Part shown: positions 1-64,000 of the stretch, piece after piece | How positions within the stretch are numbered: position 1 is the stretch's first letter | Layout of the letters: each line of letters begins with the position of its first letter | Program-made: the position numbers and the translations under genes | The notes under the pieces: model-generated | The model's database searches: none | What the model was told of the DNA's origin: nothing | The model's input: only the letters and a program-made list of their open reading frames with translations | Source of the DNA: a virus | Reading direction: 5' to 3' (one strand) | Virus genome (UHGV): UHGV-1882326 | DNA length: 64,000 nucleotides

Positions 1-160
1 GTGTTTTTATTGTAAAAATATGTTTGCATCCTTCTGTCTGGCACGGAATTTTAATTTCTGGTATCGTTTTGATAATGTCATTTATATTTATATCTCTGTT
101 CATTTTTTTGCCACCTTTTTAATATTATTAGTATATACGTTTTAATTTTTAGTTTAAATA

Positions 161-823
161 TTACAAACCAGAATTATTTACATCTGGTTTGTAATTTATA
201 TCACGATATTGTATTACCATACCTACTTTATAATTTTGACTCGACATTGTAAGCATAATTGATGTATTATCTTTTTTCCAAGTTGCTGTATATACAACAT
301 ATCCATATTCTAATGCTTTTGAAGGACCGGCATGTTCAATTAGGTTTTCTTTTTCATTAGGCATAATTGTGTCTATACTAGGCGTTCCATATTTTTGAAT
401 AAGGGAATTTTTCAACGAATTATAAGCAGTTATAAATTGTCCACCGCTTGTATAATTCAAATTAAATAAATACAAACCCTCATATAATTTTTCATTTTCA
501 AAATGATAAAATGTATAAGCATCATACCCACTTACGGTTGTTTCACCAAAAAGTCCACCGTTCTCCATAGGTTCCAAATTTATTTTGGTTTCATATTTTT
601 TTACTGTGTCTGCATTATCACCCCAAATACTACTTCTAAATGTACATCCTTCTCGTTGTTCAATAATTTCCTCATCGGCTTCTGATGTAGGTTCGCTTTC
701 TGTTTCTTCGGGTCTGGTAACAGTAGCTACCGTAGAAGTAACTCTTACGTTTGTTTTAGAAGAATTACAACCACCCAAAATAAATGTTGTACTCATCAAT
801 AATATTACAGCAATTTTTTTCAT
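161..823 (-). CDS. putative lipoprotein (accessory/moron-like)
   Basis: 220-aa ORF. The N-terminus MKKIAVILLMSTTFILGGC has a signal-peptide-like hydrophobic stretch with a lipobox-like Cys. An AGGAG RBS lies ~9 nt upstream. A hairpin acaaaccag/ctggtttgt follows the stop at ~166..193. Confidence 0.5.
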   Translation of the reverse strand: MKKIAVILLMSTTFILGGCNSSKTNVRVTSTVATVTRPEETESEPTSEADEEIIEQREGCTFRSSIWGDNADTVKKYETKINLEPMENGGLFGETTVSGYDAYTFYHFENEKLYEGLYLFNLNYTSGGQFITAYNSLKNSLIQKYGTPSIDTIMPNEKENLIEHAGPSKALEYGYVVYTATWKKDNTSIMLTMSSQNYKVGMVIQYRDINYKPDVNNSGL

Positions 824-834
824 ACCTTTTTCTC

Positions 835-2217
835 CTATTTTAAAATATTTTCAAATAATTTTTGTACATTCTTCAGTGAATGAGCATAAAACTCCATTAA
901 TTCAAATAAAGTAAGCACCCCAAATTCATAACCTGCATAAAGAACTACATAAGGTTGTACTTGTGGCATATAGTTTTTTAATATAACAGGCAATGATTTT
1001 CCTAAATATTTTTCACCTTCTGGCAATAAGATATAAAGTTGATAAAACAGATAGCCAAATAATACACATACAATATGAAATAAAATCATATTGAGTTTTG
1101 TACTCTTAAAATCTTCTATTTTCCAAAAATCTTTTAATTGCCTATAATCTTCTTCTATTTCTGGTCGCAATTCATAAATACGGACAATTTCCTTCGCTGA
1201 TTTAGTAATGTCTGTAGTTATAAAAACAAAATAATTATCAAATTGTTTATCCCAAACAACGCAGGTATTTATAGGAACATCATTTTCGGAAGTATCACTG
1301 TCCCAGTACATTCCCATACCTTCAACTAAAGATACAACTTGATTTTTTCTTTTAAAATTAGGGTGCGGTTTCCAGATGTTTTGTTCTTTTGCGCTTAAAA
1401 TAGCTTGTTGATAAGCTACCATATTCTTCCTTAAAGGGATATATGTGTCTACGTTTCTTTCTACTTTAAGAAAATTCATCAATTCTCTTGACATAAAGCC
1501 TCTGTCATTAATTAAAATATCCCCAGGTTTCAATACAGGAGAAGTTCTAACCATTTCTTCACTTAGGTTTAGATCGTGGCTTTGGATGCTTCCAAAACGT
1601 ATATCTTCAATTAAACCAACATCTTTAACAATTCCTCTAAGGGTAGCAAGTTTATAACCTCTTGTAAGTTTATTGTCACGCTTACTATGGCTTATTCCCG
1701 ACATTTCATAATTGGAATTTTTAAAATTTACTTCTAAATCAGTACAGTCTAATATGTGTATATTAGGTTCTATATTTAATAGAGGGAGAATACCTTTTTG
1801 AATTGTGTAAATATAACCATTTATAAATAATTCAGCGTCATATTTTCCTAATAAAAATCTTAAACTTCCTTCTTGCATTAACCCATTCTTTAAATTACCA
1901 GAGTCATCTATAAGAGTATATCCTAACTCAGCTAAAGTTTTATGGTCGTTAAGAGCGTAAGGAATGTCAGTAAGACTTGTCTGAACACGCATTTTAGCCG
2001 CAATAGCACTAGCCCAAATTAACTTATAAGGGATTGTTGTGTTATCTGCTCTGAAATCTGGTATATATTTTTCTAAGCAGTTAAAAATATTACATGAATT
2101 TATTTTCAATATAATATCGTCAATTAAATTTGTAGTGCTAAGGGCAACAGCGTCCAGTTGACCACTGCGTATTTTATCAAGGATATTTTCTTGATTATAC
2201 TTGCACAATCTAATCAT
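835..2217 (-). CDS. IS4-family DDE transposase-like protein
   Basis: 460 aa. It contains the IS4-family signature Y-(2)-R-(3)-E-(6)-K as YELRPEIEEDYRQLK near the C-terminus, and a DRGF motif (ILINDRGFMS). Its stop codon lies only 11 nt before the ATG of the downstream lipoprotein gene. No terminal inverted repeats could be confirmed by eye. Confidence 0.6.
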   Translation of the reverse strand: MIRLCKYNQENILDKIRSGQLDAVALSTTNLIDDIILKINSCNIFNCLEKYIPDFRADNTTIPYKLIWASAIAAKMRVQTSLTDIPYALNDHKTLAELGYTLIDDSGNLKNGLMQEGSLRFLLGKYDAELFINGYIYTIQKGILPLLNIEPNIHILDCTDLEVNFKNSNYEMSGISHSKRDNKLTRGYKLATLRGIVKDVGLIEDIRFGSIQSHDLNLSEEMVRTSPVLKPGDILINDRGFMSRELMNFLKVERNVDTYIPLRKNMVAYQQAILSAKEQNIWKPHPNFKRKNQVVSLVEGMGMYWDSDTSENDVPINTCVVWDKQFDNYFVFITTDITKSAKEIVRIYELRPEIEEDYRQLKDFWKIEDFKSTKLNMILFHIVCVLFGYLFYQLYILLPEGEKYLGKSLPVILKNYMPQVQPYVVLYAGYEFGVLTLFELMEFYAHSLKNVQKLFENILK

Positions 2218-2346
2218 ATTCTCACCTCCTTCCTTACTTTTATTATACTATAAGTATATCAAAAAGTCTACTATTAGAGCAACTTTCGATATTCCAACAG
2301 TGTAACAAATTCATTGTATAGTTGTACAATAAGGAGAGATAATCAT

Positions 2347-2790
2347 ATGGTTCTAATAGGGGCGAAAATCAAGGAATTACGCAATTCATGTAAATTTACA
2401 CAAAAAGAATTGGCTGATTTAGTTGGTGTAACAAAATCTACTATTGCGGCATATGAGAACGATAGTCGAACACCGTCTTTTGAAGTGTTAATAAAACTAG
2501 CCACTGTTTTTCATGTTACAACAGATACTATATTATTAAATCGTTCTGGTTCGATTTTAGAAGTTGACGGATTAACACCGGAACAAATACACATTATAAA
2601 AATTATTATTGATAGTTTTTGCAAAAGTAATCTTGTCACAAAGGCATTTGAGGATAATTCATTGGATATTCTTGAAACAATGTTGAATTTTAAAAGAATT
2701 GCTGACGATCAGGAACCTTTAATAGAAAAAAATATGTTGGAATTATCGTCTGACCTAAGTAAAATAATAAAAAAGAAGAAAAAGAAATAA
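2347..2790 (+). CDS. XRE/Cro-CI-type helix-turn-helix transcriptional regulator
   Basis: The ORF track gives 2314..2790. The likely start is ATG 2347, preceded by AAGGAGAG. It carries an HTH_3 motif, IKELRNSCKFTQKELADLVGVTKSTIAAYENDSRTPS. It is divergent from the transposase gene. The palindrome ATTGTAtagttgTACAAT lies just upstream. Confidence 0.8.
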   Translation: MVLIGAKIKELRNSCKFTQKELADLVGVTKSTIAAYENDSRTPSFEVLIKLATVFHVTTDTILLNRSGSILEVDGLTPEQIHIIKIIIDSFCKSNLVTKAFEDNSLDILETMLNFKRIADDQEPLIEKNMLELSSDLSKIIKKKKKK

Positions 2791-2822
2791 CTCCCCATTT
2801 TGAATATTAGGGAGTTATTTTA
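2788..2822. terminator. bidirectional rho-independent terminator between convergent genes
   Basis: Hairpin aaCTCCCCattttgaatattaGGGAGtt with flanking A/T runs, located between the XRE gene (+) and the tail fibre gene (-). Confidence 0.5.
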
Positions 2823-2845
2823 CTTTACGAATTGAAGTTATGTTT

Positions 2846-4504
2846 TTACTGATTCTTTATCCACACAAGTCTTACTTTACAGTTGCAAGTTTTATCATCG
2901 CCTTGGGATTTAAGATAAATTAAAGCGTTATAAGTGCCATCTGGTGTTATATCTAAAGAGCAATGACCTACAAATGGGTTAGTATCGTCAATAACCAAAG
3001 TAGCAGATATTGGAGTATAGCCACTTTGCATTGCTAAATCATAACTATACCATTGTTCCTCACCACTTGCGATTGTCAATTCATAAGCAACATCTGTATA
3101 TTTAATAATAGAATTTACAGTATTTGCGACTTGATTTTCGTCAAAAGTCATTTTCCAAGCGTTCAGACTTTCAACGTCATGCTGACACCTTTCAAATGAA
3201 TCTGCTAATGTTTTAAACTGATTATAATTTACTGCGTCATTTTTCTGTTGTCCTGCTCTAATACCTCTTAAAATCACGTCTTGATTTGTGTCACCAGTAT
3301 GAACACCAGTAATAACTTTTACATATTCTGGAACTTTTGTATCAGTATTGATAGAAGCCTGTGAAGTTTCTCTAATAAAATATGTGTTATTTGCACTATC
3401 ATTAATCCCACCATAAATCTCTACAGCAGAAGTATTGATTAATTTATACTGTTTCATATCCAAGTCTTTATTTGGAACAAAATCACTTGGCAAATGAGTT
3501 TCAAAATACTTTTTATTAACGGCATCAGTATCTTGAATAGGGGTATCTACACCTCTAACAATAACTGGATTGCCGTTTTTGTCAGTTAAATCTAATATAC
3601 CACTTGCTTCGTCACCATTTACAGTAAGATTAATACACATATTGGCGTTATCAGCTTTCTGAATGGTAACTTGATTTTCCGTAACAGAATTTACAATATC
3701 ATCAACATATTTCTTATTAACAGCCATATTATCACCAGTAGGTTCAGCAACACCATCTATTTGAACTGGTGCAAGTGTTCCATCTTGAACGCCTTTAGGA
3801 TAAGTACCAACCAGTAAATGATATTCCTCACCAGTCATGGCAGAAGTTATAAAAGGAACTAATCTACCGTCTGTTAATGATACTGGGTCAGCAAAATAAA
3901 ATCTATCCCCACTGTCCATTACCATAGAATTTTTAAATACATAAGCCAAGTCATTTTGACCTAAAACAAACTCCTCTTGCCCGCTATCCAAAACTGGATT
4001 ATGCTCAATTCCATATTCTTTTATGTTATCAGCATATTTCTTATTTACGGTATCATTATCATTTGTTGGCGTATCAATTCCCCTAAGTTTAATATCTTTC
4101 TTTGTCTTAGGATTAGATAATTCAACAGTAGTTCCGTTATCAATTTCACTTGTAATTTCGTGAGGAATGATACCAACATATCCAGTTTCACCTAATGTCA
4201 ATTCACTTGCATTTTCAACTTGATAACCAGACATATTTATAGCACCTTGCATAGTACCACCAGATAACGGCAAGTAATCACCAGTAGCAGTCGTTCCACC
4301 ACCCGTTGTAACAGAAGTAACAGAACTTATCTTTTTCCATACGCCATTTTCTTTATCCCAACGGTACTCTTGCATATTATTATCAACTTCATAAAAAGCA
4401 CTACCGTTAGGAACATCTTCTGTTGGTTTTACATCTGTGGTATTGCCGTAAAATTCTGTAAAAATTGTGCCGTTAGCACCACCAACTTTGTTTACTGTTC
4501 TCAT
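2846..4504 (-). CDS. tail fibre / receptor-binding protein with internal repeats
   Basis: 552 aa. It is the last gene of the tail module. A repeated motif (D/N)xVNKKY(A/V/F)D occurs 3 to 4 times (DTVNKKYADNI, MAVNKKYVDDI, DAVNKKYFETH). It is Gly/Thr/Asn-rich, as is typical of fibres. Confidence 0.55.
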   Translation of the reverse strand: MRTVNKVGGANGTIFTEFYGNTTDVKPTEDVPNGSAFYEVDNNMQEYRWDKENGVWKKISSVTSVTTGGGTTATGDYLPLSGGTMQGAINMSGYQVENASELTLGETGYVGIIPHEITSEIDNGTTVELSNPKTKKDIKLRGIDTPTNDNDTVNKKYADNIKEYGIEHNPVLDSGQEEFVLGQNDLAYVFKNSMVMDSGDRFYFADPVSLTDGRLVPFITSAMTGEEYHLLVGTYPKGVQDGTLAPVQIDGVAEPTGDNMAVNKKYVDDIVNSVTENQVTIQKADNANMCINLTVNGDEASGILDLTDKNGNPVIVRGVDTPIQDTDAVNKKYFETHLPSDFVPNKDLDMKQYKLINTSAVEIYGGINDSANNTYFIRETSQASINTDTKVPEYVKVITGVHTGDTNQDVILRGIRAGQQKNDAVNYNQFKTLADSFERCQHDVESLNAWKMTFDENQVANTVNSIIKYTDVAYELTIASGEEQWYSYDLAMQSGYTPISATLVIDDTNPFVGHCSLDITPDGTYNALIYLKSQGDDKTCNCKVRLVWIKNQ

Positions 4505-4532
4505 TTACGAACCCCTTTCTAATTTATGATAA

Positions 4533-4570
4533 CAAAAAGAGAGGAACTATTATTAATTCCTCTCCATTGT
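4533..4570 (-). terminator. putative rho-independent terminator
   Basis: On the minus strand the hairpin GAGAGGAAttaataatagTTCCTCTC is followed by TTTTTGTTATC, between the 72-aa gene and the fibre gene. Confidence 0.4.
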
Positions 4571-4588
4571 AATATATTTATTTAATTA

Positions 4589-4807
4589 TCAATCCTTAAC
4601 AAGTCTTTGGGTCTGAGGTCTTACACGTTCATCTGTTTTACCAGTTGCAGGGCCAGTTGTTACATAGGTTGTATCCTGTGCGCCCTTTGGTCTTTTAGTC
4701 TGTGCTAAATCATTTGCCATCTGTTCCTTGGTTCTATGGTCTGCATGCTTTCCAGTTGCTACTGCCATAATAATTACCTCCTTTAAGGTTAATATACAGA
4801 AATACAT
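4589..4807 (-). CDS. small basic hypothetical protein
   Basis: 72-aa ORF. The likely true start is the internal MAVATGKH, preceded by TAAGGAGG. It is Lys/Thr/Gln-rich. Confidence 0.4.
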   Translation of the reverse strand: MYFCILTLKEVIIMAVATGKHADHRTKEQMANDLAQTKRPKGAQDTTYVTTGPATGKTDERVRPQTQRLVKD

Positions 4808-4948
4808 AATTTTTAAAATAGTTTTAGAACAATTTTTATAGCACTTTATTTTTCATTTAAAACAGTAAGTCTGTAAACTTTCTATATGAATTGTTCTTTA
4901 TTTATAATACTACTTGTCACCTTATTTGTCAAGCGAATTTTAATCACT

Positions 4949-5509
4949 TTATGATAATTTTATCCATTTACTTGTAGTTGGAATTTCATCTTCAACACTT
5001 GTCAACATAATTCCATTATCATCATTCTCAAATGAATTAGTAACAGCCGTTTCCTCACCAATTTCCTCTTTATCCTTAGAATTGGACACATGAGTTACTA
5101 CAGCCTTGTATAACTCACCGTACTCGTTAGTAACCCTATCTCCCTCTTTATATTCAACGCCCTCAGTCCATACTGGATAGAGTTCTGGAACTTCTACGGC
5201 TTGTTCGTCTGTGAAATTCTGTGCTGATAATTTAGCTGTTTTATAAAGGGTCTTATTAATTTGTTGTAAAGTCGCAACTTGCTGTTCTTGTGTTGGAACG
5301 TAAGCAATTTCATTATCTTCTAAGTCATAAAACTTGCCGTTTTTATATTTGCAACCTATAAAACAAGGGTATTGTAAACAGTCTACTGCGATAGCTTCAT
5401 TGCCGTAAGTACCTCTTGCAATCTGATTAGCAAGTTCATAATTGTCGCATACAATAATATTCTGTACAGTTTCCTCATGTACAATAGCAAAAACTTGATG
5501 TACAATCAT
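4949..5509 (-). CDS. hypothetical tail-associated protein
   Basis: 186-aa ORF sitting in the tail-fibre gene cluster. Confidence 0.35.
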   Translation of the reverse strand: MIVHQVFAIVHEETVQNIIVCDNYELANQIARGTYGNEAIAVDCLQYPCFIGCKYKNGKFYDLEDNEIAYVPTQEQQVATLQQINKTLYKTAKLSAQNFTDEQAVEVPELYPVWTEGVEYKEGDRVTNEYGELYKAVVTHVSNSKDKEEIGEETAVTNSFENDDNGIMLTSVEDEIPTTSKWIKLS

Positions 5510-5534
5510 ATCATTTCTATCCTTTCATTCTATA

Positions 5535-5780
5535 TTAATAAGCGAAAATACTATTCACTGTTAAAGTGCCAGTTTGTTGGGCTTGTGGATTAGTGGTATA
5601 AAAAGTTGTACCAGTTAATACTTGATTTACATTGGCGTTACCAGTTAATTCAAGAGTTCCAATTTGTTCATCATCAGAACCTAAACCAAGAAAGATATAA
5701 CCTTTCATAACTTCTGATTTGGTTGCAGTCAATTCAGAAGTATCAACGCCACCAGATATAAAATTATTAATTATAGCCAT
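5535..5780 (-). CDS. short paralogue of the fibre N-terminal domain
   Basis: 81 aa. Its N-terminal ~65 residues align with the N-terminus of the adjacent 445-aa Gly-rich fibre (GGxxSxxATAxxNVLKGYTFVG.DSDDxQTGTLELTGNA, TFYNTD motif). Confidence 0.45.
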   Translation of the reverse strand: MAIINNFISGGVDTSELTATKSEVMKGYIFLGLGSDDEQIGTLELTGNANVNQVLTGTTFYTTNPQAQQTGTLTVNSIFAY

Positions 5781-5795
5781 ATGATACTCCTTTCT

Positions 5796-7133
5796 TTATT
5801 TGAAACGGATAAGGATAATTCCAGAACCACCAGTACCACCGTCCCTACCACTATAAGCATAGCCACCACCGCCACCACCTGCTCCACCACCAGTATTAGC
5901 AGAACCATTGCCGCCCGCACTAGCGAAAATGTAATCTGGTTCACTAGAAGAACCTCCACTTCTATAGGTGCCATTACCACCATGACCGCCACCTATAGAA
6001 CCACCAGAGCCGCCCCAGTTACCCGGTGTTAAAGCACCTAATCCTTGTCCACCAGAACCACCACCGCCAGAATAAACAGTACCAGAACTTTCACCAAATG
6101 GGCGAGTTGTTGTTCCTTGACCTAATCCTTGACTATTTGTGACACCAGGACTATTACCACCATTGCCACCATTACTACCGCCATTATTTCCATAAGTATA
6201 TCCATACGTTGAACCACCTACTCCACCGCCACTACCGCCACAACTAGCACGATAATATGGTGAAGTAGTTTCACCGTCACCGCCATATCCACCAGAAGCA
6301 GTACATAATGTAGTTCCGCTTCTTGTTACAGAAGTAGTGCCACCAGTACCCCCATTAGCGCCGCCACCGCCACCAATAGAGCATACTAAAGTTTGTCCAG
6401 AAGATACACTAACATTAGAAGCAGTTTTAGTGTAGCCACCACCGCCACCACCGCCACCATAAGTTGAATTTCTATCTCGACTTTCTCCATGCCCACCACC
6501 GCCACCACCACCAACACAAAATATATCAACTTGACTATATCCACTTGGTACAGTTACATTTGTACTACTTGTAATCGTCTGTGTATATGTACTACCACTT
6601 ACAATATTACCTTGTATTGGTGTTCCTATCAATTCCCCATTACTTGTCACACAATAACTATACACACTTATGTAATACCTAGTTCCAAGATTAGGAAACC
6701 CCAAAGTAACACTACTTCTACCACCACTTGTAGTATTATTTCCAGTACCTTTATAAATCTGAGTACCACCAGTCCCAGGATTTCCACTTGTGCTATATTT
6801 AACATATACACCACTATAAGGTCTACCAGTAGTTTGTATAGGGTTAGACCAAGTAACAGTAATATTTCTACCACTAGAAACAGCTAAGTTTAAATTACTT
6901 ACATTACCAACTTCCATTATGCCAGTAACCTTAATTTTAGCGTCTGTATTATAAAACGTAGCACCTTTGATAACATGACTTTCTATAGCGTTTCCAGTCA
7001 GTTCCAATGTGCCAGTTTGTATATCGTCACTATCTTTTCCTACGAATGTATATCCTTTTAATACATTATTTGGTTCAGCAGTTGCAATATCAGAACTACC
7101 ACCACCAGTAGGAAATCTATTCATAATTGACAT
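5796..7133 (-). CDS. glycine-rich tail fibre protein
   Basis: 445 aa with long poly-Gly/Ser/Asn tracts (GGGGGGGHG, GGGGGGGGYTKT and GGxGGxGG runs), resembling the Gly-rich domain of phage fibres. The antisense ORFs here are artefacts of G-rich codons. Confidence 0.6.
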   Translation of the reverse strand: MSIMNRFPTGGGSSDIATAEPNNVLKGYTFVGKDSDDIQTGTLELTGNAIESHVIKGATFYNTDAKIKVTGIMEVGNVSNLNLAVSSGRNITVTWSNPIQTTGRPYSGVYVKYSTSGNPGTGGTQIYKGTGNNTTSGGRSSVTLGFPNLGTRYYISVYSYCVTSNGELIGTPIQGNIVSGSTYTQTITSSTNVTVPSGYSQVDIFCVGGGGGGGHGESRDRNSTYGGGGGGGGYTKTASNVSVSSGQTLVCSIGGGGGANGGTGGTTSVTRSGTTLCTASGGYGGDGETTSPYYRASCGGSGGGVGGSTYGYTYGNNGGSNGGNGGNSPGVTNSQGLGQGTTTRPFGESSGTVYSGGGGSGGQGLGALTPGNWGGSGGSIGGGHGGNGTYRSGGSSSEPDYIFASAGGNGSANTGGGAGGGGGGYAYSGRDGGTGGSGIILIRFK

Positions 7134-7160
7134 AAAATCACCTCTTTTTGTTAATAAAAC

Positions 7161-7577
7161 TTATCCAATAATCAGCACTTGGATGGGTAAATCTTCCGTT
7201 GGCTTATTCTTATAAGCTGTAAGAGTAATCTGATTTTCTGCTTGTGCTGTACACTGAATGATACATTTCATGGATAGTTTAATTTGGTCTAAGGTTGCAT
7301 TTGAAGCTAAACCAACCTCAATATTATTCTCAGCCGTAACACCATTTACTGTTAAAGTTAATGTATATGGTGCATTATCACCTTGCCAATCTGCACTAGG
7401 AGCATTTACTTGCACACTTACAGATTTAAAAGCACCATTTTCTACATTTTTTATTTTAGTCTGAGGATATAATTGGTCATATCCAGTATCAGTTTTTACA
7501 TTCATTTCTATGTTATAACTTGCCATATTTTCACCAACTTTCTTTATTAAACTTCGATAGATAAAATTTTCCACCAT
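7161..7577 (-). CDS. hypothetical tail protein
   Basis: 138-aa ORF in the tail gene cluster. Confidence 0.35.
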   Translation of the reverse strand: MVENFIYRSLIKKVGENMASYNIEMNVKTDTGYDQLYPQTKIKNVENGAFKSVSVQVNAPSADWQGDNAPYTLTLTVNGVTAENNIEVGLASNATLDQIKLSMKCIIQCTAQAENQITLTAYKNKPTEDLPIQVLIIG

Positions 7578-8236
7578 TGACCACCAACTTCTAATTGTTC
7601 GTCAGTTGGTTCTGTTTCAGATACAATAACTCTTGCTTTTGGAAACTTCATAAATACCTGCCATGTGCTAGGTGTGGTATCTGGTTGAACATTTGTATTC
7701 GCTTTTAAAGCAATATACATTACATTTTCATAAGTAACAACGTCATTAATAGCATAATTTACTGTTTTATCCCAAACATCTTTTAACTGAACGTCAATAC
7801 TTGTCGCACCAACCTCACCTTTTAAGCCAATCAACACCCAGTATTCCATATCAGTAGGCAGATTTCCAGTTGATTGTTTTAAACACATATAAACTTGTTT
7901 GTCATAAACAACAAAGTTATACATTTCATATTGTATATCAGCTTGATATTCTTTCTTATTTATGTAATTATTAAGCATTGTCTGAAATAATTGTTCATCT
8001 TCTGCAAGTTTAACCTCTACTGCATTGTAATATAAATTCTGTAAATATTCAAGAGCCGTATGAATCATATTGAAACATATTGGCATAACCGTTTCAGAAT
8101 CAATGTCATCATTGTTCATAATTAACGCTAATGCTTGACTAAAATAACCCTCTCTAAAATATTGAGAAAACTGTTGCATTAAGTTTCTATTACTTAATGA
8201 TAAGTCTTGCCAACGTCTGACTTCAAAACTTGCCAT
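7547..8236 (-). CDS. hypothetical tail protein
   Basis: 229-aa ORF, tightly packed in the cluster. Confidence 0.35.
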   Translation of the reverse strand: MASFEVRRWQDLSLSNRNLMQQFSQYFREGYFSQALALIMNNDDIDSETVMPICFNMIHTALEYLQNLYYNAVEVKLAEDEQLFQTMLNNYINKKEYQADIQYEMYNFVVYDKQVYMCLKQSTGNLPTDMEYWVLIGLKGEVGATSIDVQLKDVWDKTVNYAINDVVTYENVMYIALKANTNVQPDTTPSTWQVFMKFPKARVIVSETEPTDEQLEVGGQWWKILSIEV

Positions 8237-8250
8237 ATTTTTTTCCTTTC

Positions 8251-8982
8251 TTAGTTCACAATTCTAAACCATAAATCACCAGTTTCTTGTTGACTTGGCG
8301 TTCCCCCTTGTACTGGAATTTCTCTAGGTCTAACAGAACCAATATTAACCCAGTATTGCGAACCCTCAAAAGGTGCTTGGTTATTATTAGCTTCAATACA
8401 AGCCCACACATAGTTACCGTATGTTACTACGTTCTGTGTGGTGTAATGTACTGTACTATCCCATTCTCCTAAGAAAGACAATCCCTCACCAGAATCACCT
8501 TTTTCACCACGAATAGAAAGCACTCGCCAATAAGTTGTATTTGTGGGATCTGTTCCCAAAGGTGGATTAGTAACAGCAATATACACATAATTTACACCGT
8601 TATAGGTGTATGTTACAAAGTTATTCTTAGAATAGGTTATAGTAGGGTTATATATTCCCTTATAGCCAAATAAATTGATGATATTCTGCCATTCAATTTG
8701 CTTGCCCTCTACATAAGGTTGCACATCAGTTTTATAAAAATTTTCCAACGCTTCACAAGTATTGATAATCGTATTTAATTTTTGAGCATTGATAATCTTT
8801 TGATTACCGTTTGGAATTTGTGCAAATATATTTTGTGCGGTTTCATAATCATTAGACTGAATAGCTGTCTGATATTGCTGAATTAATTGTGCGTCAGAAG
8901 CCGTAATATCCAAAAAAGTTGTAAATGTTTGTACTTGATTAGGAAAAGTCGTACTCGGAAATTGAGGGTAACGTTCACTCAT
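8251..8982 (-). CDS. hypothetical tail/baseplate protein
   Basis: 243-aa ORF. AGGAAG RBS. Confidence 0.35.
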   Translation of the reverse strand: MSERYPQFPSTTFPNQVQTFTTFLDITASDAQLIQQYQTAIQSNDYETAQNIFAQIPNGNQKIINAQKLNTIINTCEALENFYKTDVQPYVEGKQIEWQNIINLFGYKGIYNPTITYSKNNFVTYTYNGVNYVYIAVTNPPLGTDPTNTTYWRVLSIRGEKGDSGEGLSFLGEWDSTVHYTTQNVVTYGNYVWACIEANNNQAPFEGSQYWVNIGSVRPREIPVQGGTPSQQETGDLWFRIVN

Positions 8983-9488
8983 AAATCACACTTCCTTTCT
9001 ATGTAATCTAAATATTATTATATATTATTCTTTATTTTATTACAACAAAAAAGAGTGAATCTATTAAGAAACACTCTTTCTTGCTACCAAAAACGTATTA
9101 CAGGGGGTTTAATGAAAATAAGAAAAATATGCTTAGTTCTTTTTTCCAAGCATTACGTCACCATTCACCTTTTATCTCTCGCACATAAAAGGGTTCAGCT
9201 TTTTGTGACTAACTACCTATCTAACCATAGGTTAGTTTGAATTGTCACCATCACAGGCTTTTTTTCAACTTTAGCTGAATTAATTTCATTATCACTATGG
9301 CAAGTAAATGATAATGAAAATCCAGTTAAGAAAAGGAACGTTGTGGATTTTTCGCACATGGATACGAACAACAATGTATACAATTTATAAGGAGAACATA
9401 TATCTTTTATTTCCTTTCCTTAACTTAATTATATCTTACCATACTTTACGCCTTGTGTCAATAGTTATTTTGAAATATTTCCACTTAT

Positions 9489-10901
9489 TTAGAAACTTTC
9501 GTATTCTGGATAATAAGCAATCATACTTATATTCATTGAACCACTTTCTTGCATATCAGCACTAAAACTTTTTACAAGATACTGTTTTGGAACTGTAGAA
9601 TCTTTAGGTGTGTATGAAACAACTATATTTACGTCAAGCCACCATATAGGGACACATGTCAAACTTACACTGTCATTCATTCTGGTTCGTAAATATAATT
9701 CATATTTAGCACGTTGTCTTGCTAAATCATTAGTATATATATTATCATATTCACCCCCAGACAAAGGAATTGCTATCTCACCTATTGTACCCCCTACATA
9801 ATAAGGGCTTTGTGGATTATCGTCTTTAGCTTCACCGTATATCTGTTGATAGCCTAGGTATATAAACTTACCATTCTGGTATCTGGCAACGTAATACTGG
9901 TTGTTACGGTCTAGTACCGCCGCTGTTCCGTCCTCATTAACCAAAGGTAATGCGCTGTTATCATTCACTTTAATATAAGGACTTGCAACTGCTGTAGTAG
10001 CCGTCCAACCTACTGTGAAACTTGTATCTGCATAAAAAGTTGTTGGATAATCTGCAATAGTAAGAGTATAAGTATTTCCACTCTGAGTTATATTACTTGG
10101 ATAATATGTTGGGTCGATTGATTTTCCAAATACTCTTACTACATTTTTAACGCTTTCAAAATCAGACGTAATACTTTCTGATGTTACAATATTATCCCAT
10201 ACATCGTCATCCAATAAAGACGGTTCATTATGACCACTTGGAATTTTTTGATACCTAAATACTCCGTTCACATCAAAGAAAATTTCCATAGTTGCGTCTA
10301 CATCTCTTAATTGAGAAAGTAATGAATAAACACTATCACCAACGTCTACTTGTATATCATAAGGTAAAGCATATGGCAATTCTTCAAGGACATATTTAGT
10401 TACTCCTACTAACTTTAACACACTAATCATAGCGTTTCTTACGTTACTACCTTGTGGAATCGTTGTTGGCATATCTGAAATATAACCATTTCTTGTACCA
10501 TTCAGTCTTGCCATAAGGTCAAGTCCCTCAAATGATAATGAATTAGTAGAAGCGTCATAATTCCATGTAGGGGTATTGATAAGATAAATACCTAAATTTA
10601 CCCATTCCCAGTCTTTTGCAAGTATATCATATTCACCTATATAAATCTGAACATATCTATCCAACCATATTCTTCCACCAGATTTTATCTCAAAATCAGC
10701 GGTATCTTTCAGTGCTAAAGTAATACTACATGAACGCCTTTGGTCATTGTTACTATCACAATTTATATTACCACTGATAACATAACCCTGTATTTCATTT
10801 ACGGTCTGATACTCATAATTGAGCAGATTTATCTTTATTTGACGTTCTCTCATTCGTTGTTTTGCGATATTGTATAAATTTTGCGTTATATTTAATGGCA
10901 T
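9489..10901 (-). CDS. baseplate / tail-tip structural protein
   Basis: 470-aa ORF within the post-tape-measure block. Function is inferred from position only. Confidence 0.35.
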   Translation of the reverse strand: MPLNITQNLYNIAKQRMRERQIKINLLNYEYQTVNEIQGYVISGNINCDSNNDQRRSCSITLALKDTADFEIKSGGRIWLDRYVQIYIGEYDILAKDWEWVNLGIYLINTPTWNYDASTNSLSFEGLDLMARLNGTRNGYISDMPTTIPQGSNVRNAMISVLKLVGVTKYVLEELPYALPYDIQVDVGDSVYSLLSQLRDVDATMEIFFDVNGVFRYQKIPSGHNEPSLLDDDVWDNIVTSESITSDFESVKNVVRVFGKSIDPTYYPSNITQSGNTYTLTIADYPTTFYADTSFTVGWTATTAVASPYIKVNDNSALPLVNEDGTAAVLDRNNQYYVARYQNGKFIYLGYQQIYGEAKDDNPQSPYYVGGTIGEIAIPLSGGEYDNIYTNDLARQRAKYELYLRTRMNDSVSLTCVPIWWLDVNIVVSYTPKDSTVPKQYLVKSFSADMQESGSMNISMIAYYPEYESF

Positions 10902-10914
10902 AATTTATCCTCCC

Positions 10915-11847
10915 TTACGTTCCAGTAGTAGAAACTCCACTTACTACTGGTTCTACTAATCCAAATTCCATAAGGTCTTTTTCGTTATTTGCGTCACCAA
11001 CCTCAACGTAATCAAAGGAAATATCTACCTTTCCCATACCCCAGTTGTTGTCATATGTAATGTTTGGTTCTGAACTTGGATAAACCAAATGTATCGAGTT
11101 ATTCCAATCCTTTATGATTTTTGCTTTATTATTTGTGATATAATTCAATATTTCTTCTGTTAATTTATTGATTTCGTATCTATTCATTATCCTATTCTTT
11201 TCATAATCCAAAGGTAGGACAGTAAAACTGATACTATTGCTGTAATAATTCGTCTTAGCATTAGCAACAATTACTGGATATTTACTACCATAAGGCTCAA
11301 ATACACCTATCTTCTTAACACGTTTACCAGTACCATATGCTACCCCAGCGTAGAATTTATATATACTATCCTTTTCACAAATGAATACGCCCTTGAATTG
11401 AGAAGTGATACTATTGGTAATATAATCGCCCTCAGCACCGTTCAATATAGGAACTAAAGCATATTCATAATCTGTATTATTAGCGGCTATATAATCATTA
11501 AAAGCAAAGTTTAAATCTTCAAATGCTTTTACTGTAACTGTCTTTAAAGTAACCCAGTTAAATGTACCTTTAATTCTACGTTTTACTTTAATAGCGGTCA
11601 AATATTGCAGTAAGAAATCTACATTACCGCCATTGATATTACCGTCAAAATTAGCAACAATAATATCAAGATAAGCCCATTCAGTATTTTTAATAGGTGA
11701 ATAATCACTAGTTACATTACTAGTTAAATGAAAATGGTCAAAGATACCGTTCTGAACTTGAACTGTTGTTACATTATTTACACTGGTAGGTGCAATATCT
11801 AGGCTGTTACCGTCTTGTACGAAATTGTACCCTAAGAAAGAAAACAT
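10915..11847 (-). CDS. baseplate / tail structural protein
   Basis: 310-aa ORF in the tail block. Confidence 0.35.
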   Translation of the reverse strand: MFSFLGYNFVQDGNSLDIAPTSVNNVTTVQVQNGIFDHFHLTSNVTSDYSPIKNTEWAYLDIIVANFDGNINGGNVDFLLQYLTAIKVKRRIKGTFNWVTLKTVTVKAFEDLNFAFNDYIAANNTDYEYALVPILNGAEGDYITNSITSQFKGVFICEKDSIYKFYAGVAYGTGKRVKKIGVFEPYGSKYPVIVANAKTNYYSNSISFTVLPLDYEKNRIMNRYEINKLTEEILNYITNNKAKIIKDWNNSIHLVYPSSEPNITYDNNWGMGKVDISFDYVEVGDANNEKDLMEFGLVEPVVSGVSTTGT

Positions 11848-11883
11848 ATTATCCTCTCACCTACTTTCTATTTGTTGTTATTA

Positions 11884-13008
11884 TTAATTTGTTGCAGTAG
11901 GAATTACGCTACCTAAATTTATCAAAGAAATATTATAAACATTTCCTATTCTTCTCACCCATAAAGTAAGATAATCTGTATTTTGTGGTAATGGAATATA
12001 TTGAGAATATCTATAATAAACATCTTCTGCAATACCACTGTCCACAGTCATATCTACATAGGCTTTAAGTTCTGTTTCGTTTCTATAATATCCGTTCCTA
12101 TAAGTAAACGTAATCTTTTGACCTTGTGAATTAGTAAAAAATGAGATTGGTGTGTCTACGTTCATATCTCTAAACCACCATTGAGCCGTAAAATCTCCGT
12201 TTAATTGGAAACCACTTGTCCACTTTGTCCAGTAACCGTCTGGTCTTAAATCAATTTCTTTACCGTCTACATTAGTAATATATATTGGTTCTTCTGGATT
12301 GCTTGAACCCTCAATAATACTAACAATACTTTCACCAGTGATATAACCATTAGTGCAATCATTAGTCAAACCAAGAATACCAAACACAGTTGGACTGGAA
12401 TATGTAACAGTGATTAATATTTCACCAGTTGTTACATAAGTTCCATAAATAGTATAACCCTTGATTTCAATGTAATAAGTTGCTTTATCATCTAATCCAG
12501 TCAATAAATAAGTTTGAGTTACTGGTGGTTTAATACTCTGACCACCATAAATCTCACCACTGTTATTAATTTCAACATGGTTAGAATTATATAGAATCAC
12601 ATTATAATAGTTTAATAATTCACCCTCAATCTGATTATATGTAAACTCAAATAAAAAACTTGAAGAATTGATAATATTATTTGCGGGTAAATTGGTAAAC
12701 TCTATTGTAGGTTGAGTATAGCACCAAAACTGTATAGGGTCACTTGGACTACTTACTTCGCCTTGTGCGTCATAAGTAGTTACATAAGCGTTATAATATG
12801 TACCATTAGTTAATGTATTAGGTGGAACAGTATGCTCAAACTTAAATGAGTCCACAGACTGTTGGTATACAACTTGGTTTGTGGTGTTGTTACGAATTGT
12901 TAATTGGTTCTTTACAACTTGATTACCACCAGTTGAATAGAATGTAAATGTTGACTTTTGAGAAGCGTCAAATGCATTTATTGAATATAATATCGGTTTA
13001 GTTACCAT
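11884..13008 (-). CDS. baseplate / tail structural protein
   Basis: 374-aa ORF in the tail block. Confidence 0.35.
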   Translation of the reverse strand: MVTKPILYSINAFDASQKSTFTFYSTGGNQVVKNQLTIRNNTTNQVVYQQSVDSFKFEHTVPPNTLTNGTYYNAYVTTYDAQGEVSSPSDPIQFWCYTQPTIEFTNLPANNIINSSSFLFEFTYNQIEGELLNYYNVILYNSNHVEINNSGEIYGGQSIKPPVTQTYLLTGLDDKATYYIEIKGYTIYGTYVTTGEILITVTYSSPTVFGILGLTNDCTNGYITGESIVSIIEGSSNPEEPIYITNVDGKEIDLRPDGYWTKWTSGFQLNGDFTAQWWFRDMNVDTPISFFTNSQGQKITFTYRNGYYRNETELKAYVDMTVDSGIAEDVYYRYSQYIPLPQNTDYLTLWVRRIGNVYNISLINLGSVIPTATN

Positions 13009-13028
13009 AAAATTTAATCACCTACTTT

Positions 13029-13883
13029 TTAAGATGTTCTTTGCCAAATATAACAACAAAGATATGGCTGTACAGTTGAAATAGTTTGTGTTGTTAATGT
13101 TACATCTCCGTGTGTATGTCCTTGTCCTCCACCTGCACCTAATGTAGTTGTAATAGTACCTTTGCTCCAATCATTAAACCAACCACCGTTATTATGAATT
13201 TGAAAACCATTATTAGCCGAAATTGGAGAAAACTCATTAGGTGCCGCAGAGCCATATTTTACTGCTATAATACTTGTATTGCCATCCATACCATGTTGAT
13301 GGTCTGGAATTTCATTTATTGTTAATACATGATTTTGCGTTGTGTGTGCGTGAGTATAATCATTACTATACACACCGCCCAGTTTTCCTGCTTGATTAAA
13401 GCTATCTTGATTAGTGTCAACGCCTACTAAAGTTCTTCCTTGTCCTATTAACAACCAACTTCCACCAAAAAAAGTTGAAGGATTAGTAGCAACCAAAGAA
13501 AGATAAATTGAACCAACAGGGTAAACATCTAAAGCACTAATACCACCAGATTTGCTACTTCCACCACCGCTTATATACATATTACTTGCTTGATTTTGTG
13601 GGTATGTGACTTTTACAATATCATTTATCTTAAAGTTTGCGACAGAGTAACTAGGAACTCTGCTATATTCTTTATTATCTATAACAACATTATATGTACC
13701 ATCAGAATTTAAACTTTTAATCAAACCAGTTTTAGTAATATCTCTAGGTGCTTTATTAACTTCCTGTTTTGCAATAATTCTCATAGCTTCAAGTATTTCT
13801 TTATTTATATCCCATGTTTTAGCATCAAGGCTACTATTCCCTCGCTTAACATCGGTTCCTTTATTGTTGTATAAATTTTGCAT
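13029..13883 (-). CDS. tail protein with phage tail-collar domain
   Basis: 284 aa. The segment PVGSIYLSLVATNPSTFFGGSWLLIGQGRTLVG fits the tail-collar domain pattern. It lies immediately downstream of the tape measure gene. Confidence 0.55.
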   Translation of the reverse strand: MQNLYNNKGTDVKRGNSSLDAKTWDINKEILEAMRIIAKQEVNKAPRDITKTGLIKSLNSDGTYNVVIDNKEYSRVPSYSVANFKINDIVKVTYPQNQASNMYISGGGSSKSGGISALDVYPVGSIYLSLVATNPSTFFGGSWLLIGQGRTLVGVDTNQDSFNQAGKLGGVYSNDYTHAHTTQNHVLTINEIPDHQHGMDGNTSIIAVKYGSAAPNEFSPISANNGFQIHNNGGWFNDWSKGTITTTLGAGGGQGHTHGDVTLTTQTISTVQPYLCCYIWQRTS

Positions 13884-13940
13884 AATTCAATTCACTTCCT
13901 TTACCAAAACAAACAAAATCTTTATAGTAAAAGGAGAGAA

Positions 13941-16900
13941 TTAATCTCTCCTTCCACCCATCTGTAATGCTCTGTTTTTTAAATTCTTTAATTCGTCAAT
14001 AAATGATTGTGCGTTGGTAACATTTGGTAATGTAAGATTTTCAAAAGCGTAGTTATAAATAGGTGCAGACTGTCCACCCATTTTTCCTACAATACTGTTT
14101 AACCATTGTGTAGGTGAGAATTTACCAAGTTGCATAAGATTCTCAGTCAAATGATTAGGAATAATACCGTCACCCTCATTAGACCTTGAACCAAGAACTC
14201 TTAATTCTCGACCTTTTTCACCAACCATAGATAAACCATAACCTTTTGTTGTACCGTTTGCATAAGCCCCCGGGCCATGTGAAGTATCATCTTCATACCA
14301 GTTATCACCACCAGACCCATGAGAATAACTAGGTTCTTTATCAGAATAATATTCATCTGGGTCAAGTTCGTCACCAAAATCTTCATCGTCATCATCATCG
14401 TAACTTTTATATCTTGTCTTAAGTGTACTCATTATTTCATTGTATCTATCTACATAATCTTGAAGATTGCCAAGACGTTTCTCCCAGTTTTCACCCTCTA
14501 AACTGATACCTAATACTTGTTCAGCAAGAAGTTTATTCTGTTCAGTTGTATAATTATCTGTAACATTTCCCCATTCATCTTTATACTTTTGCCAATACTT
14601 TATCTGTTCTTCAACTGAATTAATTGTAGCGTCACGAATATCTTCTAATCGTTTTATCTCTTTCTTGGTGTCTTGCTCTTTCTTATATTGTGTAAGAGCA
14701 GTTTTAGCTTCGTCTACAGCAGATTGGTCTGTTTCGTAAACAAAACCTTGTCCCTCTCTATATATTCTTACTTTCTTTTGTTGTGCTTTTGCTAAAGCAT
14801 CTAACTTTTCTTGTAGTTCAATTTCGTCATTTGTTGCATCGTTCTTTTCGTTTATTTTGTCAATCTCAGCATCGTACTGGTCTTGAATAGCTTGTTTTCT
14901 TTCGTTAAGTGCATCAATTTCTTTTTGCGCTAATGAAGCAACATAACTAAACGCTGTTTCCAGATTAGATTGTTGTTCCTCATACCAAGCCTTTTCTTCC
15001 TCCCACTCTTCTTTACGTGCTTTCTTACGCTTTTCTGCTTCTTGCTCTGCTTTTCTTGTATTTTCTTCTTCAAGTTTATTACGTCCAGAATAAATCTCTT
15101 CTTCAATTTTCCAACGTTGCTCTGCGTATTTTTCTTCATTACTATAGAACTCTTTCATTAATTCTTCAAGTTCGTCATAGTATTCCTGTTCAGAAATCAT
15201 ATCCATAGCAAGTTGATGTTTTAAGAGGTTATAACGCTCAGTATAAGCCGCATCATGGGCTTTTGTCATACCGTCTAAGGCTTTCTCATGATACTTGTTA
15301 TATTCATCCTCATACCCCTCTTTATCTTTGTAGTATTTATTTGTAAGTTCTTCAAGCTGTTCATAATACCATTTATCTGTAGCGGCATTATCTTTCATTG
15401 AAGCCTTTTGTTTATCTAAAGCAGCAAGTTCTTTTTCAAATGCTTCTTTATATGCTTTAGCGTCTGCTTTTGCTTGCTTTTCTTCATCTGAGGTTGAGGA
15501 CTTTTTGGAACCACCACCTTTACCGCCTTTACTACCAGAAGTAGAAGGTTTAAATTGTAATCCTTTTCTCAATTCCTCTAAAAGTTTTTGATTTTGTTGA
15601 TTACGGTAAGCTTGAACTTGTGCGTCAAATCCTTCTGAGTAAGATTGAACACCAACACCGCTACTGCCTGTTCTAGCTTTTGGTGCGGCACCAGATACAG
15701 CATCTAAACTAGAAGCAAATTGTAAAATTCCTTGCGCTCCTTGTGCAAATTGGTTACCTGTTGTTATAGCTGTATTACCAATCGTTGTTAAATAAGGATT
15801 TGCTTGTGAACTTGCTGTTCCCACTTGTTGAATAGAAGTTCCTAAATTATCAGAACCTTGTTTCCCTGTTTCTGCGTTTGTGCCAACTTTTTGCTCACTT
15901 TCACTAAAAGTATCTAATCCTTGTGAACTAGAAATAGCAGAAATCCCTCTTTCAGTAAAGCTTTGCGCCATTGACATTAAAGAAGCATCATTAACAACTA
16001 ATTGACCATTTACCATTTGTAAAGAATTAAGATATTCTGGGTTTAAAGATAATAAATCAGCCATTGTATCTATTGTAACACTACCTGTTTTATTATATTC
16101 GTCTGCTACTTCATGTAAGGTATTATAAGCGTCTTGAACGCCTTTTAATTCTGATGTAAGACTTTTAATAGCTTTTTCAAATTCTTCTGTTTGGGAAGCG
16201 GCTTCACCTGCATCTTCACCATATTGATTTACACCATCGGCGGCTTCTTTTGCTTTATCACCATTATCTTGTAATTCAATTCCTAATGCTTTTGCAAAAT
16301 CTGGGAATTGCGTAGCAACAACTTCGTCTAACGCTTCTTTAAACAACGGAATCTGTGAATTATTTTCAAGCAACGCATTGTATACACTTTCAAAAGAACT
16401 AAGGCTATCATATTGAGTGTTTATAAAAGATTGTGTCTTTTTATCAACATCAACTGTTGCGTCAGCGGCTTCTCTTGTAAGTGTAGCAGTTTTATTATAT
16501 TTATCCTCTAATTCAACAAGAGTATTACTTAAGAACGCTAAAGTTTGCTGATGCAATTTTGTTTGATTATCTTCTTGTTGCATTGCGGTAATAGTAGTGT
16601 TTAAATCCGCTATTAATTCTTTATAACCACCTGCCGCTTCATAAACACCTTCGCCCAAACTCTTTGTATATTTATTATAAAACGCCTTAAAAGATTCACT
16701 GGATTCAGTATCATAAGTAAATTTTAAAGGAATGTAAAATGAAGTTCTATTTAACATATCCTGTGTTGCTTTTTGTGCTTTCTGAATTTCAGCTTGATTT
16801 CTGTTCAAAAAATCTTGTGATTTTTCAGCATTTTCTTTACTAAGTAAATCTAAACCTTCTGCTCTTGTTCCGTTCAAATTTGATAGTGCTTCTTCTTCAA

Positions 16901-18602
16901 TACCGTAAGCCTTAGCAAGTTTAGAAATTGTAGATTTTAACTTTTGTTTATTTTCATCTTCATCACCTGTAGCTTCTTTAGCATTAATATATTCAAGTCT
17001 TAAATTATAAAGATTTTTTCTTTCATCTTCAAAACTACTACCTGCTTGTTCTGCGGCTCTTCTTGCGTTTTCTTGTTGAGTATTATAATAACTATAAGCG
17101 GCTACAAGTCCAGTAACAACAAGTGATACTGCACCTAAACTTGCAGTTAATAAACTACCTGCACCTGCCATAGCCGTAAATCCTTGTGCTAAAGAACCTG
17201 TAGCGGCATAAGCATAATCAAATTTAGCAATCATATCTAAAACATTTGTAGATATTTTCGCTATCATTTCTGGTATTTTATGTCCGTTAAGAGTAATAAA
17301 AGCACCTGTAATAGCAGTAAGTACAGTGGGCATACCACCTAAATCATTAATAAGTTTTAATACTTGTGTACCAAATTCTACAAGGCGTTTTACACTATCT
17401 GAGGAAATACCCTCTGTCCAAAACTTTTCTAATTCAGATGTGAACTGAGATACTTTACCTTGTATACTATCCAAATAACGTGCATTTTCTTTAAGTGCTG
17501 AACCTTGGGAATCTAAAGCTAATTTATAAGCTTCTGTAGCAGAATTAAGGTTTGTCATAACCGCACTAAATACGGAAAATTGGTTCTTACCTGCAAGTGC
17601 CAAACCCAATGATTGTTTTTCAGCTTGTGACATTTCATCCCAACTAGATTTTAAATCTTGAAAGACTTGATAAGTGCTTTTCATTTCTCCTGTAGATTGG
17701 TCAAATAAATCTATAGATTTTGTAACACCTTGTACTTTAAAACTTAATTCTCCTGCTTCATTAGCCGCTTTTGCTATATTATTTCCCACCGTGGTCAATC
17801 CTCTTGCCACTTGCACACTTCTTCCAGTAAGAATCTCCGTACCTGATGTAATTAATGCTATAGATTCTTCAAAGTCATTGCCTAATACAGAAAGACCTGC
17901 ACCTGCAACAGTAAGACCTTTTGCTAAATCATTAGTTCCGACAGCCATGTTATTAGCAACCTCGTTGGTGGCATCTATAATATGCTGTGCATCTTGTGAT
18001 GTCATATTAAACGCTTTCATTTGAGAGTTTACAAAACTTGCACTATCTCCTGCGGAAATTGCAGTATCTGCAATATTTTGAAACATAGTTGCTACTTTTC
18101 CTAATTGTAAACTTTCTTGGTCTGAATAACCCATTTTCTTGAACTGGGTTCCTGCTTCTATAAATTCAGTAGCACTTTTTCCTACTTCAAGACCCATTTC
18201 TCTTGCTGTACTTACAAAACTTTTCATTCCCTCGTCTGTTAAATCAGACACTTTCTTATATTCAGTAACAGCGGCATCTAATTCTCTAACAGCATCTACA
18301 CCGTCCATTAACGATTGTCTTAACTCATTAATAACAAGTGTTACGCCACCAAACTTAGATACTTTAGTAAATATATCACCAATACTTTGAAAAGTTTTTT
18401 CTGCGCTCGTACTGGTATCATCAAATCCCACTTTTAATCCTTTAAGCCCACTTAACGCATCACTAAGTTTGCTTGTATCAACATCAATGCCAACTTTCAT
18501 AGTTGCGTATTTTTGACTTATCTTATCTAATTGTGCTTGAATATTTTTTGCATCTAATACTGCATTTACAAGTATTTGAAAATTACTACTATTCAATGCC
18601 AT
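13941..18602 (-). CDS. tail tape measure protein
   Basis: 1553 aa, the largest ORF. It has long coiled-coil K/E-rich stretches and hydrophobic segments, and sits downstream of the major tail and chaperone-like genes. Confidence 0.85.
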   Translation of the reverse strand: MALNSSNFQILVNAVLDAKNIQAQLDKISQKYATMKVGIDVDTSKLSDALSGLKGLKVGFDDTSTSAEKTFQSIGDIFTKVSKFGGVTLVINELRQSLMDGVDAVRELDAAVTEYKKVSDLTDEGMKSFVSTAREMGLEVGKSATEFIEAGTQFKKMGYSDQESLQLGKVATMFQNIADTAISAGDSASFVNSQMKAFNMTSQDAQHIIDATNEVANNMAVGTNDLAKGLTVAGAGLSVLGNDFEESIALITSGTEILTGRSVQVARGLTTVGNNIAKAANEAGELSFKVQGVTKSIDLFDQSTGEMKSTYQVFQDLKSSWDEMSQAEKQSLGLALAGKNQFSVFSAVMTNLNSATEAYKLALDSQGSALKENARYLDSIQGKVSQFTSELEKFWTEGISSDSVKRLVEFGTQVLKLINDLGGMPTVLTAITGAFITLNGHKIPEMIAKISTNVLDMIAKFDYAYAATGSLAQGFTAMAGAGSLLTASLGAVSLVVTGLVAAYSYYNTQQENARRAAEQAGSSFEDERKNLYNLRLEYINAKEATGDEDENKQKLKSTISKLAKAYGIEEEALSNLNGTRAEGLDLLSKENAEKSQDFLNRNQAEIQKAQKATQDMLNRTSFYIPLKFTYDTESSESFKAFYNKYTKSLGEGVYEAAGGYKELIADLNTTITAMQQEDNQTKLHQQTLAFLSNTLVELEDKYNKTATLTREAADATVDVDKKTQSFINTQYDSLSSFESVYNALLENNSQIPLFKEALDEVVATQFPDFAKALGIELQDNGDKAKEAADGVNQYGEDAGEAASQTEEFEKAIKSLTSELKGVQDAYNTLHEVADEYNKTGSVTIDTMADLLSLNPEYLNSLQMVNGQLVVNDASLMSMAQSFTERGISAISSSQGLDTFSESEQKVGTNAETGKQGSDNLGTSIQQVGTASSQANPYLTTIGNTAITTGNQFAQGAQGILQFASSLDAVSGAAPKARTGSSGVGVQSYSEGFDAQVQAYRNQQNQKLLEELRKGLQFKPSTSGSKGGKGGGSKKSSTSDEEKQAKADAKAYKEAFEKELAALDKQKASMKDNAATDKWYYEQLEELTNKYYKDKEGYEDEYNKYHEKALDGMTKAHDAAYTERYNLLKHQLAMDMISEQEYYDELEELMKEFYSNEEKYAEQRWKIEEEIYSGRNKLEEENTRKAEQEAEKRKKARKEEWEEEKAWYEEQQSNLETAFSYVASLAQKEIDALNERKQAIQDQYDAEIDKINEKNDATNDEIELQEKLDALAKAQQKKVRIYREGQGFVYETDQSAVDEAKTALTQYKKEQDTKKEIKRLEDIRDATINSVEEQIKYWQKYKDEWGNVTDNYTTEQNKLLAEQVLGISLEGENWEKRLGNLQDYVDRYNEIMSTLKTRYKSYDDDDDEDFGDELDPDEYYSDKEPSYSHGSGGDNWYEDDTSHGPGAYANGTTKGYGLSMVGEKGRELRVLGSRSNEGDGIIPNHLTENLMQLGKFSPTQWLNSIVGKMGGQSAPIYNYAFENLTLPNVTNAQSFIDELKNLKNRALQMGGRRD

Positions 18603-19188
18603 TGTTTATGTACCTACCTTTCTTAGCATTTATATTTGGCTTCTTACCAAATCCCTTACTTATTTCAGTAGGTTTAATCTGTGACCATGCTATTCCAATA
18701 GCATCTCCAATATCGTCATCATTTTTCACGCTTTTAGGTTTATCTAAATCATAAAACAATTCCAACCCAAAAATATGATTGACTTTTTCTATAGTTTTCC
18801 ATTTCATTACTGGACGTTTAGTTCCATTTCTAGTACCATCATAAACGCCCAAATCACTACGCCATTTACTAGGCATAAGAAATTCTATTTTTACATTATG
18901 TACCGCACAAACACCTAATACAATTCCTTGTAACACTGATAATTGTTTTACTGTTTGTACATTATTACCACATTCACCGCTTAAAATTGTATCTTCACAA
19001 TAAATAAAAAACGGGGAATAAGTGTCCAATAGCGTGGATAACTCATTCCCCATATATATACAACGTTCTCTCCAAGCTATCTCTTGCTTCTGTTTCCAAA
19101 CGCCAAATTTTATCAATTTACCATTTTTAAAAACTGAATATCCAGAACTTTTCGTTGACATATCCAGTCCAATTACAACATTTTCCAT
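18589..19188 (-). CDS. RuvC-like Holliday junction resolvase fold protein
   Basis: 199 aa. The N-terminus VVIGLDMSTKSSGYSVF resembles the RuvC/YqgF GxDxGxxxxGxAV motif. There is a C-terminal DDDIGDAIGIAW acidic motif. It overlaps the tape measure start by 14 nt. Confidence 0.5.
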   Translation of the reverse strand: MENVVIGLDMSTKSSGYSVFKNGKLIKFGVWKQKQEIAWRERCIYMGNELSTLLDTYSPFFIYCEDTILSGECGNNVQTVKQLSVLQGIVLGVCAVHNVKIEFLMPSKWRSDLGVYDGTRNGTKRPVMKWKTIEKVNHIFGLELFYDLDKPKSVKNDDDIGDAIGIAWSQIKPTEISKGFGKKPNINAKKGRYINNGIE

Positions 19189-19208
19189 ATAATCCCCTTT
19201 TCCAAATT

Positions 19209-19718
19209 TTACCAGAAAGAGGATATATTTTTACCTCTTCCTACACTTCTACATTGTATTCCTTGTTTCTGCATACCTTCAATAAACCATTTCTTTAATT
19301 CACCTTTGTTTAACTGTTCAATCAACGGTGTCCAAGCATCTCTTGGTTTATTCCACCAACCATATCCAAATAAATCACCACCAAGACCTTGATATATAAT
19401 TCCAGTTAATTCATCTCTTACATCACCATAAGTAGTATATAAACTACCATGTTGGAACATTTCTGGATTATAAGACATAAAAGTAGGGTCTTGGGATAAA
19501 ATCCCAGACCCACCTTGTCTTGTTTTTTGTGATTTTGTTTGCCAACTTTCCAGAAATTCATATGTTCTTTCATATTCTTCTGGTATATGTGCATATACAA
19601 TCTGATTGATTAAATGCTTATAATTCACCAATATTTGTTGCATTACATATTCAACAGCTTTAGAAACTGGTTCATTGTACAAGGAATAAAACTCACCTGC
19701 ATTTTTAGCATAAGCCAT
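19209..19718 (-). CDS. hypothetical protein (possible tail assembly chaperone T-like part)
   Basis: 169-aa ORF between the 170-aa acidic protein and the tape measure gene. No motif was recognised. Confidence 0.25.
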   Translation of the reverse strand: MAYAKNAGEFYSLYNEPVSKAVEYVMQQILVNYKHLINQIVYAHIPEEYERTYEFLESWQTKSQKTRQGGSGILSQDPTFMSYNPEMFQHGSLYTTYGDVRDELTGIIYQGLGGDLFGYGWWNKPRDAWTPLIEQLNKGELKKWFIEGMQKQGIQCRSVGRGKNISSFW

Positions 19719-19727
19719 TTTACCTTA

Positions 19728-20240
19728 TCACTTCTTTCCAAATGCTTCTACTAACTTTTTACTGTCTGCTAACATGTCCTCAATCTGTTTATTGTTAGGC
19801 ATTTTCTTAGCATATTTATCTAAAGTCTTATTCAATTGTTCTAAAAATTTATTCACGTTGGTTCTGATTGATAATTCATCTTCTACATAATCATCAATCT
19901 CACTAACGTTAAATATATTATAATCCACAACGTCAATAATTCCAGATTTAACAAGCATATCATAATCTTTAACAATTCCCTCTGGAATATCAGTCATTAA
20001 TTTAATAAGCATTGTATTTTTAACAACATTTCTTTCAACAGCATTTGAACATTTTAACATATTATTTCCAATAAGTTCAACCTGTTCTGGGGTTAAATAC
20101 TGTTTTACCGTATATTTTTCACCTTTTTCGTCCTCAGTATAAGGAATTGTTACCACTTTTTCTTTTAATTCAACCATTTCATTCCGTCCTTTCGTTTCGT
20201 TCCATAATCTATGTACAAAGGGTGCAACGAAACGTAACAC
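19728..20240 (-). CDS. hypothetical acidic protein (possible tail assembly chaperone)
   Basis: 170-aa acidic ORF. The probable start is the internal MVELKEK. Function is inferred from its position between the major tail and tape measure genes. Confidence 0.3.
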   Translation of the reverse strand: MLRFVAPFVHRLWNETKGRNEMVELKEKVVTIPYTEDEKGEKYTVKQYLTPEQVELIGNNMLKCSNAVERNVVKNTMLIKLMTDIPEGIVKDYDMLVKSGIIDVVDYNIFNVSEIDDYVEDELSIRTNVNKFLEQLNKTLDKYAKKMPNNKQIEDMLADSKKLVEAFGKK

Positions 20241-20303
20241 CCTTTTTAAAATTTACCCTACCAATTTATCATGTAAACCATTCAAATCAGTGTTACCCTA
20301 TTT

Positions 20304-20573
20304 CTACTTATCTGTAACCACTTTCTTTGCAACTTGGTCTACCCATGTGGAAGCCATTCCAGACACAATACCAATGGCAATAGCTGTCATAATATCATCA
20401 GCAGGAAAATCAACCATATATCTATAACCTAAAACACCTGCAATTCCACCAATCAGTCCAACAATCGGCAGAATCTTATTATTATCTAACTTAGTATAAT
20501 TTTTAACAAACTGCCCTGCAAGATAAGCAATAACTACAATTACAGGTACACTTACAATTCCGAAATCTGGCAT
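20304..20573 (-). CDS. holin-like small membrane protein
   Basis: 89 aa with two predicted TM helices (VSVPVIVVIAYLAGQF and ILPIVGLIGGIAGVLGY) and a charged C-terminus, the typical class II holin architecture. Confidence 0.55.
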   Translation of the reverse strand: MPDFGIVSVPVIVVIAYLAGQFVKNYTKLDNNKILPIVGLIGGIAGVLGYRYMVDFPADDIMTAIAIGIVSGMASTWVDQVAKKVVTDK

Positions 20574-20588
20574 AATATCAAATCCTTT

Positions 20589-20969
20589 CTATTTGAATCC
20601 ATATTTAGTTGCTAATATATATCCTACAAAAGATATTGCAATAATTATTGTAGGGAAATTTTTCTTTATGTATTCCATAATATTAAAATTAGATTCGTCT
20701 TTAATTTTATTAAAATCTGTCTTAATATCGTTTACTTGAAGTTTAACGTCTGAAACGTCACTTTGTAAAGAAATCATTGTAATTTTAATATCTTGAATAG
20801 TTTCATTCAATGCTTTATTAGTTTTTACAACTTCCTCAGATAAATTCTGAATAAATTTATGACTTTCTTGAAGTCTGGTAATATCTTGTGTATGTTCATC
20901 TACTTTTAACTTAACTTCTCTTAAATCCTCTTTAATTTCATGTGCTGTCATATCTTCCACAAATCTCAC
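20589..20969 (-). CDS. XhlA-like coiled-coil membrane protein
   Basis: 126 aa. It has a long coiled-coil and a single C-terminal TM helix (FPTIIIAISFVGYILATKYGF). It lies directly upstream of the holin, as xhlA does relative to xhlB in PBSX-like lysis cassettes. Confidence 0.4.
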   Translation of the reverse strand: MRFVEDMTAHEIKEDLREVKLKVDEHTQDITRLQESHKFIQNLSEEVVKTNKALNETIQDIKITMISLQSDVSDVKLQVNDIKTDFNKIKDESNFNIMEYIKKNFPTIIIAISFVGYILATKYGFK

Positions 20970-21027
20970 CTACTTTACCATAAAATACCCTTCTTTCTTT
21001 TTTATCCGTCCATTCATTTCATTCCAA

Positions 21028-21402
21028 TTAATCACCACAAAGGTTAGCAAATACAATACCAGTAATTGCTCTCAAATCAGCCTTATTCAAAGTTCCAATA
21101 TAGTTCTTAAACCTTGACTTATCCACAGCACGAATTTGTTCAGCACAAGCAACGCTATCATCTACAAGAAATTTATTTTTTTCTTTAGATAATGTATAGT
21201 GTGTAAGCAAATCTTCTCTTTTAACTTTAGAAGTTAAAGGTACTATGATTATGGTAGGGCTATAAAAATTTCCAGTATCATTCTGTAAAATTAATACTGG
21301 TCTTACTCCGCCTTGTTCTGAACCTTGGGTATTCCTTAAATCAGCATAATAAACTTCCCCTCTTTTGAATGTTCTTGCGTTATTGTTTATTGTTGTAAAC
21401 AT
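21028..21402 (-). CDS. mazF: MazF/EndoA (PemK-family) endoribonuclease toxin homologue
   Basis: 124 aa. RGEVYYADLRNTQGSEQGGVRPVLILQND...IIIVPLTS...DSVACAEQIRAVDKSRF is near-collinear with Bacillus EndoA/MazF (GSEQGGVRPVL identical). It has its own upstream -10-like TATAAT element. Confidence 0.85.
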   Translation of the reverse strand: MFTTINNNARTFKRGEVYYADLRNTQGSEQGGVRPVLILQNDTGNFYSPTIIIVPLTSKVKREDLLTHYTLSKEKNKFLVDDSVACAEQIRAVDKSRFKNYIGTLNKADLRAITGIVFANLCGD

Positions 21403-21484
21403 ATTCAGTTCTCCTTATGTACTATATTTTTATATAACTTTCATATAATATATATAGCACTTTTTATTTACAAAGTCAATACTT

Positions 21485-21832
21485 TTATTTACCATAACCC
21501 TTATTTTTATTAATACCATACCCATTTTTTGTCTTATATAAAGTAACATATTTAGGTACAAAATTAAAAGGATTTTTCAATGTAATCACCATATTGTTCT
21601 CAACTTCAATATACAATTCGCCTTTCTTTTCAAAACGAACCCTTGAAGCCTTTTCTGGAACAATATATTCACTTTTTAACCTACAAGTATCTTGACTTGG
21701 TAATGGTTTCCAACAATCTGATATATTGCACCAACGAACAAAAGGACAAATATTACCATTTTGTCTTTTACATAAAACCCTATTTCTATTATCTACTTTA
21801 CCAATATATGAATCTGGACACAAAATAATCAC
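21485..21832 (-). CDS. Cys-rich hypothetical protein upstream of mazF (candidate partner)
   Basis: 115 aa with eight Cys (CPDSYIGKVDNRNRVLCKRQNGNICPFVRWCNISDCW). No MazE/AbrB-like motif was found. Confidence 0.35.
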   Translation of the reverse strand: MIILCPDSYIGKVDNRNRVLCKRQNGNICPFVRWCNISDCWKPLPSQDTCRLKSEYIVPEKASRVRFEKKGELYIEVENNMVITLKNPFNFVPKYVTLYKTKNGYGINKNKGYGK

Positions 21833-21914
21833 TTCCTTTACAACAAAATTTAAAATATGTAAAATGCGTAGAGCATATCACCCTACGCATATAGATACAA
21901 ACTAGTAACAGAGA

Positions 21915-22961
21915 TTAGCCAACAGTTACATTAGCATAACCTTCTACTGCTGTATTCTTAGTGAGAACAGCATGGATAGTAGTTGTACCAGTTGCTACAC
22001 CCTCTACTTCACCAGTTGCATCATCCACTTTAGCAGTACCAGCAGCACCACTTGTAAAAGTAACAGCAGTTGGGTCTACTAACTTAGGTAAAGCATTTCT
22101 GATAAGAGCATAAACCTTAATAGTTTCTTTTTCACTTACTTGTAAATCAATATCAGCCGGAGTTAAAGCCAATGCGTAAGCGTCATTCTCCCACTGAGCA
22201 GTAGACAGAATTTCCTTAATAGTACCATAGATAGCTTCATCACTACAGCTAGAGGTTTCAGCAGATGCCAGAGCAGAACCATTAAGAGGCGTATTAGCCG
22301 CACCAGTCATACTCATAGAGATTTCCTGTGAGCCGTTTAACATTAAACGTGGAATGTCAATCTGAACCTCGCCAACTTTAGTAGTAGACGCTTCATTTGG
22401 ATTAGTGCTACTACCTGCAAACAGAGTACCAGTCATTACAGCATGAACGGTAGCAGGAATAAAGTTAGCACCTACTGTCAGCACTCTCATAGAATCGTTG
22501 TTTACTACATACTTAACGCAATAAACATCACCAGACATAGCACCTGCAACAGTGATAATCTTATTGTTGAAAGTACCTTTAACCCATGTAGAGCCATTAG
22601 GCTTTTTGTACCAACCAATAGTACCAAAGTTACCAAATGCTACAGGAGTACCACTTACGGTAATCTGTCCTGCGTCTGTTACAGTAACTTCCTCAGAAGT
22701 TAAAGCACTACCACCAATCGCAATATCAGAACCAATGTTCTTTGCGATAAATTCAAGACGGAACATTACATCAGTAAGAGTTATGTCCATTGTAGAAGAA
22801 TGTGCATATTTGCCATACAGTTTTGCACCTTGTCCACCACGAATATCTTCAAGAGATACATCAAAACTAAAAGTAGAATCTGTTAAAGTTTTTGCAGTAG
22901 CAAACAGTTCATCGCCTACAAAAAGGTCAACATTTGCTACACCAGCTAAAAAAGCATCCAT
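21915..22961 (-). CDS. major tail protein with C-terminal Ig-like (Big_2-type) domain
   Basis: 348 aa and Thr/Ala/Gly-rich. The C-terminal TGTTTIHAVLTKNTAVEGYANVTV is Big_2-like. It lies upstream of the tape measure block. Confidence 0.55.
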   Translation of the reverse strand: MDAFLAGVANVDLFVGDELFATAKTLTDSTFSFDVSLEDIRGGQGAKLYGKYAHSSTMDITLTDVMFRLEFIAKNIGSDIAIGGSALTSEEVTVTDAGQITVSGTPVAFGNFGTIGWYKKPNGSTWVKGTFNNKIITVAGAMSGDVYCVKYVVNNDSMRVLTVGANFIPATVHAVMTGTLFAGSSTNPNEASTTKVGEVQIDIPRLMLNGSQEISMSMTGAANTPLNGSALASAETSSCSDEAIYGTIKEILSTAQWENDAYALALTPADIDLQVSEKETIKVYALIRNALPKLVDPTAVTFTSGAAGTAKVDDATGEVEGVATGTTTIHAVLTKNTAVEGYANVTVG

Positions 22962-23013
22962 TTATATTACTCCTTTCATATTTCAAACATTTTTTATATT
23001 TCAGACATTTGTG

Positions 23014-23043
23014 AACTACCCATCAGCTAAAGCTAATGGGATT
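23014..23043. repeat. palindrome-bearing miniature element, copy A
   Basis: The sequence AACTACCCATCAGCTAAAGCTAATGGGATT contains a 22-bp imperfect palindrome CCCATCAGCTaaAGCTAATGGG. The same core occurs at 32725 and, inverted, at 55451. Confidence 0.7.
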
Positions 23044-23048
23044 TCTGA

Positions 23049-23849
23049 TTATATTTTTTTAAATCCTTGTCCAATATTCTTTTTATTTACAAAAGCATCT
23101 GCATATTTGCCTTTCTTATTCTTATATGCAAAATGCTCTATAGGCTTTTTAAACTTTCCACCATTTGCTTCAAAATTCTTGTTCACAACGTAATCAATCT
23201 GTTCAACAACAGCATTAAACAAAGACGTAAAACTATAAAAAGTCATTTCAAGCAAATCTTTCTTTAACATGCCGTTATGTGCTGAAACAATAGATATTTT
23301 TCTTTCTAATGTTATAGGTTCTTTATTCTTATTCACCAAACTATAATATTCATCAACAGCTTTCTTATAATCTGGATTTAAATCTCTTTCATCTTCATAA
23401 TCATAGATATTCTGATATTGTATAATTTGAATTATATTATCAAAATCCTTATAATCTATAATCACGTCATTTATTTCAAGAATAAATTTACCTTTTTCAT
23501 TAATCTTGATTTTGAACTGTTCTTCAATTTTATTAAGTCCAAAACATAATTCTATAATTCTGACAAATTGCCAATATCTCATAGAATGTTTTTCAACTTT
23601 TCCAAACAAATCTTGTCCTAAAACCATTTGCAAAAGAAATTGTAAATAAGAACTCTGAATGATTTCTATATCTTCAAATGTGTTTTTATCTATTGTAAGC
23701 ACGTTATAACAGTTTACAAAATCGTTAGCTTCTTTTAACTTAACTGGATATAATAATATTACTTGTTTATGTCTAGTAACATAAGGGATAGGTTTGTCCA
23801 TTTCAATATAGTTCTGATAAGGTGTTATATCAAACTTCATTAAACACAC
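23049..23849 (-). CDS. hypothetical head-tail joining/structural protein
   Basis: 266-aa ORF between the head and tail modules. Confidence 0.3.
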   Translation of the reverse strand: MCLMKFDITPYQNYIEMDKPIPYVTRHKQVILLYPVKLKEANDFVNCYNVLTIDKNTFEDIEIIQSSYLQFLLQMVLGQDLFGKVEKHSMRYWQFVRIIELCFGLNKIEEQFKIKINEKGKFILEINDVIIDYKDFDNIIQIIQYQNIYDYEDERDLNPDYKKAVDEYYSLVNKNKEPITLERKISIVSAHNGMLKKDLLEMTFYSFTSLFNAVVEQIDYVVNKNFEANGGKFKKPIEHFAYKNKKGKYADAFVNKKNIGQGFKKI

Positions 23850-24403
23850 CCCTCACTTATACTACCAATCTGAACAGCCATAAATATACTTGCACCATTG
23901 TAGTTTCTTGTATTATTTAAAGCCGCCCTAGACCTACAATACTGTGATAGTTCTGCATTAAACTGAAATTGTCCAACACCGTCCATAGCATAAGAACCAT
24001 TAAGTGTTTTCATAATTTCAGTTTCCATAACATCAGCCCTATTACAAGGAATACCATTATATTCCACAATAGCAATTTTGTCCCCAAATAAAACATCAAA
24101 TTCATACACAACAGTACATAAATAAGGGTTTATTGGATAACTGTCATACTTAAAACATTTTAATATGGTTGTTGCGTCATATTGCATGTTTTCAACTAAA
24201 GGATTTAAAAATATCCTATATTTTTGTTGTTGGTCTTGATTTTTATAAATCATTCCCATTTTTTCCTCGAATGTAAGATTAGGTTTACTTAAACAATCAT
24301 AAGTGCCATACTTAAGAAGTTTAAATATATTTTCATTATTTTGAGCCAATGTCATTATAATTTTATAAGGGACATATGGCAAATTTGCAAAATTATTAAA
24401 CAT
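23840..24403 (-). CDS. hypothetical head-tail connector protein
   Basis: 187-aa ORF, translationally coupled to its neighbours. Confidence 0.3.
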   Translation of the reverse strand: MFNNFANLPYVPYKIIMTLAQNNENIFKLLKYGTYDCLSKPNLTFEEKMGMIYKNQDQQQKYRIFLNPLVENMQYDATTILKCFKYDSYPINPYLCTVVYEFDVLFGDKIAIVEYNGIPCNRADVMETEIMKTLNGSYAMDGVGQFQFNAELSQYCRSRAALNNTRNYNGASIFMAVQIGSISEGCV

Positions 24404-24419
24404 TTACACATACTCCTTT

Positions 24420-25697
24420 CTAAAACGCAGACACTAGTTTGATTTCTTTTTGTAATGTTAAATCATCAGCTTCTATTGTTAAAATCAATACATCAGACGT
24501 AGGTTTTATACAAGTTAAAGCATATGTATTATCTGATTTAGACAAAGTATAATATCCTTGTTTAACGCCAGTCGCAGTTACGACAATATCAACATTCTGT
24601 TTAACACCATTAATTATCAACATTGGTTCAAAAATTTGAACATTACCTTGACGCACTTGCGTAAAAACAGGGGTTATAACAATCTCTTTTTTCTCAGTCA
24701 CAGTTTCTACTACGGTACATATTGCTTCGTCTTGTACTGTCTTATACTGACTGGTAGCCACATGAAATTCGATTTTAGACCCTATTTCAACATCTGCTGA
24801 AATTTGATAATTGCCATTTTCGTCTATTGTTGCACTTTCAGATGGTACAGCCCACCATTGCAAAGGAATGGACAGTTGCTCATTATCCCTCATTACAATA
24901 GCTTGTAACCTACCACTACCACCTTGTACCACTTCAAATTCGCCATCTTGTATCATAATCGAAAAAGTATGCTCATAACGATTAGCCACATTATTTTCAA
25001 TATCATCAGACGGTTGAATTTCATCAAGATATAAATCTATATAAAGAATAGTTGTATCTTGGTCTATATAACTATTCTGCATATAATTGTTGTACCCAGT
25101 AATCTTAAAAGGTCTACCATTAAAAATAAACCTTTTATTTTGTTTCCATTTGATTGTTTCTTTATTTCCTTGTACAATCATTACAACATGATTATCTGGG
25201 ATAACAATATCTTCCATGTACTTAGGTGAAGGTGATGTAGGTGTATAGTCCAAAATACAAGGTATTGATATAATATCACCAGTATTTTCGTCTACATATT
25301 TTGCAAGATTATTACAACGTCTGACAACAACAGCTTCGGAAACACTGTTATAGTTGTCTGTAAATGTTGTAATCCAATAGTTATCATCAAATTGATATAA
25401 TAATCCTCTAGTATTTCTATCAGAAGAACCATTTTCTTGAATAATATCCTTGAAAATTAACTTTCTGAAATCATCACCGTTTTTACGTCCTGTGCTTGTT
25501 TCCTCTATGACATGATTTATATAAACCGTTATAGGATTAAACTCAAAAGAACCTATTTCAGTTTCTTCGCCCACATCGTATTGCACAGTAGTATTATCCC
25601 ATTGAGAATCGACCAATGCTTGTATATCATTTCTATACTTACTGTTAGGGGTCATAGCCAGACCCTCTAGGTAAGCACCATAATAAGTTAATGCCAT
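24420..25697 (-). CDS. hypothetical structural protein
   Basis: 425-aa ORF between the head and tail modules. Confidence 0.3.
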   Translation of the reverse strand: MALTYYGAYLEGLAMTPNSKYRNDIQALVDSQWDNTTVQYDVGEETEIGSFEFNPITVYINHVIEETSTGRKNGDDFRKLIFKDIIQENGSSDRNTRGLLYQFDDNYWITTFTDNYNSVSEAVVVRRCNNLAKYVDENTGDIISIPCILDYTPTSPSPKYMEDIVIPDNHVVMIVQGNKETIKWKQNKRFIFNGRPFKITGYNNYMQNSYIDQDTTILYIDLYLDEIQPSDDIENNVANRYEHTFSIMIQDGEFEVVQGGSGRLQAIVMRDNEQLSIPLQWWAVPSESATIDENGNYQISADVEIGSKIEFHVATSQYKTVQDEAICTVVETVTEKKEIVITPVFTQVRQGNVQIFEPMLIINGVKQNVDIVVTATGVKQGYYTLSKSDNTYALTCIKPTSDVLILTIEADDLTLQKEIKLVSAF

Positions 25698-25712
25698 GGC
25701 TATGTCCTCCTT

Positions 25713-25949
25713 TTATTTTACAAAATCTATTGCTTGAAAAATAGAAGCCTTTACCATATAATGTGTAGCTTCTGTTCCTAATCTGTTTAAACCTCTTATG
25801 ATAATAATAACTTGTTCATTTATCTCGCTTTTCTTTACACCGTTTAACCATACTAATAAGGTTTCTAAGTATTTACAATAATCTTCTTTTGAAGTTTCAT
25901 AAATACATAAAGCCTTATATAATTTGCCAACAATTAAACTCTTATTCAT
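25713..25949 (-). CDS. small hypothetical protein
   Basis: 78-aa ORF. Confidence 0.3.
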   Translation of the reverse strand: MNKSLIVGKLYKALCIYETSKEDYCKYLETLLVWLNGVKKSEINEQVIIIIRGLNRLGTEATHYMVKASIFQAIDFVK

Positions 25950-26395
25950 TAAAACACCAACTGCAAGTCTTTTATTTTGTCTATATTATCATTCTGATAA
26001 TCCAGACTATCTTGCTTTATCTTTTCTCTCATTCTATCCAGATATTCAGATTTAGCATCTAAGTTGTTTGCTTCTGCATAATGTTTAAAGTCTGTATTGG
26101 TAAGATGTAAATTAAATTGAGTAACGTCATTAATATTGGTTTCAAACCATGTATACACGAACCAATCTGCTAATATACTTTGCTCTTTCAAAGTTAATTT
26201 ATTAGCAAATTCTCTAGTTTCTGTACTATAATCAAGAGGTTGTAAACATTCAACAAATTTAGGTATAGATTTTATTAACATTCCGTCAGTATATTTTTGA
26301 AAATCTTCTGTACTTTTTTCATAAAGTTTATCTAATTTATAGTCACGTATAATAATTAATGCTAAGTCTTTTATAGTATCAAAGGAAGTAGCCAT
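25949..26395 (-). CDS. hypothetical head-tail adaptor-like protein
   Basis: 148-aa ORF. Confidence 0.3.
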   Translation of the reverse strand: MATSFDTIKDLALIIIRDYKLDKLYEKSTEDFQKYTDGMLIKSIPKFVECLQPLDYSTETREFANKLTLKEQSILADWFVYTWFETNINDVTQFNLHLTNTDFKHYAEANNLDAKSEYLDRMREKIKQDSLDYQNDNIDKIKDLQLVF

Positions 26396-26419
26396 ATTGT
26401 TTCACCTCCTTTTATTTAA

Positions 26420-27082
26420 TTACTCAGCTTCAATTCCCACGAAATTAATTCCAGTAAGTTCACCAAGTTTTACCAGAACATTTGCGTCTACATCAATACC
26501 TTGAACACGCTTATTCTTAATCATTTCGATAATAGTTTCCTTCTGACCTCTTGGAGCCATATTATAAAGGTCAATGATTTTGTTAGCATCATTCTTAAAA
26601 ATATTTTCAATAACTTCTGGTGGTAACATTTTGTTATATTCAGAAGTTTTTCTTAATTTTCTAACAACTTCTTCGTCAACAATATAGAAATATCCCTCGT
26701 TAGCAAATCTCTGATTATGCTGTACAATATCTTTTAAATCACCAAAAGGAATATCTATAATCTGTCCAAAATCAGTAAAAGTATAAATATTTCCCTGTCC
26801 TTTACCTTGTGTTGCAAGATTTAATTCACCTTGACACATACTGACTACAGGAACCTCTGTTTCAAGATAATTGTAAAATCTATCGTTACCATACGGTACA
26901 GATTGAGTAACAGCTTGCGACTTAACTTTGCCCTCTAAGTCATTGAGTCTACCCATAAGTGCTTCAAACTGCTCTGTAGTAAGTGTTACCGTATTTGTAG
27001 ATTTTTCTTCTACGTTTTCTGTTACAGCTTCCTCAACAATAGGTGTTGTAGCAGTCTTTTTTGCTGTTTTTGCGGTTGCCAT
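26420..27082 (-). CDS. hypothetical head-associated protein
   Basis: 220-aa ORF with an Ala/Thr/Glu-rich N-terminus. Confidence 0.3.
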   Translation of the reverse strand: MATAKTAKKTATTPIVEEAVTENVEEKSTNTVTLTTEQFEALMGRLNDLEGKVKSQAVTQSVPYGNDRFYNYLETEVPVVSMCQGELNLATQGKGQGNIYTFTDFGQIIDIPFGDLKDIVQHNQRFANEGYFYIVDEEVVRKLRKTSEYNKMLPPEVIENIFKNDANKIIDLYNMAPRGQKETIIEMIKNKRVQGIDVDANVLVKLGELTGINFVGIEAE

Positions 27083-27183
27083 ATCATTTAAATCCTTTCA
27101 TTCATTTTATTCATTAAAAAAGAAATGCCAAGAAAGCATAAGACCTCCTTGGCATTTTTATTATATTTTTGCACAAGACAAAA

Positions 27184-28377
27184 TCATTGCTTGTTCTTAA
27201 CATCTAATACAATTTCTGTGTGATTTTTTCCTTGAAGTAAAGAATCTATTGCTTCTATAAGTTGTTGTTTTGTAGGAATTTCAAAATTTCCTTTTACTCG
27301 TAAAATTTTATATCCTTTACTTCTAACGAAATAATCTCTTCTTATATCTCTTTTTTTATTTACTTCTAAATTATGCCAATATTCTCCATCGTATTCAATA
27401 TCTATTTTTTCACCTTGTATTTCTAATAAGCAATCAAAAACCGCTCTTTCTAAAACAAAACCAAACGTAACTTTATAATTCGGATAAGTTTCTTTTACAA
27501 GCTCACAAAGTTTCTTTTCTGGCTTAGAAGAACGAACATTACCATTTTCAGCCATAGATTCTATTACTTTTTGTCTTATCTCTGGAACTTGCAAAATATA
27601 AGGTTTACCATACTTTTTTAAAACAGTTTGTACTGCTTTATTCCTTGTTTCTAAAGATTCAAAAGCACTTTTTCTACCATATTTTTTTAAATTAGTTAAT
27701 AATGCTCTTTCTCTTATTTCTGAAACTTGCATAGCGTTTGGTTTACCATATTTTTCAATCATGGTTTTTTGTGCTTTTTCTTTTACTTCTGGTATTTGCA
27801 TTGTATAAGGCTTCCCATATTTATTCAAATTATTTTGAACTATTTTTTCTTTTATTTCAGAAGAAGCAAAAACATTAGAAACGCCATATTTTTCTAAATT
27901 AGTTTGCTCAATTCTTTCTTTTATTTCGGGAACTTGTAATACACAAGGCTTTCCATATTTTTTTAAATTAGTCTTTTCTATTTTCTTTTGAATATCTCTA
28001 TTTTGTGCAGGAAAATCAACTCCATATTTTTTTCTGTTTGTGCTTTTTATTTTTTCTTGTACACCTTCTATCCCCATAGGAGTTGTTGTACCATATCTTT
28101 CTAAGAAAGTATTTTCTCTTTTTATTTGCGAACATTTTTTACAATATAACTTACCATCTTTTTCAGTGTTTTTTAAATACCCAACATAAGTAATATTTAA
28201 CTTTTTCCCACAAATATCACAAAATGCTATTATTCTTTTTTGAGAAGAAGGAGGTAAATCTTTAAGTTTAACTTTAAATTTATCAAATCTTTTGGTATAT
28301 TTATACCCTTTTTCAATATAATAGTTAAAATTTCTTCCTGCCCAAGTCATTTCAATTTCTTGGTTTTCGTCTATCAT
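27184..28377 (-). CDS. freestanding homing-endonuclease-like protein (Zn-ribbon, KYG repeats, C-terminal Vsr/DUF559-type nuclease domain)
   Basis: 397 aa. It has an N-terminal Cys4 ribbon (CDICGKK...CKKCSQ) and about eight ~33-aa repeats each containing KYG(K/V)P (e.g. KKYGKPCVLQVPEIKERIEQTN). The C-terminal ERAVFDCLLEIQGEKIDIEYDGEYWHNLEVNKKRDIRRDYFVRSKGYKILRV matches the DUF559/Vsr-like fold. It has its own promoter-like sequence and a terminator hairpin at 27100..27150. Confidence 0.6.
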   Translation of the reverse strand: MIDENQEIEMTWAGRNFNYYIEKGYKYTKRFDKFKVKLKDLPPSSQKRIIAFCDICGKKLNITYVGYLKNTEKDGKLYCKKCSQIKRENTFLERYGTTTPMGIEGVQEKIKSTNRKKYGVDFPAQNRDIQKKIEKTNLKKYGKPCVLQVPEIKERIEQTNLEKYGVSNVFASSEIKEKIVQNNLNKYGKPYTMQIPEVKEKAQKTMIEKYGKPNAMQVSEIRERALLTNLKKYGRKSAFESLETRNKAVQTVLKKYGKPYILQVPEIRQKVIESMAENGNVRSSKPEKKLCELVKETYPNYKVTFGFVLERAVFDCLLEIQGEKIDIEYDGEYWHNLEVNKKRDIRRDYFVRSKGYKILRVKGNFEIPTKQQLIEAIDSLLQGKNHTEIVLDVKNKQ

Positions 28378-28489
28378 AAAGTTTACCTCCTACTTGACAA
28401 TCATTTAGACAAATTTTATTAATCATATATCTTTATTATAAATTATACCATAATAATCATAATAAAGATATATGAATTTTATACAAAAA

Positions 28490-29599
28490 TTAATCTAATT
28501 TTATCATTGCGGCTGTTGCATTTGATACGAACTCACAAGCCCAACCCTTATTAATAGTGGTGTTAGATGTAAGATTTGCATTGTCATAGTAATCATTTCC
28601 GTTGCTTAACTGGACTCCCTCAAGTACCATCTTAACTAATTTATCTGTGGATGGAGATACAACATAAATCTTCTTATCATCCAGAGCCAGAGAATAATTA
28701 GTATAATCACCAGTAGCAACCTGTGGCAGTACCAGAATATCGTAATCAAAGAAATTCTTGATAAGCTGAATACTCTGGGAGTTACTATCTGTTACGATTC
28801 TGTAAACATTAGCGGCATTTGGAATAATCTTAGATAATGCAAGTGCAGTACCTACAATTACAGCCTTATCCCCCTGATTGTAAGCGGTTACAGTCTGGCA
28901 TAAACCTAACAGAGTATCCTGTGTATAACCAGTCTTAACTAAAGCTGTTGGATAAGTAGCGGCAGTTAAACCTGCGTTCAGTGCATTGTAAGCATCCAGA
29001 GAGAAAGCAGTTTCCATAGAACGAATTGCAGTTCTTACAAACTCAGCTAAATTCTCCTTACGTGCCAGAACCTTATACAGAGAAGCATAAACAGTAATAT
29101 TATGGTTTACTGGCATAAGAGTTCTATTTGCACTAAACTGCTTCTGACGAATAGTAGTTCTCTGACCATGTGCGCCTGTAGAAACAGTCATTAATGCTCT
29201 TGGCTTAATCTCAAACTGTGCAGAGTCTCCCCAACCTACATTACGAACCTCGGTGTACAGACCAATGGAACGAATGATAGTTTCTGGTAACACTGCTTGA
29301 ATAAGCATATCAACAACAGCAAAAGCCGCCCAACGTATCATTGGATTTGCTACTAAATGTGTAGGTTGAATATCATTCGGCAGAGTACAACCTGCAAATC
29401 TCTGTACTTCACCTAAGAAAGAATTGTTAATCTTATCTTCCTTTTCACTTAAAGATACAGTATTATCAAAATCACCTAAGTCCTTCTTATTAACCTTGGA
29501 CATATAATGAAAATAATAATCTCTAAATCTATCTACAAACTTTAAAGTGTTCTCGTTACCATTAGAGAACTTGATAATGGATAAATCCTTAATAGCCAT
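28490..29599 (-). CDS. major capsid protein
   Basis: 369-aa ORF following the scaffold/protease gene in the canonical head order. It has an AGGAAG RBS and is abundant in Ala/Thr/Val. Confidence 0.55.
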   Translation of the reverse strand: MAIKDLSIIKFSNGNENTLKFVDRFRDYYFHYMSKVNKKDLGDFDNTVSLSEKEDKINNSFLGEVQRFAGCTLPNDIQPTHLVANPMIRWAAFAVVDMLIQAVLPETIIRSIGLYTEVRNVGWGDSAQFEIKPRALMTVSTGAHGQRTTIRQKQFSANRTLMPVNHNITVYASLYKVLARKENLAEFVRTAIRSMETAFSLDAYNALNAGLTAATYPTALVKTGYTQDTLLGLCQTVTAYNQGDKAVIVGTALALSKIIPNAANVYRIVTDSNSQSIQLIKNFFDYDILVLPQVATGDYTNYSLALDDKKIYVVSPSTDKLVKMVLEGVQLSNGNDYYDNANLTSNTTINKGWACEFVSNATAAMIKLD

Positions 29600-29637
29600 A
29601 AGTCTAAAACTCCTTCCTAATCTATAATCAAATTAAA

Positions 29638-30186
29638 TTACTGAACTCTCTCTAAAATCCAAGCAGGTTCACTATCAGCACCAATAGCAATAGGCATAGA
29701 CTTACGGATAGCAAATCTTAAACCTGCATAAGCACTTGTAGCTTCTGTAAGAGCCTTCCAACCGGTACCTGCGGTATATTCTACATACTTAGCTGTAGCA
29801 CCAATAGTAGCAGGGTCTTGTGCATTTGCAAAGAACGGAGTGGTAAGCTGTACGCAATCACCAATCTGTACGGAAATTACATCAAAATCTGTGTTCTTAA
29901 CATTGGTGTAATTTCTTGGGTCAACACCAATACCTTTGTACAATAAAGTACCATCTGGCAGAACATTAACTTCTGGGGCGCAAGCCATCCAATACTGAGC
30001 ATGTTTACCTGCGTCACCTAAAGGAGTAGCTGTCCATACAAATCCCTTACCTGCTATTTCAGTGAAACCAGTTTCAAGAGTAACTACAGTACCATTCATA
30101 ACATCAGTATCACAAATAGCAGAACGATTATAAGCGTCTACGTTATCAGCCGCAACTCTGGATAAAACTAAAACTGTATTAGCCAT
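29638..30186 (-). CDS. hypothetical head protein (decoration/accessory)
   Basis: 182-aa ORF between the scaffold and capsid genes. Confidence 0.3.
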   Translation of the reverse strand: MANTVLVLSRVAADNVDAYNRSAICDTDVMNGTVVTLETGFTEIAGKGFVWTATPLGDAGKHAQYWMACAPEVNVLPDGTLLYKGIGVDPRNYTNVKNTDFDVISVQIGDCVQLTTPFFANAQDPATIGATAKYVEYTAGTGWKALTEATSAYAGLRFAIRKSMPIAIGADSEPAWILERVQ

Positions 30187-30219
30187 ATTTTTATTACCTC
30201 ACTTTTCTTATTATTTTTA

Positions 30220-31953
30220 TTAATCAGCCCATAAGCCAGTATTCTTAGAACCTTCAACAGGTGCGCCCATACGCCATAATCCCTGTCTTTGTTTATTAGA
30301 CTTTTTACTTGCTTCAAAAGCTACACTCTTAACCTTATTCTTCCAACCGTCTAATTCAGACATTTTGCAAAGTTTTCCTTCACTTTCAAACTTTTCAAAA
30401 TCATCTTTCTCAACGAAATTCTTAACTTCTTCAAGAGTTTTTGCAACTTCCATTTCAATAGACTTTTTCTCAGTGTCCTCTTTAAATTTTTTCAACTCAC
30501 CAAGTTCTGTATCTTTTTGCATGATAATATTATCTCTTTCCTCTAAATCTTTAGCAAGTTTTTCATTCTTTCTCGCTTCTTCTTCTAACATTTCACAATA
30601 AGCAGAAGCATCCACATTAGCATCGGTAGAAAGTTTCTTAATGAAATCTACACAGTCAGACATAGTAATTGCTTTATCATCTTTCTTGTTTTTATCATCT
30701 GTTTTTTCTTCCATTTTCTGAACTTTATCTTTTTTTACAGTGTTCCACTTAATATCAGCAGAAACCTTTTTATCGTCTTTACTAACTTTAACATCAGCTT
30801 CAACACGATACCTTTCATCACCTTTGGTATAAATAATATGGTCTTTTTCTACGGAATCAACATAGACATCTTTACCCTCATGGTCTTGAACCTTAGCAAT
30901 AATATCACCCCATGCTTTTCTTCCTTCAATTTCAAATTTCTGTTCTTGCATAGTTTTACTTTCCTTTCCTTTACTCTCTTTATTATCGTCATTATCTTCA
31001 ATATCAAGACTTTTATAAATCTTTTCAATTTTAGACACAACATCAGTTTCATTTTCAGCTTTAGCATAACCTAAAGCAGAACTTAAACCATTACGATTAT
31101 ATACTAAAGTATCACCTTTAAACTGCATAACTGGATATTTCAGTTTATCAGATGGTGCGTCTTTCCAACCATTTTCTACTTTCATGTATACATCTTTAAC
31201 GAGAGTATCAGCATTAGAAGCGTCAACAATTTTCTTATAAAGTTCAGTCTTATCCACATTACCCCATGGTGTATCTACCATAGAATCCTTAGATTTATCT
31301 ACTTTATATGTTTTCTTTTCCATGTTTACCCTCCTTTCTTTTACGAATTTCTTTAATTCAGATAAACTATTACTTTTGCAATTTTCGTAAAATTTATTAG
31401 CTTTTTCTTCAAACTTTACCAATTTTGCATTTGCTCCGGGACTACTTGGATTTATCCTTTTGCCCAGAACAGTTAAACCTACGATACAAAAATTGGAAAT
31501 CAAATTATTATCAACTTCACCGTTTTCCAATTCTGTGCCTACGGTCAACATTTCCACTGATACGCTTCTGCGATTATCGTTATATTTAAACATATTATAC
31601 ACATCTTCTGCATAAATCTTAGAAATAACAAAATCACATATTGCTAAAAGATAGCCGTCTTTATCATATTCAAAGCGAATATCTTGATTTTCAGGAATCC
31701 TTCCAGATATGCACTCGTCAACCGTATGACCTTCACCATCTTTTGTATAAGGATTTACCTTACACACAAGCCATTTACCCTTTATTGTATCAGCACAATT
31801 TCTTAATACTTCTTCTGAAATAACTAGCCCATGGGTATTAGGTCTTGTACTCAAAAAAAGTGTAGTTCCATAGGCAAATTCTGGGTCATCATCATCAACA
31901 AATTTTTCAATAACATCTACTGAAAAATTTCGTTTAATCTGTTTTATTTCCAA
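30220..31953 (-). CDS. scaffolding protein, possibly fused to an N-terminal prohead protease-like domain
   Basis: 577 aa. The C-terminal ~330 residues are K/E/D-rich coiled-coil, typical of scaffolds. It is positioned between the portal and capsid genes. Confidence 0.4.
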   Translation of the reverse strand: MEIKQIKRNFSVDVIEKFVDDDDPEFAYGTTLFLSTRPNTHGLVISEEVLRNCADTIKGKWLVCKVNPYTKDGEGHTVDECISGRIPENQDIRFEYDKDGYLLAICDFVISKIYAEDVYNMFKYNDNRRSVSVEMLTVGTELENGEVDNNLISNFCIVGLTVLGKRINPSSPGANAKLVKFEEKANKFYENCKSNSLSELKKFVKERRVNMEKKTYKVDKSKDSMVDTPWGNVDKTELYKKIVDASNADTLVKDVYMKVENGWKDAPSDKLKYPVMQFKGDTLVYNRNGLSSALGYAKAENETDVVSKIEKIYKSLDIEDNDDNKESKGKESKTMQEQKFEIEGRKAWGDIIAKVQDHEGKDVYVDSVEKDHIIYTKGDERYRVEADVKVSKDDKKVSADIKWNTVKKDKVQKMEEKTDDKNKKDDKAITMSDCVDFIKKLSTDANVDASAYCEMLEEEARKNEKLAKDLEERDNIIMQKDTELGELKKFKEDTEKKSIEMEVAKTLEEVKNFVEKDDFEKFESEGKLCKMSELDGWKNKVKSVAFEASKKSNKQRQGLWRMGAPVEGSKNTGLWAD

Positions 31954-32185
31954 TGAACTCCACTCTCCTTTCTTTTAATATTCCATGAGTTTCGCTCAAT
32001 TTCATATACTTATCTACAAATTTCTTATCAATCTTATAATAAGTTGCTTCTCTATCCATATACATAGGCATAAGACCATTTTCTTGTAACAACAAATTCT
32101 CTTGTGAATTGGTTACTCGCCAATAGTCTGTATCATTTAAAGGTGTACTACGAAAAATCATAATTTCACCCCTTTGATACCCCAT
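31934..32185 (-). CDS. small hypothetical protein
   Basis: 83-aa ORF. Confidence 0.25.
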   Translation of the reverse strand: MGYQRGEIMIFRSTPLNDTDYWRVTNSQENLLLQENGLMPMYMDREATYYKIDKKFVDKYMKLSETHGILKERRVEFIGNKTD

Positions 32186-32664
32186 TTGCTAATATTAAAA
32201 TCGAACTTATCAAAATCTGTAGGCATTTGTTGTGCTTTATCATTTAATGTATTTACTTGTCCCATAATGATATTGTATTTTCTAAATAACCTATACATAT
32301 CAGAAGTTACGTTTCTATCCCTATGAGCAATAGCAATGTCTACTACTTTATTCATAATTTCATAAACTTCGCTAAACTCTTTTAAGACCGTAGAAAACAT
32401 ATCAGATAAATTAGAATAATTTCTATCATCTTTATGGACTTCTGGGCGAATAGAAGATAAATTATAATTATCTTTAATTTCACTCACAACATCTGCAAGT
32501 AAAGGCATAGTATGACTTATGTTAAGATGTACAATTTCTCCTGCGTTTGGCATAGAAAAATCGTTTAGCATAACAGAAGCTACTCTATCCAAAGTTGCGT
32601 TCAAATCAAAAAACGCTCCATACAGCACGTCTAACGCTTCACTTGTTTCTTCATGTATCAACAA
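32158..32664 (-). CDS. hypothetical head morphogenesis protein
   Basis: 168-aa ORF. Confidence 0.3.
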   Translation of the reverse strand: MLIHEETSEALDVLYGAFFDLNATLDRVASVMLNDFSMPNAGEIVHLNISHTMPLLADVVSEIKDNYNLSSIRPEVHKDDRNYSNLSDMFSTVLKEFSEVYEIMNKVVDIAIAHRDRNVTSDMYRLFRKYNIIMGQVNTLNDKAQQMPTDFDKFDFNISKWGIKGVKL

Positions 32665-32718
32665 ATCAACTCACCTCTTTCAACCAGTGTTACTCACTGT
32701 TACTAATCAGTACCTAGT

Positions 32719-32749
32719 CAACTACCCACAAGCTAAAGCTAATGGGATT
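32719..32749. repeat. palindrome-bearing miniature element, copy B
   Basis: The sequence CAACTACCCACAAGCTAAAGCTAATGGGATT aligns with copy A over the core and flanks. Confidence 0.7.
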
Positions 32750-32761
32750 CCTTGCTCTTTT

Positions 32762-33721
32762 TCATTGATTTCGTGACCGCTCCGCAGAATCAGAAATGGC
32801 TTCTTCACTTTGAGGTCTACCAACTTGTCCACTACCCCCACTCATGGTATGAATAGACAAAAGTTGTGATAAATTGTCTAAGAAATCACTATTATGTGCT
32901 TCTTCCAACATTCTCTCAAAATCCATAGGTTTATATCCAAAAGCAGAAGCATAAGCACTTGAATTAAGCACCATACCCACATCTGCTAATTTCATAATAG
33001 CATCTTGCTTCTTTTTACGCCAAAATGGTTGTGTACATCCATCAAACGTAAACTTAAACTTAAATTGTTTAGTTTTCTGATTAGCATAGAACTCTAAGAA
33101 ATTGTTAAATTGAGTATATAATTTAGCTACAATCTCATAATCAGCAGTAATAGCCGCTTGAAGTTCTTCGTTTGACATTCTATCCGTAGCGTAAATTAAA
33201 CGGCTTGCAGAACTACCATATCCCACTGTATCTTTAGCGGCAGTAGTAGCCATATCCGTATTTTTATCCTCAAACTGTTTAAATTCAACTTCTTCAAGAG
33301 GTAAGGCAATAGAACGAACAATTTTATCTTGTGTCATAGAGTTTTTCAATCCACTAGCAACAAGTTTCATTAATCGTCCTAATGTACTTGGTTTGACTGC
33401 AAATCTATCAGCAACCTCACCAGATTTTGCAGAATCTTGCATTTTCATCTCACCGTAAAGTATACCAAAAGCACTGGCAATATCTTTATTTTTTTGTAAC
33501 TTTGCAATCTCTGTGTTATTGAAAACATTCTTTAAATACGGAGCCATAAAAGGAACACTTGCAAAATTACTTGTGTCAAACTTGAAAGCCCAGAAACCAT
33601 CATTAGGACTTGTCTGGTGATAAAGAGTAAAAGTGCCGTCACGATTACTTAAACCATTTGACGGAATATAATCTTTAAAATCTTTACCATCCCATACTTC
33701 TCTAAGGTATTTCTTAAACAC
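32762..33721 (-). CDS. portal protein, C-terminal portion (putative exon 2)
   Basis: 319-aa ORF with a GTG-initiated ORF call. The reading frame stays open further upstream, to 33748. Together with the 214-aa ORF at 35528..36172 it gives a ~530-aa product in the canonical position between TerL and the scaffold. Confidence 0.5.
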   Translation of the reverse strand: MFKKYLREVWDGKDFKDYIPSNGLSNRDGTFTLYHQTSPNDGFWAFKFDTSNFASVPFMAPYLKNVFNNTEIAKLQKNKDIASAFGILYGEMKMQDSAKSGEVADRFAVKPSTLGRLMKLVASGLKNSMTQDKIVRSIALPLEEVEFKQFEDKNTDMATTAAKDTVGYGSSASRLIYATDRMSNEELQAAITADYEIVAKLYTQFNNFLEFYANQKTKQFKFKFTFDGCTQPFWRKKKQDAIMKLADVGMVLNSSAYASAFGYKPMDFERMLEEAHNSDFLDNLSQLLSIHTMSGGSGQVGRPQSEEAISDSAERSRNQ

Positions 33722-33837
33722 AGGAGCATAACACTGAACCTCACATAACTAAAATTACGTAATTCTTGGGAACTTCCAACTATTGTCAGAATATTTGCCA
33801 AGCTAACCCCGTAGTTCCTACGGTTTTTATATATTAT
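33722..33837 (-). ncRNA. IS605-family right end / omega-RNA scaffold region downstream of tnpB copy 1
   Basis: In minus-sense, the sequence after the tnpB stop is CCGTAGGAACTACGG (hairpin) ... AATTACGTAATTTTAG. It is conserved with the region downstream of tnpB copy 2 (GGTAGGAACTATCGG ... AATTACGAGG ... TTTTGTAG). Confidence 0.5.
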
Positions 33838-34962
33838 TTAAACACTTAAAATTCTCAATCCTTCATTCAAAATATTAATAGAAGCATTATTATCTCTATC
33901 TAATTTTGAACCACAGTTAGAACAAATCCAGTATCTAATCTCAACAGACTTTTTACCACCATTAACACCACAACAATGACAAATTTGAGAAGAAGGAAAA
34001 TATCTATCAATTACAGATAATATCTTTCCATACCATGTAGATTTATAAGTCAACATTCTACGAAATTCAGACCAAGAAACATCATTCACATGTTTATTAC
34101 GAACATTTGAGTCTGTACTTTTCATAGATTGAACATCTAAATCTTCAATACAAATAATATCATATTGTTTTACAAGATTAGTAGTCAATTTCTGTAAAAA
34201 GTCTTTACGTTGATTAGATATATGTTTTTGTAAATTTGCAACTTTAATTCTTGCTTTATTCCAATTAGAACCACCGATTGTTTTTCTCAATAACTCTCTT
34301 TGTAATTTAGCAAGTTTCTTTTCTGATTTTTCATAAAATCTAGGATTTTTAATCTTAACACCGTTAGATAAAATTGCAAAATCTACAATTCCTAAATCTA
34401 TCCCAACATTTTTATTTGTTTTTGGATATTGTGGAAATTCTATATCAGCGCAACATAATGAACAATAATAATGTCCGTTAGGTTCTTGTGATATAGTAGC
34501 ATTAAGTATTCTTCCTTGCGGAATTTGTTTATCGCGAATTTTTACACAACCTAATTTTGGAAGTTTAATATGTTTATTTTCAAATCTTATATTACCACCA
34601 GCTGTAGTTTTCATATAACTTGTAGTATAAGATTGATATCTATTTTTCTTAGACTTAAATTTTGGATACCCAGTATGCTCTTTAAAGAATTTTTGATAAG
34701 CATTATCTAAATTTTTTAATGAATTTTGTAAAGAACATTTATCTGGTTCTTTAAGCCATTCATTTTCTTTCTTTAATTGAGTAAGCATTTTACTTGTGTC
34801 ATAAAAGCTTAAACTCTTTTTATTTTCTTTATACTCAGTTATCTTTTTATCTAAAAAATAATTATAAACATATCTACAACAACCAAAAGTTTTTTGTATT
34901 AATTCTTGTTGTTTTTTATTCGGATAAATTCTATACTTAAAAGCTTTTTCCAACAATATCAC
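33838..34962 (-). CDS. tnpB: TnpB (IS200/IS605-family OrfB; RNA-guided RuvC-like nuclease)
   Basis: 374 aa. The N-terminus KAFKYRIYPNKKQQELIQKTFGCCRYVYN is the OrfB_IS605 helix. A RuvC-like split domain is followed by a C-terminal zinc finger CHCCG...CSNCGSKLDRDNNASINIL. Confidence 0.9.
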   Translation of the reverse strand: MILLEKAFKYRIYPNKKQQELIQKTFGCCRYVYNYFLDKKITEYKENKKSLSFYDTSKMLTQLKKENEWLKEPDKCSLQNSLKNLDNAYQKFFKEHTGYPKFKSKKNRYQSYTTSYMKTTAGGNIRFENKHIKLPKLGCVKIRDKQIPQGRILNATISQEPNGHYYCSLCCADIEFPQYPKTNKNVGIDLGIVDFAILSNGVKIKNPRFYEKSEKKLAKLQRELLRKTIGGSNWNKARIKVANLQKHISNQRKDFLQKLTTNLVKQYDIICIEDLDVQSMKSTDSNVRNKHVNDVSWSEFRRMLTYKSTWYGKILSVIDRYFPSSQICHCCGVNGGKKSVEIRYWICSNCGSKLDRDNNASINILNEGLRILSV

Positions 34963-35527
34963 TTCCTTTCATAAATTAACTTATAACATAAACCTATATA
35001 AATGTCAAGTTAAATTATGAAAAGAATTATTTTAGTTTAAATAACATATAAAAACCGTAAGTTACTTTAGTTATATTTGGAGGTTGTCGTTCACATAGGC
35101 TCGCTAGTTCCTATGCAGTTCTCTAATGAACTTCTTGTACTTTCATACAAGCACAGACTATATCTTATCCCTCACCATTATGTGTTAGGGCCTACCCACT
35201 TCCACACGCTTGTGTGTACTTCCCTCAAGAGGAATAGTCGTTGAAGTTTTCCTTTCGGACTTACCTGCTAATTGCCTATTTTTCAGTGTTTAGGATTTAA
35301 CCATGCACCATTCATTCAATTTTTTCTACTTTCGTCACATTCACGCTTATACCATTTAAGCACATTTTTGTGTTGTTTAAGGTATTACGTTGTAGTTTGA
35401 ATGACTTTAAGGTTTCCTAGCAATTCAAGTAGTATTGGATGCCAAAAGCATCTCTACGTGCAAGTTTCCCTACACGCTGACTATTTCGTAAAACACTTAC
35501 TTATTCATACGAATATGTATTCACGAT
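34963..35527 (-). ncRNA. group I intron ribozyme core (5' part of an IStron-like element)
   Basis: 565-nt ORF-free segment, GC-richer than the AT-rich gene background. In minus-sense it contains an R-like element UUCAACGACUAUU (complement of plus 35231..35246) and an S-like element AAGAUAUAGUCU (complement of plus 35155..35170), which can pair GACUA/UAGUC to form P7. Boundaries are approximate. Confidence 0.6.
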
Positions 35528-36172
35528 TTAATCAATGTCCACTCCTTGCATACCAATGAAGTACATCATGTCGAAGTCGAATAATAAACCACTTTCAAAA
35601 TACCCAGTTAAAATACATCTATCTTGTGGTAATGTTTGCAGAGCATATTTAGGATTATTTCTATCCATGTTTGTTCTGAAACTTGTATAATGTACTTCAT
35701 GCCTTAAAAGCTGTTTTACAACTTTTTTAAATTCTCCTTTGTAATCAAAATTATCAAGAAATTTATAAATTCTTGCTTTATCTGCTTTATAATTATCAGA
35801 CTTATAATCTTCTTTCTTAGCGTTCTTACAAGTAATCTGCAAATCAAAAGAAAGGAGATTTGTGTAGTATTCAATAGTTCTGTTATAAATCATATCGAAT
35901 ACTTCCATAAACTCACTATAAGCCTGTAAATTTGTAGCACCAGTTTTATACTCACTTAAAGCCTTTATAATATCGTCATATTTTGGAATTTTAGCATTAT
36001 TGTTAAGATTAACCAGATTTTGATTACTTAACCATGGACTATATACTCCAAAACTATCCAATCCATATAAACTCTGAGCAAAACTTACTACATCATAAAC
36101 CTGTTGTTCTGATAACATAACAGGTTCTTCTACTTTAGGAGTTAATCTTTGACTATTTTTCGTAGTTCTCAT
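35528..36172 (-). CDS. portal protein, N-terminal portion (putative exon 1, ORF runs into intron)
   Basis: 214-aa ORF immediately downstream of TerL. Its stop lies inside the intron-like segment. Confidence 0.5.
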   Translation of the reverse strand: MRTTKNSQRLTPKVEEPVMLSEQQVYDVVSFAQSLYGLDSFGVYSPWLSNQNLVNLNNNAKIPKYDDIIKALSEYKTGATNLQAYSEFMEVFDMIYNRTIEYYTNLLSFDLQITCKNAKKEDYKSDNYKADKARIYKFLDNFDYKGEFKKVVKQLLRHEVHYTSFRTNMDRNNPKYALQTLPQDRCILTGYFESGLLFDFDMMYFIGMQGVDID

Positions 36173-36243
36173 CTCCTTTCTTCAAATATTTTTTATTTAA
36201 AGGCAGTCAAATCATAGCAGTTGATAAGACCGCCTATATACAC

Positions 36244-38124
36244 TTAGAACACAAGTTGGTCTAACTCATCTAAATTGGTATCTCTTTGTTCATCTACAGC
36301 ATACTTATCGCCTATTAAGGTTGCAATATGGTTTCCGTAACTCAAAGCTACAATTTTATCCTTTGTCGCACTATTTCTGTTAGGTTCTGATAATTTCAAA
36401 ATACCGTTATTCCATGTTTGAGTTAAACTAATAGCTTCTGACATCATTAATGCAGTTTGAACATATGGCAACTTAATATTAACTTTTTCCTCAGAACTCA
36501 TAGTAAGATAATTTACATCTTCTTCAAGTTCTGTTTCAATCGTTAATTCATCCACCAAAAATTCAATCATTTCATTGTCTAGGGCTTTCTTTAAATCAAG
36601 CCACATTAAACTATTTCGTTCACTTGTACCAACAATAGGTATAATACATGGTATAGCTTCTGCATCAACTGTTTTGCCTTTAAGTTCTTGAATTTTAGCA
36701 TCTGGAACTATCTGTAAAGCAGATTCATAACAAACTGTAAATCCATGTGGATTCCAATTACTTCGTGATGGGTGTTCAAAGGGTTTAGATAACTCTGTAT
36801 AATAAAGAGTACCACCGCTTCTTTCGTCCATTACGATATAATCTGCTTGGTAATCCCAAAAGAACTCTCTAATCTTTTGTTGAAATCCCTCACTATCACT
36901 AGCAGGGTGCGTTCCAATATATTCTACTTTTCGTCTTGTCTTACCATCTTTCATAATGACAGACATACAACCAATAACACTATTATCGTTATCGTTTGTA
37001 TTGCTGTTTACAAAAGCATAATCAATGAAAAGTAAACGTTTTTCAAATTCACCTTTAGGTCTGTTACCTAAATCAGTTGACATAAATATATCCATAGGCG
37101 TAGGTGGTTTATAGGCTTTTTTTATCACTTGATTCTTTCTGAAATCTTCAAGTAAGAAGAAAGCACCCTCTGTTTCACCATACATTTCATTCAAATCTTC
37201 TGTTACAAAGTCAATATCTGAATCAAATTCTTTATCATGCCAGTAATCAGCCCATGTTTTAAGGTTAAATAAAATTGCAAGGAAAATATTAGATGCAAAG
37301 AAATTATATGTATGTTTCGTTTGTGTCATACACTTTTGAACTACAAGTTTAAATTCTTTCCAAAACCATTCATGTTTAAATCTAGCAGATGTAATATATG
37401 CTGTTTTACACTGTTCAATCCAACGTGGTAATGTTTTTCCGTCTTTATCCTTGTATTCGTCACGTAAGGTATAAGCCGCTTGTCTTGGATGCGCCATTTT
37501 AGAAAATACAGAATCAAGTATTGTCTTTTTAAGTAATCGACACTCTTCATATATAAGAAAAGTACTTCTCTCTCCCCTACTTGATTCCAAACAAGGCAAT
37601 ACAGTTATCATACTTCCGTTAATCTTTTTCAAGTCTACTTCTATAGCATCATTATTATAACGAAAGACAATATCTCCGTTATCATAATAATATTTTAAAA
37701 CAGATGAAAGTTTTTTACATAATTCATCTTCCATTTTCTTTTTAACCATCTTAGTAGCTTGGGGAATTGTGGAAGAAGTAATAACAACTTCGGCATATGG
37801 AAATAATAATGCGTGAACCATTCCTGCAAGAGCAATAATAAATGATTTACTTCCACCTCTGCTGCAAATTCCATACCATACTTGTGATATTCCAACTAAA
37901 TACAACATAACATGCTGAAACGGATAAAGTTTTATCTTTAATCTTCTTTCAGCATATATATTCCAATTACGTCTATAGAATGTTGTCCATTCCTTAATAT
38001 TTTTCTTTCTTTGTTCCCATGGTAATCTTCTGTCAGTTTTTTTCTTTTCTTCTTGTTTCTTCTTTCTTTTTTCTACAAGGCTAATAATATCTATATCTTT
38101 GTTTTCCTCTAACATAGACATCAC
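36244..38124 (-). CDS. terL: terminase large subunit
   Basis: 626 aa. Walker A-like motif GICSRGGSKSF. The C-terminal nuclease region has acidic motifs (FIDYAFVNSNTNDNDNSVIG). It is translationally coupled to the upstream gene. Confidence 0.85.
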   Translation of the reverse strand: MMSMLEENKDIDIISLVEKRKKKQEEKKKTDRRLPWEQRKKNIKEWTTFYRRNWNIYAERRLKIKLYPFQHVMLYLVGISQVWYGICSRGGSKSFIIALAGMVHALLFPYAEVVITSSTIPQATKMVKKKMEDELCKKLSSVLKYYYDNGDIVFRYNNDAIEVDLKKINGSMITVLPCLESSRGERSTFLIYEECRLLKKTILDSVFSKMAHPRQAAYTLRDEYKDKDGKTLPRWIEQCKTAYITSARFKHEWFWKEFKLVVQKCMTQTKHTYNFFASNIFLAILFNLKTWADYWHDKEFDSDIDFVTEDLNEMYGETEGAFFLLEDFRKNQVIKKAYKPPTPMDIFMSTDLGNRPKGEFEKRLLFIDYAFVNSNTNDNDNSVIGCMSVIMKDGKTRRKVEYIGTHPASDSEGFQQKIREFFWDYQADYIVMDERSGGTLYYTELSKPFEHPSRSNWNPHGFTVCYESALQIVPDAKIQELKGKTVDAEAIPCIIPIVGTSERNSLMWLDLKKALDNEMIEFLVDELTIETELEEDVNYLTMSSEEKVNIKLPYVQTALMMSEAISLTQTWNNGILKLSEPNRNSATKDKIVALSYGNHIATLIGDKYAVDEQRDTNLDELDQLVF

Positions 38125-39015
38125 CTAATCTTTCTTTCGTGGAATTAAAGGGTACTCCTTTGTACCTGCTATCAGATTCTTTACAGCAGAAACCACATAC
38201 TTAAACCAGTCAGCTTCAATATTGCAGAAATCCTTATATTTTTCCAAATCTTCACATTCACAAGGTTCAGTATTCTCTATTTCCCAAATCTGATGTTCAA
38301 GCATTTGTTCAGTTAAAGTCTTTTCTTTTTTCTGAGTAAAGTTATCAAGTTTTAAGGTTTTCATTAATTTTAAAACCATATCTTGTTCTTCTTTACCAGA
38401 ATTACCCATGTCCACTTCTTTTTTGTATCTTAATTCAGCAATACAAAGTTTACGATACAAACTCTCTTGTGCAGGTGTCAACTTAATATCATCAGTGTAG
38501 AATCCCCATCTATATTCAAGATAGGCATAATCTTCATCTGATTGCTCACCCCAGTCCAGAATTAAATCTTGTATATTTAATTTACGTTGCGTTTCTTCAT
38601 CATTGGAAGTCATAGAATTTCTATCTACATCTGTTTGTCCAAAACAATCCCATTTGTCTGATTTTTTCTTTAAAGCTAAAAAAGTTACATAATACTGTCC
38701 CCAGTAGTTATATGTACTAGACAAAGTACCCTCTTCTCTTTCTTTTTCAACTTTTTCCATCAAACCATCATATACTTTTTGTATAAACGGTATTCCTATC
38801 TCAGCACATGTTGACCATAAAGCTAACTTAATATCTCCGTATTTATTGTAATAGTTTTGATAAATCGTTTTACAACAAGTGGTACAATAAGGAACTACTT
38901 TATTTGCATGGTTTGGATTGTCAGATTTATAGAATTTCTTAATATCATAAGGTCTGTTGCAACGAATACAAAACGATTCTGTTATGGGTCTTTCTTTTCT
39001 TATAATGGTTGCCAT
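38125..39015 (-). CDS. putative terminase small subunit / DNA-packaging protein
   Basis: 296 aa. Its stop abuts the TerL start. It has an N-terminal Cys cluster (CIRCNRP...CTTCC) and an acidic C-terminus. Function is assigned by position only. Confidence 0.35.
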   Translation of the reverse strand: MATIIRKERPITESFCIRCNRPYDIKKFYKSDNPNHANKVVPYCTTCCKTIYQNYYNKYGDIKLALWSTCAEIGIPFIQKVYDGLMEKVEKEREEGTLSSTYNYWGQYYVTFLALKKKSDKWDCFGQTDVDRNSMTSNDEETQRKLNIQDLILDWGEQSDEDYAYLEYRWGFYTDDIKLTPAQESLYRKLCIAELRYKKEVDMGNSGKEEQDMVLKLMKTLKLDNFTQKKEKTLTEQMLEHQIWEIENTEPCECEDLEKYKDFCNIEADWFKYVVSAVKNLIAGTKEYPLIPRKKD

Positions 39016-39053
39016 AACTTTCCCTCGTTTCCATCAAAAAAAGAAAGACAATA

Positions 39054-39572
39054 TTATTTGCCTTTCTTTTTCTCTACGAACTCGACATAATCTGGTTCAA
39101 GCATTTCAGCTAATCTTTTTTGCTTTCTTACTCTTTTTTGCTTTTCTATCATTACTTCTCTTTGAAATTCTGGTTTTACAGCTTCTTTTACTTTAGCCGC
39201 AGACTTATTTTTTACCTTTAATGACGGTTCAAGGTTGTTTAAATATCCTTTGAGATATTCAGAGGTTTTAAATCTAACCATATACGTCAATGGTATCATA
39301 ACGTTATTTTTTTGTTTCGTCTGAATATTATATACTCTCTTGATTACACCCCCGCAAGTGGAAATCTTAAAAGTACCAATATTAGGAATATTGAAATAAC
39401 CGTTATTTTTTATTTCATCTGCCATAATTTCAATAAAAGTTTTCATACATAACTTAGCCATTTCAGTTGTGAAACTTGGTTTAGTTTTTTTAACTGAAAT
39501 GGCTATCAGTTCTGCAAGTTCGTTAGGGCTTAAAGACTTAACAATAACACCATCTTTATTAGGTCTTGCCAT
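39054..39572 (-). CDS. HU/IHF-family DNA-binding protein with C-terminal basic extension
   Basis: 172 aa. A histone-like fold (LSPNELAELIA...FTTEMAKLCMKTFIEIM...IPNIGTFKIS) is followed by a lysine-rich tail. Confidence 0.5.
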   Translation of the reverse strand: MARPNKDGVIVKSLSPNELAELIAISVKKTKPSFTTEMAKLCMKTFIEIMADEIKNNGYFNIPNIGTFKISTCGGVIKRVYNIQTKQKNNVMIPLTYMVRFKTSEYLKGYLNNLEPSLKVKNKSAAKVKEAVKPEFQREVMIEKQKRVRKQKRLAEMLEPDYVEFVEKKKGK

Positions 39573-39597
39573 AACTTATTACTCCTTTATTTTATGA

Positions 39598-39951
39598 TTA
39601 CTCTACAAAAGGTGCGTCCTGTGTCTTTTCCTTAACAGTTTCTCTTAACTTCTTAGACATCTTAAATACTGGCTTAGTATAATCTGGGGTTGCACTTAAC
39701 TGTCCAACTTCACCAGTAGCAGGATTGATAATACCAGTTCTTTCTGGTCTGCCCTTAACAGTAGTAAAATCAATCTTTCCAAAGCCGTTCATATCAAACT
39801 TCTTACCAGAAGCAATGCAAGTAGCGGCAATTTCATAAAACGCAGTCAGAACAGCCTTTGTGTCCTTCTGAGTAGCCTGTGCCTTATATGCTACCATCTT
39901 TACTAACTCTGCGGTGCTAACCTTAGTTACCTTAATTGCTTTCTTTGCCAT
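39598..39951 (-). CDS. HU-family histone-like DNA-binding protein
   Basis: 117 aa. GFGKIDFTTVKGRPERTGINPATGEVGQLSATPDYTKPVFKMSKKL matches the HU arm motif GFGxFxxxxRxxRxGRNPxTGE...PxFKxGKxLK. Confidence 0.75.
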   Translation of the reverse strand: MAKKAIKVTKVSTAELVKMVAYKAQATQKDTKAVLTAFYEIAATCIASGKKFDMNGFGKIDFTTVKGRPERTGIINPATGEVGQLSATPDYTKPVFKMSKKLRETVKEKTQDAPFVE

Positions 39952-40199
39952 AATAAATTACCTCATTTCTTTCTTTTTATTCGTTTTATTCATTTTTATT
40001 TCTTGAGGGATTTGGTGAGTGCCATATAGGTCACTCCCTTACCCCCCTTTGATTTTTAATTTTTGGGTTCTCTCTATCCATTAATAGAAAACGATTTTGC
40101 TCTTTCAAAAAGTGATTTAATCTTCAATACTTTTTATATAAAATAATTTTATTTTTGAAAATGCCTATTTTACACCCTTATTTCACCTTATTGAAAAAA

Positions 40200-40958
40200 T
40201 TAGACCGTTTTTGAACATTTTTTACAAACTGCAAATAAAGTGTTGTCAACCTTAATAAGTTTACCGCATTTTGAACACATTGCATACCCCTCTTTGTAAG
40301 TCGCAATCAAAAGGTTCCCCAAATTCTCCATTTCACTGATTCTGAAAACTGGTTCCATTCCTTCATAATCATCTAACATTTTTACTCTAATATTCAAATT
40401 GTCACAAGAATTTGTAGTTTCAACCAAACCTCTGCTTTTTAATTTGCCAATCAGCTTCATGCGCTCAAAAGCAGTACAAGCCACATTTGACAATTCAAAC
40501 CAGTCTCCAATATCTTTTATGGTTTTAAGATTTAACCAACCATTAGCCGATTTATAATGAGCCATAACATACGCAGAAAACATTAACTTACGCTCTCGGT
40601 CAGTTTCTCCTTTGAATACTTGTGTCATGTCCCATGCGTAAACGTCTATATAAAGTATATGACTTAAAGGTTTAATAATACCGTTCCTTAGATTATCATA
40701 TACATTCATAATCATTTTACGCCATTTTTCATGTACGTATTCTTTTTGATAAATTTTAGTCATTGCATTTCTTACTAAATCTTCCACATGATATAATGCA
40801 TAATCAAACTCTTTATCGGAATAGTATTTAATCAACCATAAGAGAAATTTAAAAAAACCTATATCTGGTTTAACAATTTTTTCTGTTTTATCAGAATAAA
40901 TATTTGTTAAAATATCTCTTACATACTGATTTTCATTAAGAATGATTTTGTTTTTCAT
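40200..40958 (-). CDS. hypothetical protein with C-terminal zinc ribbon
   Basis: 252-aa ORF ending in CSKCGKLIKVDNTLFAVCKKCSK. Confidence 0.35.
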   Translation of the reverse strand: MKNKIILNENQYVRDILTNIYSDKTEKIVKPDIGFFKFLLWLIKYYSDKEFDYALYHVEDLVRNAMTKIYQKEYVHEKWRKMIMNVYDNLRNGIIKPLSHILYIDVYAWDMTQVFKGETDRERKLMFSAYVMAHYKSANGWLNLKTIKDIGDWFELSNVACTAFERMKLIGKLKSRGLVETTNSCDNLNIRVKMLDDYEGMEPVFRISEMENLGNLLIATYKEGYAMCSKCGKLIKVDNTLFAVCKKCSKTV

Positions 40959-42248
40959 ACCTTACACTCCTAGTGAACTACTACAAAATTAAAAACCTCG
41001 TAATTTCTTGCTTCAACGTCCTCGTAACCTACTAACTCCACAAGCGTAAATTCCGATAGTTCCTACCGTACTATTTATTATTAAGTTGCACTTAAAATTC
41101 TTAGTCCTTCATTTAATATATTAATTGCGGCATTAATATCTCTATCATGCACAGTACCACATTTAGAACATCTCCACTGACGTACAGATAAATTCTTTGT
41201 ATCTTTATTAATATAACCACATACATTACAAGGTTGACTTGACTTTGTAAATCTATCAATCTTTATATATGTGCGTCCATTCCAATCAGATTTATAACTT
41301 ATCTGTCTTGTCAATTCATACCAACCACAATCAAGTATTGATTTTGAAAGATTATGATTTTTCACCATATTAGAAATTGCTAAATCTTCACTAACTATTA
41401 CTTGGTTTTCGCTAATAAGTTTATATGAAATTTTATGCAAATAATCTATTCTGGTATTTTTAATTTTTTCATATACTTTTGCAAGTTTGATTCTTTGCTT
41501 CTGATAATTCTTACTACCTTTTTCTTTATGAAAAAGTTTACGCTGTTCTTTAGCAAGTTTTTTCTCATATTTTTTAGTAAGTTTAAGATTATCAAACTTT
41601 TCTCCATCAGAAGTTATAAGTAAATCCTTAATGCCTAAATCAATTCCAATAGAATTGTTTGTATGCTCTAATGAAATATGTTCTGTTTCTATTAAAATAG
41701 ATACAAAATATTTACCAGAGGGAACTTGCGAAATAGTAGCAGATTTAATTTTTCCAGTAAATTCTCTATGAATTTTTGCTTTCACCCATTTAAGTTTTGG
41801 AAGTTTAATTTTATTGTTATCAAAAGAAACTTCAATATTATTATTTGCGAAATTTGTTTTATAAGATTTTTTATTATCTCGTTTGCTTTTGAACTTTGGA
41901 TAACCAGTATGTTCTTTAAAGAATTTTTGATAAGCGGAGTCCATATTATAAATGGAATTTGTCAAAGACCATTTATCAACCTCTCTAAGCCATTCATATT
42001 CTTTTTTTAGTTGTCTATTACAATAGTTATTCAAATCAATTTTACTCATAGAAACACTTTCATTTTTATATTTATTGATTTTAAGATTTAAACACTGATT
42101 ATAAACAAACCTGCAACAGCCAAAAGTTTTTTGGATTAAAATTTTTTGTTCTTTGTTTGGATATAATCTGTATTTATAGGCTTTTAACATTTACTTATCA
42201 CCTCCAATCTATTTATATTATATATTCTACTACATTTTCATTAACTTG
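40959..42248 (-). mobile_element. IS605-family (IS1341-like, tnpB-only) insertion in an intergenic site
   Basis: It carries tnpB copy 2, a 58-bp upstream region with a -10-like TATAAT, and a 122-bp 3' region conserved with the 3' region of copy 1. No tnpA is present. Confidence 0.6.
41081..42190 (-). CDS. tnpB: TnpB (IS200/IS605-family OrfB)
   Basis: 369 aa. It starts MLKAYKYRLYPNKEQKILIQKTFGCCRFVYNQ and ends in the zinc finger CNVCG...[19 protein letters not shown]. It is paralogous to copy 1. Confidence 0.9.
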   Translation of the reverse strand: MLKAYKYRLYPNKEQKILIQKTFGCCRFVYNQCLNLKINKYKNESVSMSKIDLNNYCNRQLKKEYEWLREVDKWSLTNSIYNMDSAYQKFFKEHTGYPKFKSKRDNKKSYKTNFANNNIEVSFDNNKIKLPKLKWVKAKIHREFTGKIKSATISQVPSGKYFVSILIETEHISLEHTNNSIGIDLGIKDLLITSDGEKFDNLKLTKKYEKKLAKEQRKLFHKEKGSKNYQKQRIKLAKVYEKIKNTRIDYLHKISYKLISENQVIVSEDLAISNMVKNHNLSKSILDCGWYELTRQISYKSDWNGRTYIKIDRFTKSSQPCNVCGYINKDTKNLSVRQWRCSKCGTVHDRDINAAINILNEGLRILSAT

Positions 42249-42923
42249 TCAACCATTTTCATGCAATTTCTTTAAATTTTCTATTATTAAATCACCGACA
42301 ACAGCCCAACAAAAGTATTTATTCTTATTCTGCCCATAACATAAATCAAGCATAATATTAACAAGTCTGTCTTTGTTTGGACAAATTTCTTCTGCTCTTG
42401 CTCTAAATTCATGCTGTATGCTCATTACTCTTATATTTGCTTCTTCTGTACTTAAATTTTTCTCAATCACAATTTTCTTAAATTGCTTAATACGTTTAAT
42501 GTATTCTTTTTCAAGATTTTCAATATCTTCTCTTGTTTTAGGTGAACTTCTTTGAATAGGAGATTTAAGAAATTCATAATCAAAGCCTTTGGCTTTAAGT
42601 TCTGTCACTCTACCATCAAATTCACTTTCTATATATCGACAAATTCGGTTCATAGTAGAATCAGAAATGTTTACAGGCATTTTTATATCGTACCATTCTA
42701 AAAATTTTTGCTGTTCTTCTGTAAGATTTTGTTTTTTTCTTAGTTCATTTACTTTACAGCCATAAAGCATAACACATTTAAGGTCACAATTTTTTATATA
42801 ACTATCGTAATCTTTCTTTAAAGAAGAATAATTATAAATAAAGTAATAAGGCTTTTTATCTGTTACGATTATTTTATCTAATGTAGTGGTACATAATTTT
42901 GAAACATACCAATACTTAGGCAT
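42249..42923 (-). CDS. hypothetical protein
   Basis: 224-aa ORF. Confidence 0.3.
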   Translation of the reverse strand: MPKYWYVSKLCTTTLDKIIVTDKKPYYFIYNYSSLKKDYDSYIKNCDLKCVMLYGCKVNELRKKQNLTEEQQKFLEWYDIKMPVNISDSTMNRICRYIESEFDGRVTELKAKGFDYEFLKSPIQRSSPKTREDIENLEKEYIKRIKQFKKIVIEKNLSTEEANIRVMSIQHEFRARAEEICPNKDRLVNIMLDLCYGQNKNKYFCWAVVGDLIIENLKKLHENG

Positions 42924-42927
42924 TTCC

Positions 42928-43140
42928 TTACATACAATTCCTTTTAATTTCCTTTATACCCTCTGTCACCAGATATTTATTGGGGGAGTAGACTATCTCT
43001 TCACTTAATATTTCTATTAAGGTTCGGCACTTCCAAACAAGGACTTTCACCTTGAATGTACTGGTTTCATAATCTTTATACAAAGACCGTATACCATAGT
43101 CGTTACACCGTTCAAAAACGTCACCGTTTAAGCTTGGCAC
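42928..43140 (-). CDS. small hypothetical protein
   Basis: 70-aa ORF. Confidence 0.25.
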   Translation of the reverse strand: MPSLNGDVFERCNDYGIRSLYKDYETSTFKVKVLVWKCRTLIEILSEEIVYSPNKYLVTEGIKEIKRNCM

Positions 43141-43152
43141 GATATTGAGTTA

Positions 43153-43956
43153 TTACAAATATAAGCTAAACAATTCTTTTTGTGGAGCATATTCTCCATA
43201 ATATTCTTTTTCAGCTATAAGTCTTGTTTTTATAGCTTCTTCTTTTGTATCAAATCTTCCTAAATTTATTCTTTTATAATTATACCCTATTCTAGCTATC
43301 CATTTATTTTCTCTCTTATTATAACAAACACCAGAAACACCAGAAGTATTATTTTTATGTGTTGAAGCATTTTTCGCATTTTCGCTAGGAGAACAAATTC
43401 TTAAATTATTTTCTGTGCAATCATAAGTATTTCTATTTATGTGGTCTACAATTTTATCTTTCATTATTCCATTTGTTTTTGCAACTTCCACATCTTTAAA
43501 ATATATTAATCTGTGTAATATTAAATTTTCTCTTGTTTCTCCTTTTTTGTTTCGATTATCTCCTAAATGCGCTCTGGCATATTTTTTATATGCGAACCAA
43601 TAAAATTGAGAAACCAACTCATAATTTTTTAAATCTATTTTTACTTTTTCTAATGAATTATTAAAACATAAGAAGCAGTAATCTTTTCCTTCTGGAAAAA
43701 TATATTTATTTTCTTTTTTACGGCTTTCTGAAATTTTATTTCTTCTTTCTAAATTTCTTTGTTCTTTATTGCACTCACAATCTATAATTTTATTATTATT
43801 AAGATAAGTTCCTTTTATTGCTTGTACTCTACCACATAATTTACATTCACAGTCAAAATAGGATATTTTATTTTTACTACTTAATTCTTCGTTTATTTTT
43901 ATTACATACCATGTATCAAATGTTAAGCCTTCTAATTGTAATCTCTTATTTGACAT
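43153..43956 (-). CDS. HNH homing endonuclease with AP2 DNA-binding domain
   Basis: 267 aa. HNH motif VDHINRNTYDCTENNLRICSPSENAKN. AP2-like segment SGVSGVCYNKRENKWIARIGYNYKRINLGRFDTKEEAIKTRLIAEKEY. Confidence 0.75.
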   Translation of the reverse strand: MSNKRLQLEGLTFDTWYVIKINEELSSKNKISYFDCECKLCGRVQAIKGTYLNNNKIIDCECNKEQRNLERRNKISESRKKENKYIFPEGKDYCFLCFNNSLEKVKIDLKNYELVSQFYWFAYKKYARAHLGDNRNKKGETRENLILHRLIYFKDVEVAKTNGIMKDKIVDHINRNTYDCTENNLRICSPSENAKNASTHKNNTSGVSGVCYNKRENKWIARIGYNYKRINLGRFDTKEEAIKTRLIAEKEYYGEYAPQKELFSLYL

Positions 43957-44067
43957 AATCTCCTTTCTTTATATTTTATAATAACTCTTCCATCGTTAGC
44001 AAGATTTTTATAATCTCACACCCTATATTTATAGGTTCACCGAATTTTACTTGAACTCAACAAAAAG

Positions 44068-44355
44068 TCAATCCAAGGTATTTTGCTGATATAACTGCCC
44101 ACACAAAATACGTTTTGATAATTCTTTATATTCATTAGTGTTTTCATTAAATAAAGCCAATTTATCTATTTGTGCTGATACTCTATTAGTGATTGTTCCA
44201 ACTTCTGAGCCTAAACCCATACGGTTACTTTTTCTAATATCATTTCTTTTAACAACTTTCTTCTCGCCTTTACGTTGCACACAATCAATAGAATTTGTAT
44301 ATCTGTAAGTATTTAAAAGTATATTATTATTCGTGGAATAAATTGTGTCACTCAT
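44068..44355 (-). CDS. small hypothetical protein
   Basis: 95-aa ORF. Confidence 0.25.
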   Translation of the reverse strand: MSDTIYSTNNNILLNTYRYTNSIDCVQRKGEKKVVKRNDIRKSNRMGLGSEVGTITNRVSAQIDKLALFNENTNEYKELSKRILCGQLYQQNTLD

Positions 44356-44560
44356 TATTACCGCCTATTTCTAGGTACTTTAACATTGATTTAACAATCG
44401 GTTTAGGTCATATCATCATAGTTTAAAACTATGGAAGGCACTTCGATTTAAAGGAATTTCACCTACTATATTGCTATAGCCCTACTTCTATTGCTCTGTT
44501 TAACGACTGAGCCAAGGAATGACCGTCTGACTTTTATAAATATTTACATTACTTTTTTAA

Positions 44561-45130
44561 TCAATAATTCCAAATTTCTCTAGTTACAACTCTTTTAACC
44601 AAATTCCATTTATTCTTTTGTTTTCTATAGGTATCTAATTCTGGATGCATAATTCTTACTATTTCCATTACGGTTTTACCTTCGTCATATAATCTTCTTA
44701 TTTTCTCTACATCTTCACCTGTATATTTTGCTCTACCATTATTTTCACCTTGTCTACCCTTACAATAAGTTTCATAATTATTTTTAATAGTATAAGCAAT
44801 ATTTTCAACATGTGTTATCCATTCAAGATTTTCAAAATAACTATCTGTTCTTATAAAATTTTTATGATTAACTTCTAAAGGTTCGTCTGTTTCTGGTTTT
44901 GGAACAAATACCATAGCAACAACACGGTGTACAGTTATAGACCGTCTATTTTTAAGATTGCCTAATGTTACTATTGGATAACCGTCTGGATTTAGTCTTT
45001 GTTTGACCATTCCTCTTTCTGGTGCTATAATTCTTCCGTAATTGCTTACTTTATATTTTAGCCCATTAAATTCCCAATCTTTCCATTCTTCTGGCTTTCT
45101 TTTAGGGGTTAATCTTTTTGAATTTTTCAA
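44561..45130 (-). CDS. HNH homing endonuclease (NUMOD4-HNH type)
   Basis: 189 aa. NUMOD4-like YKVSNYGRI. HNH core VHRVVAMVFV...EVNHKNFIRTDSYFENLEWITHVEN. Confidence 0.75.
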   Translation of the reverse strand: MKNSKRLTPKRKPEEWKDWEFNGLKYKVSNYGRIIAPERGMVKQRLNPDGYPIVTLGNLKNRRSITVHRVVAMVFVPKPETDEPLEVNHKNFIRTDSYFENLEWITHVENIAYTIKNNYETYCKGRQGENNGRAKYTGEDVEKIRRLYDEGKTVMEIVRIMHPELDTYRKQKNKWNLVKRVVTREIWNY

Positions 45131-45328
45131 TTACTATACCTCCTTATCTTAAGCAATGTAAATATTTATACTTAGCACAGGATTATCTTGCTGTTCCACT
45201 CAGTTTAGACTTCCCCTGTTAGCATATTCATTCATTGTCATTTCCTACAATTACTAATTCGTTGAATATACACCCAACTCTGTTGGTTCACACTTCTGCG
45301 TTGTACATTTAGTACAAAGGACTAACAT

Positions 45329-46843
45329 TTAATCAAAGTCACAACCGTTCAATGCCATACATGTAGTATCCCAATCATTTAACACCATCATTGTATTAGA
45401 ATATTTATACCATTCTTGACATTTTTTATCATTGTTTACTCTCATTTTTCTAATATTATTATGTGAAGTCATAGGAGAACGAAAGCAAACTACTTCATTC
45501 ACACCTTTATCAGCCCAGTATTGTGAATATATTTCATTAGCTTTAAGCAGACCAGTGATTTCTAACCCATATATACTTTGCATTAAAGCATAAGGGTCTC
45601 CCATAACTATCTGATAATTTCCCTCAACTTTTAATTTACCAATCTTAGCTTGATTAATCTTTTTCTTAATCATCTTGTTAATTCTATCAATCACATAAGG
45701 GTCATTCATCATTCTTTCGTCTAAATACAACGCCTGTGCATAATCTTTAGTTTTAGTTTTTTCACCAACTCCTAAAAATTCTTTTGTTTTTTGGTAATCA
45801 CCGCCAAACGCCATTTTTAGCCAGTCAACAGTAGGTTTACACAATTCCACAATTTGTTCATCTGTCAGTTCATAACTTTGCAAATACTGATAATTTGTTT
45901 CTCTTGTATCCTCTAACTTTTTAGGTGTTACTTTTGTAGCAGAAAACCTATATCCATTTTCATAATAACACTTGTGGTATTCTTCCCAACTAGAATAATT
46001 ATCCCATAGTTTAAGACTGGATTCAGTGATAATCATATCCACATCTCGAATATCTCTTTCAGTACCCCAAATATCTTTTACTTTATATCCCTTACCAACT
46101 TCCTCAGCAAATTTTATAATCTCAAAGACATTCAACATACCTTTCATATAAGCATTTCTTAAACAAATACCACTTGGCAAATAATCAAGACCTAATTTAT
46201 CAGCAACTCTTTGCATATATTCTGGTGTACAAAGATTCATGCCGTCACTGCCGTTGTTTTCCAACTCTACACCAAATTTTTCCTCAACGATAGGTTCATC
46301 TGTTTCACTATCATCAATCCTAACCACTTCACCCTTAAATTTAGTGATACAATCTCGTACAACCAATACAGAGCGTGGTTCTGGTATCTCAACGGACGCT
46401 GAATAGGTCAGAGCAATATAAGCCTCTAATTTAGCCGGTATAGCCTTGTAATCTTTCTTCCTACCACAATCAGTCCTTTTAATTAACTCTGGTAAAATAT
46501 CTTCTCTCACAAACAATAAAGTATTATTTTTAAGACCACCAGTAGTTCCAACAACCCACAAAAACCTTTTACCATTTAAAATCACACCAGTTTTAGACGT
46601 AACTTTGTCATAGTCACTCATTGAGGAAATCTCCACAGCAAGCATTAAATCCGTCATATCTTGCTTGTATCGTTTGTTACCTATAATTGTAATTAAATCT
46701 ATCAGTCGAAATGCTTGTGAATCAAATAAGTCAATCAATTCGTCTAAACGAACTGCCAATTCTTTAGATAAAGTAATCTGCCAGTTATTCATTCGGAATC
46801 GTTCAGACGAAATCTTGAAAATCTTTCTACGTTTATTTTGCAT
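45329..46843 (-). CDS. hypothetical large protein, first gene of the leftward operon (possible replication or nucleic-acid enzyme)
   Basis: 504-aa ORF with a strong RBS AAAGGAGG. No motif was confidently recognised. Confidence 0.3.
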   Translation of the reverse strand: MQNKRRKIFKISSERFRMNNWQITLSKELAVRLDELIDLFDSQAFRLIDLITIIGNKRYKQDMTDLMLAVEISSMSDYDKVTSKTGVILNGKRFLWVVGTTGGLKNNTLLFVREDILPELIKRTDCGRKKDYKAIPAKLEAYIALTYSASVEIPEPRSVLVVRDCITKFKGEVVRIDDSETDEPIVEEKFGVELENNGSDGMNLCTPEYMQRVADKLGLDYLPSGICLRNAYMKGMLNVFEIIKFAEEVGKGYKVKDIWGTERDIRDVDMIITESSLKLWDNYSSWEEYHKCYYENGYRFSATKVTPKKLEDTRETNYQYLQSYELTDEQIVELCKPTVDWLKMAFGGDYQKTKEFLGVGEKTKTKDYAQALYLDERMMNDPYVIDRINKMIKKKINQAKIGKLKVEGNYQIVMGDPYALMQSIYGLEITGLLKANEIYSQYWADKGVNEVVCFRSPMTSHNNIRKMRVNNDKKCQEWYKYSNTMMVLNDWDTTCMALNGCDFD

Positions 46844-47245
46844 ATAATGTTTTAGACCTCCTTTATATATTTATTATATATTATAATATATATTATTACA
46901 TATTAATATTATAAAGTCAATAGTATTTATTATATATATTATAATTTTATATTAATTATTATTATTTATATAAAAAAATAGAGGAATTGGGGAATCAAAC
47001 CATGCAAGTTGCTAAATTTAGCGTCATGGTGGGACAAAAGACGCTTGTCGGCTTTTGGAACGCCATAGCTGAATTTGCTTTACGCAACTTCTGCATGGTT
47101 TGAAATTGCAAGTAAATTTCAAGGAATTGGCGTGTCTGTGACACGACAATGACTGCTATTTACGGCAATCCCCTAAGCCACTACATAAAGAACCAATAAC
47201 AATTTACATATTTACATTAATATTATATAATATATATTATACCCC

Positions 47246-47274
47246 TTGACATATTCTATATTATATGATATAAT
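47246..47274 (+). promoter_or_regulatory. consensus sigma-A-type promoter for the rightward early operon
   Basis: TTGACA (47246..47251), then a 17-nt spacer, then TATAAT (47269..47274). It sits in an extremely AT-rich divergent control region. Confidence 0.7.
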
Positions 47275-47458
47275 CGGAGTATGAAGTTGATTAATAGTAA
47301 TAGAAAGTATAAAAGTTTTTGAATTTTTGTACTATCAAATGTATCTAATAAGGTGTTCTCTATATCTGATACATTTACTAGTACAAAAAAATAAAAACTA
47401 TATAATTTTTATTGAGTTTGCTTACATTTTAAAAAATACCAAAAAAGGAGAAATGATT

Positions 47459-48472
47459 ATGGAATTAGAATTTAACAAACCCTATAAATACAAAGATTTA
47501 TGTAATTTTTTTAATTTAGAGCCAAAAACAGGAACAACTAAAATTTACCAAATTAAAAGATTACAAAAAGAATACGAAATTGAAAAATTAGGAACAAACT
47601 ATGTTTTTATTAAAAAATATACAAAAGAAGAAATAGAATTAGCTGAACAAACAGAAAAATTAAAAGGTGTTTATCAATCTTATGTAGAATCTATTCTCAC
47701 TGAATTAATCGCAAGACAAAATAATGGTATTCTTAGAATGTCTACCACAGAATTACTGAGAGAAGTAGGTTTTATAAACGAAGATTTTAGTTACTGCAAA
47801 TATAATAGTTACTTTTCTTCTTTAGTCCTCAAAACAGACGAAATAGATTTACACGAATATACAGAAATTGTATATAAACAGTTATCTCATTTATTAAGAA
47901 CCATTATTCAAAATTTACATGATAAGCATTATCTTATTAGTAGGCAATGCTTTAGATTATTAAAAGTTGTTAATACTGGAATGAATGGAACTAAAATTCA
48001 GTCACAATACGAAGTTCCTATTGAAACAAAAGAAGAACAGGATATTTTAAAAATTTATCTTAATACAGCACGTTCTTTAGGGTATAATGATGTTAAAGAT
48101 TTATATGCTAAATTTAAAGATGTAGAAAAATTTAAGGATTTAGTAGGCAAAGAAATCAATAAAATCTATCCAGAGTATAATGCTGTGTGTAAAGTATATA
48201 GTTTAAGTAGTGATAGAATGACAGCTTTAGATAATAGTACGAAAATTAAGAACGAACTTACTCAAAAGATTAGAAAAAAGATTGAGGGCTCAAAAGCAAC
48301 TATTGGTATGGAAGATTTAGCATTATATGTTGAAGCTACAATCGACCCAAAAAGAATCTATCAAATTAAAGAGAAATTTTCTAAATATGGTCATTTACTT
48401 AGAGAAAATCCAGAATTATTAAGACAAACTTTATTTAAAGAAAATGAAGATATTATGTTTTTTCATAACTAA
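47459..48472 (+). CDS. hypothetical early protein, paralogue 1
   Basis: The ORF track gives 47327..48472. The likely start is ATG 47459, 8 nt after GGAG. It shares ~25-30% identity with the 49294..50229 product (NKPYKYKDLC vs GRTYRYKELC; ELLREVGFINEDFSYCKYN vs ELLLACGIINTDFKYCRYN). Confidence 0.5.
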   Translation: MELEFNKPYKYKDLCNFFNLEPKTGTTKIYQIKRLQKEYEIEKLGTNYVFIKKYTKEEIELAEQTEKLKGVYQSYVESILTELIARQNNGILRMSTTELLREVGFINEDFSYCKYNSYFSSLVLKTDEIDLHEYTEIVYKQLSHLLRTIIQNLHDKHYLISRQCFRLLKVVNTGMNGTKIQSQYEVPIETKEEQDILKIYLNTARSLGYNDVKDLYAKFKDVEKFKDLVGKEINKIYPEYNAVCKVYSLSSDRMTALDNSTKIKNELTQKIRKKIEGSKATIGMEDLALYVEATIDPKRIYQIKEKFSKYGHLLRENPELLRQTLFKENEDIMFFHN

Positions 48473-48620
48473 TAACTAAGAGCGTCCAAACGGACGTTCT
48501 TTTTTATTATTTAATTCTACTAATATATTTATTACAAAATATTTTAAAAAAATACTCTTGACTTATATGTTTTCTTATGCTATTGTATAAGTATCACATA
48601 CAGAAAGGTGGTATAACAAA

Positions 48621-49292
48621 TTGGAGAAACCGATAAAGAAAATTATTATTATTAATGGTTCTGGTGGAGTTGGTAAGGATGCTTTTGCTAAAAGAGTTAT
48701 TGAAGAAACTGTTAAATTGGCAAAATGTGTTGTTCCAGTTGAAAATGAAAATTATTGTGTAAATCCAGAAATTTTTTATAAAATCAATAATACTTCTATT
48801 ATTGATTATGTAAAAAATATTGCTAGAATGTTTGGTTGGAATGACGAGAAATCTGAAAAAGACAGAAAAATGTTAAGTGACCTAAAGGATTTAATAACGG
48901 TATATAATGATTATCTTTTTAAAGATATTACGACACAAATTAATGATTGGTTGTATTATGACAAAACAAGATTAAATGATATGTACGACCATTCATTTCT
49001 TTTTGTCCACTGTAGAGAGCCTAAAGAAATTGAAAGGATAAAGAATCAATTTCCTAATGACACTTTTACTTTATTAGTACAGAATCCTAAAGTTGCAAAA
49101 GTAACTGGTAATCATGCTGATAGAGAAGTTGAAAATTATAACTATGATTTTATTGTAGTTAATGATTCTAACCTTAGAGCATTAAGAAAAGTTGCTATTG
49201 ACTTTTATAAGAAAATCTTTAATCAAGGTTTTACAAAGTATAAGTTTGTTGCTTCTGATTATGATTTCAGTCCAGAAGAATGGAATGATTAA
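48621..49292 (+). CDS. P-loop nucleotide kinase-like protein (dNMP-kinase-like)
   Basis: 223 aa. Walker A KKIIIINGSGGVGKDAFAK resembles phage dNMP kinase GxxxSGKDT. Confidence 0.5.
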   Translation: MEKPIKKIIIINGSGGVGKDAFAKRVIEETVKLAKCVVPVENENYCVNPEIFYKINNTSIIDYVKNIARMFGWNDEKSEKDRKMLSDLKDLITVYNDYLFKDITTQINDWLYYDKTRLNDMYDHSFLFVHCREPKEIERIKNQFPNDTFTLLVQNPKVAKVTGNHADREVENYNYDFIVVNDSNLRALRKVAIDFYKKIFNQGFTKYKFVASDYDFSPEEWND

Positions 49293-49293
49293 A

Positions 49294-50229
49294 ATGATAG
49301 AAATTGGTAGGACTTATCGTTATAAAGAACTTTGTGAAGCTATAGGAAAAGATAATGTTATAGGTTCTTATAAAACTACTTTACTTAAAAGTATTTATAA
49401 AGATTATGAAGTAATTCATAAAAACGGCTTTTATAAAATCATAAGAAAATATTCACAACAAGAAAAAGATGCAAAAGAGATTAAAGGAATGTATCAAAAA
49501 CTGCTTGAAGCTATATTAAGTAATTTTCTATCTCAACAAGATAATTATTCAGTTTGTACCTCAATGATGGAATTACTTTTAGCTTGTGGGATTATCAATA
49601 CAGATTTTAAATACTGTAGGTATAATATTGATTCTTCTTCTAAAATACTTAAAAGCGACCCTTATGATTTAGAAGAATATATTACAAAATCTTATAATCT
49701 CCTTAGTCGAATGTTTAAAGATATTCTCGACCAACTTGAAAGTAAAGCTCTAATCAAATGCCGAAAAGGTTACAAGCTGTTCAAAGTCAATAACATGGGG
49801 TTACAAAGCGGTAGTAAGGTGGTAACTCTTGGCTCAAAAGAGGAAACGATAATTATCAAGGCTGAGGAAGAAGGACTTAAGGAAATGGGTCTTACTAAGC
49901 TATTTGAAGTATATAGAAACGAAATTAGTATTGAAACATTTAAAAAAATCACAAACAGGAAGATAAAAGAACAGTTTCCAGATTATGACGGTTATTACAA
50001 AGTATATCATATCACTTTAAATCGCACAGGACTTTGGGAGAACAAGAATAATATTTATAAAGAACTTAACAAAAAAATTCAAACTAAGTTATTAAAGAAT
50101 AAAGGTTTATCTGAAATAACGCAATTAAAGAAAATGGTAGACGCTACAATTAATTTATCCAGACCATTTAAAATACAAGAAAATTTAAAGCTTATGAAAA
50201 AGTTGGAAGGAGAGAATAACAATGAGTGA
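49294..50229 (+). CDS. hypothetical early protein, paralogue 2
   Basis: The ORF track gives 49192..50229. The likely start is ATG 49294, directly after the kinase stop. It is paralogous to 47459..48472. Confidence 0.5.
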   Translation: MIEIGRTYRYKELCEAIGKDNVIGSYKTTLLKSIYKDYEVIHKNGFYKIIRKYSQQEKDAKEIKGMYQKLLEAILSNFLSQQDNYSVCTSMMELLLACGIINTDFKYCRYNIDSSSKILKSDPYDLEEYITKSYNLLSRMFKDILDQLESKALIKCRKGYKLFKVNNMGLQSGSKVVTLGSKEETIIIKAEEEGLKEMGLTKLFEVYRNEISIETFKKITNRKIKEQFPDYDGYYKVYHITLNRTGLWENKNNIYKELNKKIQTKLLKNKGLSEITQLKKMVDATINLSRPFKIQENLKLMKKLEGENNNE

Positions 50230-50470
50230 GATTAAAAAAGTAGAAAATGGTGTTACAACTAAGTACAAAGGTGTATGGAACGCTACAATCTGTGTTGAAG
50301 AAAATTTTACAAGTGATGAATTTACAGAAGAAGATTTACATGATTTTGCAAATAGATGTGGTAAATATACTGAGGAAAAATTACAGAAAGTTGTTGAAGA
50401 AATTTTGTCAAAATCTTTAGATGGTAAAGTAAGTGTAAGTAATTTCAATTATAATTTTTATGAAATTTAA
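50222..50470 (+). CDS. small acidic hypothetical protein
   Basis: 82-aa ORF overlapping the upstream stop. Confidence 0.35.
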   Translation: MSEIKKVENGVTTKYKGVWNATICVEENFTSDEFTEEDLHDFANRCGKYTEEKLQKVVEEILSKSLDGKVSVSNFNYNFYEI

Positions 50471-50584
50471 AATAAATAATAATAAAACGGAATATATTAA
50501 CGAAAATAAATAAAACAATAAAATAAATCAGAAAGGATAGGTTAGGGTAGCTACTAAGGACATGTCACCTTTCTGGTAAATAAA

Positions 50585-51190
50585 ATGGAGAATAAAGTAT
50601 TAGCAGGTGCGAAACTTGCAGGTGGAAATCCAGAAAACGGACGAGTTGAAAATGATTATTACGCAACCAATCCAGAAGCGGTAAAAATGTTATTAACTAA
50701 GTATACATTTGATGCGCATACAATCCTAGAACCTTGTGTTGGCGGTGGGCATATTGCCAATGCAATCAATGATTTCTATGTAAACAAAAGAGAAATTACA
50801 GGGATAGACTTAGTAGATCGAGGATATCCTGGAACAATTGTTGCTGATTTTCTCACATATAAAACTGATAAAAAATATGAAGGAATTATCACAAATCCAC
50901 CGTACTCGCTCGCAAAGGAATTTGTAGAAAAGGGTATGGAGTTACTGGAAGATGATGGTCAAATGGCTATGTTTCTCAAAATCCAGTTCTTAGAAGGTGC
51001 TAAGAGGAAGGAGTTATTTGACAAATATCCGCCGAAGTACATTTATGTTTTCAGAAACAGAATGGCGACTTGGAATAGTGGATTAGAGAAAGACCCAAAG
51101 ACAGGAAAACGTTGGGCGACAACAATGTGTCATGCATGGTTCGTTTGGGAGAAAGGAAGCACATCTGAACCGGTAGTAAGATGGTTATAG
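50585..51190 (+). CDS. orphan DNA N6-adenine (or N4-cytosine) methyltransferase
   Basis: 201 aa. Motif I LEPCVGGGHI and motif IV ITNPPY are present. No restriction endonuclease gene is adjacent. Confidence 0.75.
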   Translation: MENKVLAGAKLAGGNPENGRVENDYYATNPEAVKMLLTKYTFDAHTILEPCVGGGHIANAINDFYVNKREITGIDLVDRGYPGTIVADFLTYKTDKKYEGIITNPPYSLAKEFVEKGMELLEDDGQMAMFLKIQFLEGAKRKELFDKYPPKYIYVFRNRMATWNSGLEKDPKTGKRWATTMCHAWFVWEKGSTSEPVVRWL

Positions 51191-51357
51191 TATGTAATGC
51201 TACTATATATAGTGACTGCCATTAGGATAATATACAATATATATGGGAATAATTTGTATTCTATTAGTAATAACAGTAATTGGAATACTTGCATTACCAG
51301 ATGTATTAAGTGCTTGGTCAGCAATGAGATTAAATGAAAAACGGGAGGAGAATGAAG

Positions 51358-52044
51358 ACGATGAAAACGATTTTTAATTGGATTGCAGATGATTGGCGTA
51401 GGGTAAAAAATCATTGTAGAACCACAGATAATAAGGATTTTACAGAAAAAGATGCAACTGACACTTTTAAAAAAAATTTGCTTATTTCTGAACATAGTCC
51501 TATTAGATTGCTTGAATTTGATTGGACTTGGAAAGCAATTAAATACTGGCTTAGTACTGAAATGAGCCGTCATAAATATGAAAAGTTTATATCTACAGCA
51601 AGAGATGATAGGGGATTTTCAGAAAGAAAAACAGAAGAGGGATATACAGTATGGGACGAAGCTACAAAACAGAACATTGAATATCACCCATTATCCAGAG
51701 ATGACGCTCCACAGAAAAATCCTGTAAATTTTGATGGGTACGCTAACATGCAGAATTTAATTGACGTTTGGCGTAAGAGATTATGCTTCTGTTGTACTAA
51801 AGATGCAAGAGAATTGGCAGAAGATTTTAAATATGTTTTACATGAAACTCACCCTATTGAAGCTGATGTATTACAGAAAAATTGTATATACAGATGTGGT
51901 TGTCCAGAGTTTAAATCTTGTGGATATTGGGAAAATTTTTGTAAAAAATACAGTAAAGAAGATTTGACAAATATTCAGACAAGATATGATTTGGCTAATA
52001 AAGAGTTTTATGAGAATTATAAAAAGAGGGATAAATCATGTTAA
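51358..52044 (+). CDS. hypothetical protein with C-terminal Cys cluster
   Basis: The ORF track gives 51334..52044. The likely start is ATG 51358 after GGGAGGAG. It has a C-terminal CFCC...CGCPEFKSC. Confidence 0.35.
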   Translation, partial: TMKTIFNWIADDWRRVKNHCRTTDNKDFTEKDATDTFKKNLLISEHSPIRLLEFDWTWKAIKYWLSTEMSRHKYEKFISTARDDRGFSERKTEEGYTVWDEATKQNIEYHPLSRDDAPQKNPVNFDGYANMQNLIDVWRKRLCFCCTKDARELAEDFKYVLHETHPIEADVLQKNCIYRCGCPEFKSCGYWENFCKKYSKEDLTNIQTRYDLANKEFYENYKKRDKSC

Positions 52045-52268
52045 GAGAAAAACTTGAAAAATATTTAGGAAAGCATATTGGAATTAGATTGTTTGATGGC
52101 AATGTTTATAATGGATATTTATGCAAGTCTGGAAATAAAGAACGCTTTCCAAATGACCCTAACTTATATATACCAAAAAATTATTATTTTCTAGTAGACA
52201 AAAATGATAATGTAATTTCTTGTTTGTTTAGAAGTTCTCATGTTACACGATTGCTTGTAAAAGAATAG
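52038..52268 (+). CDS. small hypothetical protein
   Basis: 76-aa ORF. Confidence 0.3.
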   Translation: MLREKLEKYLGKHIGIRLFDGNVYNGYLCKSGNKERFPNDPNLYIPKNYYFLVDKNDNVISCLFRSSHVTRLLVKE

Positions 52269-52276
52269 GAGAAATT

Positions 52277-52813
52277 ATGGCTAACAAATATTATTACACC
52301 GCTTGTCTTAAAAAAGATGATGATAGTGGGGTTATTAAAGATAAAAGAAACGAATACAACGAAGCCCTAAAAGATTTAGTTGAATTAAATAATGACTATA
52401 ATTACAGAATACTTAATAATACTATTACTTTTATAGGTATAATTAAACATAAAGCAAATGAAAGTCCTTTTGACAGAATAAGAGATTTAAACGAAAATCT
52501 TACTTTGGATGTTTACACTAGAATTGTAAACGCTATGGATAAATTGAGAAAGAAAGACGAAAAATATATAAGTATCGAGGGAATTAGTGGTGGTATATCA
52601 AAAGATTATATGTGTTCTAAAAGAGTAAGATATAATTGTAATATAGCTTTTGACATAGAAGCCTATTATGACGGAGATTCATTTGCTTTATTTGAGTTTC
52701 AGATATATTTAAAAAGAAAAGATAAATATGAAGATTGCTGTACTTTACCAAGTTATTTTGGAGAACAGCAAGAAAAAGCTTTGCGAGAATTTATAAATAT
52801 GTATATTGATTAA
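52277..52813 (+). CDS. hypothetical protein
   Basis: 178-aa ORF with an AGGAGA RBS. Confidence 0.35.
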   Translation: MANKYYYTACLKKDDDSGVIKDKRNEYNEALKDLVELNNDYNYRILNNTITFIGIIKHKANESPFDRIRDLNENLTLDVYTRIVNAMDKLRKKDEKYISIEGISGGISKDYMCSKRVRYNCNIAFDIEAYYDGDSFALFEFQIYLKRKDKYEDCCTLPSYFGEQQEKALREFINMYID

Positions 52814-52818
52814 GGAGA

Positions 52819-53103
52819 ATGATTATGAAAGAATTAAAAGAAACAGTAGACATGATGAACAGTGAAGATTATAAAGAAAGATTTAAAGCTGAATATTGGC
52901 AGACTTATATCAGATATGAAAAATTAACAAAAATGGTTGAAAACTGGGAGAAAGGTGAATTAAATTTTACACCTACTTGTGATAAAAAAATATATAAGAC
53001 ACAGTTACTTCATATGGCTAACTATCTTAGTATTCTTAGAGTAAGAGCAAAGATTGAAAACGTAGATTTAGGAATTGAGGAAGAAAATGAAAAAGACTGT
53101 TAA
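52819..53103 (+). CDS. small hypothetical protein
   Basis: 94-aa ORF. Confidence 0.3.
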   Translation: MIMKELKETVDMMNSEDYKERFKAEYWQTYIRYEKLTKMVENWEKGELNFTPTCDKKIYKTQLLHMANYLSILRVRAKIENVDLGIEEENEKDC

Positions 53104-53383
53104 TAATTCTACAAAGTTAAGTCAAGAAGAATTTGTTTTGTTTAGTAAAAGAATGATTCAAAGATACTATACAGAATTGTTTGGTGGCAATACAGTATCA
53201 TCTGATGAAATATTTTTAGTATGGTATTGTAAGACTTTACAGAATCATAAGGCGTTACTGGGTGTTATTGGTCAATATGATGAATATTTTGAAGCTATCT
53301 ATGACGGTGATAATAATAAAGTCTATCTGGACGTATATAAGAAAGATAAGAATATTGTAGCTGAACCGATACGAATTGAATAA
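53075..53383 (+). CDS. small hypothetical protein
   Basis: 102-aa ORF overlapping the upstream gene. Confidence 0.3.
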   Translation: MRKKMKKTVNNSTKLSQEEFVLFSKRMIQRYYTELFGGNTVSSDEIFLVWYCKTLQNHKALLGVIGQYDEYFEAIYDGDNNKVYLDVYKKDKNIVAEPIRIE

Positions 53384-53421
53384 AAAAGAATAAAAAGTTT
53401 TAAAATTTTTGAAAAAAGTTC

Positions 53422-53450
53422 TTGACGGATTAAGGAAAGTATGATATAGT
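53422..53450 (+). promoter_or_regulatory. strong sigma-A-type promoter preceding a ~730-nt untranslated, structured region
   Basis: TTGACG (53422..53427), then a 17-nt spacer, then TATAGT (53445..53450). Confidence 0.6.
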
Positions 53451-54184
53451 ATAAACATAGCAAACGAGAGAACAAGTAAATGAGTAAACGTAGTTAATTA
53501 TTTAGTCGAAAATTTACAGAGTTTGACAGTTGCTAAAGTAACTAAATTTATAGGTTTTGCATGAGGAAGAGTTATTGTGTATAAGGGCAGCCGAATGTAA
53601 TTAAAATCTACGGAGAACAAACTCCGGTAAAAACCGTACTATGAAAGTGGTGTATATCTTTTTTGTTAGGTTCAGCTTTTATCTAAATCGTGTGTAGACG
53701 AAGAAAAGATATATAAAAGCAAAAATAGGTTTTTTCTCTGAATCATGTTAAATCGGCGGTTGGTTGGTTATTAAGTGTAAGCGCAAACACGTAATAACGC
53801 AACATGATGTGTCACTACTCACAACCGCTTTTGGTATGCTATCCACACATACCAAAGCCTCCTAATTCGCAATACAAAAGATTAATTTTCTCCTTTTTGA
53901 CTAGCAACTTTTCTGGTAGATGGACGTGAATAGTCAAAGATGGCAACTTGTTTTATCGAGGAATAAGTTGCCACATACATAGTAATTGAAAACTGAATAT
54001 TTGAGATTACTAAAAAATCCGTTAATAATGAAAATGCTAAGTATTCATAGATACGATAAATATTTAGCTTAAAATGTTATTAAAAACCTACTCTGTAGAG
54101 ATATAAACCATGGCAGTGAGAACGTATCTAGTCTGTGATTACAGAATATTATCCTTTGGTAGCGGTTGAGGGGATATTAATTAA

Positions 54185-54256
54185 AGGGCATTAGCCAAGC
54201 GGAAAGGCAAAACACTTTGACTGTTTCATGCGTAGGTCCGAATCCTACATGCCCTG
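54185..54256 (+). tRNA. tRNA-like element, possible tRNA-Gln(UUG) with atypical T-loop
   Basis: A cloverleaf can be drawn with a 7-bp acceptor stem AGGGCAT/ATGCCCT and a D-arm GCC-aagcggaaa-GGC. The anticodon stem AAACA/TGTTT carries the loop CTTTGAC (anticodon TTG). The T-arm GTAGG-TCCGAAT-CCTAC has C where the near-universal U55 is expected. Confidence 0.45.
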
Positions 54257-54286
54257 TTTATAAAAATAAATGTTTGGTGATTAAAA

Positions 54287-55084
54287 ATGAATACTAATAT
54301 TAAATATTATGAACGTAAAGTTCCAATAGTTGATACTTATTCTGTTAAAGAATTAGAAGAAATTGTGAAAAATTCATATTCTTTTAAAGAAGTAATTTTA
54401 AAATTGGGATATAAAACGCAGAATGGAAGTAATATAAAAACAGTAAGAAACAGATTAGAAAACTTAAACATTGATTATAGTCATTTTGCTTCTACTATGC
54501 AAATAAAAAGAACCTATGAAAATGTATTTTGTAAAAATAGTACAGCTACACAGCATGTTTTAAGACGGTGGTATAAGAAAATAAGTAATGATAATATTTG
54601 TACTATTTGCGGACAGGATAAAATCTGGAATAATAAAGAATTGACTATGATTTTAGACCACATTGATGGCGACAATCATAACAATGTAACTTCAAATCTA
54701 CGGTGGATTTGTCCTAATTGCAACAGTCAGTTGCCTACATTTGCAGGCAGAAATTTAAGAAAAGGTGAAAAAACTGATAATAGTAATATTGGTTATTCTC
54801 CTACAAAAATTAGAAATGTAAAGTTAAAACATACAAGAGAAAAGAAAATTTGTCCTATTTGCAACAAAAATATCCTTTCTAACAGTGATAATAAAATGTG
54901 TATTGATTGCTACAAAAATTATCAATCCAGAAATATTCCTGCTAAAGAAGAGTTAGAAAAATTAATTTATAATACGCCTTTTGTAAAAATTGGTAAAAAA
55001 TACGGGGTATCAGATAACGCTGTAAGAAATTGGTGTAAGAAATACGGCTTACCTTATAAATATAATGATTTACACAAAAGATAA
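54287..55084 (+). CDS. HNH homing endonuclease
   Basis: 265 aa. It carries the motif CTICGQDKIWNNKELTMILDHIDGDNHNNVTSNLRWICPNCNSQ plus extra Cys4 clusters. It is flanked by tRNA-like genes. Confidence 0.75.
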   Translation: MNTNIKYYERKVPIVDTYSVKELEEIVKNSYSFKEVILKLGYKTQNGSNIKTVRNRLENLNIDYSHFASTMQIKRTYENVFCKNSTATQHVLRRWYKKISNDNICTICGQDKIWNNKELTMILDHIDGDNHNNVTSNLRWICPNCNSQLPTFAGRNLRKGEKTDNSNIGYSPTKIRNVKLKHTREKKICPICNKNILSNSDNKMCIDCYKNYQSRNIPAKEELEKLIYNTPFVKIGKKYGVSDNAVRNWCKKYGLPYKYNDLHKR

Positions 55085-55189
55085 TTAATTTATTATGTTT
55101 AAGTCTTGTTGGAAAGAATTAGTAGATATTATAGGTAATCTATTAAACAATGCAAGTTCAACTCTTGCACCTAAATTTTTATCATAAAC

Positions 55190-55263
55190 GGAACAATATT
55201 TCAACTGGTTAGAAAGTTCGGCTCATAACCGAAAAGTTATAGGTTCGAGTCCTATTTGTTCCA
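55190..55263 (+). tRNA. tRNA with CAT anticodon (elongator Met or Ile-lysidine type)
   Basis: Acceptor GGAACAA/TTGTTCC, D-stem TTTC/GAAA, anticodon stem TTCGG/CCGAA with loop CTCATAA (CAT at 55224..55226), T-arm ATAGG-TTCGAGT-CCTAT, discriminator A. It is not initiator-like, having a 1:72 G:C pair and no GGG/CCC in the anticodon stem. Confidence 0.8.
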
Positions 55264-55450
55264 TTAGAAGAATAATTAGTATTGAAATACACCACCTTAT
55301 AATTGTAATGACGTTCTCCCCCTAAAATAACGTTTATTACTGCAATATTAATTGTTCTTCACAATACAAAACAGTAATACAGTATAACAACTCCCACCAC
55401 CAATGTTTATGCTGTATTACTGTTTTTTATAGAACAGTAAGCCAAAAACC

Positions 55451-55472
55451 CCCATTAGCTTTAGCTGATGGG
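55451..55472. repeat. 22-bp palindrome, copy C, at the left end of the tnpB copy 3 element
   Basis: CCCATTAGCTTTAGCTGATGGG, 44 nt upstream of the tnpB copy 3 start. It is the reverse complement of the core of copies A and B. Confidence 0.7.
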
Positions 55473-55515
55473 AAGAATAGCGGAGAACAATTAACTGAGA
55501 GTGAGGTGATTATAG

Positions 55516-56627
55516 ATGTTGGTAGCATACAAATACAGATTGTATCCGAATAAAGAACAACAAGAATATTTTGCTAAATGTTTTGGGTGTGTACGATTTA
55601 TCTATAATCGTATGCTTTCAGATAAGATTGACTATTATAAAGAAACAAAGAAAAAGCTGAATAATACACCTGCTCAGTACAAGAAAAAGTTTGAGTGGCT
55701 AAAAGAAGTAGATTCACTTGCATTAGCAAATGCTCAAATGCTCAAATGAATTTGCAGACAGCCTATAACAATTTTTTCAAATGTCCAGAAGTGGGTTTTC
55801 CAAAATTCAAAAGCAAGAAGAATAATCACTTCTCTTATACTACAAATAATCAGGGAGGAAACATTTATGTGACAGACCGATACATAAAACTCCCTAAGAT
55901 TGGACTTGTTAGAGTTCGGAAACATAGAGATTTTGAAGGACTAATTAAGTCTGTTACTATTTCTAAAAGTCCGTCTGGTAAATACTTTGTTTCAGTATTA
56001 GTAGACCAAAAAGATAAAGAAAAATTAATTCCAAACAATAACCAAATTGGAATTGATTTAGGTATTAAAGAATTTTGTATTACTTCTGATGGAGAGATGA
56101 TTCAAAATCCAAAGTTTCTTAGAAAGTCTGAAAAGAAATTAAGAAAATTACAAAAGGATTTATCTCGTTGTCAAAAAGGAAGTAAAAATAGAGAAAAATG
56201 CAGAATTAAAGTCGCAAGACAACATGAAAAGATTGCAAATCAACGTAAAGATTTTCTACATAAGTTATCTAGGCGATTTATTAATGAAAACCAAATCATT
56301 GCATTAGAAACTTTGAAAATTAAAAATATGATGAGTAATCATAAATTAGCAAAATCAATAGCAGATGTATCATGGTCTGAATTTGTAAGACAATTAGAGT
56401 ATAAGGCTCAGTGGTATGGTAGAGAAATCGTAAGGATTGATACTTGGTATCCATCAAGTCAGATATGCTCTAATTGTGGTCACAAAGACAGAAGAAAGCC
56501 ATTATCAGTAAGAGAATGGATCTGTCCTAATTGTGGTACACATCATGAAAGGGATATAAATGCAGCTATAAATATTCTTAAAGAAGGTTTGAGAATTAAA
56601 ACGGCAGGAACTGTCGAGATAGTCTAA
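55516..56627 (+). pseudogene. tnpB: tnpB copy 3 (IS605-family), frameshifted by an 8-bp tandem duplication
   Basis: It is split into 55516..55749 (MLVAYKYRLYPNKEQQEYFAKCFGCVRFIYNR) and 55695..56627 (RuvC-like domain plus zinc finger CSNCG...[19 protein letters not shown]). The sequence TGCTCAAA occurs twice in tandem at 55731..55746, and removing one copy restores a single ~370-aa frame. Confidence 0.85.
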
Positions 56628-56692
56628 GTAAACTTGTGCGGTTACGCATATTGATTAGAAAATCCAATGAGTTTTAACTCATGGGTAGTTCA

Positions 56693-56740
56693 GAGGTAAG
56701 TTAATGAGTAGATGTAGAGGTAAGTTAATGAGTAGATGTA
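56693..56740 (+). repeat. perfect 24-bp tandem duplication abutting the right end of the tnpB copy 3 element
   Basis: GAGGTAAGTTAATGAGTAGATGTA occurs twice, immediately after ...ATGGGTAGTTCA. It duplicates the N-terminus of the downstream ORF (MSRCRGKL-MSRCNC). Confidence 0.9.
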
Positions 56741-57081
56741 ATTGTCAGCATTGTGACGCTTATATTAACATTTCAGTAAATTGGTTCACAATGTATTTCT
56801 ATGAGGATTTAACAAGATGTTGGATTTTTTGGCATATGAAAATGAATCATAGTTTTCAGAGTACAGAAGATAATTGGTTTACTTTTGTATTAAGATTTAT
56901 TGGGTTGATGCTAAAGTTTGATTTAGCCTGTGTGTTGATTCCAGTGAAGATTGTGTTGTTACCATTTGTAATATTGGACAGATTTTTATTCTTTGACGCT
57001 AGAAGAGATATGGATTTTGAATATTTGGATAGTGATGAAATTGAGGAAGATGAAGATAAAAGCGAGGATAAGGAGAATTAA
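56728..57081 (+). CDS. hypothetical membrane protein
   Basis: The ORF track gives 56704..57081, but the first 8 codons lie in the duplicated repeat, so the start is probably the second ATG. It has hydrophobic segments and an acidic tail. Confidence 0.35.
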   Translation: MSRCNCQHCDAYINISVNWFTMYFYEDLTRCWIFWHMKMNHSFQSTEDNWFTFVLRFIGLMLKFDLACVLIPVKIVLLPFVILDRFLFFDARRDMDFEYLDSDEIEEDEDKSEDKEN

Positions 57082-57087
57082 ATAAAA

Positions 57088-57612
57088 ATGAATATTAATT
57101 TAGTGAAAATTAAAATACATGATAATACAACTTCATACAAATATTGCTCTTATGACTTTTGTTGTGAAGAATTAAAAGAAGTTTTAGAAAGTGAATATGA
57201 AGAAGATAGATATATAACTTTTACCAATGAAAATGTCATTGATAATACAGATAGAGAATATGAATATCCGTCAATCTGTATTGGTGTTTTAACAGTTGAT
57301 GAATTTGGAGAAAGTGATTCATATAATAATTATCCTATTAAATATTGTCCGTTTTGTGGAGAAAGAATTAAAATTACAACAATTAAAGAAGAAGATTGGA
57401 CAAAAGAATATGAAGATTTTAAAAAACATCTTGCTGATTTAGATAAAAAAAGAAAAGAAGAAAAAAATATTATTTCTTATGACGAATATAATAAAATATC
57501 AAAAAAGATTTTTGAGGGTAACAAAATTCTTAATACTTTTTATTATACTAATAATTATGAAGAATTTTATAATAATATGACAAATATTAGAAGCATGAAA
57601 GGAAAAGAATGA
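57088..57612 (+). CDS. hypothetical acidic protein
   Basis: 174-aa ORF. Confidence 0.3.
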   Translation: MNINLVKIKIHDNTTSYKYCSYDFCCEELKEVLESEYEEDRYITFTNENVIDNTDREYEYPSICIGVLTVDEFGESDSYNNYPIKYCPFCGERIKITTIKEEDWTKEYEDFKKHLADLDKKRKEEKNIISYDEYNKISKKIFEGNKILNTFYYTNNYEEFYNNMTNIRSMKGKE

Positions 57613-57902
57613 AAAATATAGAAATGAGTTTTGATTTTAAATTTGGAGATAAAATAAAACCTGTAGACCTCTGCCAATATACTCTTGCTATTGACAGTGA
57701 AGTATATTTGCAAAGTATAAGCAACATGAAAATAGTCAATGCTAAAAGTCTTATTGCGCTTAGCCAGTTTCCTTATTTTCCTAACGAAACTGTAAGGCTT
57801 ATTATTAAAGATAACAAACCAAGTGAAGCAAACAAGGCTCTGGAATATTTTCTAAGTCAGAACACATTTGTTGTCAGAAAGCGAGTTGTTCAACATGATT
57901 GA
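57609..57902 (+). CDS. small hypothetical protein
   Basis: 97-aa ORF with overlapping stop and start. Confidence 0.3.
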   Translation: MKNIEMSFDFKFGDKIKPVDLCQYTLAIDSEVYLQSISNMKIVNAKSLIALSQFPYFPNETVRLIIKDNKPSEANKALEYFLSQNTFVVRKRVVQHD

Positions 57903-58326
57903 TAAATTAAGAGAAGCAAAAAAAGGTAAACTTACCAAAGAAGAAAACGCCATTAAACAAGTTTCAGCATGTATAAAAGCATGGGAAAATAATGAACCTG
58001 CGACACTTAGCACTGAAACAATGAAAACAATCCTTAAAACTTTAAAAGAAATAAAAGATTTTCGTGATGTTGGCAACGTAAAAACTATAAAAGAATTAAA
58101 AAAACTCAGCCTTAAACGTCAGCCTAAAAATCTTAATAAAAAATATTGTGACTATAAAGTTGACGATGAAGAAATCCATTCTTTCTATGGCATCTGCCCC
58201 AACTGTGAGCAACCATTAAATTTCTACTGGCATCAGAAATATTGCGGTAACTGTGGACAAGCCCTTATCTGGCGAAACTTAAAGTCAGTCATAAGCAAGA
58301 AAGACCTTGACAAAATCATAAAGTGA
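57868..58326 (+). CDS. hypothetical protein with C-terminal zinc ribbon
   Basis: 152 aa. CPNCEQPLNFYWHQKYCGNCGQ. Confidence 0.35.
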   Translation: MLSESELFNMIDKLREAKKGKLTKEENAIKQVSACIKAWENNEPATLSTETMKTILKTLKEIKDFRDVGNVKTIKELKKLSLKRQPKNLNKKYCDYKVDDEEIHSFYGICPNCEQPLNFYWHQKYCGNCGQALIWRNLKSVISKKDLDKIIK

Positions 58327-58342
58327 CACGTTCACATTTTTA

Positions 58343-58385
58343 AACCCCTTAGTAACACAAAGTACAAGGGGTTCTTTTTTATTTT
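58343..58385 (+). terminator. rho-independent terminator of the rightward operon
   Basis: AACCCCTT-(15 nt)-AAGGGGTT followed by CTTTTTTATTTT. Confidence 0.7.
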
Positions 58386-61300
58386 CAACCAAGTTATTAC
58401 ATTCAGAACAAAAATCCCCTATATCCTCTTTCTACCGATTGTTACCGCCCTAAATCAGAATAAATCCCCCTAACTCAGAACACGAGATTTCACCCTATAT
58501 TGCAAAACGCCATATGAAGCCCAAGGGAGAAATTATTTGCAATGTCCTATAAATTGGACACCTAAAACACTAATGAAAATTATTTAAGACTTGAAACATT
58601 GCAATTCGCCCACTCGAAAACGCCTACGCAAAAACCATTACTTTTCGACTATAGGGGGTCAAGACACTTTTCGCCAATAGTTCTTTTTAGAACCATTTTT
58701 CCGTTATTCATAAATTTTAATAACGAACAGTGAAATGACAAAACACCTGTCTTTACAACTGACAAGACATCTGACAAGACATTTCTCAATTTTCCACTAT
58801 GGTTATGATATACCACTCTCCCCTAAATTTAGCTACCTGTGACTACTCTTATATACCGTTACAACTCATTTAAGCACCCCTAGAAACGATTTTAATAGAT
58901 AAGACGATTAACTTATCATGTGAAAACTGAAACGCCCACATTTGCCTTGTACTGTTTCATATAAAAAGTGACACATTATCATGCTTTTAAAACCTCTACA
59001 GAAATAATAGTCGAATATTAAACCAGTATACTGGTATACGGCGAATGACCCTTATCCCCCAGTACACAATTACCCCCCTCTATCAGATAATATATTATCT
59101 ATTGTAAAGAGTAGATGACTAAGAGATAGAACTACAAGAATTATAAGAATAGATAAGAGATAAGAGGATTGAGAACTGGATAATATGTTGGCTATTACAT
59201 ACTCGTAAATGTTGCAACCTCCTATTCCGTGTTATCACCTACACCTATAAAACCACTAGACATAAAGAGCAAAATGATACACATATTTTCGTCACATATA
59301 TCTTAAATATTCTTAGACGATTTACTGTGTATTATTGTGGTGAGAAATGATATGAAAAGTATATGGGGTTAAGGTGGTGTAAAAATGGTCTGGGATAGGT
59401 ATGGGGAAATATTATCTCTCATATGTGTTATATATAATATATTAAGATTGAAATAGGTGGGTGAAATATGGGACGAGTAAATAAAAATGAATGAGGGGTT
59501 AATAAGTAGGAAACGGTGAAGTGATGAGAGATGAAAAACTAAGGATTGATATGAACATAAGGATTTAGGAATATAGAGAGCAGAAGGATATATAAGGATA
59601 TATGATATAAGGTGAGAGTGGGCGTGAGTGGGTGTGGAGATAATGATGATAGTTGGGATAGAGCAATAGCAATGGGGGATAGGGGGTAACAGGAGCAATA
59701 GATAGAGAGATAATTGAAATACTATGAATATTGACAAATATTGAGTTGTGGGAGTGTGCGGTGTATCAGCTATTCCGAGTATGCGAAAATCGTATATACG
59801 AATTGTCTGAAAATACCCCCCGGTTATACGTGACTAACAGAATGAGTGTTCGACTAGCCCAGGGGAGGGGGCGATATACTCTGCCCGCATAGGTTCGGAA
59901 CGTCAAAAAACATGGCTATAATAAATCATTATAGACACGTTTGTATGCAAGCGGTTGCACAAAATTGCATATTGCGTTGCATATAATAGAAAGTATTAGT
60001 GAAAGTGATATTTTTTCATAGATATATTTATTGAAGTTATAAGTATATGTTAAAATATTGACGTAATAAGATAATGTTATATATGTGATACCGCACATAG
60101 TATCAGACATCATCCTATCCTTTATCTTCTATCCTCTGCTTTCCCTTCTTAATGTTTCACATGAAACAATATATCTAATCCAGTTCAACTCATATCTATA
60201 TTATATTATTCCGTTTCCGCTTTCCCATCTTACAATCAATCCCACTTGCTATCATATCTCAAACCATATCACGCCATAACACATACCACCACACAACATA
60301 CCCATACCATCTTACATAGTAACAATAACCACATACATAGTATTCAATACTACTTGTAATCTTACTCATATCCCATATCATGTTTTACAATACTATCTCA
60401 TATCCCTATTAATCCACTATGTTAATATGTTACCCATAAACCCATTATCCCTATAGGTTAATATATAAATCATAAACCCTATAACATACTATGTAATAGG
60501 TATTTTATAAACCCATTAACCAACTATGTTATTGAATTATAACATAATTATATGAGTTGTTGTTATTGATATCATTTTAGGCAATACTTTTATCGCAACG
60601 GCTCAATTTTAGTCAATACTTAAAATTTGTACGAAAACTATTGGCATTTTAGCAATAATGATACACACTAAAACGTTTAATATATATATTATATATGGCA
60701 CGAAAATGTATGTGTTATTGTTTGAAAAATTGCTACAATTTTCATTATGTTAGCACAACTCCAATTTTTTGGTTTACATAAGGCGTGAATATTCAGACGC
60801 AATTTGAATTTTAGAATAATTTAGCTGTACTTATTAATAAGTGGCGTTTTTAATAAGTGTATCTAATAATAAATGGCAAGCGATCCAATGCCGGATTTAT
60901 GTAAATGCCGTTTAAAGCCCTTAGAAGCCGTTTTAAAGCGTTTTAGGGCTTTCAAAGCATATTTTATCATTAAATGTTTTCCAATCGAAACTATGTTATG
61001 TGGTATTGAAAACTACGTTATTATCTGACAATTTGGCACTCATTAGTGGTAAGTGCTAATAAGTAAACATATGTGAATTATTGCCATATATGAATAGTAA
61101 ATAAATGTTTATTAATGGGCTTCTAACATAAAAGCAAAAACACCTATATAAGCAATGGGGCTTGTATGTATGCTTACTTATATATATGTATATATGCATA
61201 GTGTTTTATATGGGACTTGCATATGCTTTTATATAGTAGTCTGCTTTTTTTTGTAAATCCCTTATATATAGGAAGTAATACAATCGAATAAATGTTTTTA

Positions 61301-61494
61301 TGAAAAATGTATAAAAAAATATATGTTTTTTGGTAGTTTTTACCATTGAGTATATATATACTTTTTGCTATACTTGCATTATCAAATGAATCAAATCATT
61401 TCCATATCGGAAATATTAAGAATATACGTTCTGTATATTCCAAAAAAAATAAAATTAAACATTAAATCATACATATAAAAGGAGAAGAAAAGCT

Positions 61495-61988
61495 ATGCAA
61501 AATATTACATCTGCAATTACATCAATAAATTCAAAAAAAGCCCCCGCCATTTATTCAATGCCAAAAGCTATTGAGTTAATGAAGGGGAAGAAGGTTATTG
61601 ACATAGGGGGGGGAGATATGATACCGCTGTATCTAAAGCTAGTGAATATGGCGCAACGGTAGCAATATACGATCCTTATAACCGCACCGCTGACCATAAC
61701 GCTATTGTTTTAAAAAACACTTATGATGTTGCTGTAATAAGTAATGTGTTAAATGTCATTCCCGACTTAGACAGCCGGTTAAAAGTTCTTAGTTTGGCGT
61801 TGAGTAAAGCGCACACTGTACTTATTACTGTATATGAGGGCGACAAAACAGGCATAGGCAGACAGACAGGAATAGACAGTTGGCAAGAAAACAGAAAACT
61901 TAATGATTATTATAAAAATATTAAATCATTTTTACCAAACACTAAAAAATGCGGAAAAATGATTGTAATAAAACGCAATTCTAATTAA
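61495..61988 (+). pseudogene. SAM-dependent methyltransferase gene interrupted at a G8 homopolymer (candidate phase-variable gene)
   Basis: ATG 61495 with an AAAGGAGAAG RBS. The frame stops 23 codons after the poly-G tract at 61606..61613. With one extra G it reads through to 61988 as a 164-aa protein. That product carries motif I VIDIGGGRYD, an acidic VAIYDPY and motif DVAVISNVLNVIPD, typical of class I SAM MTases. Confidence 0.6.
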
Positions 61989-62011
61989 ATTCAAAAAGGA
62001 GAAGAAAAACA

Positions 62012-62302
62012 ATGAAAAAAATATTAAAAGCAAGCACAAAAGCGGGTTCCCGTTGGATTTTAGCGGCAAAAAACAATGAAGGATATGAATTATCTGATAT
62101 TTACGACAGTTATTCCGTAAATAAAGAAAAAGCTTATAATTGGTGCTTAAATCAGTACAATAGCACTGAAAATTCTGAAAACTTCCGTATAATATCCCAT
62201 AATTCTAACTTCTTTACAATCGCATGGGAAGAGTACGGAAAAGAACCGAAATTACATATTGAAACGGCAAAAAATTCTTATGTTATCTTATTAAATCAGT
62301 AG
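62012..62302 (+). CDS. small hypothetical protein
   Basis: 96-aa ORF with an AAAGGAGAAG RBS. Confidence 0.35.
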   Translation: MKKILKASTKAGSRWILAAKNNEGYELSDIYDSYSVNKEKAYNWCLNQYNSTENSENFRIISHNSNFFTIAWEEYGKEPKLHIETAKNSYVILLNQ

Positions 62303-62314
62303 GGGGCTTATATT

Positions 62315-62572
62315 ATGAGATTAAATGCAAAAGAAAGATTAAGTTATCAGAAAAAAGAACCTATTGCAGTATATGGTATGTCAAATTTTGGCGGTATCGC
62401 CATTATTGATATAATCTACGGCATAGAAGATTATATTGTTTGGTATGATTCACAAATTGATATTGAAAAGCGTAAAATACACATTAGCAAGGTATATTAT
62501 TCTGAAAATGGCGGATATTTTAAACCATATGGAAGTTTATATGTAAAGCTTTCAGAATGTTTAAGAGTATGA
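62315..62572 (+). CDS. small hypothetical protein
   Basis: 85-aa ORF. A terminator hairpin AGGGATgcattttttcttgtATCCCT plus a T-run lies at 62584..62616. Confidence 0.35.
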   Translation: MRLNAKERLSYQKKEPIAVYGMSNFGGIAIIDIIYGIEDYIVWYDSQIDIEKRKIHISKVYYSENGGYFKPYGSLYVKLSECLRV

Positions 62573-63395
62573 ACATAAATAAAAAGGGATGCATTTTTTC
62601 TTGTATCCCTTTTTTGCATATCTTTTTTGCTGTCTGGATACGATCCTGTATTGATACAGTCATAAACCTATTAACATATTTATATTATAGGTTTATAGCT
62701 GTATGAGTGCATGAAAACAGATGATATATCGCATCTGTTTTTTTGTGTGTTCAACTTTGTACCTTTACAACTAAAAATGAACGATATATCTATAACGCTG
62801 TATAAGGGCTTTTATAGGCTTTTTTGCGTTACTATGGGCTTTTTATATGTGTTGTGTTAGTGCATGGGCTTATATTGCCTTTTATGGGGCTTGTATGGTA
62901 CGATCTGGACTTTACCAGACATTAACAGACAGACATTAAACCGTTGCTATATTATGTAAACTTTGCTTATAAAGCGTTTAAAGACGGTTTAAAGCGTTTA
63001 TATGCTGTAAACGTATAAAGTACCATGTAAAGGGTTTAAAAGGGCTGTATCGGGTTTATCGGGCTTTATATGTCATATATATAGTATATGATATGGCAAG
63101 CGATCAAAAAAGCAAGGTATGGACGTTTTTTGTTCCTCTGCGATATTATCAATATATCGATAATGCGATATAACGCACGTAACGCCTATTTAAAGCCGTT
63201 TAATCGTTTAGGCGTACACGGTATAGACTATAGGCATTTAAACGGCTGTATAAAGCTTGTATGACTTTGTAATGTGTTCGGTTTACCGGTTTATGGCAAG
63301 TGTTCCGGTTTATGTTTACTTCTGATTTTATCCGGTATTATATCCGGTTTATACTATTGTTACACTTTTAACGATGTATACTATATTAGTTATGT

Positions 63396-63479
63396 CTAAC
63401 TATAACCACAATATTTTTTGTGTTATCTCAAAATGTTTTAGATTAGTAGTAACTAATCATAAGTTGTGGTTATAGTTAG
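63396..63479. repeat. perfect 16-bp inverted repeat pair (origin/regulatory-like)
   Basis: CTAACTATAACCACAA at 63396..63411 pairs with TTGTGGTTATAGTTAG at 63464..63479, 52 bp apart. Reiterated TAACT/AGTTAG and CCGGTTTAT motifs lie nearby. Confidence 0.8.
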
Positions 63480-63893
63480 GTATATCTAATGATAGTTGGT
63501 TATGACTAACGTTAATGTAGACTAACTGTAGTTAGTTTAGGCTAATTGTGTCTATTGTAGATACAATTCAAATCGAACAGACGTTTGGGTAATTTTGACA
63601 ACGGAAATCGGCAAGCGGAAAAAGGGAAATTTGCCCCAAAGGGTAATATCGTTTTTTAAATTTTCCCCACGGATTTATAATCTACTTTAAAATTTGAAAA
63701 GTCAATTTGAAAATGAAAAGTTTTTTCTTTTTTATTTTTTCTTTTCCTTTATAATAAGGAAGTCTTTCATTTCTTTTATTTTTTTAATCTTTTTATATTA
63801 TATCTATTGATTTTTCTTTTCTTTAATGGTATAGTGCAACCATAGTAACAAAGTAATAAACAGTATAAATAAGTAAATAGGAGGATTTTAAAA

Positions 63894-64000
63894 ATGAGAT
63901 TAAGAGAAGGAAAGCTTATATCAGAATGGGAAGATGAATATGAAAACAAAGCGTTAATTGAAGAAGTGGAAATCAAACCACATAAAGAAGCTAAACTGGA
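63894..64000 (+). CDS. hypothetical protein, 5' partial at window edge
   Basis: ATG 63894 preceded by AGGAGG. It begins MRLREGKLISEWEDEYENK and is open to the end of the window. Confidence 0.4.
   Translation, partial: MRLREGKLISEWEDEYENKALIEEVEIKPHKEAKL

Follow-up and report, generated by a model that had tools for sequence, protein, structure and literature searches.

Mirrored, strand-skewed arms around a conserved centre mark a candidate packaging site in gut siphophages

A non-coding element at 59.3-60.5 kb in a 64,000-nt stretch of the virus genome UHGV-1882326 (hereafter the window) consists of a conserved centre between two long arms of opposite strand composition, the left one nearly free of C and the right one nearly free of G. 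The same layout recurs in related phages, and the junction of its centre with the C-rich arm corresponds to the one DNA end that has been mapped in a relative, phage PMBT24. We tentatively read the element as a packaging-initiation (pac) region, a reading to which we give a little short of an even chance. Its carriers form a lineage of virulent siphophages, with genomes of ~100 kb, that infect Enterocloster and related Firmicutes of the gut.

Where in the genome does the element lie? It lies at the start of the early/replication gene block, in a gene-poor gap from ~58330 to ~61490; the flanking + strand genes end at 58326 and start at 61495. The initial annotation had described an ORF-free block of ~2 kb with alternating extreme strand asymmetry; the gene-poor gap is real and larger than that, while the extreme skew is narrower. 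Upstream are ~11 kb of + strand genes, a block that is closed before the element by an intrinsic terminator on the + strand (58343..58385; stem AACCCCT...AGGGGTT followed by a T-run). This hairpin was read directly from the sequence, and a simple terminator scan omitted it because its loop exceeds the size limit of the scan. Next comes a non-coding stretch with only a mild excess of C over G (58400..59300), which is 85-100% identical across six loci of one clade of relatives (clade A) and has no counterpart in the other (clade B); in CB457P2, the G-rich arm begins ~200 nt past the last gene. Part of this stretch, 58400-59100, had been called almost devoid of G, a description that does not hold for 83 G in 701 nt (11.8%, vs. 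13.9% in the window; skew -0.34). Downstream of the element, a conserved motif, TTCCAATCGAAACTATG (60979..60995, + strand), lies ahead of the promoter-rich leader of the next + strand genes. The TerL gene (36244-38124, - strand) is ~22 kb from the element, a candidate small terminase gene occupies 38125-39015, and an HU-like protein is encoded two genes away from TerL (39054-39572). The phage group also encodes RecA, a RecJ-like exonuclease, Gam, a DnaB-like helicase, Pol III alpha, and a primase.

How strong is the asymmetry of the arms? On the + strand, the left arm (59327..59686) contains 117 G and 12 C and is 70% purine, with a GC skew of +0.63 to +0.77 in 200-nt windows, and the right arm (60108..60417) contains 92 C and 12 G, with a skew of -0.65 to -0.77. 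No other segments of the window score as high for a G-rich/C-poor and a C-rich/G-poor bias (46.4 and 25.1, respectively), and neither score was reached in any of 200 window shuffles, where the maxima were 13.5 and 18.6. Both had been drawn wider at first. The C depletion reported for 59100-59760 is confirmed for the left arm, past which it persists to ~59760, but not for 59100-59300 (skew ~0.03-0.06); the near absence of G reported for 60060-60560 is confirmed for the right arm, past which a milder depletion persists to ~60530. The sequence strings quoted as examples were all found in the window. Relative to the genome average, the base shift in an arm is toward more G, fewer C, and fewer T, and the arm boundaries are sharp. 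Across related loci, the strands that read outward from the centre are 30-47% C and ~3% G over 250-450 nt in both arms; on either side, the G-rich strand reads 5'->3' into the centre.

This mirror symmetry is one of composition. Skew analysis bears out the mirrored pattern at that level, and no significant inverted repeat joins the arms: matches between them are short, 70-80% identical, and no better than composition-matched shuffles, which speaks against a cruciform and against the proposal that the arms are diverged inverted copies of one unit. Triplex or H-DNA, also suggested initially, is not borne out either, as the arms are 65-70% purine or pyrimidine rather than pure mirror repeats and the longest purine and pyrimidine runs in the block are 11 and 12 nt. 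The arms-plus-centre unit as a whole is enclosed, in clade A only, by an inverted repeat of 38 nt with 76% complementarity (59273-59310 and 60682-60719), detected by a repeat search; it includes the left copy TTTTCGTCACATATAT (59286..59301) and the right copy ATATATGGCACGAAAA (60692..60707), which form a perfect 16-mer in locus L010.

Within the arms, short motifs recur modestly. A degenerate oriented motif, TTCCCAT / CCCATATC, is 2-2.5 fold enriched, and the spacing of TCCC peaks near 10-11, 21, 32-34, and 43-44 nt, with the reservation for both that the effects are modest and some of the arms are interrelated. Periodicity analysis returned only weak peaks, at 5.5 and 7.5 nt, besides the modest 10-11-nt TCCC spacing. 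The arms contain micro-duplications of 7-10-nt units and no true tandem-repeat structure; a repeat search found three degenerate direct repeats of ~36 nt each on the + strand at the distal end of the right arm (60423..60531). A palindrome, TGTTTCACATGAAACA (60153..60168), read by eye and aligned, is kept in both clades, at a proximal position in the arm in clade A and a distal one in clade B. Across the whole genome, the arm motif has no polar distribution, and its orientation follows gene orientation.

Do the arms act as RNA? The G-free strands, that is, the + strand of the right arm and the - strand of the left arm read outward, are nearly devoid of structure, folding at -0.5 to -3.5 kcal/mol per 100 nt against a background of -17.5 +/- 4.4 kcal/mol per 100 nt, where even the least structured window reaches -6.1. 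A structured noncoding transcript, one of the roles first proposed, finds no counterpart here: besides these unstructured strands, the centre has only a weak consensus fold (-7.6 kcal/mol), and Rfam searches at the gathering threshold and at E<=5 returned no family for the element, only two tRNAs elsewhere plus chance matches. Coding capacity is no more apparent: open frames in the arms do not exceed the lengths seen in shuffles and follow no consistent frame. The earlier statement that stops occur in all frames is roughly right; open frames reach 122 aa on the G-free strands, an unremarkable length because TAA is the sole stop possible there. An unstructured RNA is another matter. Divergent transcription from the centre would give two G-free, C-rich, untranslatable RNAs that could be Rho-loading (rut) sites, working either as strong insulators or timers that depend on Rho, or as a sponge for Rho or another RNA-binding protein. 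C-rich, G-poor, unstructured RNA is the known signature of rut sites in Rho-dependent terminators, and the outward strands of both arms have it (C-rich, ~3% G, unstructured) over at least the ~80 nt of a rut site; without G, arm transcripts would also have no start codon (ATG, GTG, TTG) and no Shine-Dalgarno sequence, and selection for composition rather than sequence is itself rut-like. At neither inner boundary, however, do the two clades share a sigma70-type promoter in the same place and orientation, a leftward transcript would be antisense to the ~11 kb of + strand genes, and the weak helical-type motif spacing hints at recognition of duplex DNA. We regard a function at the RNA level as distinctly unlikely.

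Transcription in the opposite direction is a further alternative. Strands reading inward contain 33-38% G and ~3% C, with purines at 70%, and inward transcription would produce a purine-rich, C-free RNA hybridised to its pyrimidine-rich template, forming an R-loop that primes replication or keeps polymerases out of the packaging site. R-loops are usually predicted from a strongly positive GC skew on the non-template strand, and the right arm has a candidate inward promoter at its outer edge (60575-60547, - strand, 10/12 matches). This promoter has no equivalent conserved across clades, though, and the upstream operon is halted by its intrinsic terminator ahead of the element. G clusters are under-represented rather than enriched in the arms (56 GGGG vs. 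78.6 expected), and the window contains no G-quadruplex motif (four runs of three or more G), even with loops of up to 12 nt allowed. An R-loop element is, in our judgment, very unlikely.

How is the element conserved? The initial annotation had asked for conservation in related phages, and ~27 loci with the core and centre were found in IMG/VR, gut metagenomes, and isolated Enterocloster bolteae phages. All complete loci have the order G-rich arm, centre, C-rich arm, in constant orientation relative to the core and with arms of similar length. Between the two clades, the centre is ~65% identical (vs. 14-30% for a shuffled null) and the core is conserved, while the flanking proteins are not conserved; as judged from these alignments, a conserved core and centre amid diverged flanking genes is the pattern of a cis-acting site. 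The arms evolve fast, with indels, and among close relatives no segment is more mosaic than the arm adjoining the cut. Between clades they are unalignable and no more alike than shuffled sequences, but the depleted base (G or C) is kept at ~3%, a combination that indicates selection for composition rather than sequence. Ends of metagenome contigs fall at scattered positions inside the element, none of them at the cut, and look like assembly breaks. A scan of genome contigs also matched two contigs from metagenome-assembled genomes, labelled Bacilli and Bacteroides.

The same comparison bears on whether the arms are simply non-functional, low-complexity DNA generated by slippage or mutation bias beside a functional core. 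Their micro-duplications and rapid, indel-rich evolution would suit such an origin. Yet both arms are present in all complete loci, with polarity and similar length kept despite complete turnover of sequence between clades; G is gained at the expense of both C and T, which is not a product of deamination; and the sharp boundaries include one that coincides with a mapped DNA end. We find this explanation hardly credible.

The centre (59687..60107) is of mixed composition, conserved in sequence in both clades, and ~300-450 bp long among related loci. It contains an invariant core, TCGTATATACGAATTGTCTGAAA (59790..59812, + strand), which is single-copy in the window and served as a signature for finding relatives. 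A palindrome preceded by an A-run (59916..59934; CTATAAT-aaatc-ATTATAG) is conserved in the alignments and has the form CATAAT...ATTATG in clade B, with both sides changed (pair 165/181 is UA in five sequences and CG in four); it is probably the binding site of a dimeric protein. Beside it, a clade A-specific TGCAA/TTGCA cluster (59946..59981) looks like an operator, and the three TTGCA motifs described initially are indeed present, at 59955, 59965, and 59977. An AT-rich stretch (59985..60087; 18% GC, only two C) follows, directly before the inferred cut. A 65-aa frame in the centre is missing from three loci (L008, L010, and L027) and from clade B. The sequence GATAC(A)CCGCACA, which by eye seemed to match at both inner boundaries in clade A, did so no better than shuffles.

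Is the element an origin of replication? In a bidirectional origin, the centre would be opened with the help of the AT-rich stretch, and phage DnaB-like helicases would load there and move 5'->3' on the lagging-strand templates, which on either side would be the G-free, hairpin-free strands; an origin of this kind and a pac site could both be present in one block. A two-fork process fits the two-fold compositional symmetry, and the strands offered to a 5'->3' helicase are free of structure. The centre has its 18% GC stretch, palindromes, and operator-like, clade-specific repeats, and the element heads the early/replication gene block of a phage group with its own Pol III alpha, primase, and DnaB-like helicase. 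Set against this, DnaA boxes (TTATCCACA) are absent from the element in the window with up to one mismatch and are not enriched in relatives, an iteron array common to both clades is not clear, and the order of skew on the top strand, G-rich then C-rich, has the polarity of a bacterial terminus and not of an origin. The arms are richer in GC than the genome (35-52% vs. ~30%) and so are not unwinding elements. Finally, the sole experimental datum is a virion DNA end. The origin proposed initially thus lacks DnaA boxes but can draw on the 18% GC stretch that adjoins the cut. An origin seems unlikely to us, if still worth keeping in view.

How does the element relate to the DNA end? For PMBT24, sequenced from a TruSeq library, PhageTerm indicated circular permutation of the genome and a single significant peak, found on one strand, and the authors chose this pac site as the start of the GenBank record (PMC11035940). 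The junction of that record, CAAAATATG|AGATACATTCACCC, lies 5 nt ahead of the inner edge of the C-rich arm; by a rough estimate, a genome position picked at random would lie 10 nt or less from any of the four arm edges in <0.1% of cases. The homologous position in the window is 60087..60088, uncertain by a few nucleotides because the alignment with this clade B relative, in which the terminus was measured, is loose there. Three independent contigs (L020, L029, and L004) run across this record junction without a break, which matches circular permutation, and the window sequence likewise continues through the element uninterrupted. Of the roles first suggested, a pac site or recombination hotspot thus fares best, with the inferred PMBT24 terminus at the junction of centre and C-rich arm and the most mosaic segment next to it.

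If the element is a pac region, packaging proteins (candidates are terminase, perhaps plus the phage HU-like protein) would assemble on the centre, with its invariant core, palindrome, and AT-rich stretch. The concatemer would be cut at the junction of the centre and the C-rich arm, and headful packaging would begin from there. Because the outward 5'->3' strand is G-free, C-rich, and unfoldable on both sides, the two ends made by a cut in the centre would share one polarity, with a G-free 5'-ending strand and a G-rich 3'-ending strand, a polarity that may be likened to that of telomeres and to the orientation of Chi sites. The composition, conservation, and geometry of the arms are observed directly; from them, we infer that the arms have a role in programming how ends are handled. 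One option is that the packaging complex assembles on their oriented, degenerate TCCCAT-type motifs. Another is that hairpin-free single strands would be easily resected and loaded with the phage RecA or annealing machinery, for circularisation or recombination-dependent replication.

Several points weigh against a pac region. Usual pac sites lie in or beside terS, and this element is ~22 kb from TerL, although a position of the headful pac site beside the small terminase gene is usual rather than obligatory. The PhageTerm peak of PMBT24 might reflect a nick and not a packaging end. Motif enrichment and periodicity are only modest. A pac site also has no need of two-fold symmetry, which hints at a process that treats both sides alike. 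Among distant TerL relatives, skewed arms were found neither in the first 100 kb of SPbeta nor beside the terminal repeats of phiCD211, so they are not a general requirement of this type of terminase. A bolder and doubtful proposal is that the arms are a new phage end module, in which strand-polarised, hairpin-free sequence flanking the terminase cut sets the fate of the ends. In every end, the 5' strand would then lack G and the 3' strand would be G-rich and free of C. Such ends would be resected fast, shielded from the AddAB nuclease of the host, and loaded with phage RecA or annealing proteins, with circularisation or recombination-dependent replication as the outcome. Selection on composition only would account for the full turnover of arm sequence with the skew retained.

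To our knowledge, hardly any cis-acting sites are known for gut phages, and the usual route to packaging sites is through sequence motifs only. The element described here is recognisable from composition alone, is better conserved than its neighbouring genes, and is tied to a mapped DNA end. If its arms direct end processing or packaging, it would be one of few viral cis elements in which selection acts on strand composition and not on sequence, and would provide a simple computational signature for the genome ends of uncultured phages and a handle toward transducing or engineered phages of Enterocloster and Lachnospiraceae.

How does the element compare with known systems? It resembles rut sites in being C-rich, G-poor, unstructured, and selected for composition, and differs from them in arms four to five times longer than typical, in their mirrored pairing, and in that no conserved promoter was found. 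With Chi (RecBCD/AddAB), KOPS/SRS (FtsK/SpoIIIE), and telomeres, it shares a G-rich strand polarity that converges on the centre; since the G-rich strand runs 5'->3' to the centre, an exonuclease entering at a cut there would meet a G-rich 3'-ending strand, as at Chi. Unlike in those systems, their known motifs (GGGNAGGG, GAGAAGGG, AGCGG, GCTGGTGG, and GNTGGTGG) are not enriched in the arms, occurring at or below shuffle expectation; known Firmicute Chi sequences contain C, which the arms lack.

Among phages, phiCD211 of Clostridioides difficile has direct terminal repeats of 378 bp (PMC5557969), and the ends of its record are identical. It too is a large siphophage with a host in the Clostridia; TerL identity is 23.5%, and its terminal repeat is about as long as the centre here (310-420 bp), a length that would suit a short direct terminal repeat. 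It differs in having no skewed arms beside the repeat and in having two termini rather than a pac-type end; for PMBT24, one significant peak is reported in the literature. The left end of T7 offers a parallel in layout. Its SRL consists of ~180 nt of degenerate 7-nt repeats (CCTAAAG-like) with a measured skew of -0.4 to -0.63, and there, as here, a C-rich, G-poor, 5'-ending strand lies beside the physical end, followed by early promoters (in tandem in T7) and early genes, an order that matches the centre, C-rich arm, promoter-rich leader, and early genes of our element. The T7 concatemer junction fails as a mirrored analogue, since only SRL is skewed and the right-end SRR, in the same orientation, has little skew. 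T7 also differs in its exact terminal repeats and two termini, where PMBT24 gave one, and the element here is much more asymmetric, with longer arms.

Two-armed pac sites are known from SPP1, with its pacL-pacC-pacR arrangement, and from P1, where the cut is flanked by hexamer clusters on either side; the DNA-bending protein in P1 and lambda is IHF or HU. Compared with the SPP1 and P1 sites, the arms described here are several times longer (300-450 nt each), are characterised by their strand composition (one strand lacks G) and not by repeats of sequence boxes, and turn over fully among relatives; ~22 kb separate the site from the terminase genes, and the cut falls at an arm edge instead of halfway along the centre. 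What the element has in common with those sites is a non-coding recognition region with a cleavage point between two arms and, in PMBT24, a single fixed end in a fraction of virions of a circularly permuted genome, and, as with P1 and lambda, a DNA-bending protein, here HU-like and encoded by the phage.

How is the strand asymmetry of this block arranged? Base counts on the + strand define two sharply skewed arms, one G-rich at 59327-59686 (117 G vs. 12 C) and one C-rich at 60108-60417 (92 C vs. 12 G), in which GC skew reaches +0.77 and -0.77, respectively (200-nt windows). They are the top G-rich/C-poor and C-rich/G-poor segments of the entire window, with scores of 46.4 and 25.1, above the maxima from 200 shuffles (13.5 and 18.6). 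In the initial annotation, 59100-59760 was almost devoid of C, which holds for the G-rich arm but not for the unskewed 59100-59300; the near absence of G assigned to 60060-60560 stands for the C-rich arm, and that assigned to 58400-59100 proved mild (83 G in 701 nt, skew -0.34). The strings it quoted and its three TTGCA motifs (at 59955, 59965, and 59977) are present. Given these skew limits, the block resolves into a G-rich arm, a mixed centre of ~420 bp (59687-60107), and a C-rich arm, and the left leader becomes less remarkable.

Is this layout conserved in related phages? DNA matches in the phage collection were weak, and all were to Enterocloster bolteae phages (CB457P2, CB473P2, PMBT24, and CB457P1). 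CB457P2 and PMBT24 share this architecture, and their skew is stronger still (extremes of +0.87 and -0.94), with an arm GC of at most 52%. Pattern scans with conserved strings recovered 17 contigs from human-gut metagenomes and 9 from IMG/VR, most of the latter 83-106 kb long. Every locus long enough shows arm, centre, and arm, in an order that is invariant relative to the core, with a G-rich arm of 340-550 nt, a C-rich arm of 250-450 nt, and a centre of ~300-450 bp (maximum 535). The loci fall into two clades—clade A, which includes the window, and clade B, which includes PMBT24 and CB457P2. Within clade A, the entire 3-kb gap is 85-100% identical except for the proximal C-rich arm, a mosaic segment with 50-88% identity. 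Between clades, the proteins flanking the element are not conserved, the centre is ~65% identical, and the arms are no more similar than shuffled sequences; the depleted base nevertheless stays at ~3% in each arm. Selection thus bears on sequence in the centre and on composition in the arms. Neutral low complexity is an unlikely account of the arms, because their polarity and length persist despite complete sequence turnover. The element is a genuine cis-acting sequence, both conserved and unusual.

About half of the core-bearing metagenome contigs (L018-L034) end within the element, at points scattered over arms and centre (e.g., L019, L022, L026, L031, and L032); these ends are more suggestive of assemblies broken at hypervariable or compositionally odd DNA than of physical termini. 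The core also occurs on two MAG-binned contigs labelled "Bacilli bacterium" and "uncultured Bacteroides sp." (L039 and L040), which may be mis-binned phage contigs.

What characterizes the arms as DNA or RNA? Outward from the centre, the 5'-to-3' strand is G-free and C-rich in either arm, and folding predictions give these strands only -0.5 to -3.5 kcal/mol per 100 nt, i.e., they essentially cannot fold (background -17.5 ± 4.4 in 340-nt windows; least structured -6.1). The C-free complementary strands are likewise predicted to be under-structured. Outward G-free transcripts would suit Rho loading ideally, and inward transcripts would be prone to R-loops. However, no sigma70-type promoter, inward or outward, has its position and direction conserved between the two clades, which counts against both explanations; a leftward Rho-loading transcript would also run antisense across 11 kb of genes, and, against R-loops, G clusters are depleted. 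A G-quadruplex reading was rejected, with no motif found even when long loops were allowed and GGGG under-represented in the family's arms. Nor do the arms appear to be coding: open frames on the G-free strand reach at most 122 aa, as expected when TAA is the sole stop, and the frame is not conserved. The proposal of diverged inverted copies failed, inter-arm inverted repeats being no better than those in composition-matched shuffles, as did that of triplex/H-DNA: neither arm is a pure purine or pyrimidine tract (65-70%), and the longest purine or pyrimidine run in the block (11-12 nt) is shorter than runs elsewhere in the window. The arms carry micro-duplications with units of 7-10 nt and are not tandem arrays. 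An oriented degenerate motif, TTCCCAT/CCCATATC (ATGGGAA on the G-rich strand), is ~2- to 2.5-fold more frequent than in dinucleotide shuffles, periodicity is weak (peaks at 5.5 and 7.5 nt), and spacings between TCCC pairs are somewhat enriched at 10-11, 21, 32-34, and 43-44 nt. We found no enrichment of DnaA boxes, KOPS, SRS, or known Chi sequences in the arms.

The centre, judged from its sequence, reads as a set of predicted protein-binding sites. An invariant core at 59790-59812 (TCGTATAT-CGA-TTG-CTGAAA) is kept in both clades, a palindrome at 59916-59934 has changed on both sides between them, a TGCAA/TTGCA cluster is clade-specific, and a stretch of 18% GC (59985-60087) ends at the arm. 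The suggested structured noncoding transcript was not supported, with a weak consensus RNA fold (-7.6 kcal/mol) and no Rfam match for the centre. A bidirectional replication origin is a rival explanation that would fit the two-fold symmetry and the AT-rich stretch, and its 5'-to-3' helicases would travel on structure-free strands; yet DnaA boxes are absent from the window's element and not enriched in relatives, there are no conserved iterons, the skew polarity is "wrong," and arm GC exceeds genome GC.

Around this unit, clade A has an inverted repeat, TTTTCGTCACATATAT, that brackets arms and centre (59286-59301 and 60692-60707, with two mismatches; a perfect 16-mer in contig L010, at 6142-6168 and 7652-7678); it was not found in clade B. 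The non-coding 58400-59300 is 85-100% identical across clade A (59087-59187 is identical in six of six loci compared), more conserved than the downstream genes, absent from clade B, and without an Rfam match. The leader that joins the C-rich arm to the genes after it (60560-61490; 7130-8130 in L001) is rich in short repeats, including TTTTAG(G/T)CAATACT twice in the window (60574 and 60606) and, in CB457P2 and PMBT24, GCACTAAA/TTTAGTGC in both orientations. It also has several TTGACA/TATAAT-like pairs and is probably a regulated early-promoter region.

The window is most of a ~100-kb phage genome, with late genes on the - strand (1-46843), among them the tape measure protein (13941-18602), portal (32762-33721), and large terminase, TerL (36244-38124), and small genes on the + strand from 47327 onward. 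A gene-poor gap of ~3.1 kb separates a + strand gene ending at 58326 from the next gene start at 61495, and an intrinsic terminator (58343-58385) ends the upstream block. Two genes upstream of TerL lies an HU/IHF-like DNA-binding protein (39054-39572, -; Bac_DNA_binding, E 3.5e-9), and the 296-aa open reading frame between them (38125-39015), which has no family match, is a candidate small terminase. The + strand block has tRNA-Gln(TTG) (54185-54256) and tRNA-Met(CAT) (55190-55263), unlike PMBT24, for which no tRNAs were reported (PMC11035940). The late region's load of mobile endonuclease and transposase genes is unusually high. A YonO-like single-subunit RNA polymerase gene (42249-46843, -) appears split: 45329-46843 matches residues 78-514 of SPbeta YonO (E 3e-23), 42249-42923 matches residues 668-790 (E 0.006), and two HNH endonuclease frames between them (44561-45130 and 43153-43956) suggest intron or intein invasion. 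Two IS605-family "transposase" frames (phrog_506; 41081-42190 and 33838-34962, both -) lie among packaging/head genes, a homing-endonuclease frame (phrog_12131/3339; 27184-28377, -) lies among head genes, and a TnpB-type protein (OrfB_IS605 and Cas12f-like TNB domain, E 3e-30; 55695-56627, +) is encoded 2 kb upstream of the element.

Where does the element lie relative to physical DNA ends? Termini of PMBT24, determined from a TruSeq library with PhageTerm, gave a single significant peak on one strand; the genome is circularly permuted and terminally redundant and was classed as pac-type, with its map starting at the pac site, and the skewed arms go unmentioned (PMC11035940). Joining the ends of the PMBT24 record, we found the terminus, CAAAATATG|AGATACATTCACCC, 5 nt upstream of the C-rich arm start. 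This junction is contiguous in three independent contigs and aligns to ~60087/60088 in the window. We estimate roughly that under 0.1% of positions drawn at random from a 100-kb genome would lie 10 nt or less from any of the four arm edges, and we therefore take the link between element and DNA end as real. A packaging-initiation region, most likely a novel variety of pac region, is the best-supported reading of the block. Against this, the site lies ~22 kb from the terminase genes, pac sites do not require symmetry, and the terminus was measured only in a clade B relative. The initial suggestion of a pac site or recombination hotspot is supported by the terminus at the C-rich arm edge and by the mosaic arm beside the cut, which fits a recombination-prone end.

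Because the arms are mirrored, cutting anywhere within the centre or at its edge would give both ends the same strand polarity—a G-free 5'-ending strand and a G-rich, C-free 3'-ending strand—independent of packaging direction. This phage group encodes RecA, a RecJ-like exonuclease, Gam, a DnaB-like helicase, and primase (PMC11035940). From this end geometry, these proteins, and the HU-like protein, we propose two roles for the arms: they may bind the packaging complex as arrays of degenerate, oriented sites, and their freedom from hairpins may suit them as substrates when the ends undergo resection, strand annealing, or strand invasion.

How does the element compare with known systems? The window TerL is distantly related (23-28% identity) to those of SPbeta (YonF), phiCD211, and the Lactococcus 949 group. 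The phiCD211 terminal repeat, at 378 bp (PMC5557969), is about as long as the element's centre, but no skewed arms lie beside it, and none were found in the first 100 kb of SPbeta. On these sequences, the arms thus seem to be a novelty that arose within this lineage of gut phages; a search of the accessible literature yielded no description of mirror-skewed arms. The nearest kind is the two-armed pac site of SPP1 and P1, whose arms, unlike those here, are short and defined by their sequence. The T7 left end resembles the element's right half, with a terminal repeat, C-rich/G-poor heptamer repeats (skew -0.4 to -0.63 by our measurement), and then early promoters, whereas the T7 right-end array is not mirrored. 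The cut ends would share their polarity with telomeres, in which the 3'-ending strand is G-rich, and their orientation with Chi sites facing an entering exonuclease.

Follow-up and report, generated by a model that had tools for sequence, protein, structure and literature searches.

The closest described systems are the phasevarions, in which repeat-driven phase variation acts on the DNA methyltransferases of restriction-modification systems (type III mod and type I hsd), with a high rate and reversibility as the defining traits of phase variation (PMC11868660). An in silico screen of N. meningitidis took as its criterion a homopolymer of at least six together with length polymorphism between strains (PMC5084427). 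In phages, hypermutable polyG tracts are described as controlling genes of Campylobacter phages, in a study cited by PMC12823448 (Sorensen et al., 2021, Cell Rep 35:109214).

The locus presented here, in which a run of eight G (G8) interrupts a small gene for a putative class I SAM-dependent methyltransferase, shares several features with the phasevarions, namely a repeat inside a methyltransferase ORF, a frame that is toggled by a one-unit change, and intact (ON) and defective (OFF) alleles among relatives. The phasevarion enzymes, however, are DNA methyltransferases with target-recognition domains, encoded on bacterial chromosomes and governed by long, conserved tracts with measured, high and reversible switching, whereas the enzyme here is phage-encoded, has 164 aa and is probably of a non-DNA type, its ON alleles carry G5, G6 or no tract, and its frame-shifting alleles are −1 only. 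As in the Campylobacter phages, this is a phage gene whose frame follows the length of a G-tract; it differs from them in being an accessory methyltransferase of what may be an early region, and in that G8 occurs in one genome only. The tracts of the Campylobacter phages reportedly lie in receptor-binding protein genes, where they are conserved and yet variable within lysates.

Indel hot spots at homopolymers scale with run length, and ordinary homopolymer frameshift pseudogenes offer a further likeness, in that a non-essential gene is put out of action when one base is lost in or next to a short run of G, the run is hit in separate recurrences, and relatives carry unrelated lesions or an outright deletion. 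Unlike such pseudogenes, the OFF alleles of this phage and of one relative (L040) look recent, with no secondary decay, and the tract is longer than that of its parent. A slippery-like heptamer, G_GGG_GGA, with a downstream ORF in the −1 frame is also reminiscent of the recoding sites of dnaX and of the phage tail chaperone genes G/GT. Taken against these systems, the locus would be a simple-sequence contingency locus in the weak sense alone, as conservation of a long tract is lacking.

In the 64-kb stretch of phage DNA that was analysed (the window, with a G+C content of 31.5%), the + strand reads GACATA GGGGGGGG AGATATG, where GGGGGGGG is the G8 tract at positions 61606–61613. This is the only run of G or C of at least seven in the window, with C runs reaching 6 and other G runs 5. 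G8 or C8 was expected 0.10 times per window and was present in nine of 100 dinucleotide-preserving shuffles, so that the tract is indeed unusual in such low-GC DNA, as an earlier note on this sequence had it, though not extreme. The features of the locus are the following:

61477..61484, + strand: Shine-Dalgarno region AAAAGGAG, with GGAG 10 nt 5' of the ATG, read from the sequence
61495..61662, + strand: frame-0 stub ORF of 55 codons plus TAG, with an N-terminus that agrees with those of P0001 and P0134, both of them intact homologues
61606..61613, + strand: G8 tract in the glycine codons of motif I, corresponding to the GGAGGGGGG of the nearest intact alleles once its A is removed
61614..61988, + strand: rest of the gene, encoding methyltransferase residues 41–164 and then TAA, fully open in the −1 frame
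62012..62302, + strand: 96-aa gene with its own Shine-Dalgarno sequence, syntenic in all relatives, no significant family match
62315..62572, + strand: 85-aa co-directional gene, syntenic in relatives, no family match

The codons of D-I-G-G-G (motif I) span the G8 tract. In the G8 allele the ORF that begins at ATG 61495 ends at TAG 61660–61662, after 55 codons and not the 47 counted previously; residues 1–40 of this stub are the genuine methyltransferase N-terminus through D-I-G-G-G, and residues 41–55 are an out-of-frame tail. The −1 frame is without stops from 61614 to TAA 61986–61988, and this part (61614..61988) encodes the motif II residue D60, an ISNVLNVI block and a TVYEGD...DSWQENR block. 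When other tract lengths were simulated, G9 gave 164 aa, as had been proposed, G6 gave 163 aa and not the 164 aa proposed for it as well, and G7 and G10 led to an immediate stop. The frame is thus switched by a one-unit change in the tract, with G8 being OFF and with G9 or G6 bringing the frame back. The 29-nt leader of the gene is also found before the next gene, forming a direct repeat (D3, 61477–61505 and 61994–62022) that is 86% identical.

The frame-restored G9 product matches Pfam Methyltransf_23 (PF13489) with 29.9 bits, above the gathering cut-off of 27, and an E value of 5.4e-7. The match covers residues 29–129 and therefore spans the frameshift junction, in agreement with the claim of the earlier note that G8 falls exactly at the motif I codons of a real class I SAM methyltransferase gene. 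The note had also called for a check of the fold of the fused product, and this returned a confident Rossmann-type methyltransferase model: the AlphaFold model made from 83 homologues (pLDDT 91.3, pTM 0.88) alternates strands and helices in the manner of class I methyltransferases and has a Rossmann-like alpha/beta fold, with predicted strand 1 at residues 33–37, strand 2 at residues 55–59, and the Gly-rich motif I after strand 1. All 83 homologues share residues D36, G38 and G40 of motif I and D60 at the end of strand 2. Other features invariant in the family are an N-terminal TS..TSIN..KAP motif, which is specific to it, and the TVYEGD...DSWQENR block. By profile match and predicted fold, the product is a class I SAM-dependent methyltransferase.

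Motifs I to IV had been described as intact. The motif IV of DNA methyltransferases, (D/N/S)PP(Y/F/W), is absent, there being no PP dipeptide in the 164-aa product, and DPYN at residues 60–63 is the end of strand 2 and not motif IV. The C5 DNA-methyltransferase signatures PCQ and ENV are likewise absent from the 164-aa product. A target-recognition domain and DNA-methyltransferase structural neighbours were looked for and neither was found, the closest folds being small-molecule and tRNA methyltransferases. Motifs and modelled fold therefore argue against a DNA methyltransferase. The analogy drawn previously with phase-variable methyltransferases fails because motif IV and the target-recognition domain are absent and the nearest folds are of a non-DNA kind, and a phasevarion reading of the locus was rejected on the same grounds. 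PDB sequence and profile searches, NCBIfam and PADLOC gave no specific function, and PHROGs gave matches to unknown-function families only. The same domain is found fused inside phage proteins of 468–1232 aa among predicted viral structures (TM 0.82–0.89, 29–40% identity), with BFVD examples from siphoviruses including A0A8S5M7J1, A0A8S5UCF8 and A0A516LL04, one of which is annotated as a leucine-rich-repeat protein.

The phage itself is a tailed phage of ~100 kb from gut metagenomes, with tape-measure and terminase-type late genes, and near-complete related contigs have lengths of ~100–108 kb. A distant link to the Enterocloster phages PMBT24 and CB457P1 consists only of late-gene matches of ~600 nt at 77% (window ~35.5–36.1 kb). 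Three small genes run in the same direction here, the methyltransferase gene leading and the 96-aa and 85-aa genes following, and this trio is syntenic in every relative. Around the trio are AT-rich, ORF-poor flanks at 58400–61480 (~3 kb) and 62600–64000 (~1.4 kb), which are 83–94% conserved over most of their length and which are likewise without called genes in relatives; a unit of ~36 nt occurs in three copies at 60423–60531. Rfam and tRNA scans of these flanks gave nothing adjoining the gene, and a promoter and terminator scan near the gene was at chance level. An origin, promoters or non-coding RNAs are possibilities for what these flanks contain.

The neighbourhood of the gene in the relatives L043 and L044 includes an N6_N4 DNA methyltransferase, Sequestin and a 421-aa GmrSD_N (DUF262) protein, as well as ArdC-N with MPTase-PolyVal, ThyX and a guanylate kinase, and a weak AcrIC5 match was obtained in L004. 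Such DNA-modification and anti-defence-type neighbours in relatives suggest that this is an early or accessory region. Further upstream in the window there is a mobile-element-type cluster (54185–56627), made up of tRNA-Gln (54185–54256), an HNH endonuclease ORF (54287–55084), tRNA-Met (55190–55263) and a TnpB-like ORF of 310 aa (55695–56627) with OrfB_IS605 and Cas12f1-like TNB domains. The HNH gene looks inserted between the tRNAs, since 54209–55093 has no counterpart in L043. Two ORFs at 48621–49292 and 49192–50229 (+ strand), neither of which has a family match, overlap by ~100 nt in different frames; this overlap (48621–50229) may be an artefact of placing the start at an upstream TTG, or may mark another split gene.

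Within the close clade, ~20 distinct intact proteins were identified, with lengths of 164 aa (one of 166 aa). The nearest of these, P0134, is identical to the frame-restored window product at 162 of 164 residues and was found in three samples (L043, L044 and L045), whose genes differ from that of the window by 4–5 substitutions in 494 nt (99% identical). In all three the tract is GGAGGGGGGAGA, with the codons GGA GGG GGG AGA, and reads GGAGGGGGG where the window has G8, which indicates that the G8 of the window is G2 + G6 after loss of the interrupting A. The proposal that G9 is the ON state is therefore not borne out by the related genomes, as the nearest ON alleles have GGAGGGGGG and no G9 allele was present in any collection searched.

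GGA GGG GGG AGA is also the reading of the ON alleles of L002 and L003, of one contig from IMG/VR and of one that is binned in a "Bacilli bacterium" MAG. The contig L047 (CAAGHO010000049.1, 85.8 kb), from the human gut MAG "Bacilli bacterium" HGM10839, has an intact ON allele GGAGGGGGGAGA, and its binning in a Bacilli MAG may be a weak pointer to the host. Other ON alleles read GGC GGG GGG AAA (GGCGGGGGGAAA, in L048), GGA GGG GGA AAA (G5, in L001) and GGC GGT GGC AAG, without a G run (in L004 and L005). A long tract is thus not conserved across the lineage, the ON alleles having G6, G5 or no run, with G8 seen in the window only. Alleles with +1, G7 or a reversion were not found, and the frame-shifting length changes in relatives were all −1. 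With regard to the collections covered, the IMG/VR and JGI metagenome scans returned relatives at ≤43% identity, except for one ON contig, the GTDB genome scan returned one ON allele, in a MAG, and the DNA of the locus had no match among deposited phage genomes. Exact look-ups of three window products, namely the 55-aa stub, the 80-aa ORF 3' of it and the adjacent protein of 96 aa, found no second copy on record, and the G8 allele is therefore known from a single assembly.

OFF alleles in relatives were retrieved by searching with the 55-aa N-terminal stub of the window; their contigs come from the public records SRR13336864, ERR11830053, ERZ28578236 and ERR13446984. This query misses frameshifts before about codon 30, for example in the A7 run at 61533–61539, and any claim of a hot spot is therefore semi-quantitative. 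Three of the OFF alleles have G5: L040 reads GGAGGGGG-AGA, with the rest of the gene open to the contig edge and a dN/dS of 0.10–0.16; L041 reads GGAGGGGG-AAA; and L046 reads GGCGGGGG-AAA, with a stub of 55 aa as in the window and an ON counterpart, L048, that has G6. These three are on short contigs or close to contig ends, and in L041 and L046 the sequence departs from that of the gene as the contig end is neared. In L042 (ERR13446984, a contig of 102,910 bp) there is instead a deletion of 341 nt, which starts at the tract and lies between two GGAAA copies, one of them being the 3' edge of the tract. A methyltransferase remnant of 49 aa (L042 3001–3154) is situated immediately 5' of the conserved 96-aa gene.

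The OFF alleles are 27–58 substitutions apart, with L040 and L041 being closer (10 differences in 162 nt); these two may reflect one shared ancestral event. Given the different sequence backgrounds, a single 12-nt stretch would have been the site of no fewer than three or four separate events, each a −1 change or a deletion. The polymorphism in tract length comprises G6 in ON alleles (L002, L043–45, L047 and L048), and G5 (L040, L041 and L046) and G8 (the window) in OFF alleles, with frameshifts at the tract in about one sixth of the distinct alleles observed. Among the products listed for the close clade, there were no truncated ones of 60–130 aa that would point to frameshifts elsewhere.

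Lesions of other kinds are found in a sister clade (~57% identical), where an in-frame deletion of 25 aa, removing strand 2 and the invariant D60, is present in six 90% clusters, a frameshift after GRQ is present in five clusters, one with 60 member sequences, and there are additional internal deletions. The variant proteins of this clade are P0096, P0099, P0101, P0104, P0105 and P0107, and P0074, P0077, P0079, P0082 and P0088. These variants should be catalytically dead, and the occurrence of an identical lesion across several 90% clusters suggests that dead alleles in the sister clade are long-lived. The many defective alleles in the family suggest in turn that loss of the enzyme is tolerated in nature.

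With regard to the age of the lesion, the window and L043 differ 3' of the shift by two substitutions, of which one is synonymous and the other is not. When the window is set against intact relatives at a greater distance, its dN/dS 3' of the shift is 0.11–0.24, compared with 0.08–0.14 between intact genes. Purifying selection is therefore still visible 3' of the shift, which suggests that the lesion is recent; on these substitution patterns it is taken to be recent, or not real.

The codons of the tract are atypical for the genome. In the 47 long ORFs of the window, Gly is encoded by GGT (55%), GGA (28%), GGC (11%) and GGG (6.4%), and none of 106 Gly-Gly dicodons is GGG-GGG, so that with GGG rare and GGG-GGG absent the G6 of the ON alleles stands out. 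The methyltransferase gene, however, has four GGC, three GGG, three GGA and no GGT codons, and its G+C content of 35% is slightly above that of the window. G-rich codons were for this reason rejected as proof of selected mutability, as the gene is without any GGT, and a gene-specific codon bias would account for the G6 as well as selection for mutability.

The explanation that we favour, in what is an evenly balanced judgement, is that the window holds a real and recent loss-of-function allele of an accessory class I SAM methyltransferase, at a site that is a recurrent warm spot for frameshifts. The motif I (D-I-G-G-G) of the parent would have been encoded by GGA GGG GGG AGA, in which G6 uses the rarest Gly codon of the genome twice. 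Loss of the interrupting A would have merged G2 and G6 into G8, shifting the frame by −1 and leaving a 55-aa stub without the SAM-binding fold. The same 12-nt G/A-rich stretch appears to have been struck separately in relatives, in the G6 to G5 alleles and in the 341-nt deletion, which is what is meant here by a warm spot, and the lesions most likely come from slippage during replication, or from misalignment, in this G-rich sequence. Counting against this explanation, an A that is not part of a repeat is not what slippage most commonly removes, and intermediates for two-step routes (A to G, giving G9, and then −1; or G6 to G5 and then A to G) were not seen in this background.

Under this explanation of recurrent loss, OFF alleles would arise repeatedly, be tolerated, and possibly be favoured at times. 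The new G8 should slip more readily than the parent tract, and a change from G8 to G9 would remake the same protein, so that reversion of G8 by +1 slippage is mechanistically possible. The gene appears dispensable because several kinds of dead allele are common across the family, and from these natural alleles it appears to be either dispensable or conditionally costly. Taken as a whole, the locus has the appearance of an accessory gene with a mutational hot spot, and not of an evolved, conserved switch.

It is somewhat improbable, though the strongest of the alternatives, that the G8 is a sequencing or assembly error, in which case the true sequence would be GGAGGGGGG and the gene intact. Such an error would agree with G8 being the longest G/C homopolymer in the window, with an allele that is known from one assembly with no exact copies on record, and with the fact that the window differs from the three intact alleles by the missing base and the 4–5 substitutions and by nothing else. 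The absent base is, however, an A between Gs and not a miscounted G, and OFF alleles at the tract are present in four further assemblies, all independent and made by two pipelines (Logan and ENA), which suggests that genuine frameshifts are common here. Furthermore, 28 A/T runs of at least seven sit within intact long ORFs, indicating that the assembly has no general tendency to homopolymer errors; the other 18 runs tested (15 A/T runs of at least seven and three C6) are intergenic or fall within the window's ORF-poor tail, with genes placed by eye. For a genome-wide comparison of indels, the flanks of L043 are mosaic, at 74–95% identity to the window, whereas the gene itself is 99% identical.

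A true contingency locus, with a tract kept for its mutability and reversible, high-frequency slipped-strand switching between ON and OFF as bet-hedging against host defences, is unlikely. This is the reading closest to the phase-variation switch proposed in the earlier note, which is supported in that a change in length would restore the gene and relatives show an ON/OFF polymorphism, and is not supported in that no long tract is conserved and the changes are −1 only. The length polymorphism at one intragenic G-tract (G6 ON; G5 and G8 OFF) has both properties used in the N. meningitidis comparison, a homopolymer of at least six and a difference in length between strains (PMC5084427), and polyG-controlled phage genes are known from the Campylobacter phages, as cited in PMC12823448 (Sorensen et al., 2021). 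The OFF alleles of the window and L040 are also free of further decay 3' of the shift, and GGG-GGG is otherwise avoided in the genome, but the G-rich Gly codons of this gene, which has no GGT, may reflect its own codon use and not selection for mutability. The ON tracts, moreover, are short (G5–G6) and in some alleles missing (GGC GGT GGC), no G9, G7 or +1 allele was found, and the window allele is more than one slippage step from the nearest ON alleles. One relative has deleted the gene and the sister clade carries lesions that are not reversible. The fuller proposition, that the G-tract is a selectively maintained contingency locus of gut tailed phages that toggles an early-region, possibly defence-related, non-DNA methyltransferase in natural populations, is a little more doubtful still.

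Production of the full-length enzyme from G8 by recoding, through −1 ribosomal frameshifting on G_GGG_GGA or through transcriptional slippage, is highly improbable: the downstream frame is −1, an X_XXY_YYZ heptamer G_GGG_GGA lies in the zero frame at 61608–61614 and a −1 slip would yield exactly the G9 product, but, unlike at dnaX and G/GT, there is no stimulatory structure (the downstream RNA, 61600–61700, with an MFE of −18.6 kcal/mol and z +0.92, is equalled or bettered by 165 of 200 shuffles), the two-frame layout is not conserved, a single continuous ORF being present in most relatives, and the OFF alleles of relatives are without the heptamer.

Whichever explanation holds, the annotation should read as a frameshifted class I SAM methyltransferase and not as two small ORFs, and should the G8 be an artefact, the gene should be annotated as intact. 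The locus is a test case for short homopolymers as contingency loci in phages beyond those of Campylobacter, and if the contingency reading were true, it would be a phage-borne equivalent of the phase variation of bacteria, in a gene not concerned with receptor binding and in phages not of Campylobacter. If the OFF alleles are real, wild populations of one clade of gut phages repeatedly inactivate a single accessory methyltransferase, and do so at one short G-tract, which would mark the gene as conditionally costly or dispensable and would offer a lead to its function, for example as a trigger of, or counter-measure to, host defence.
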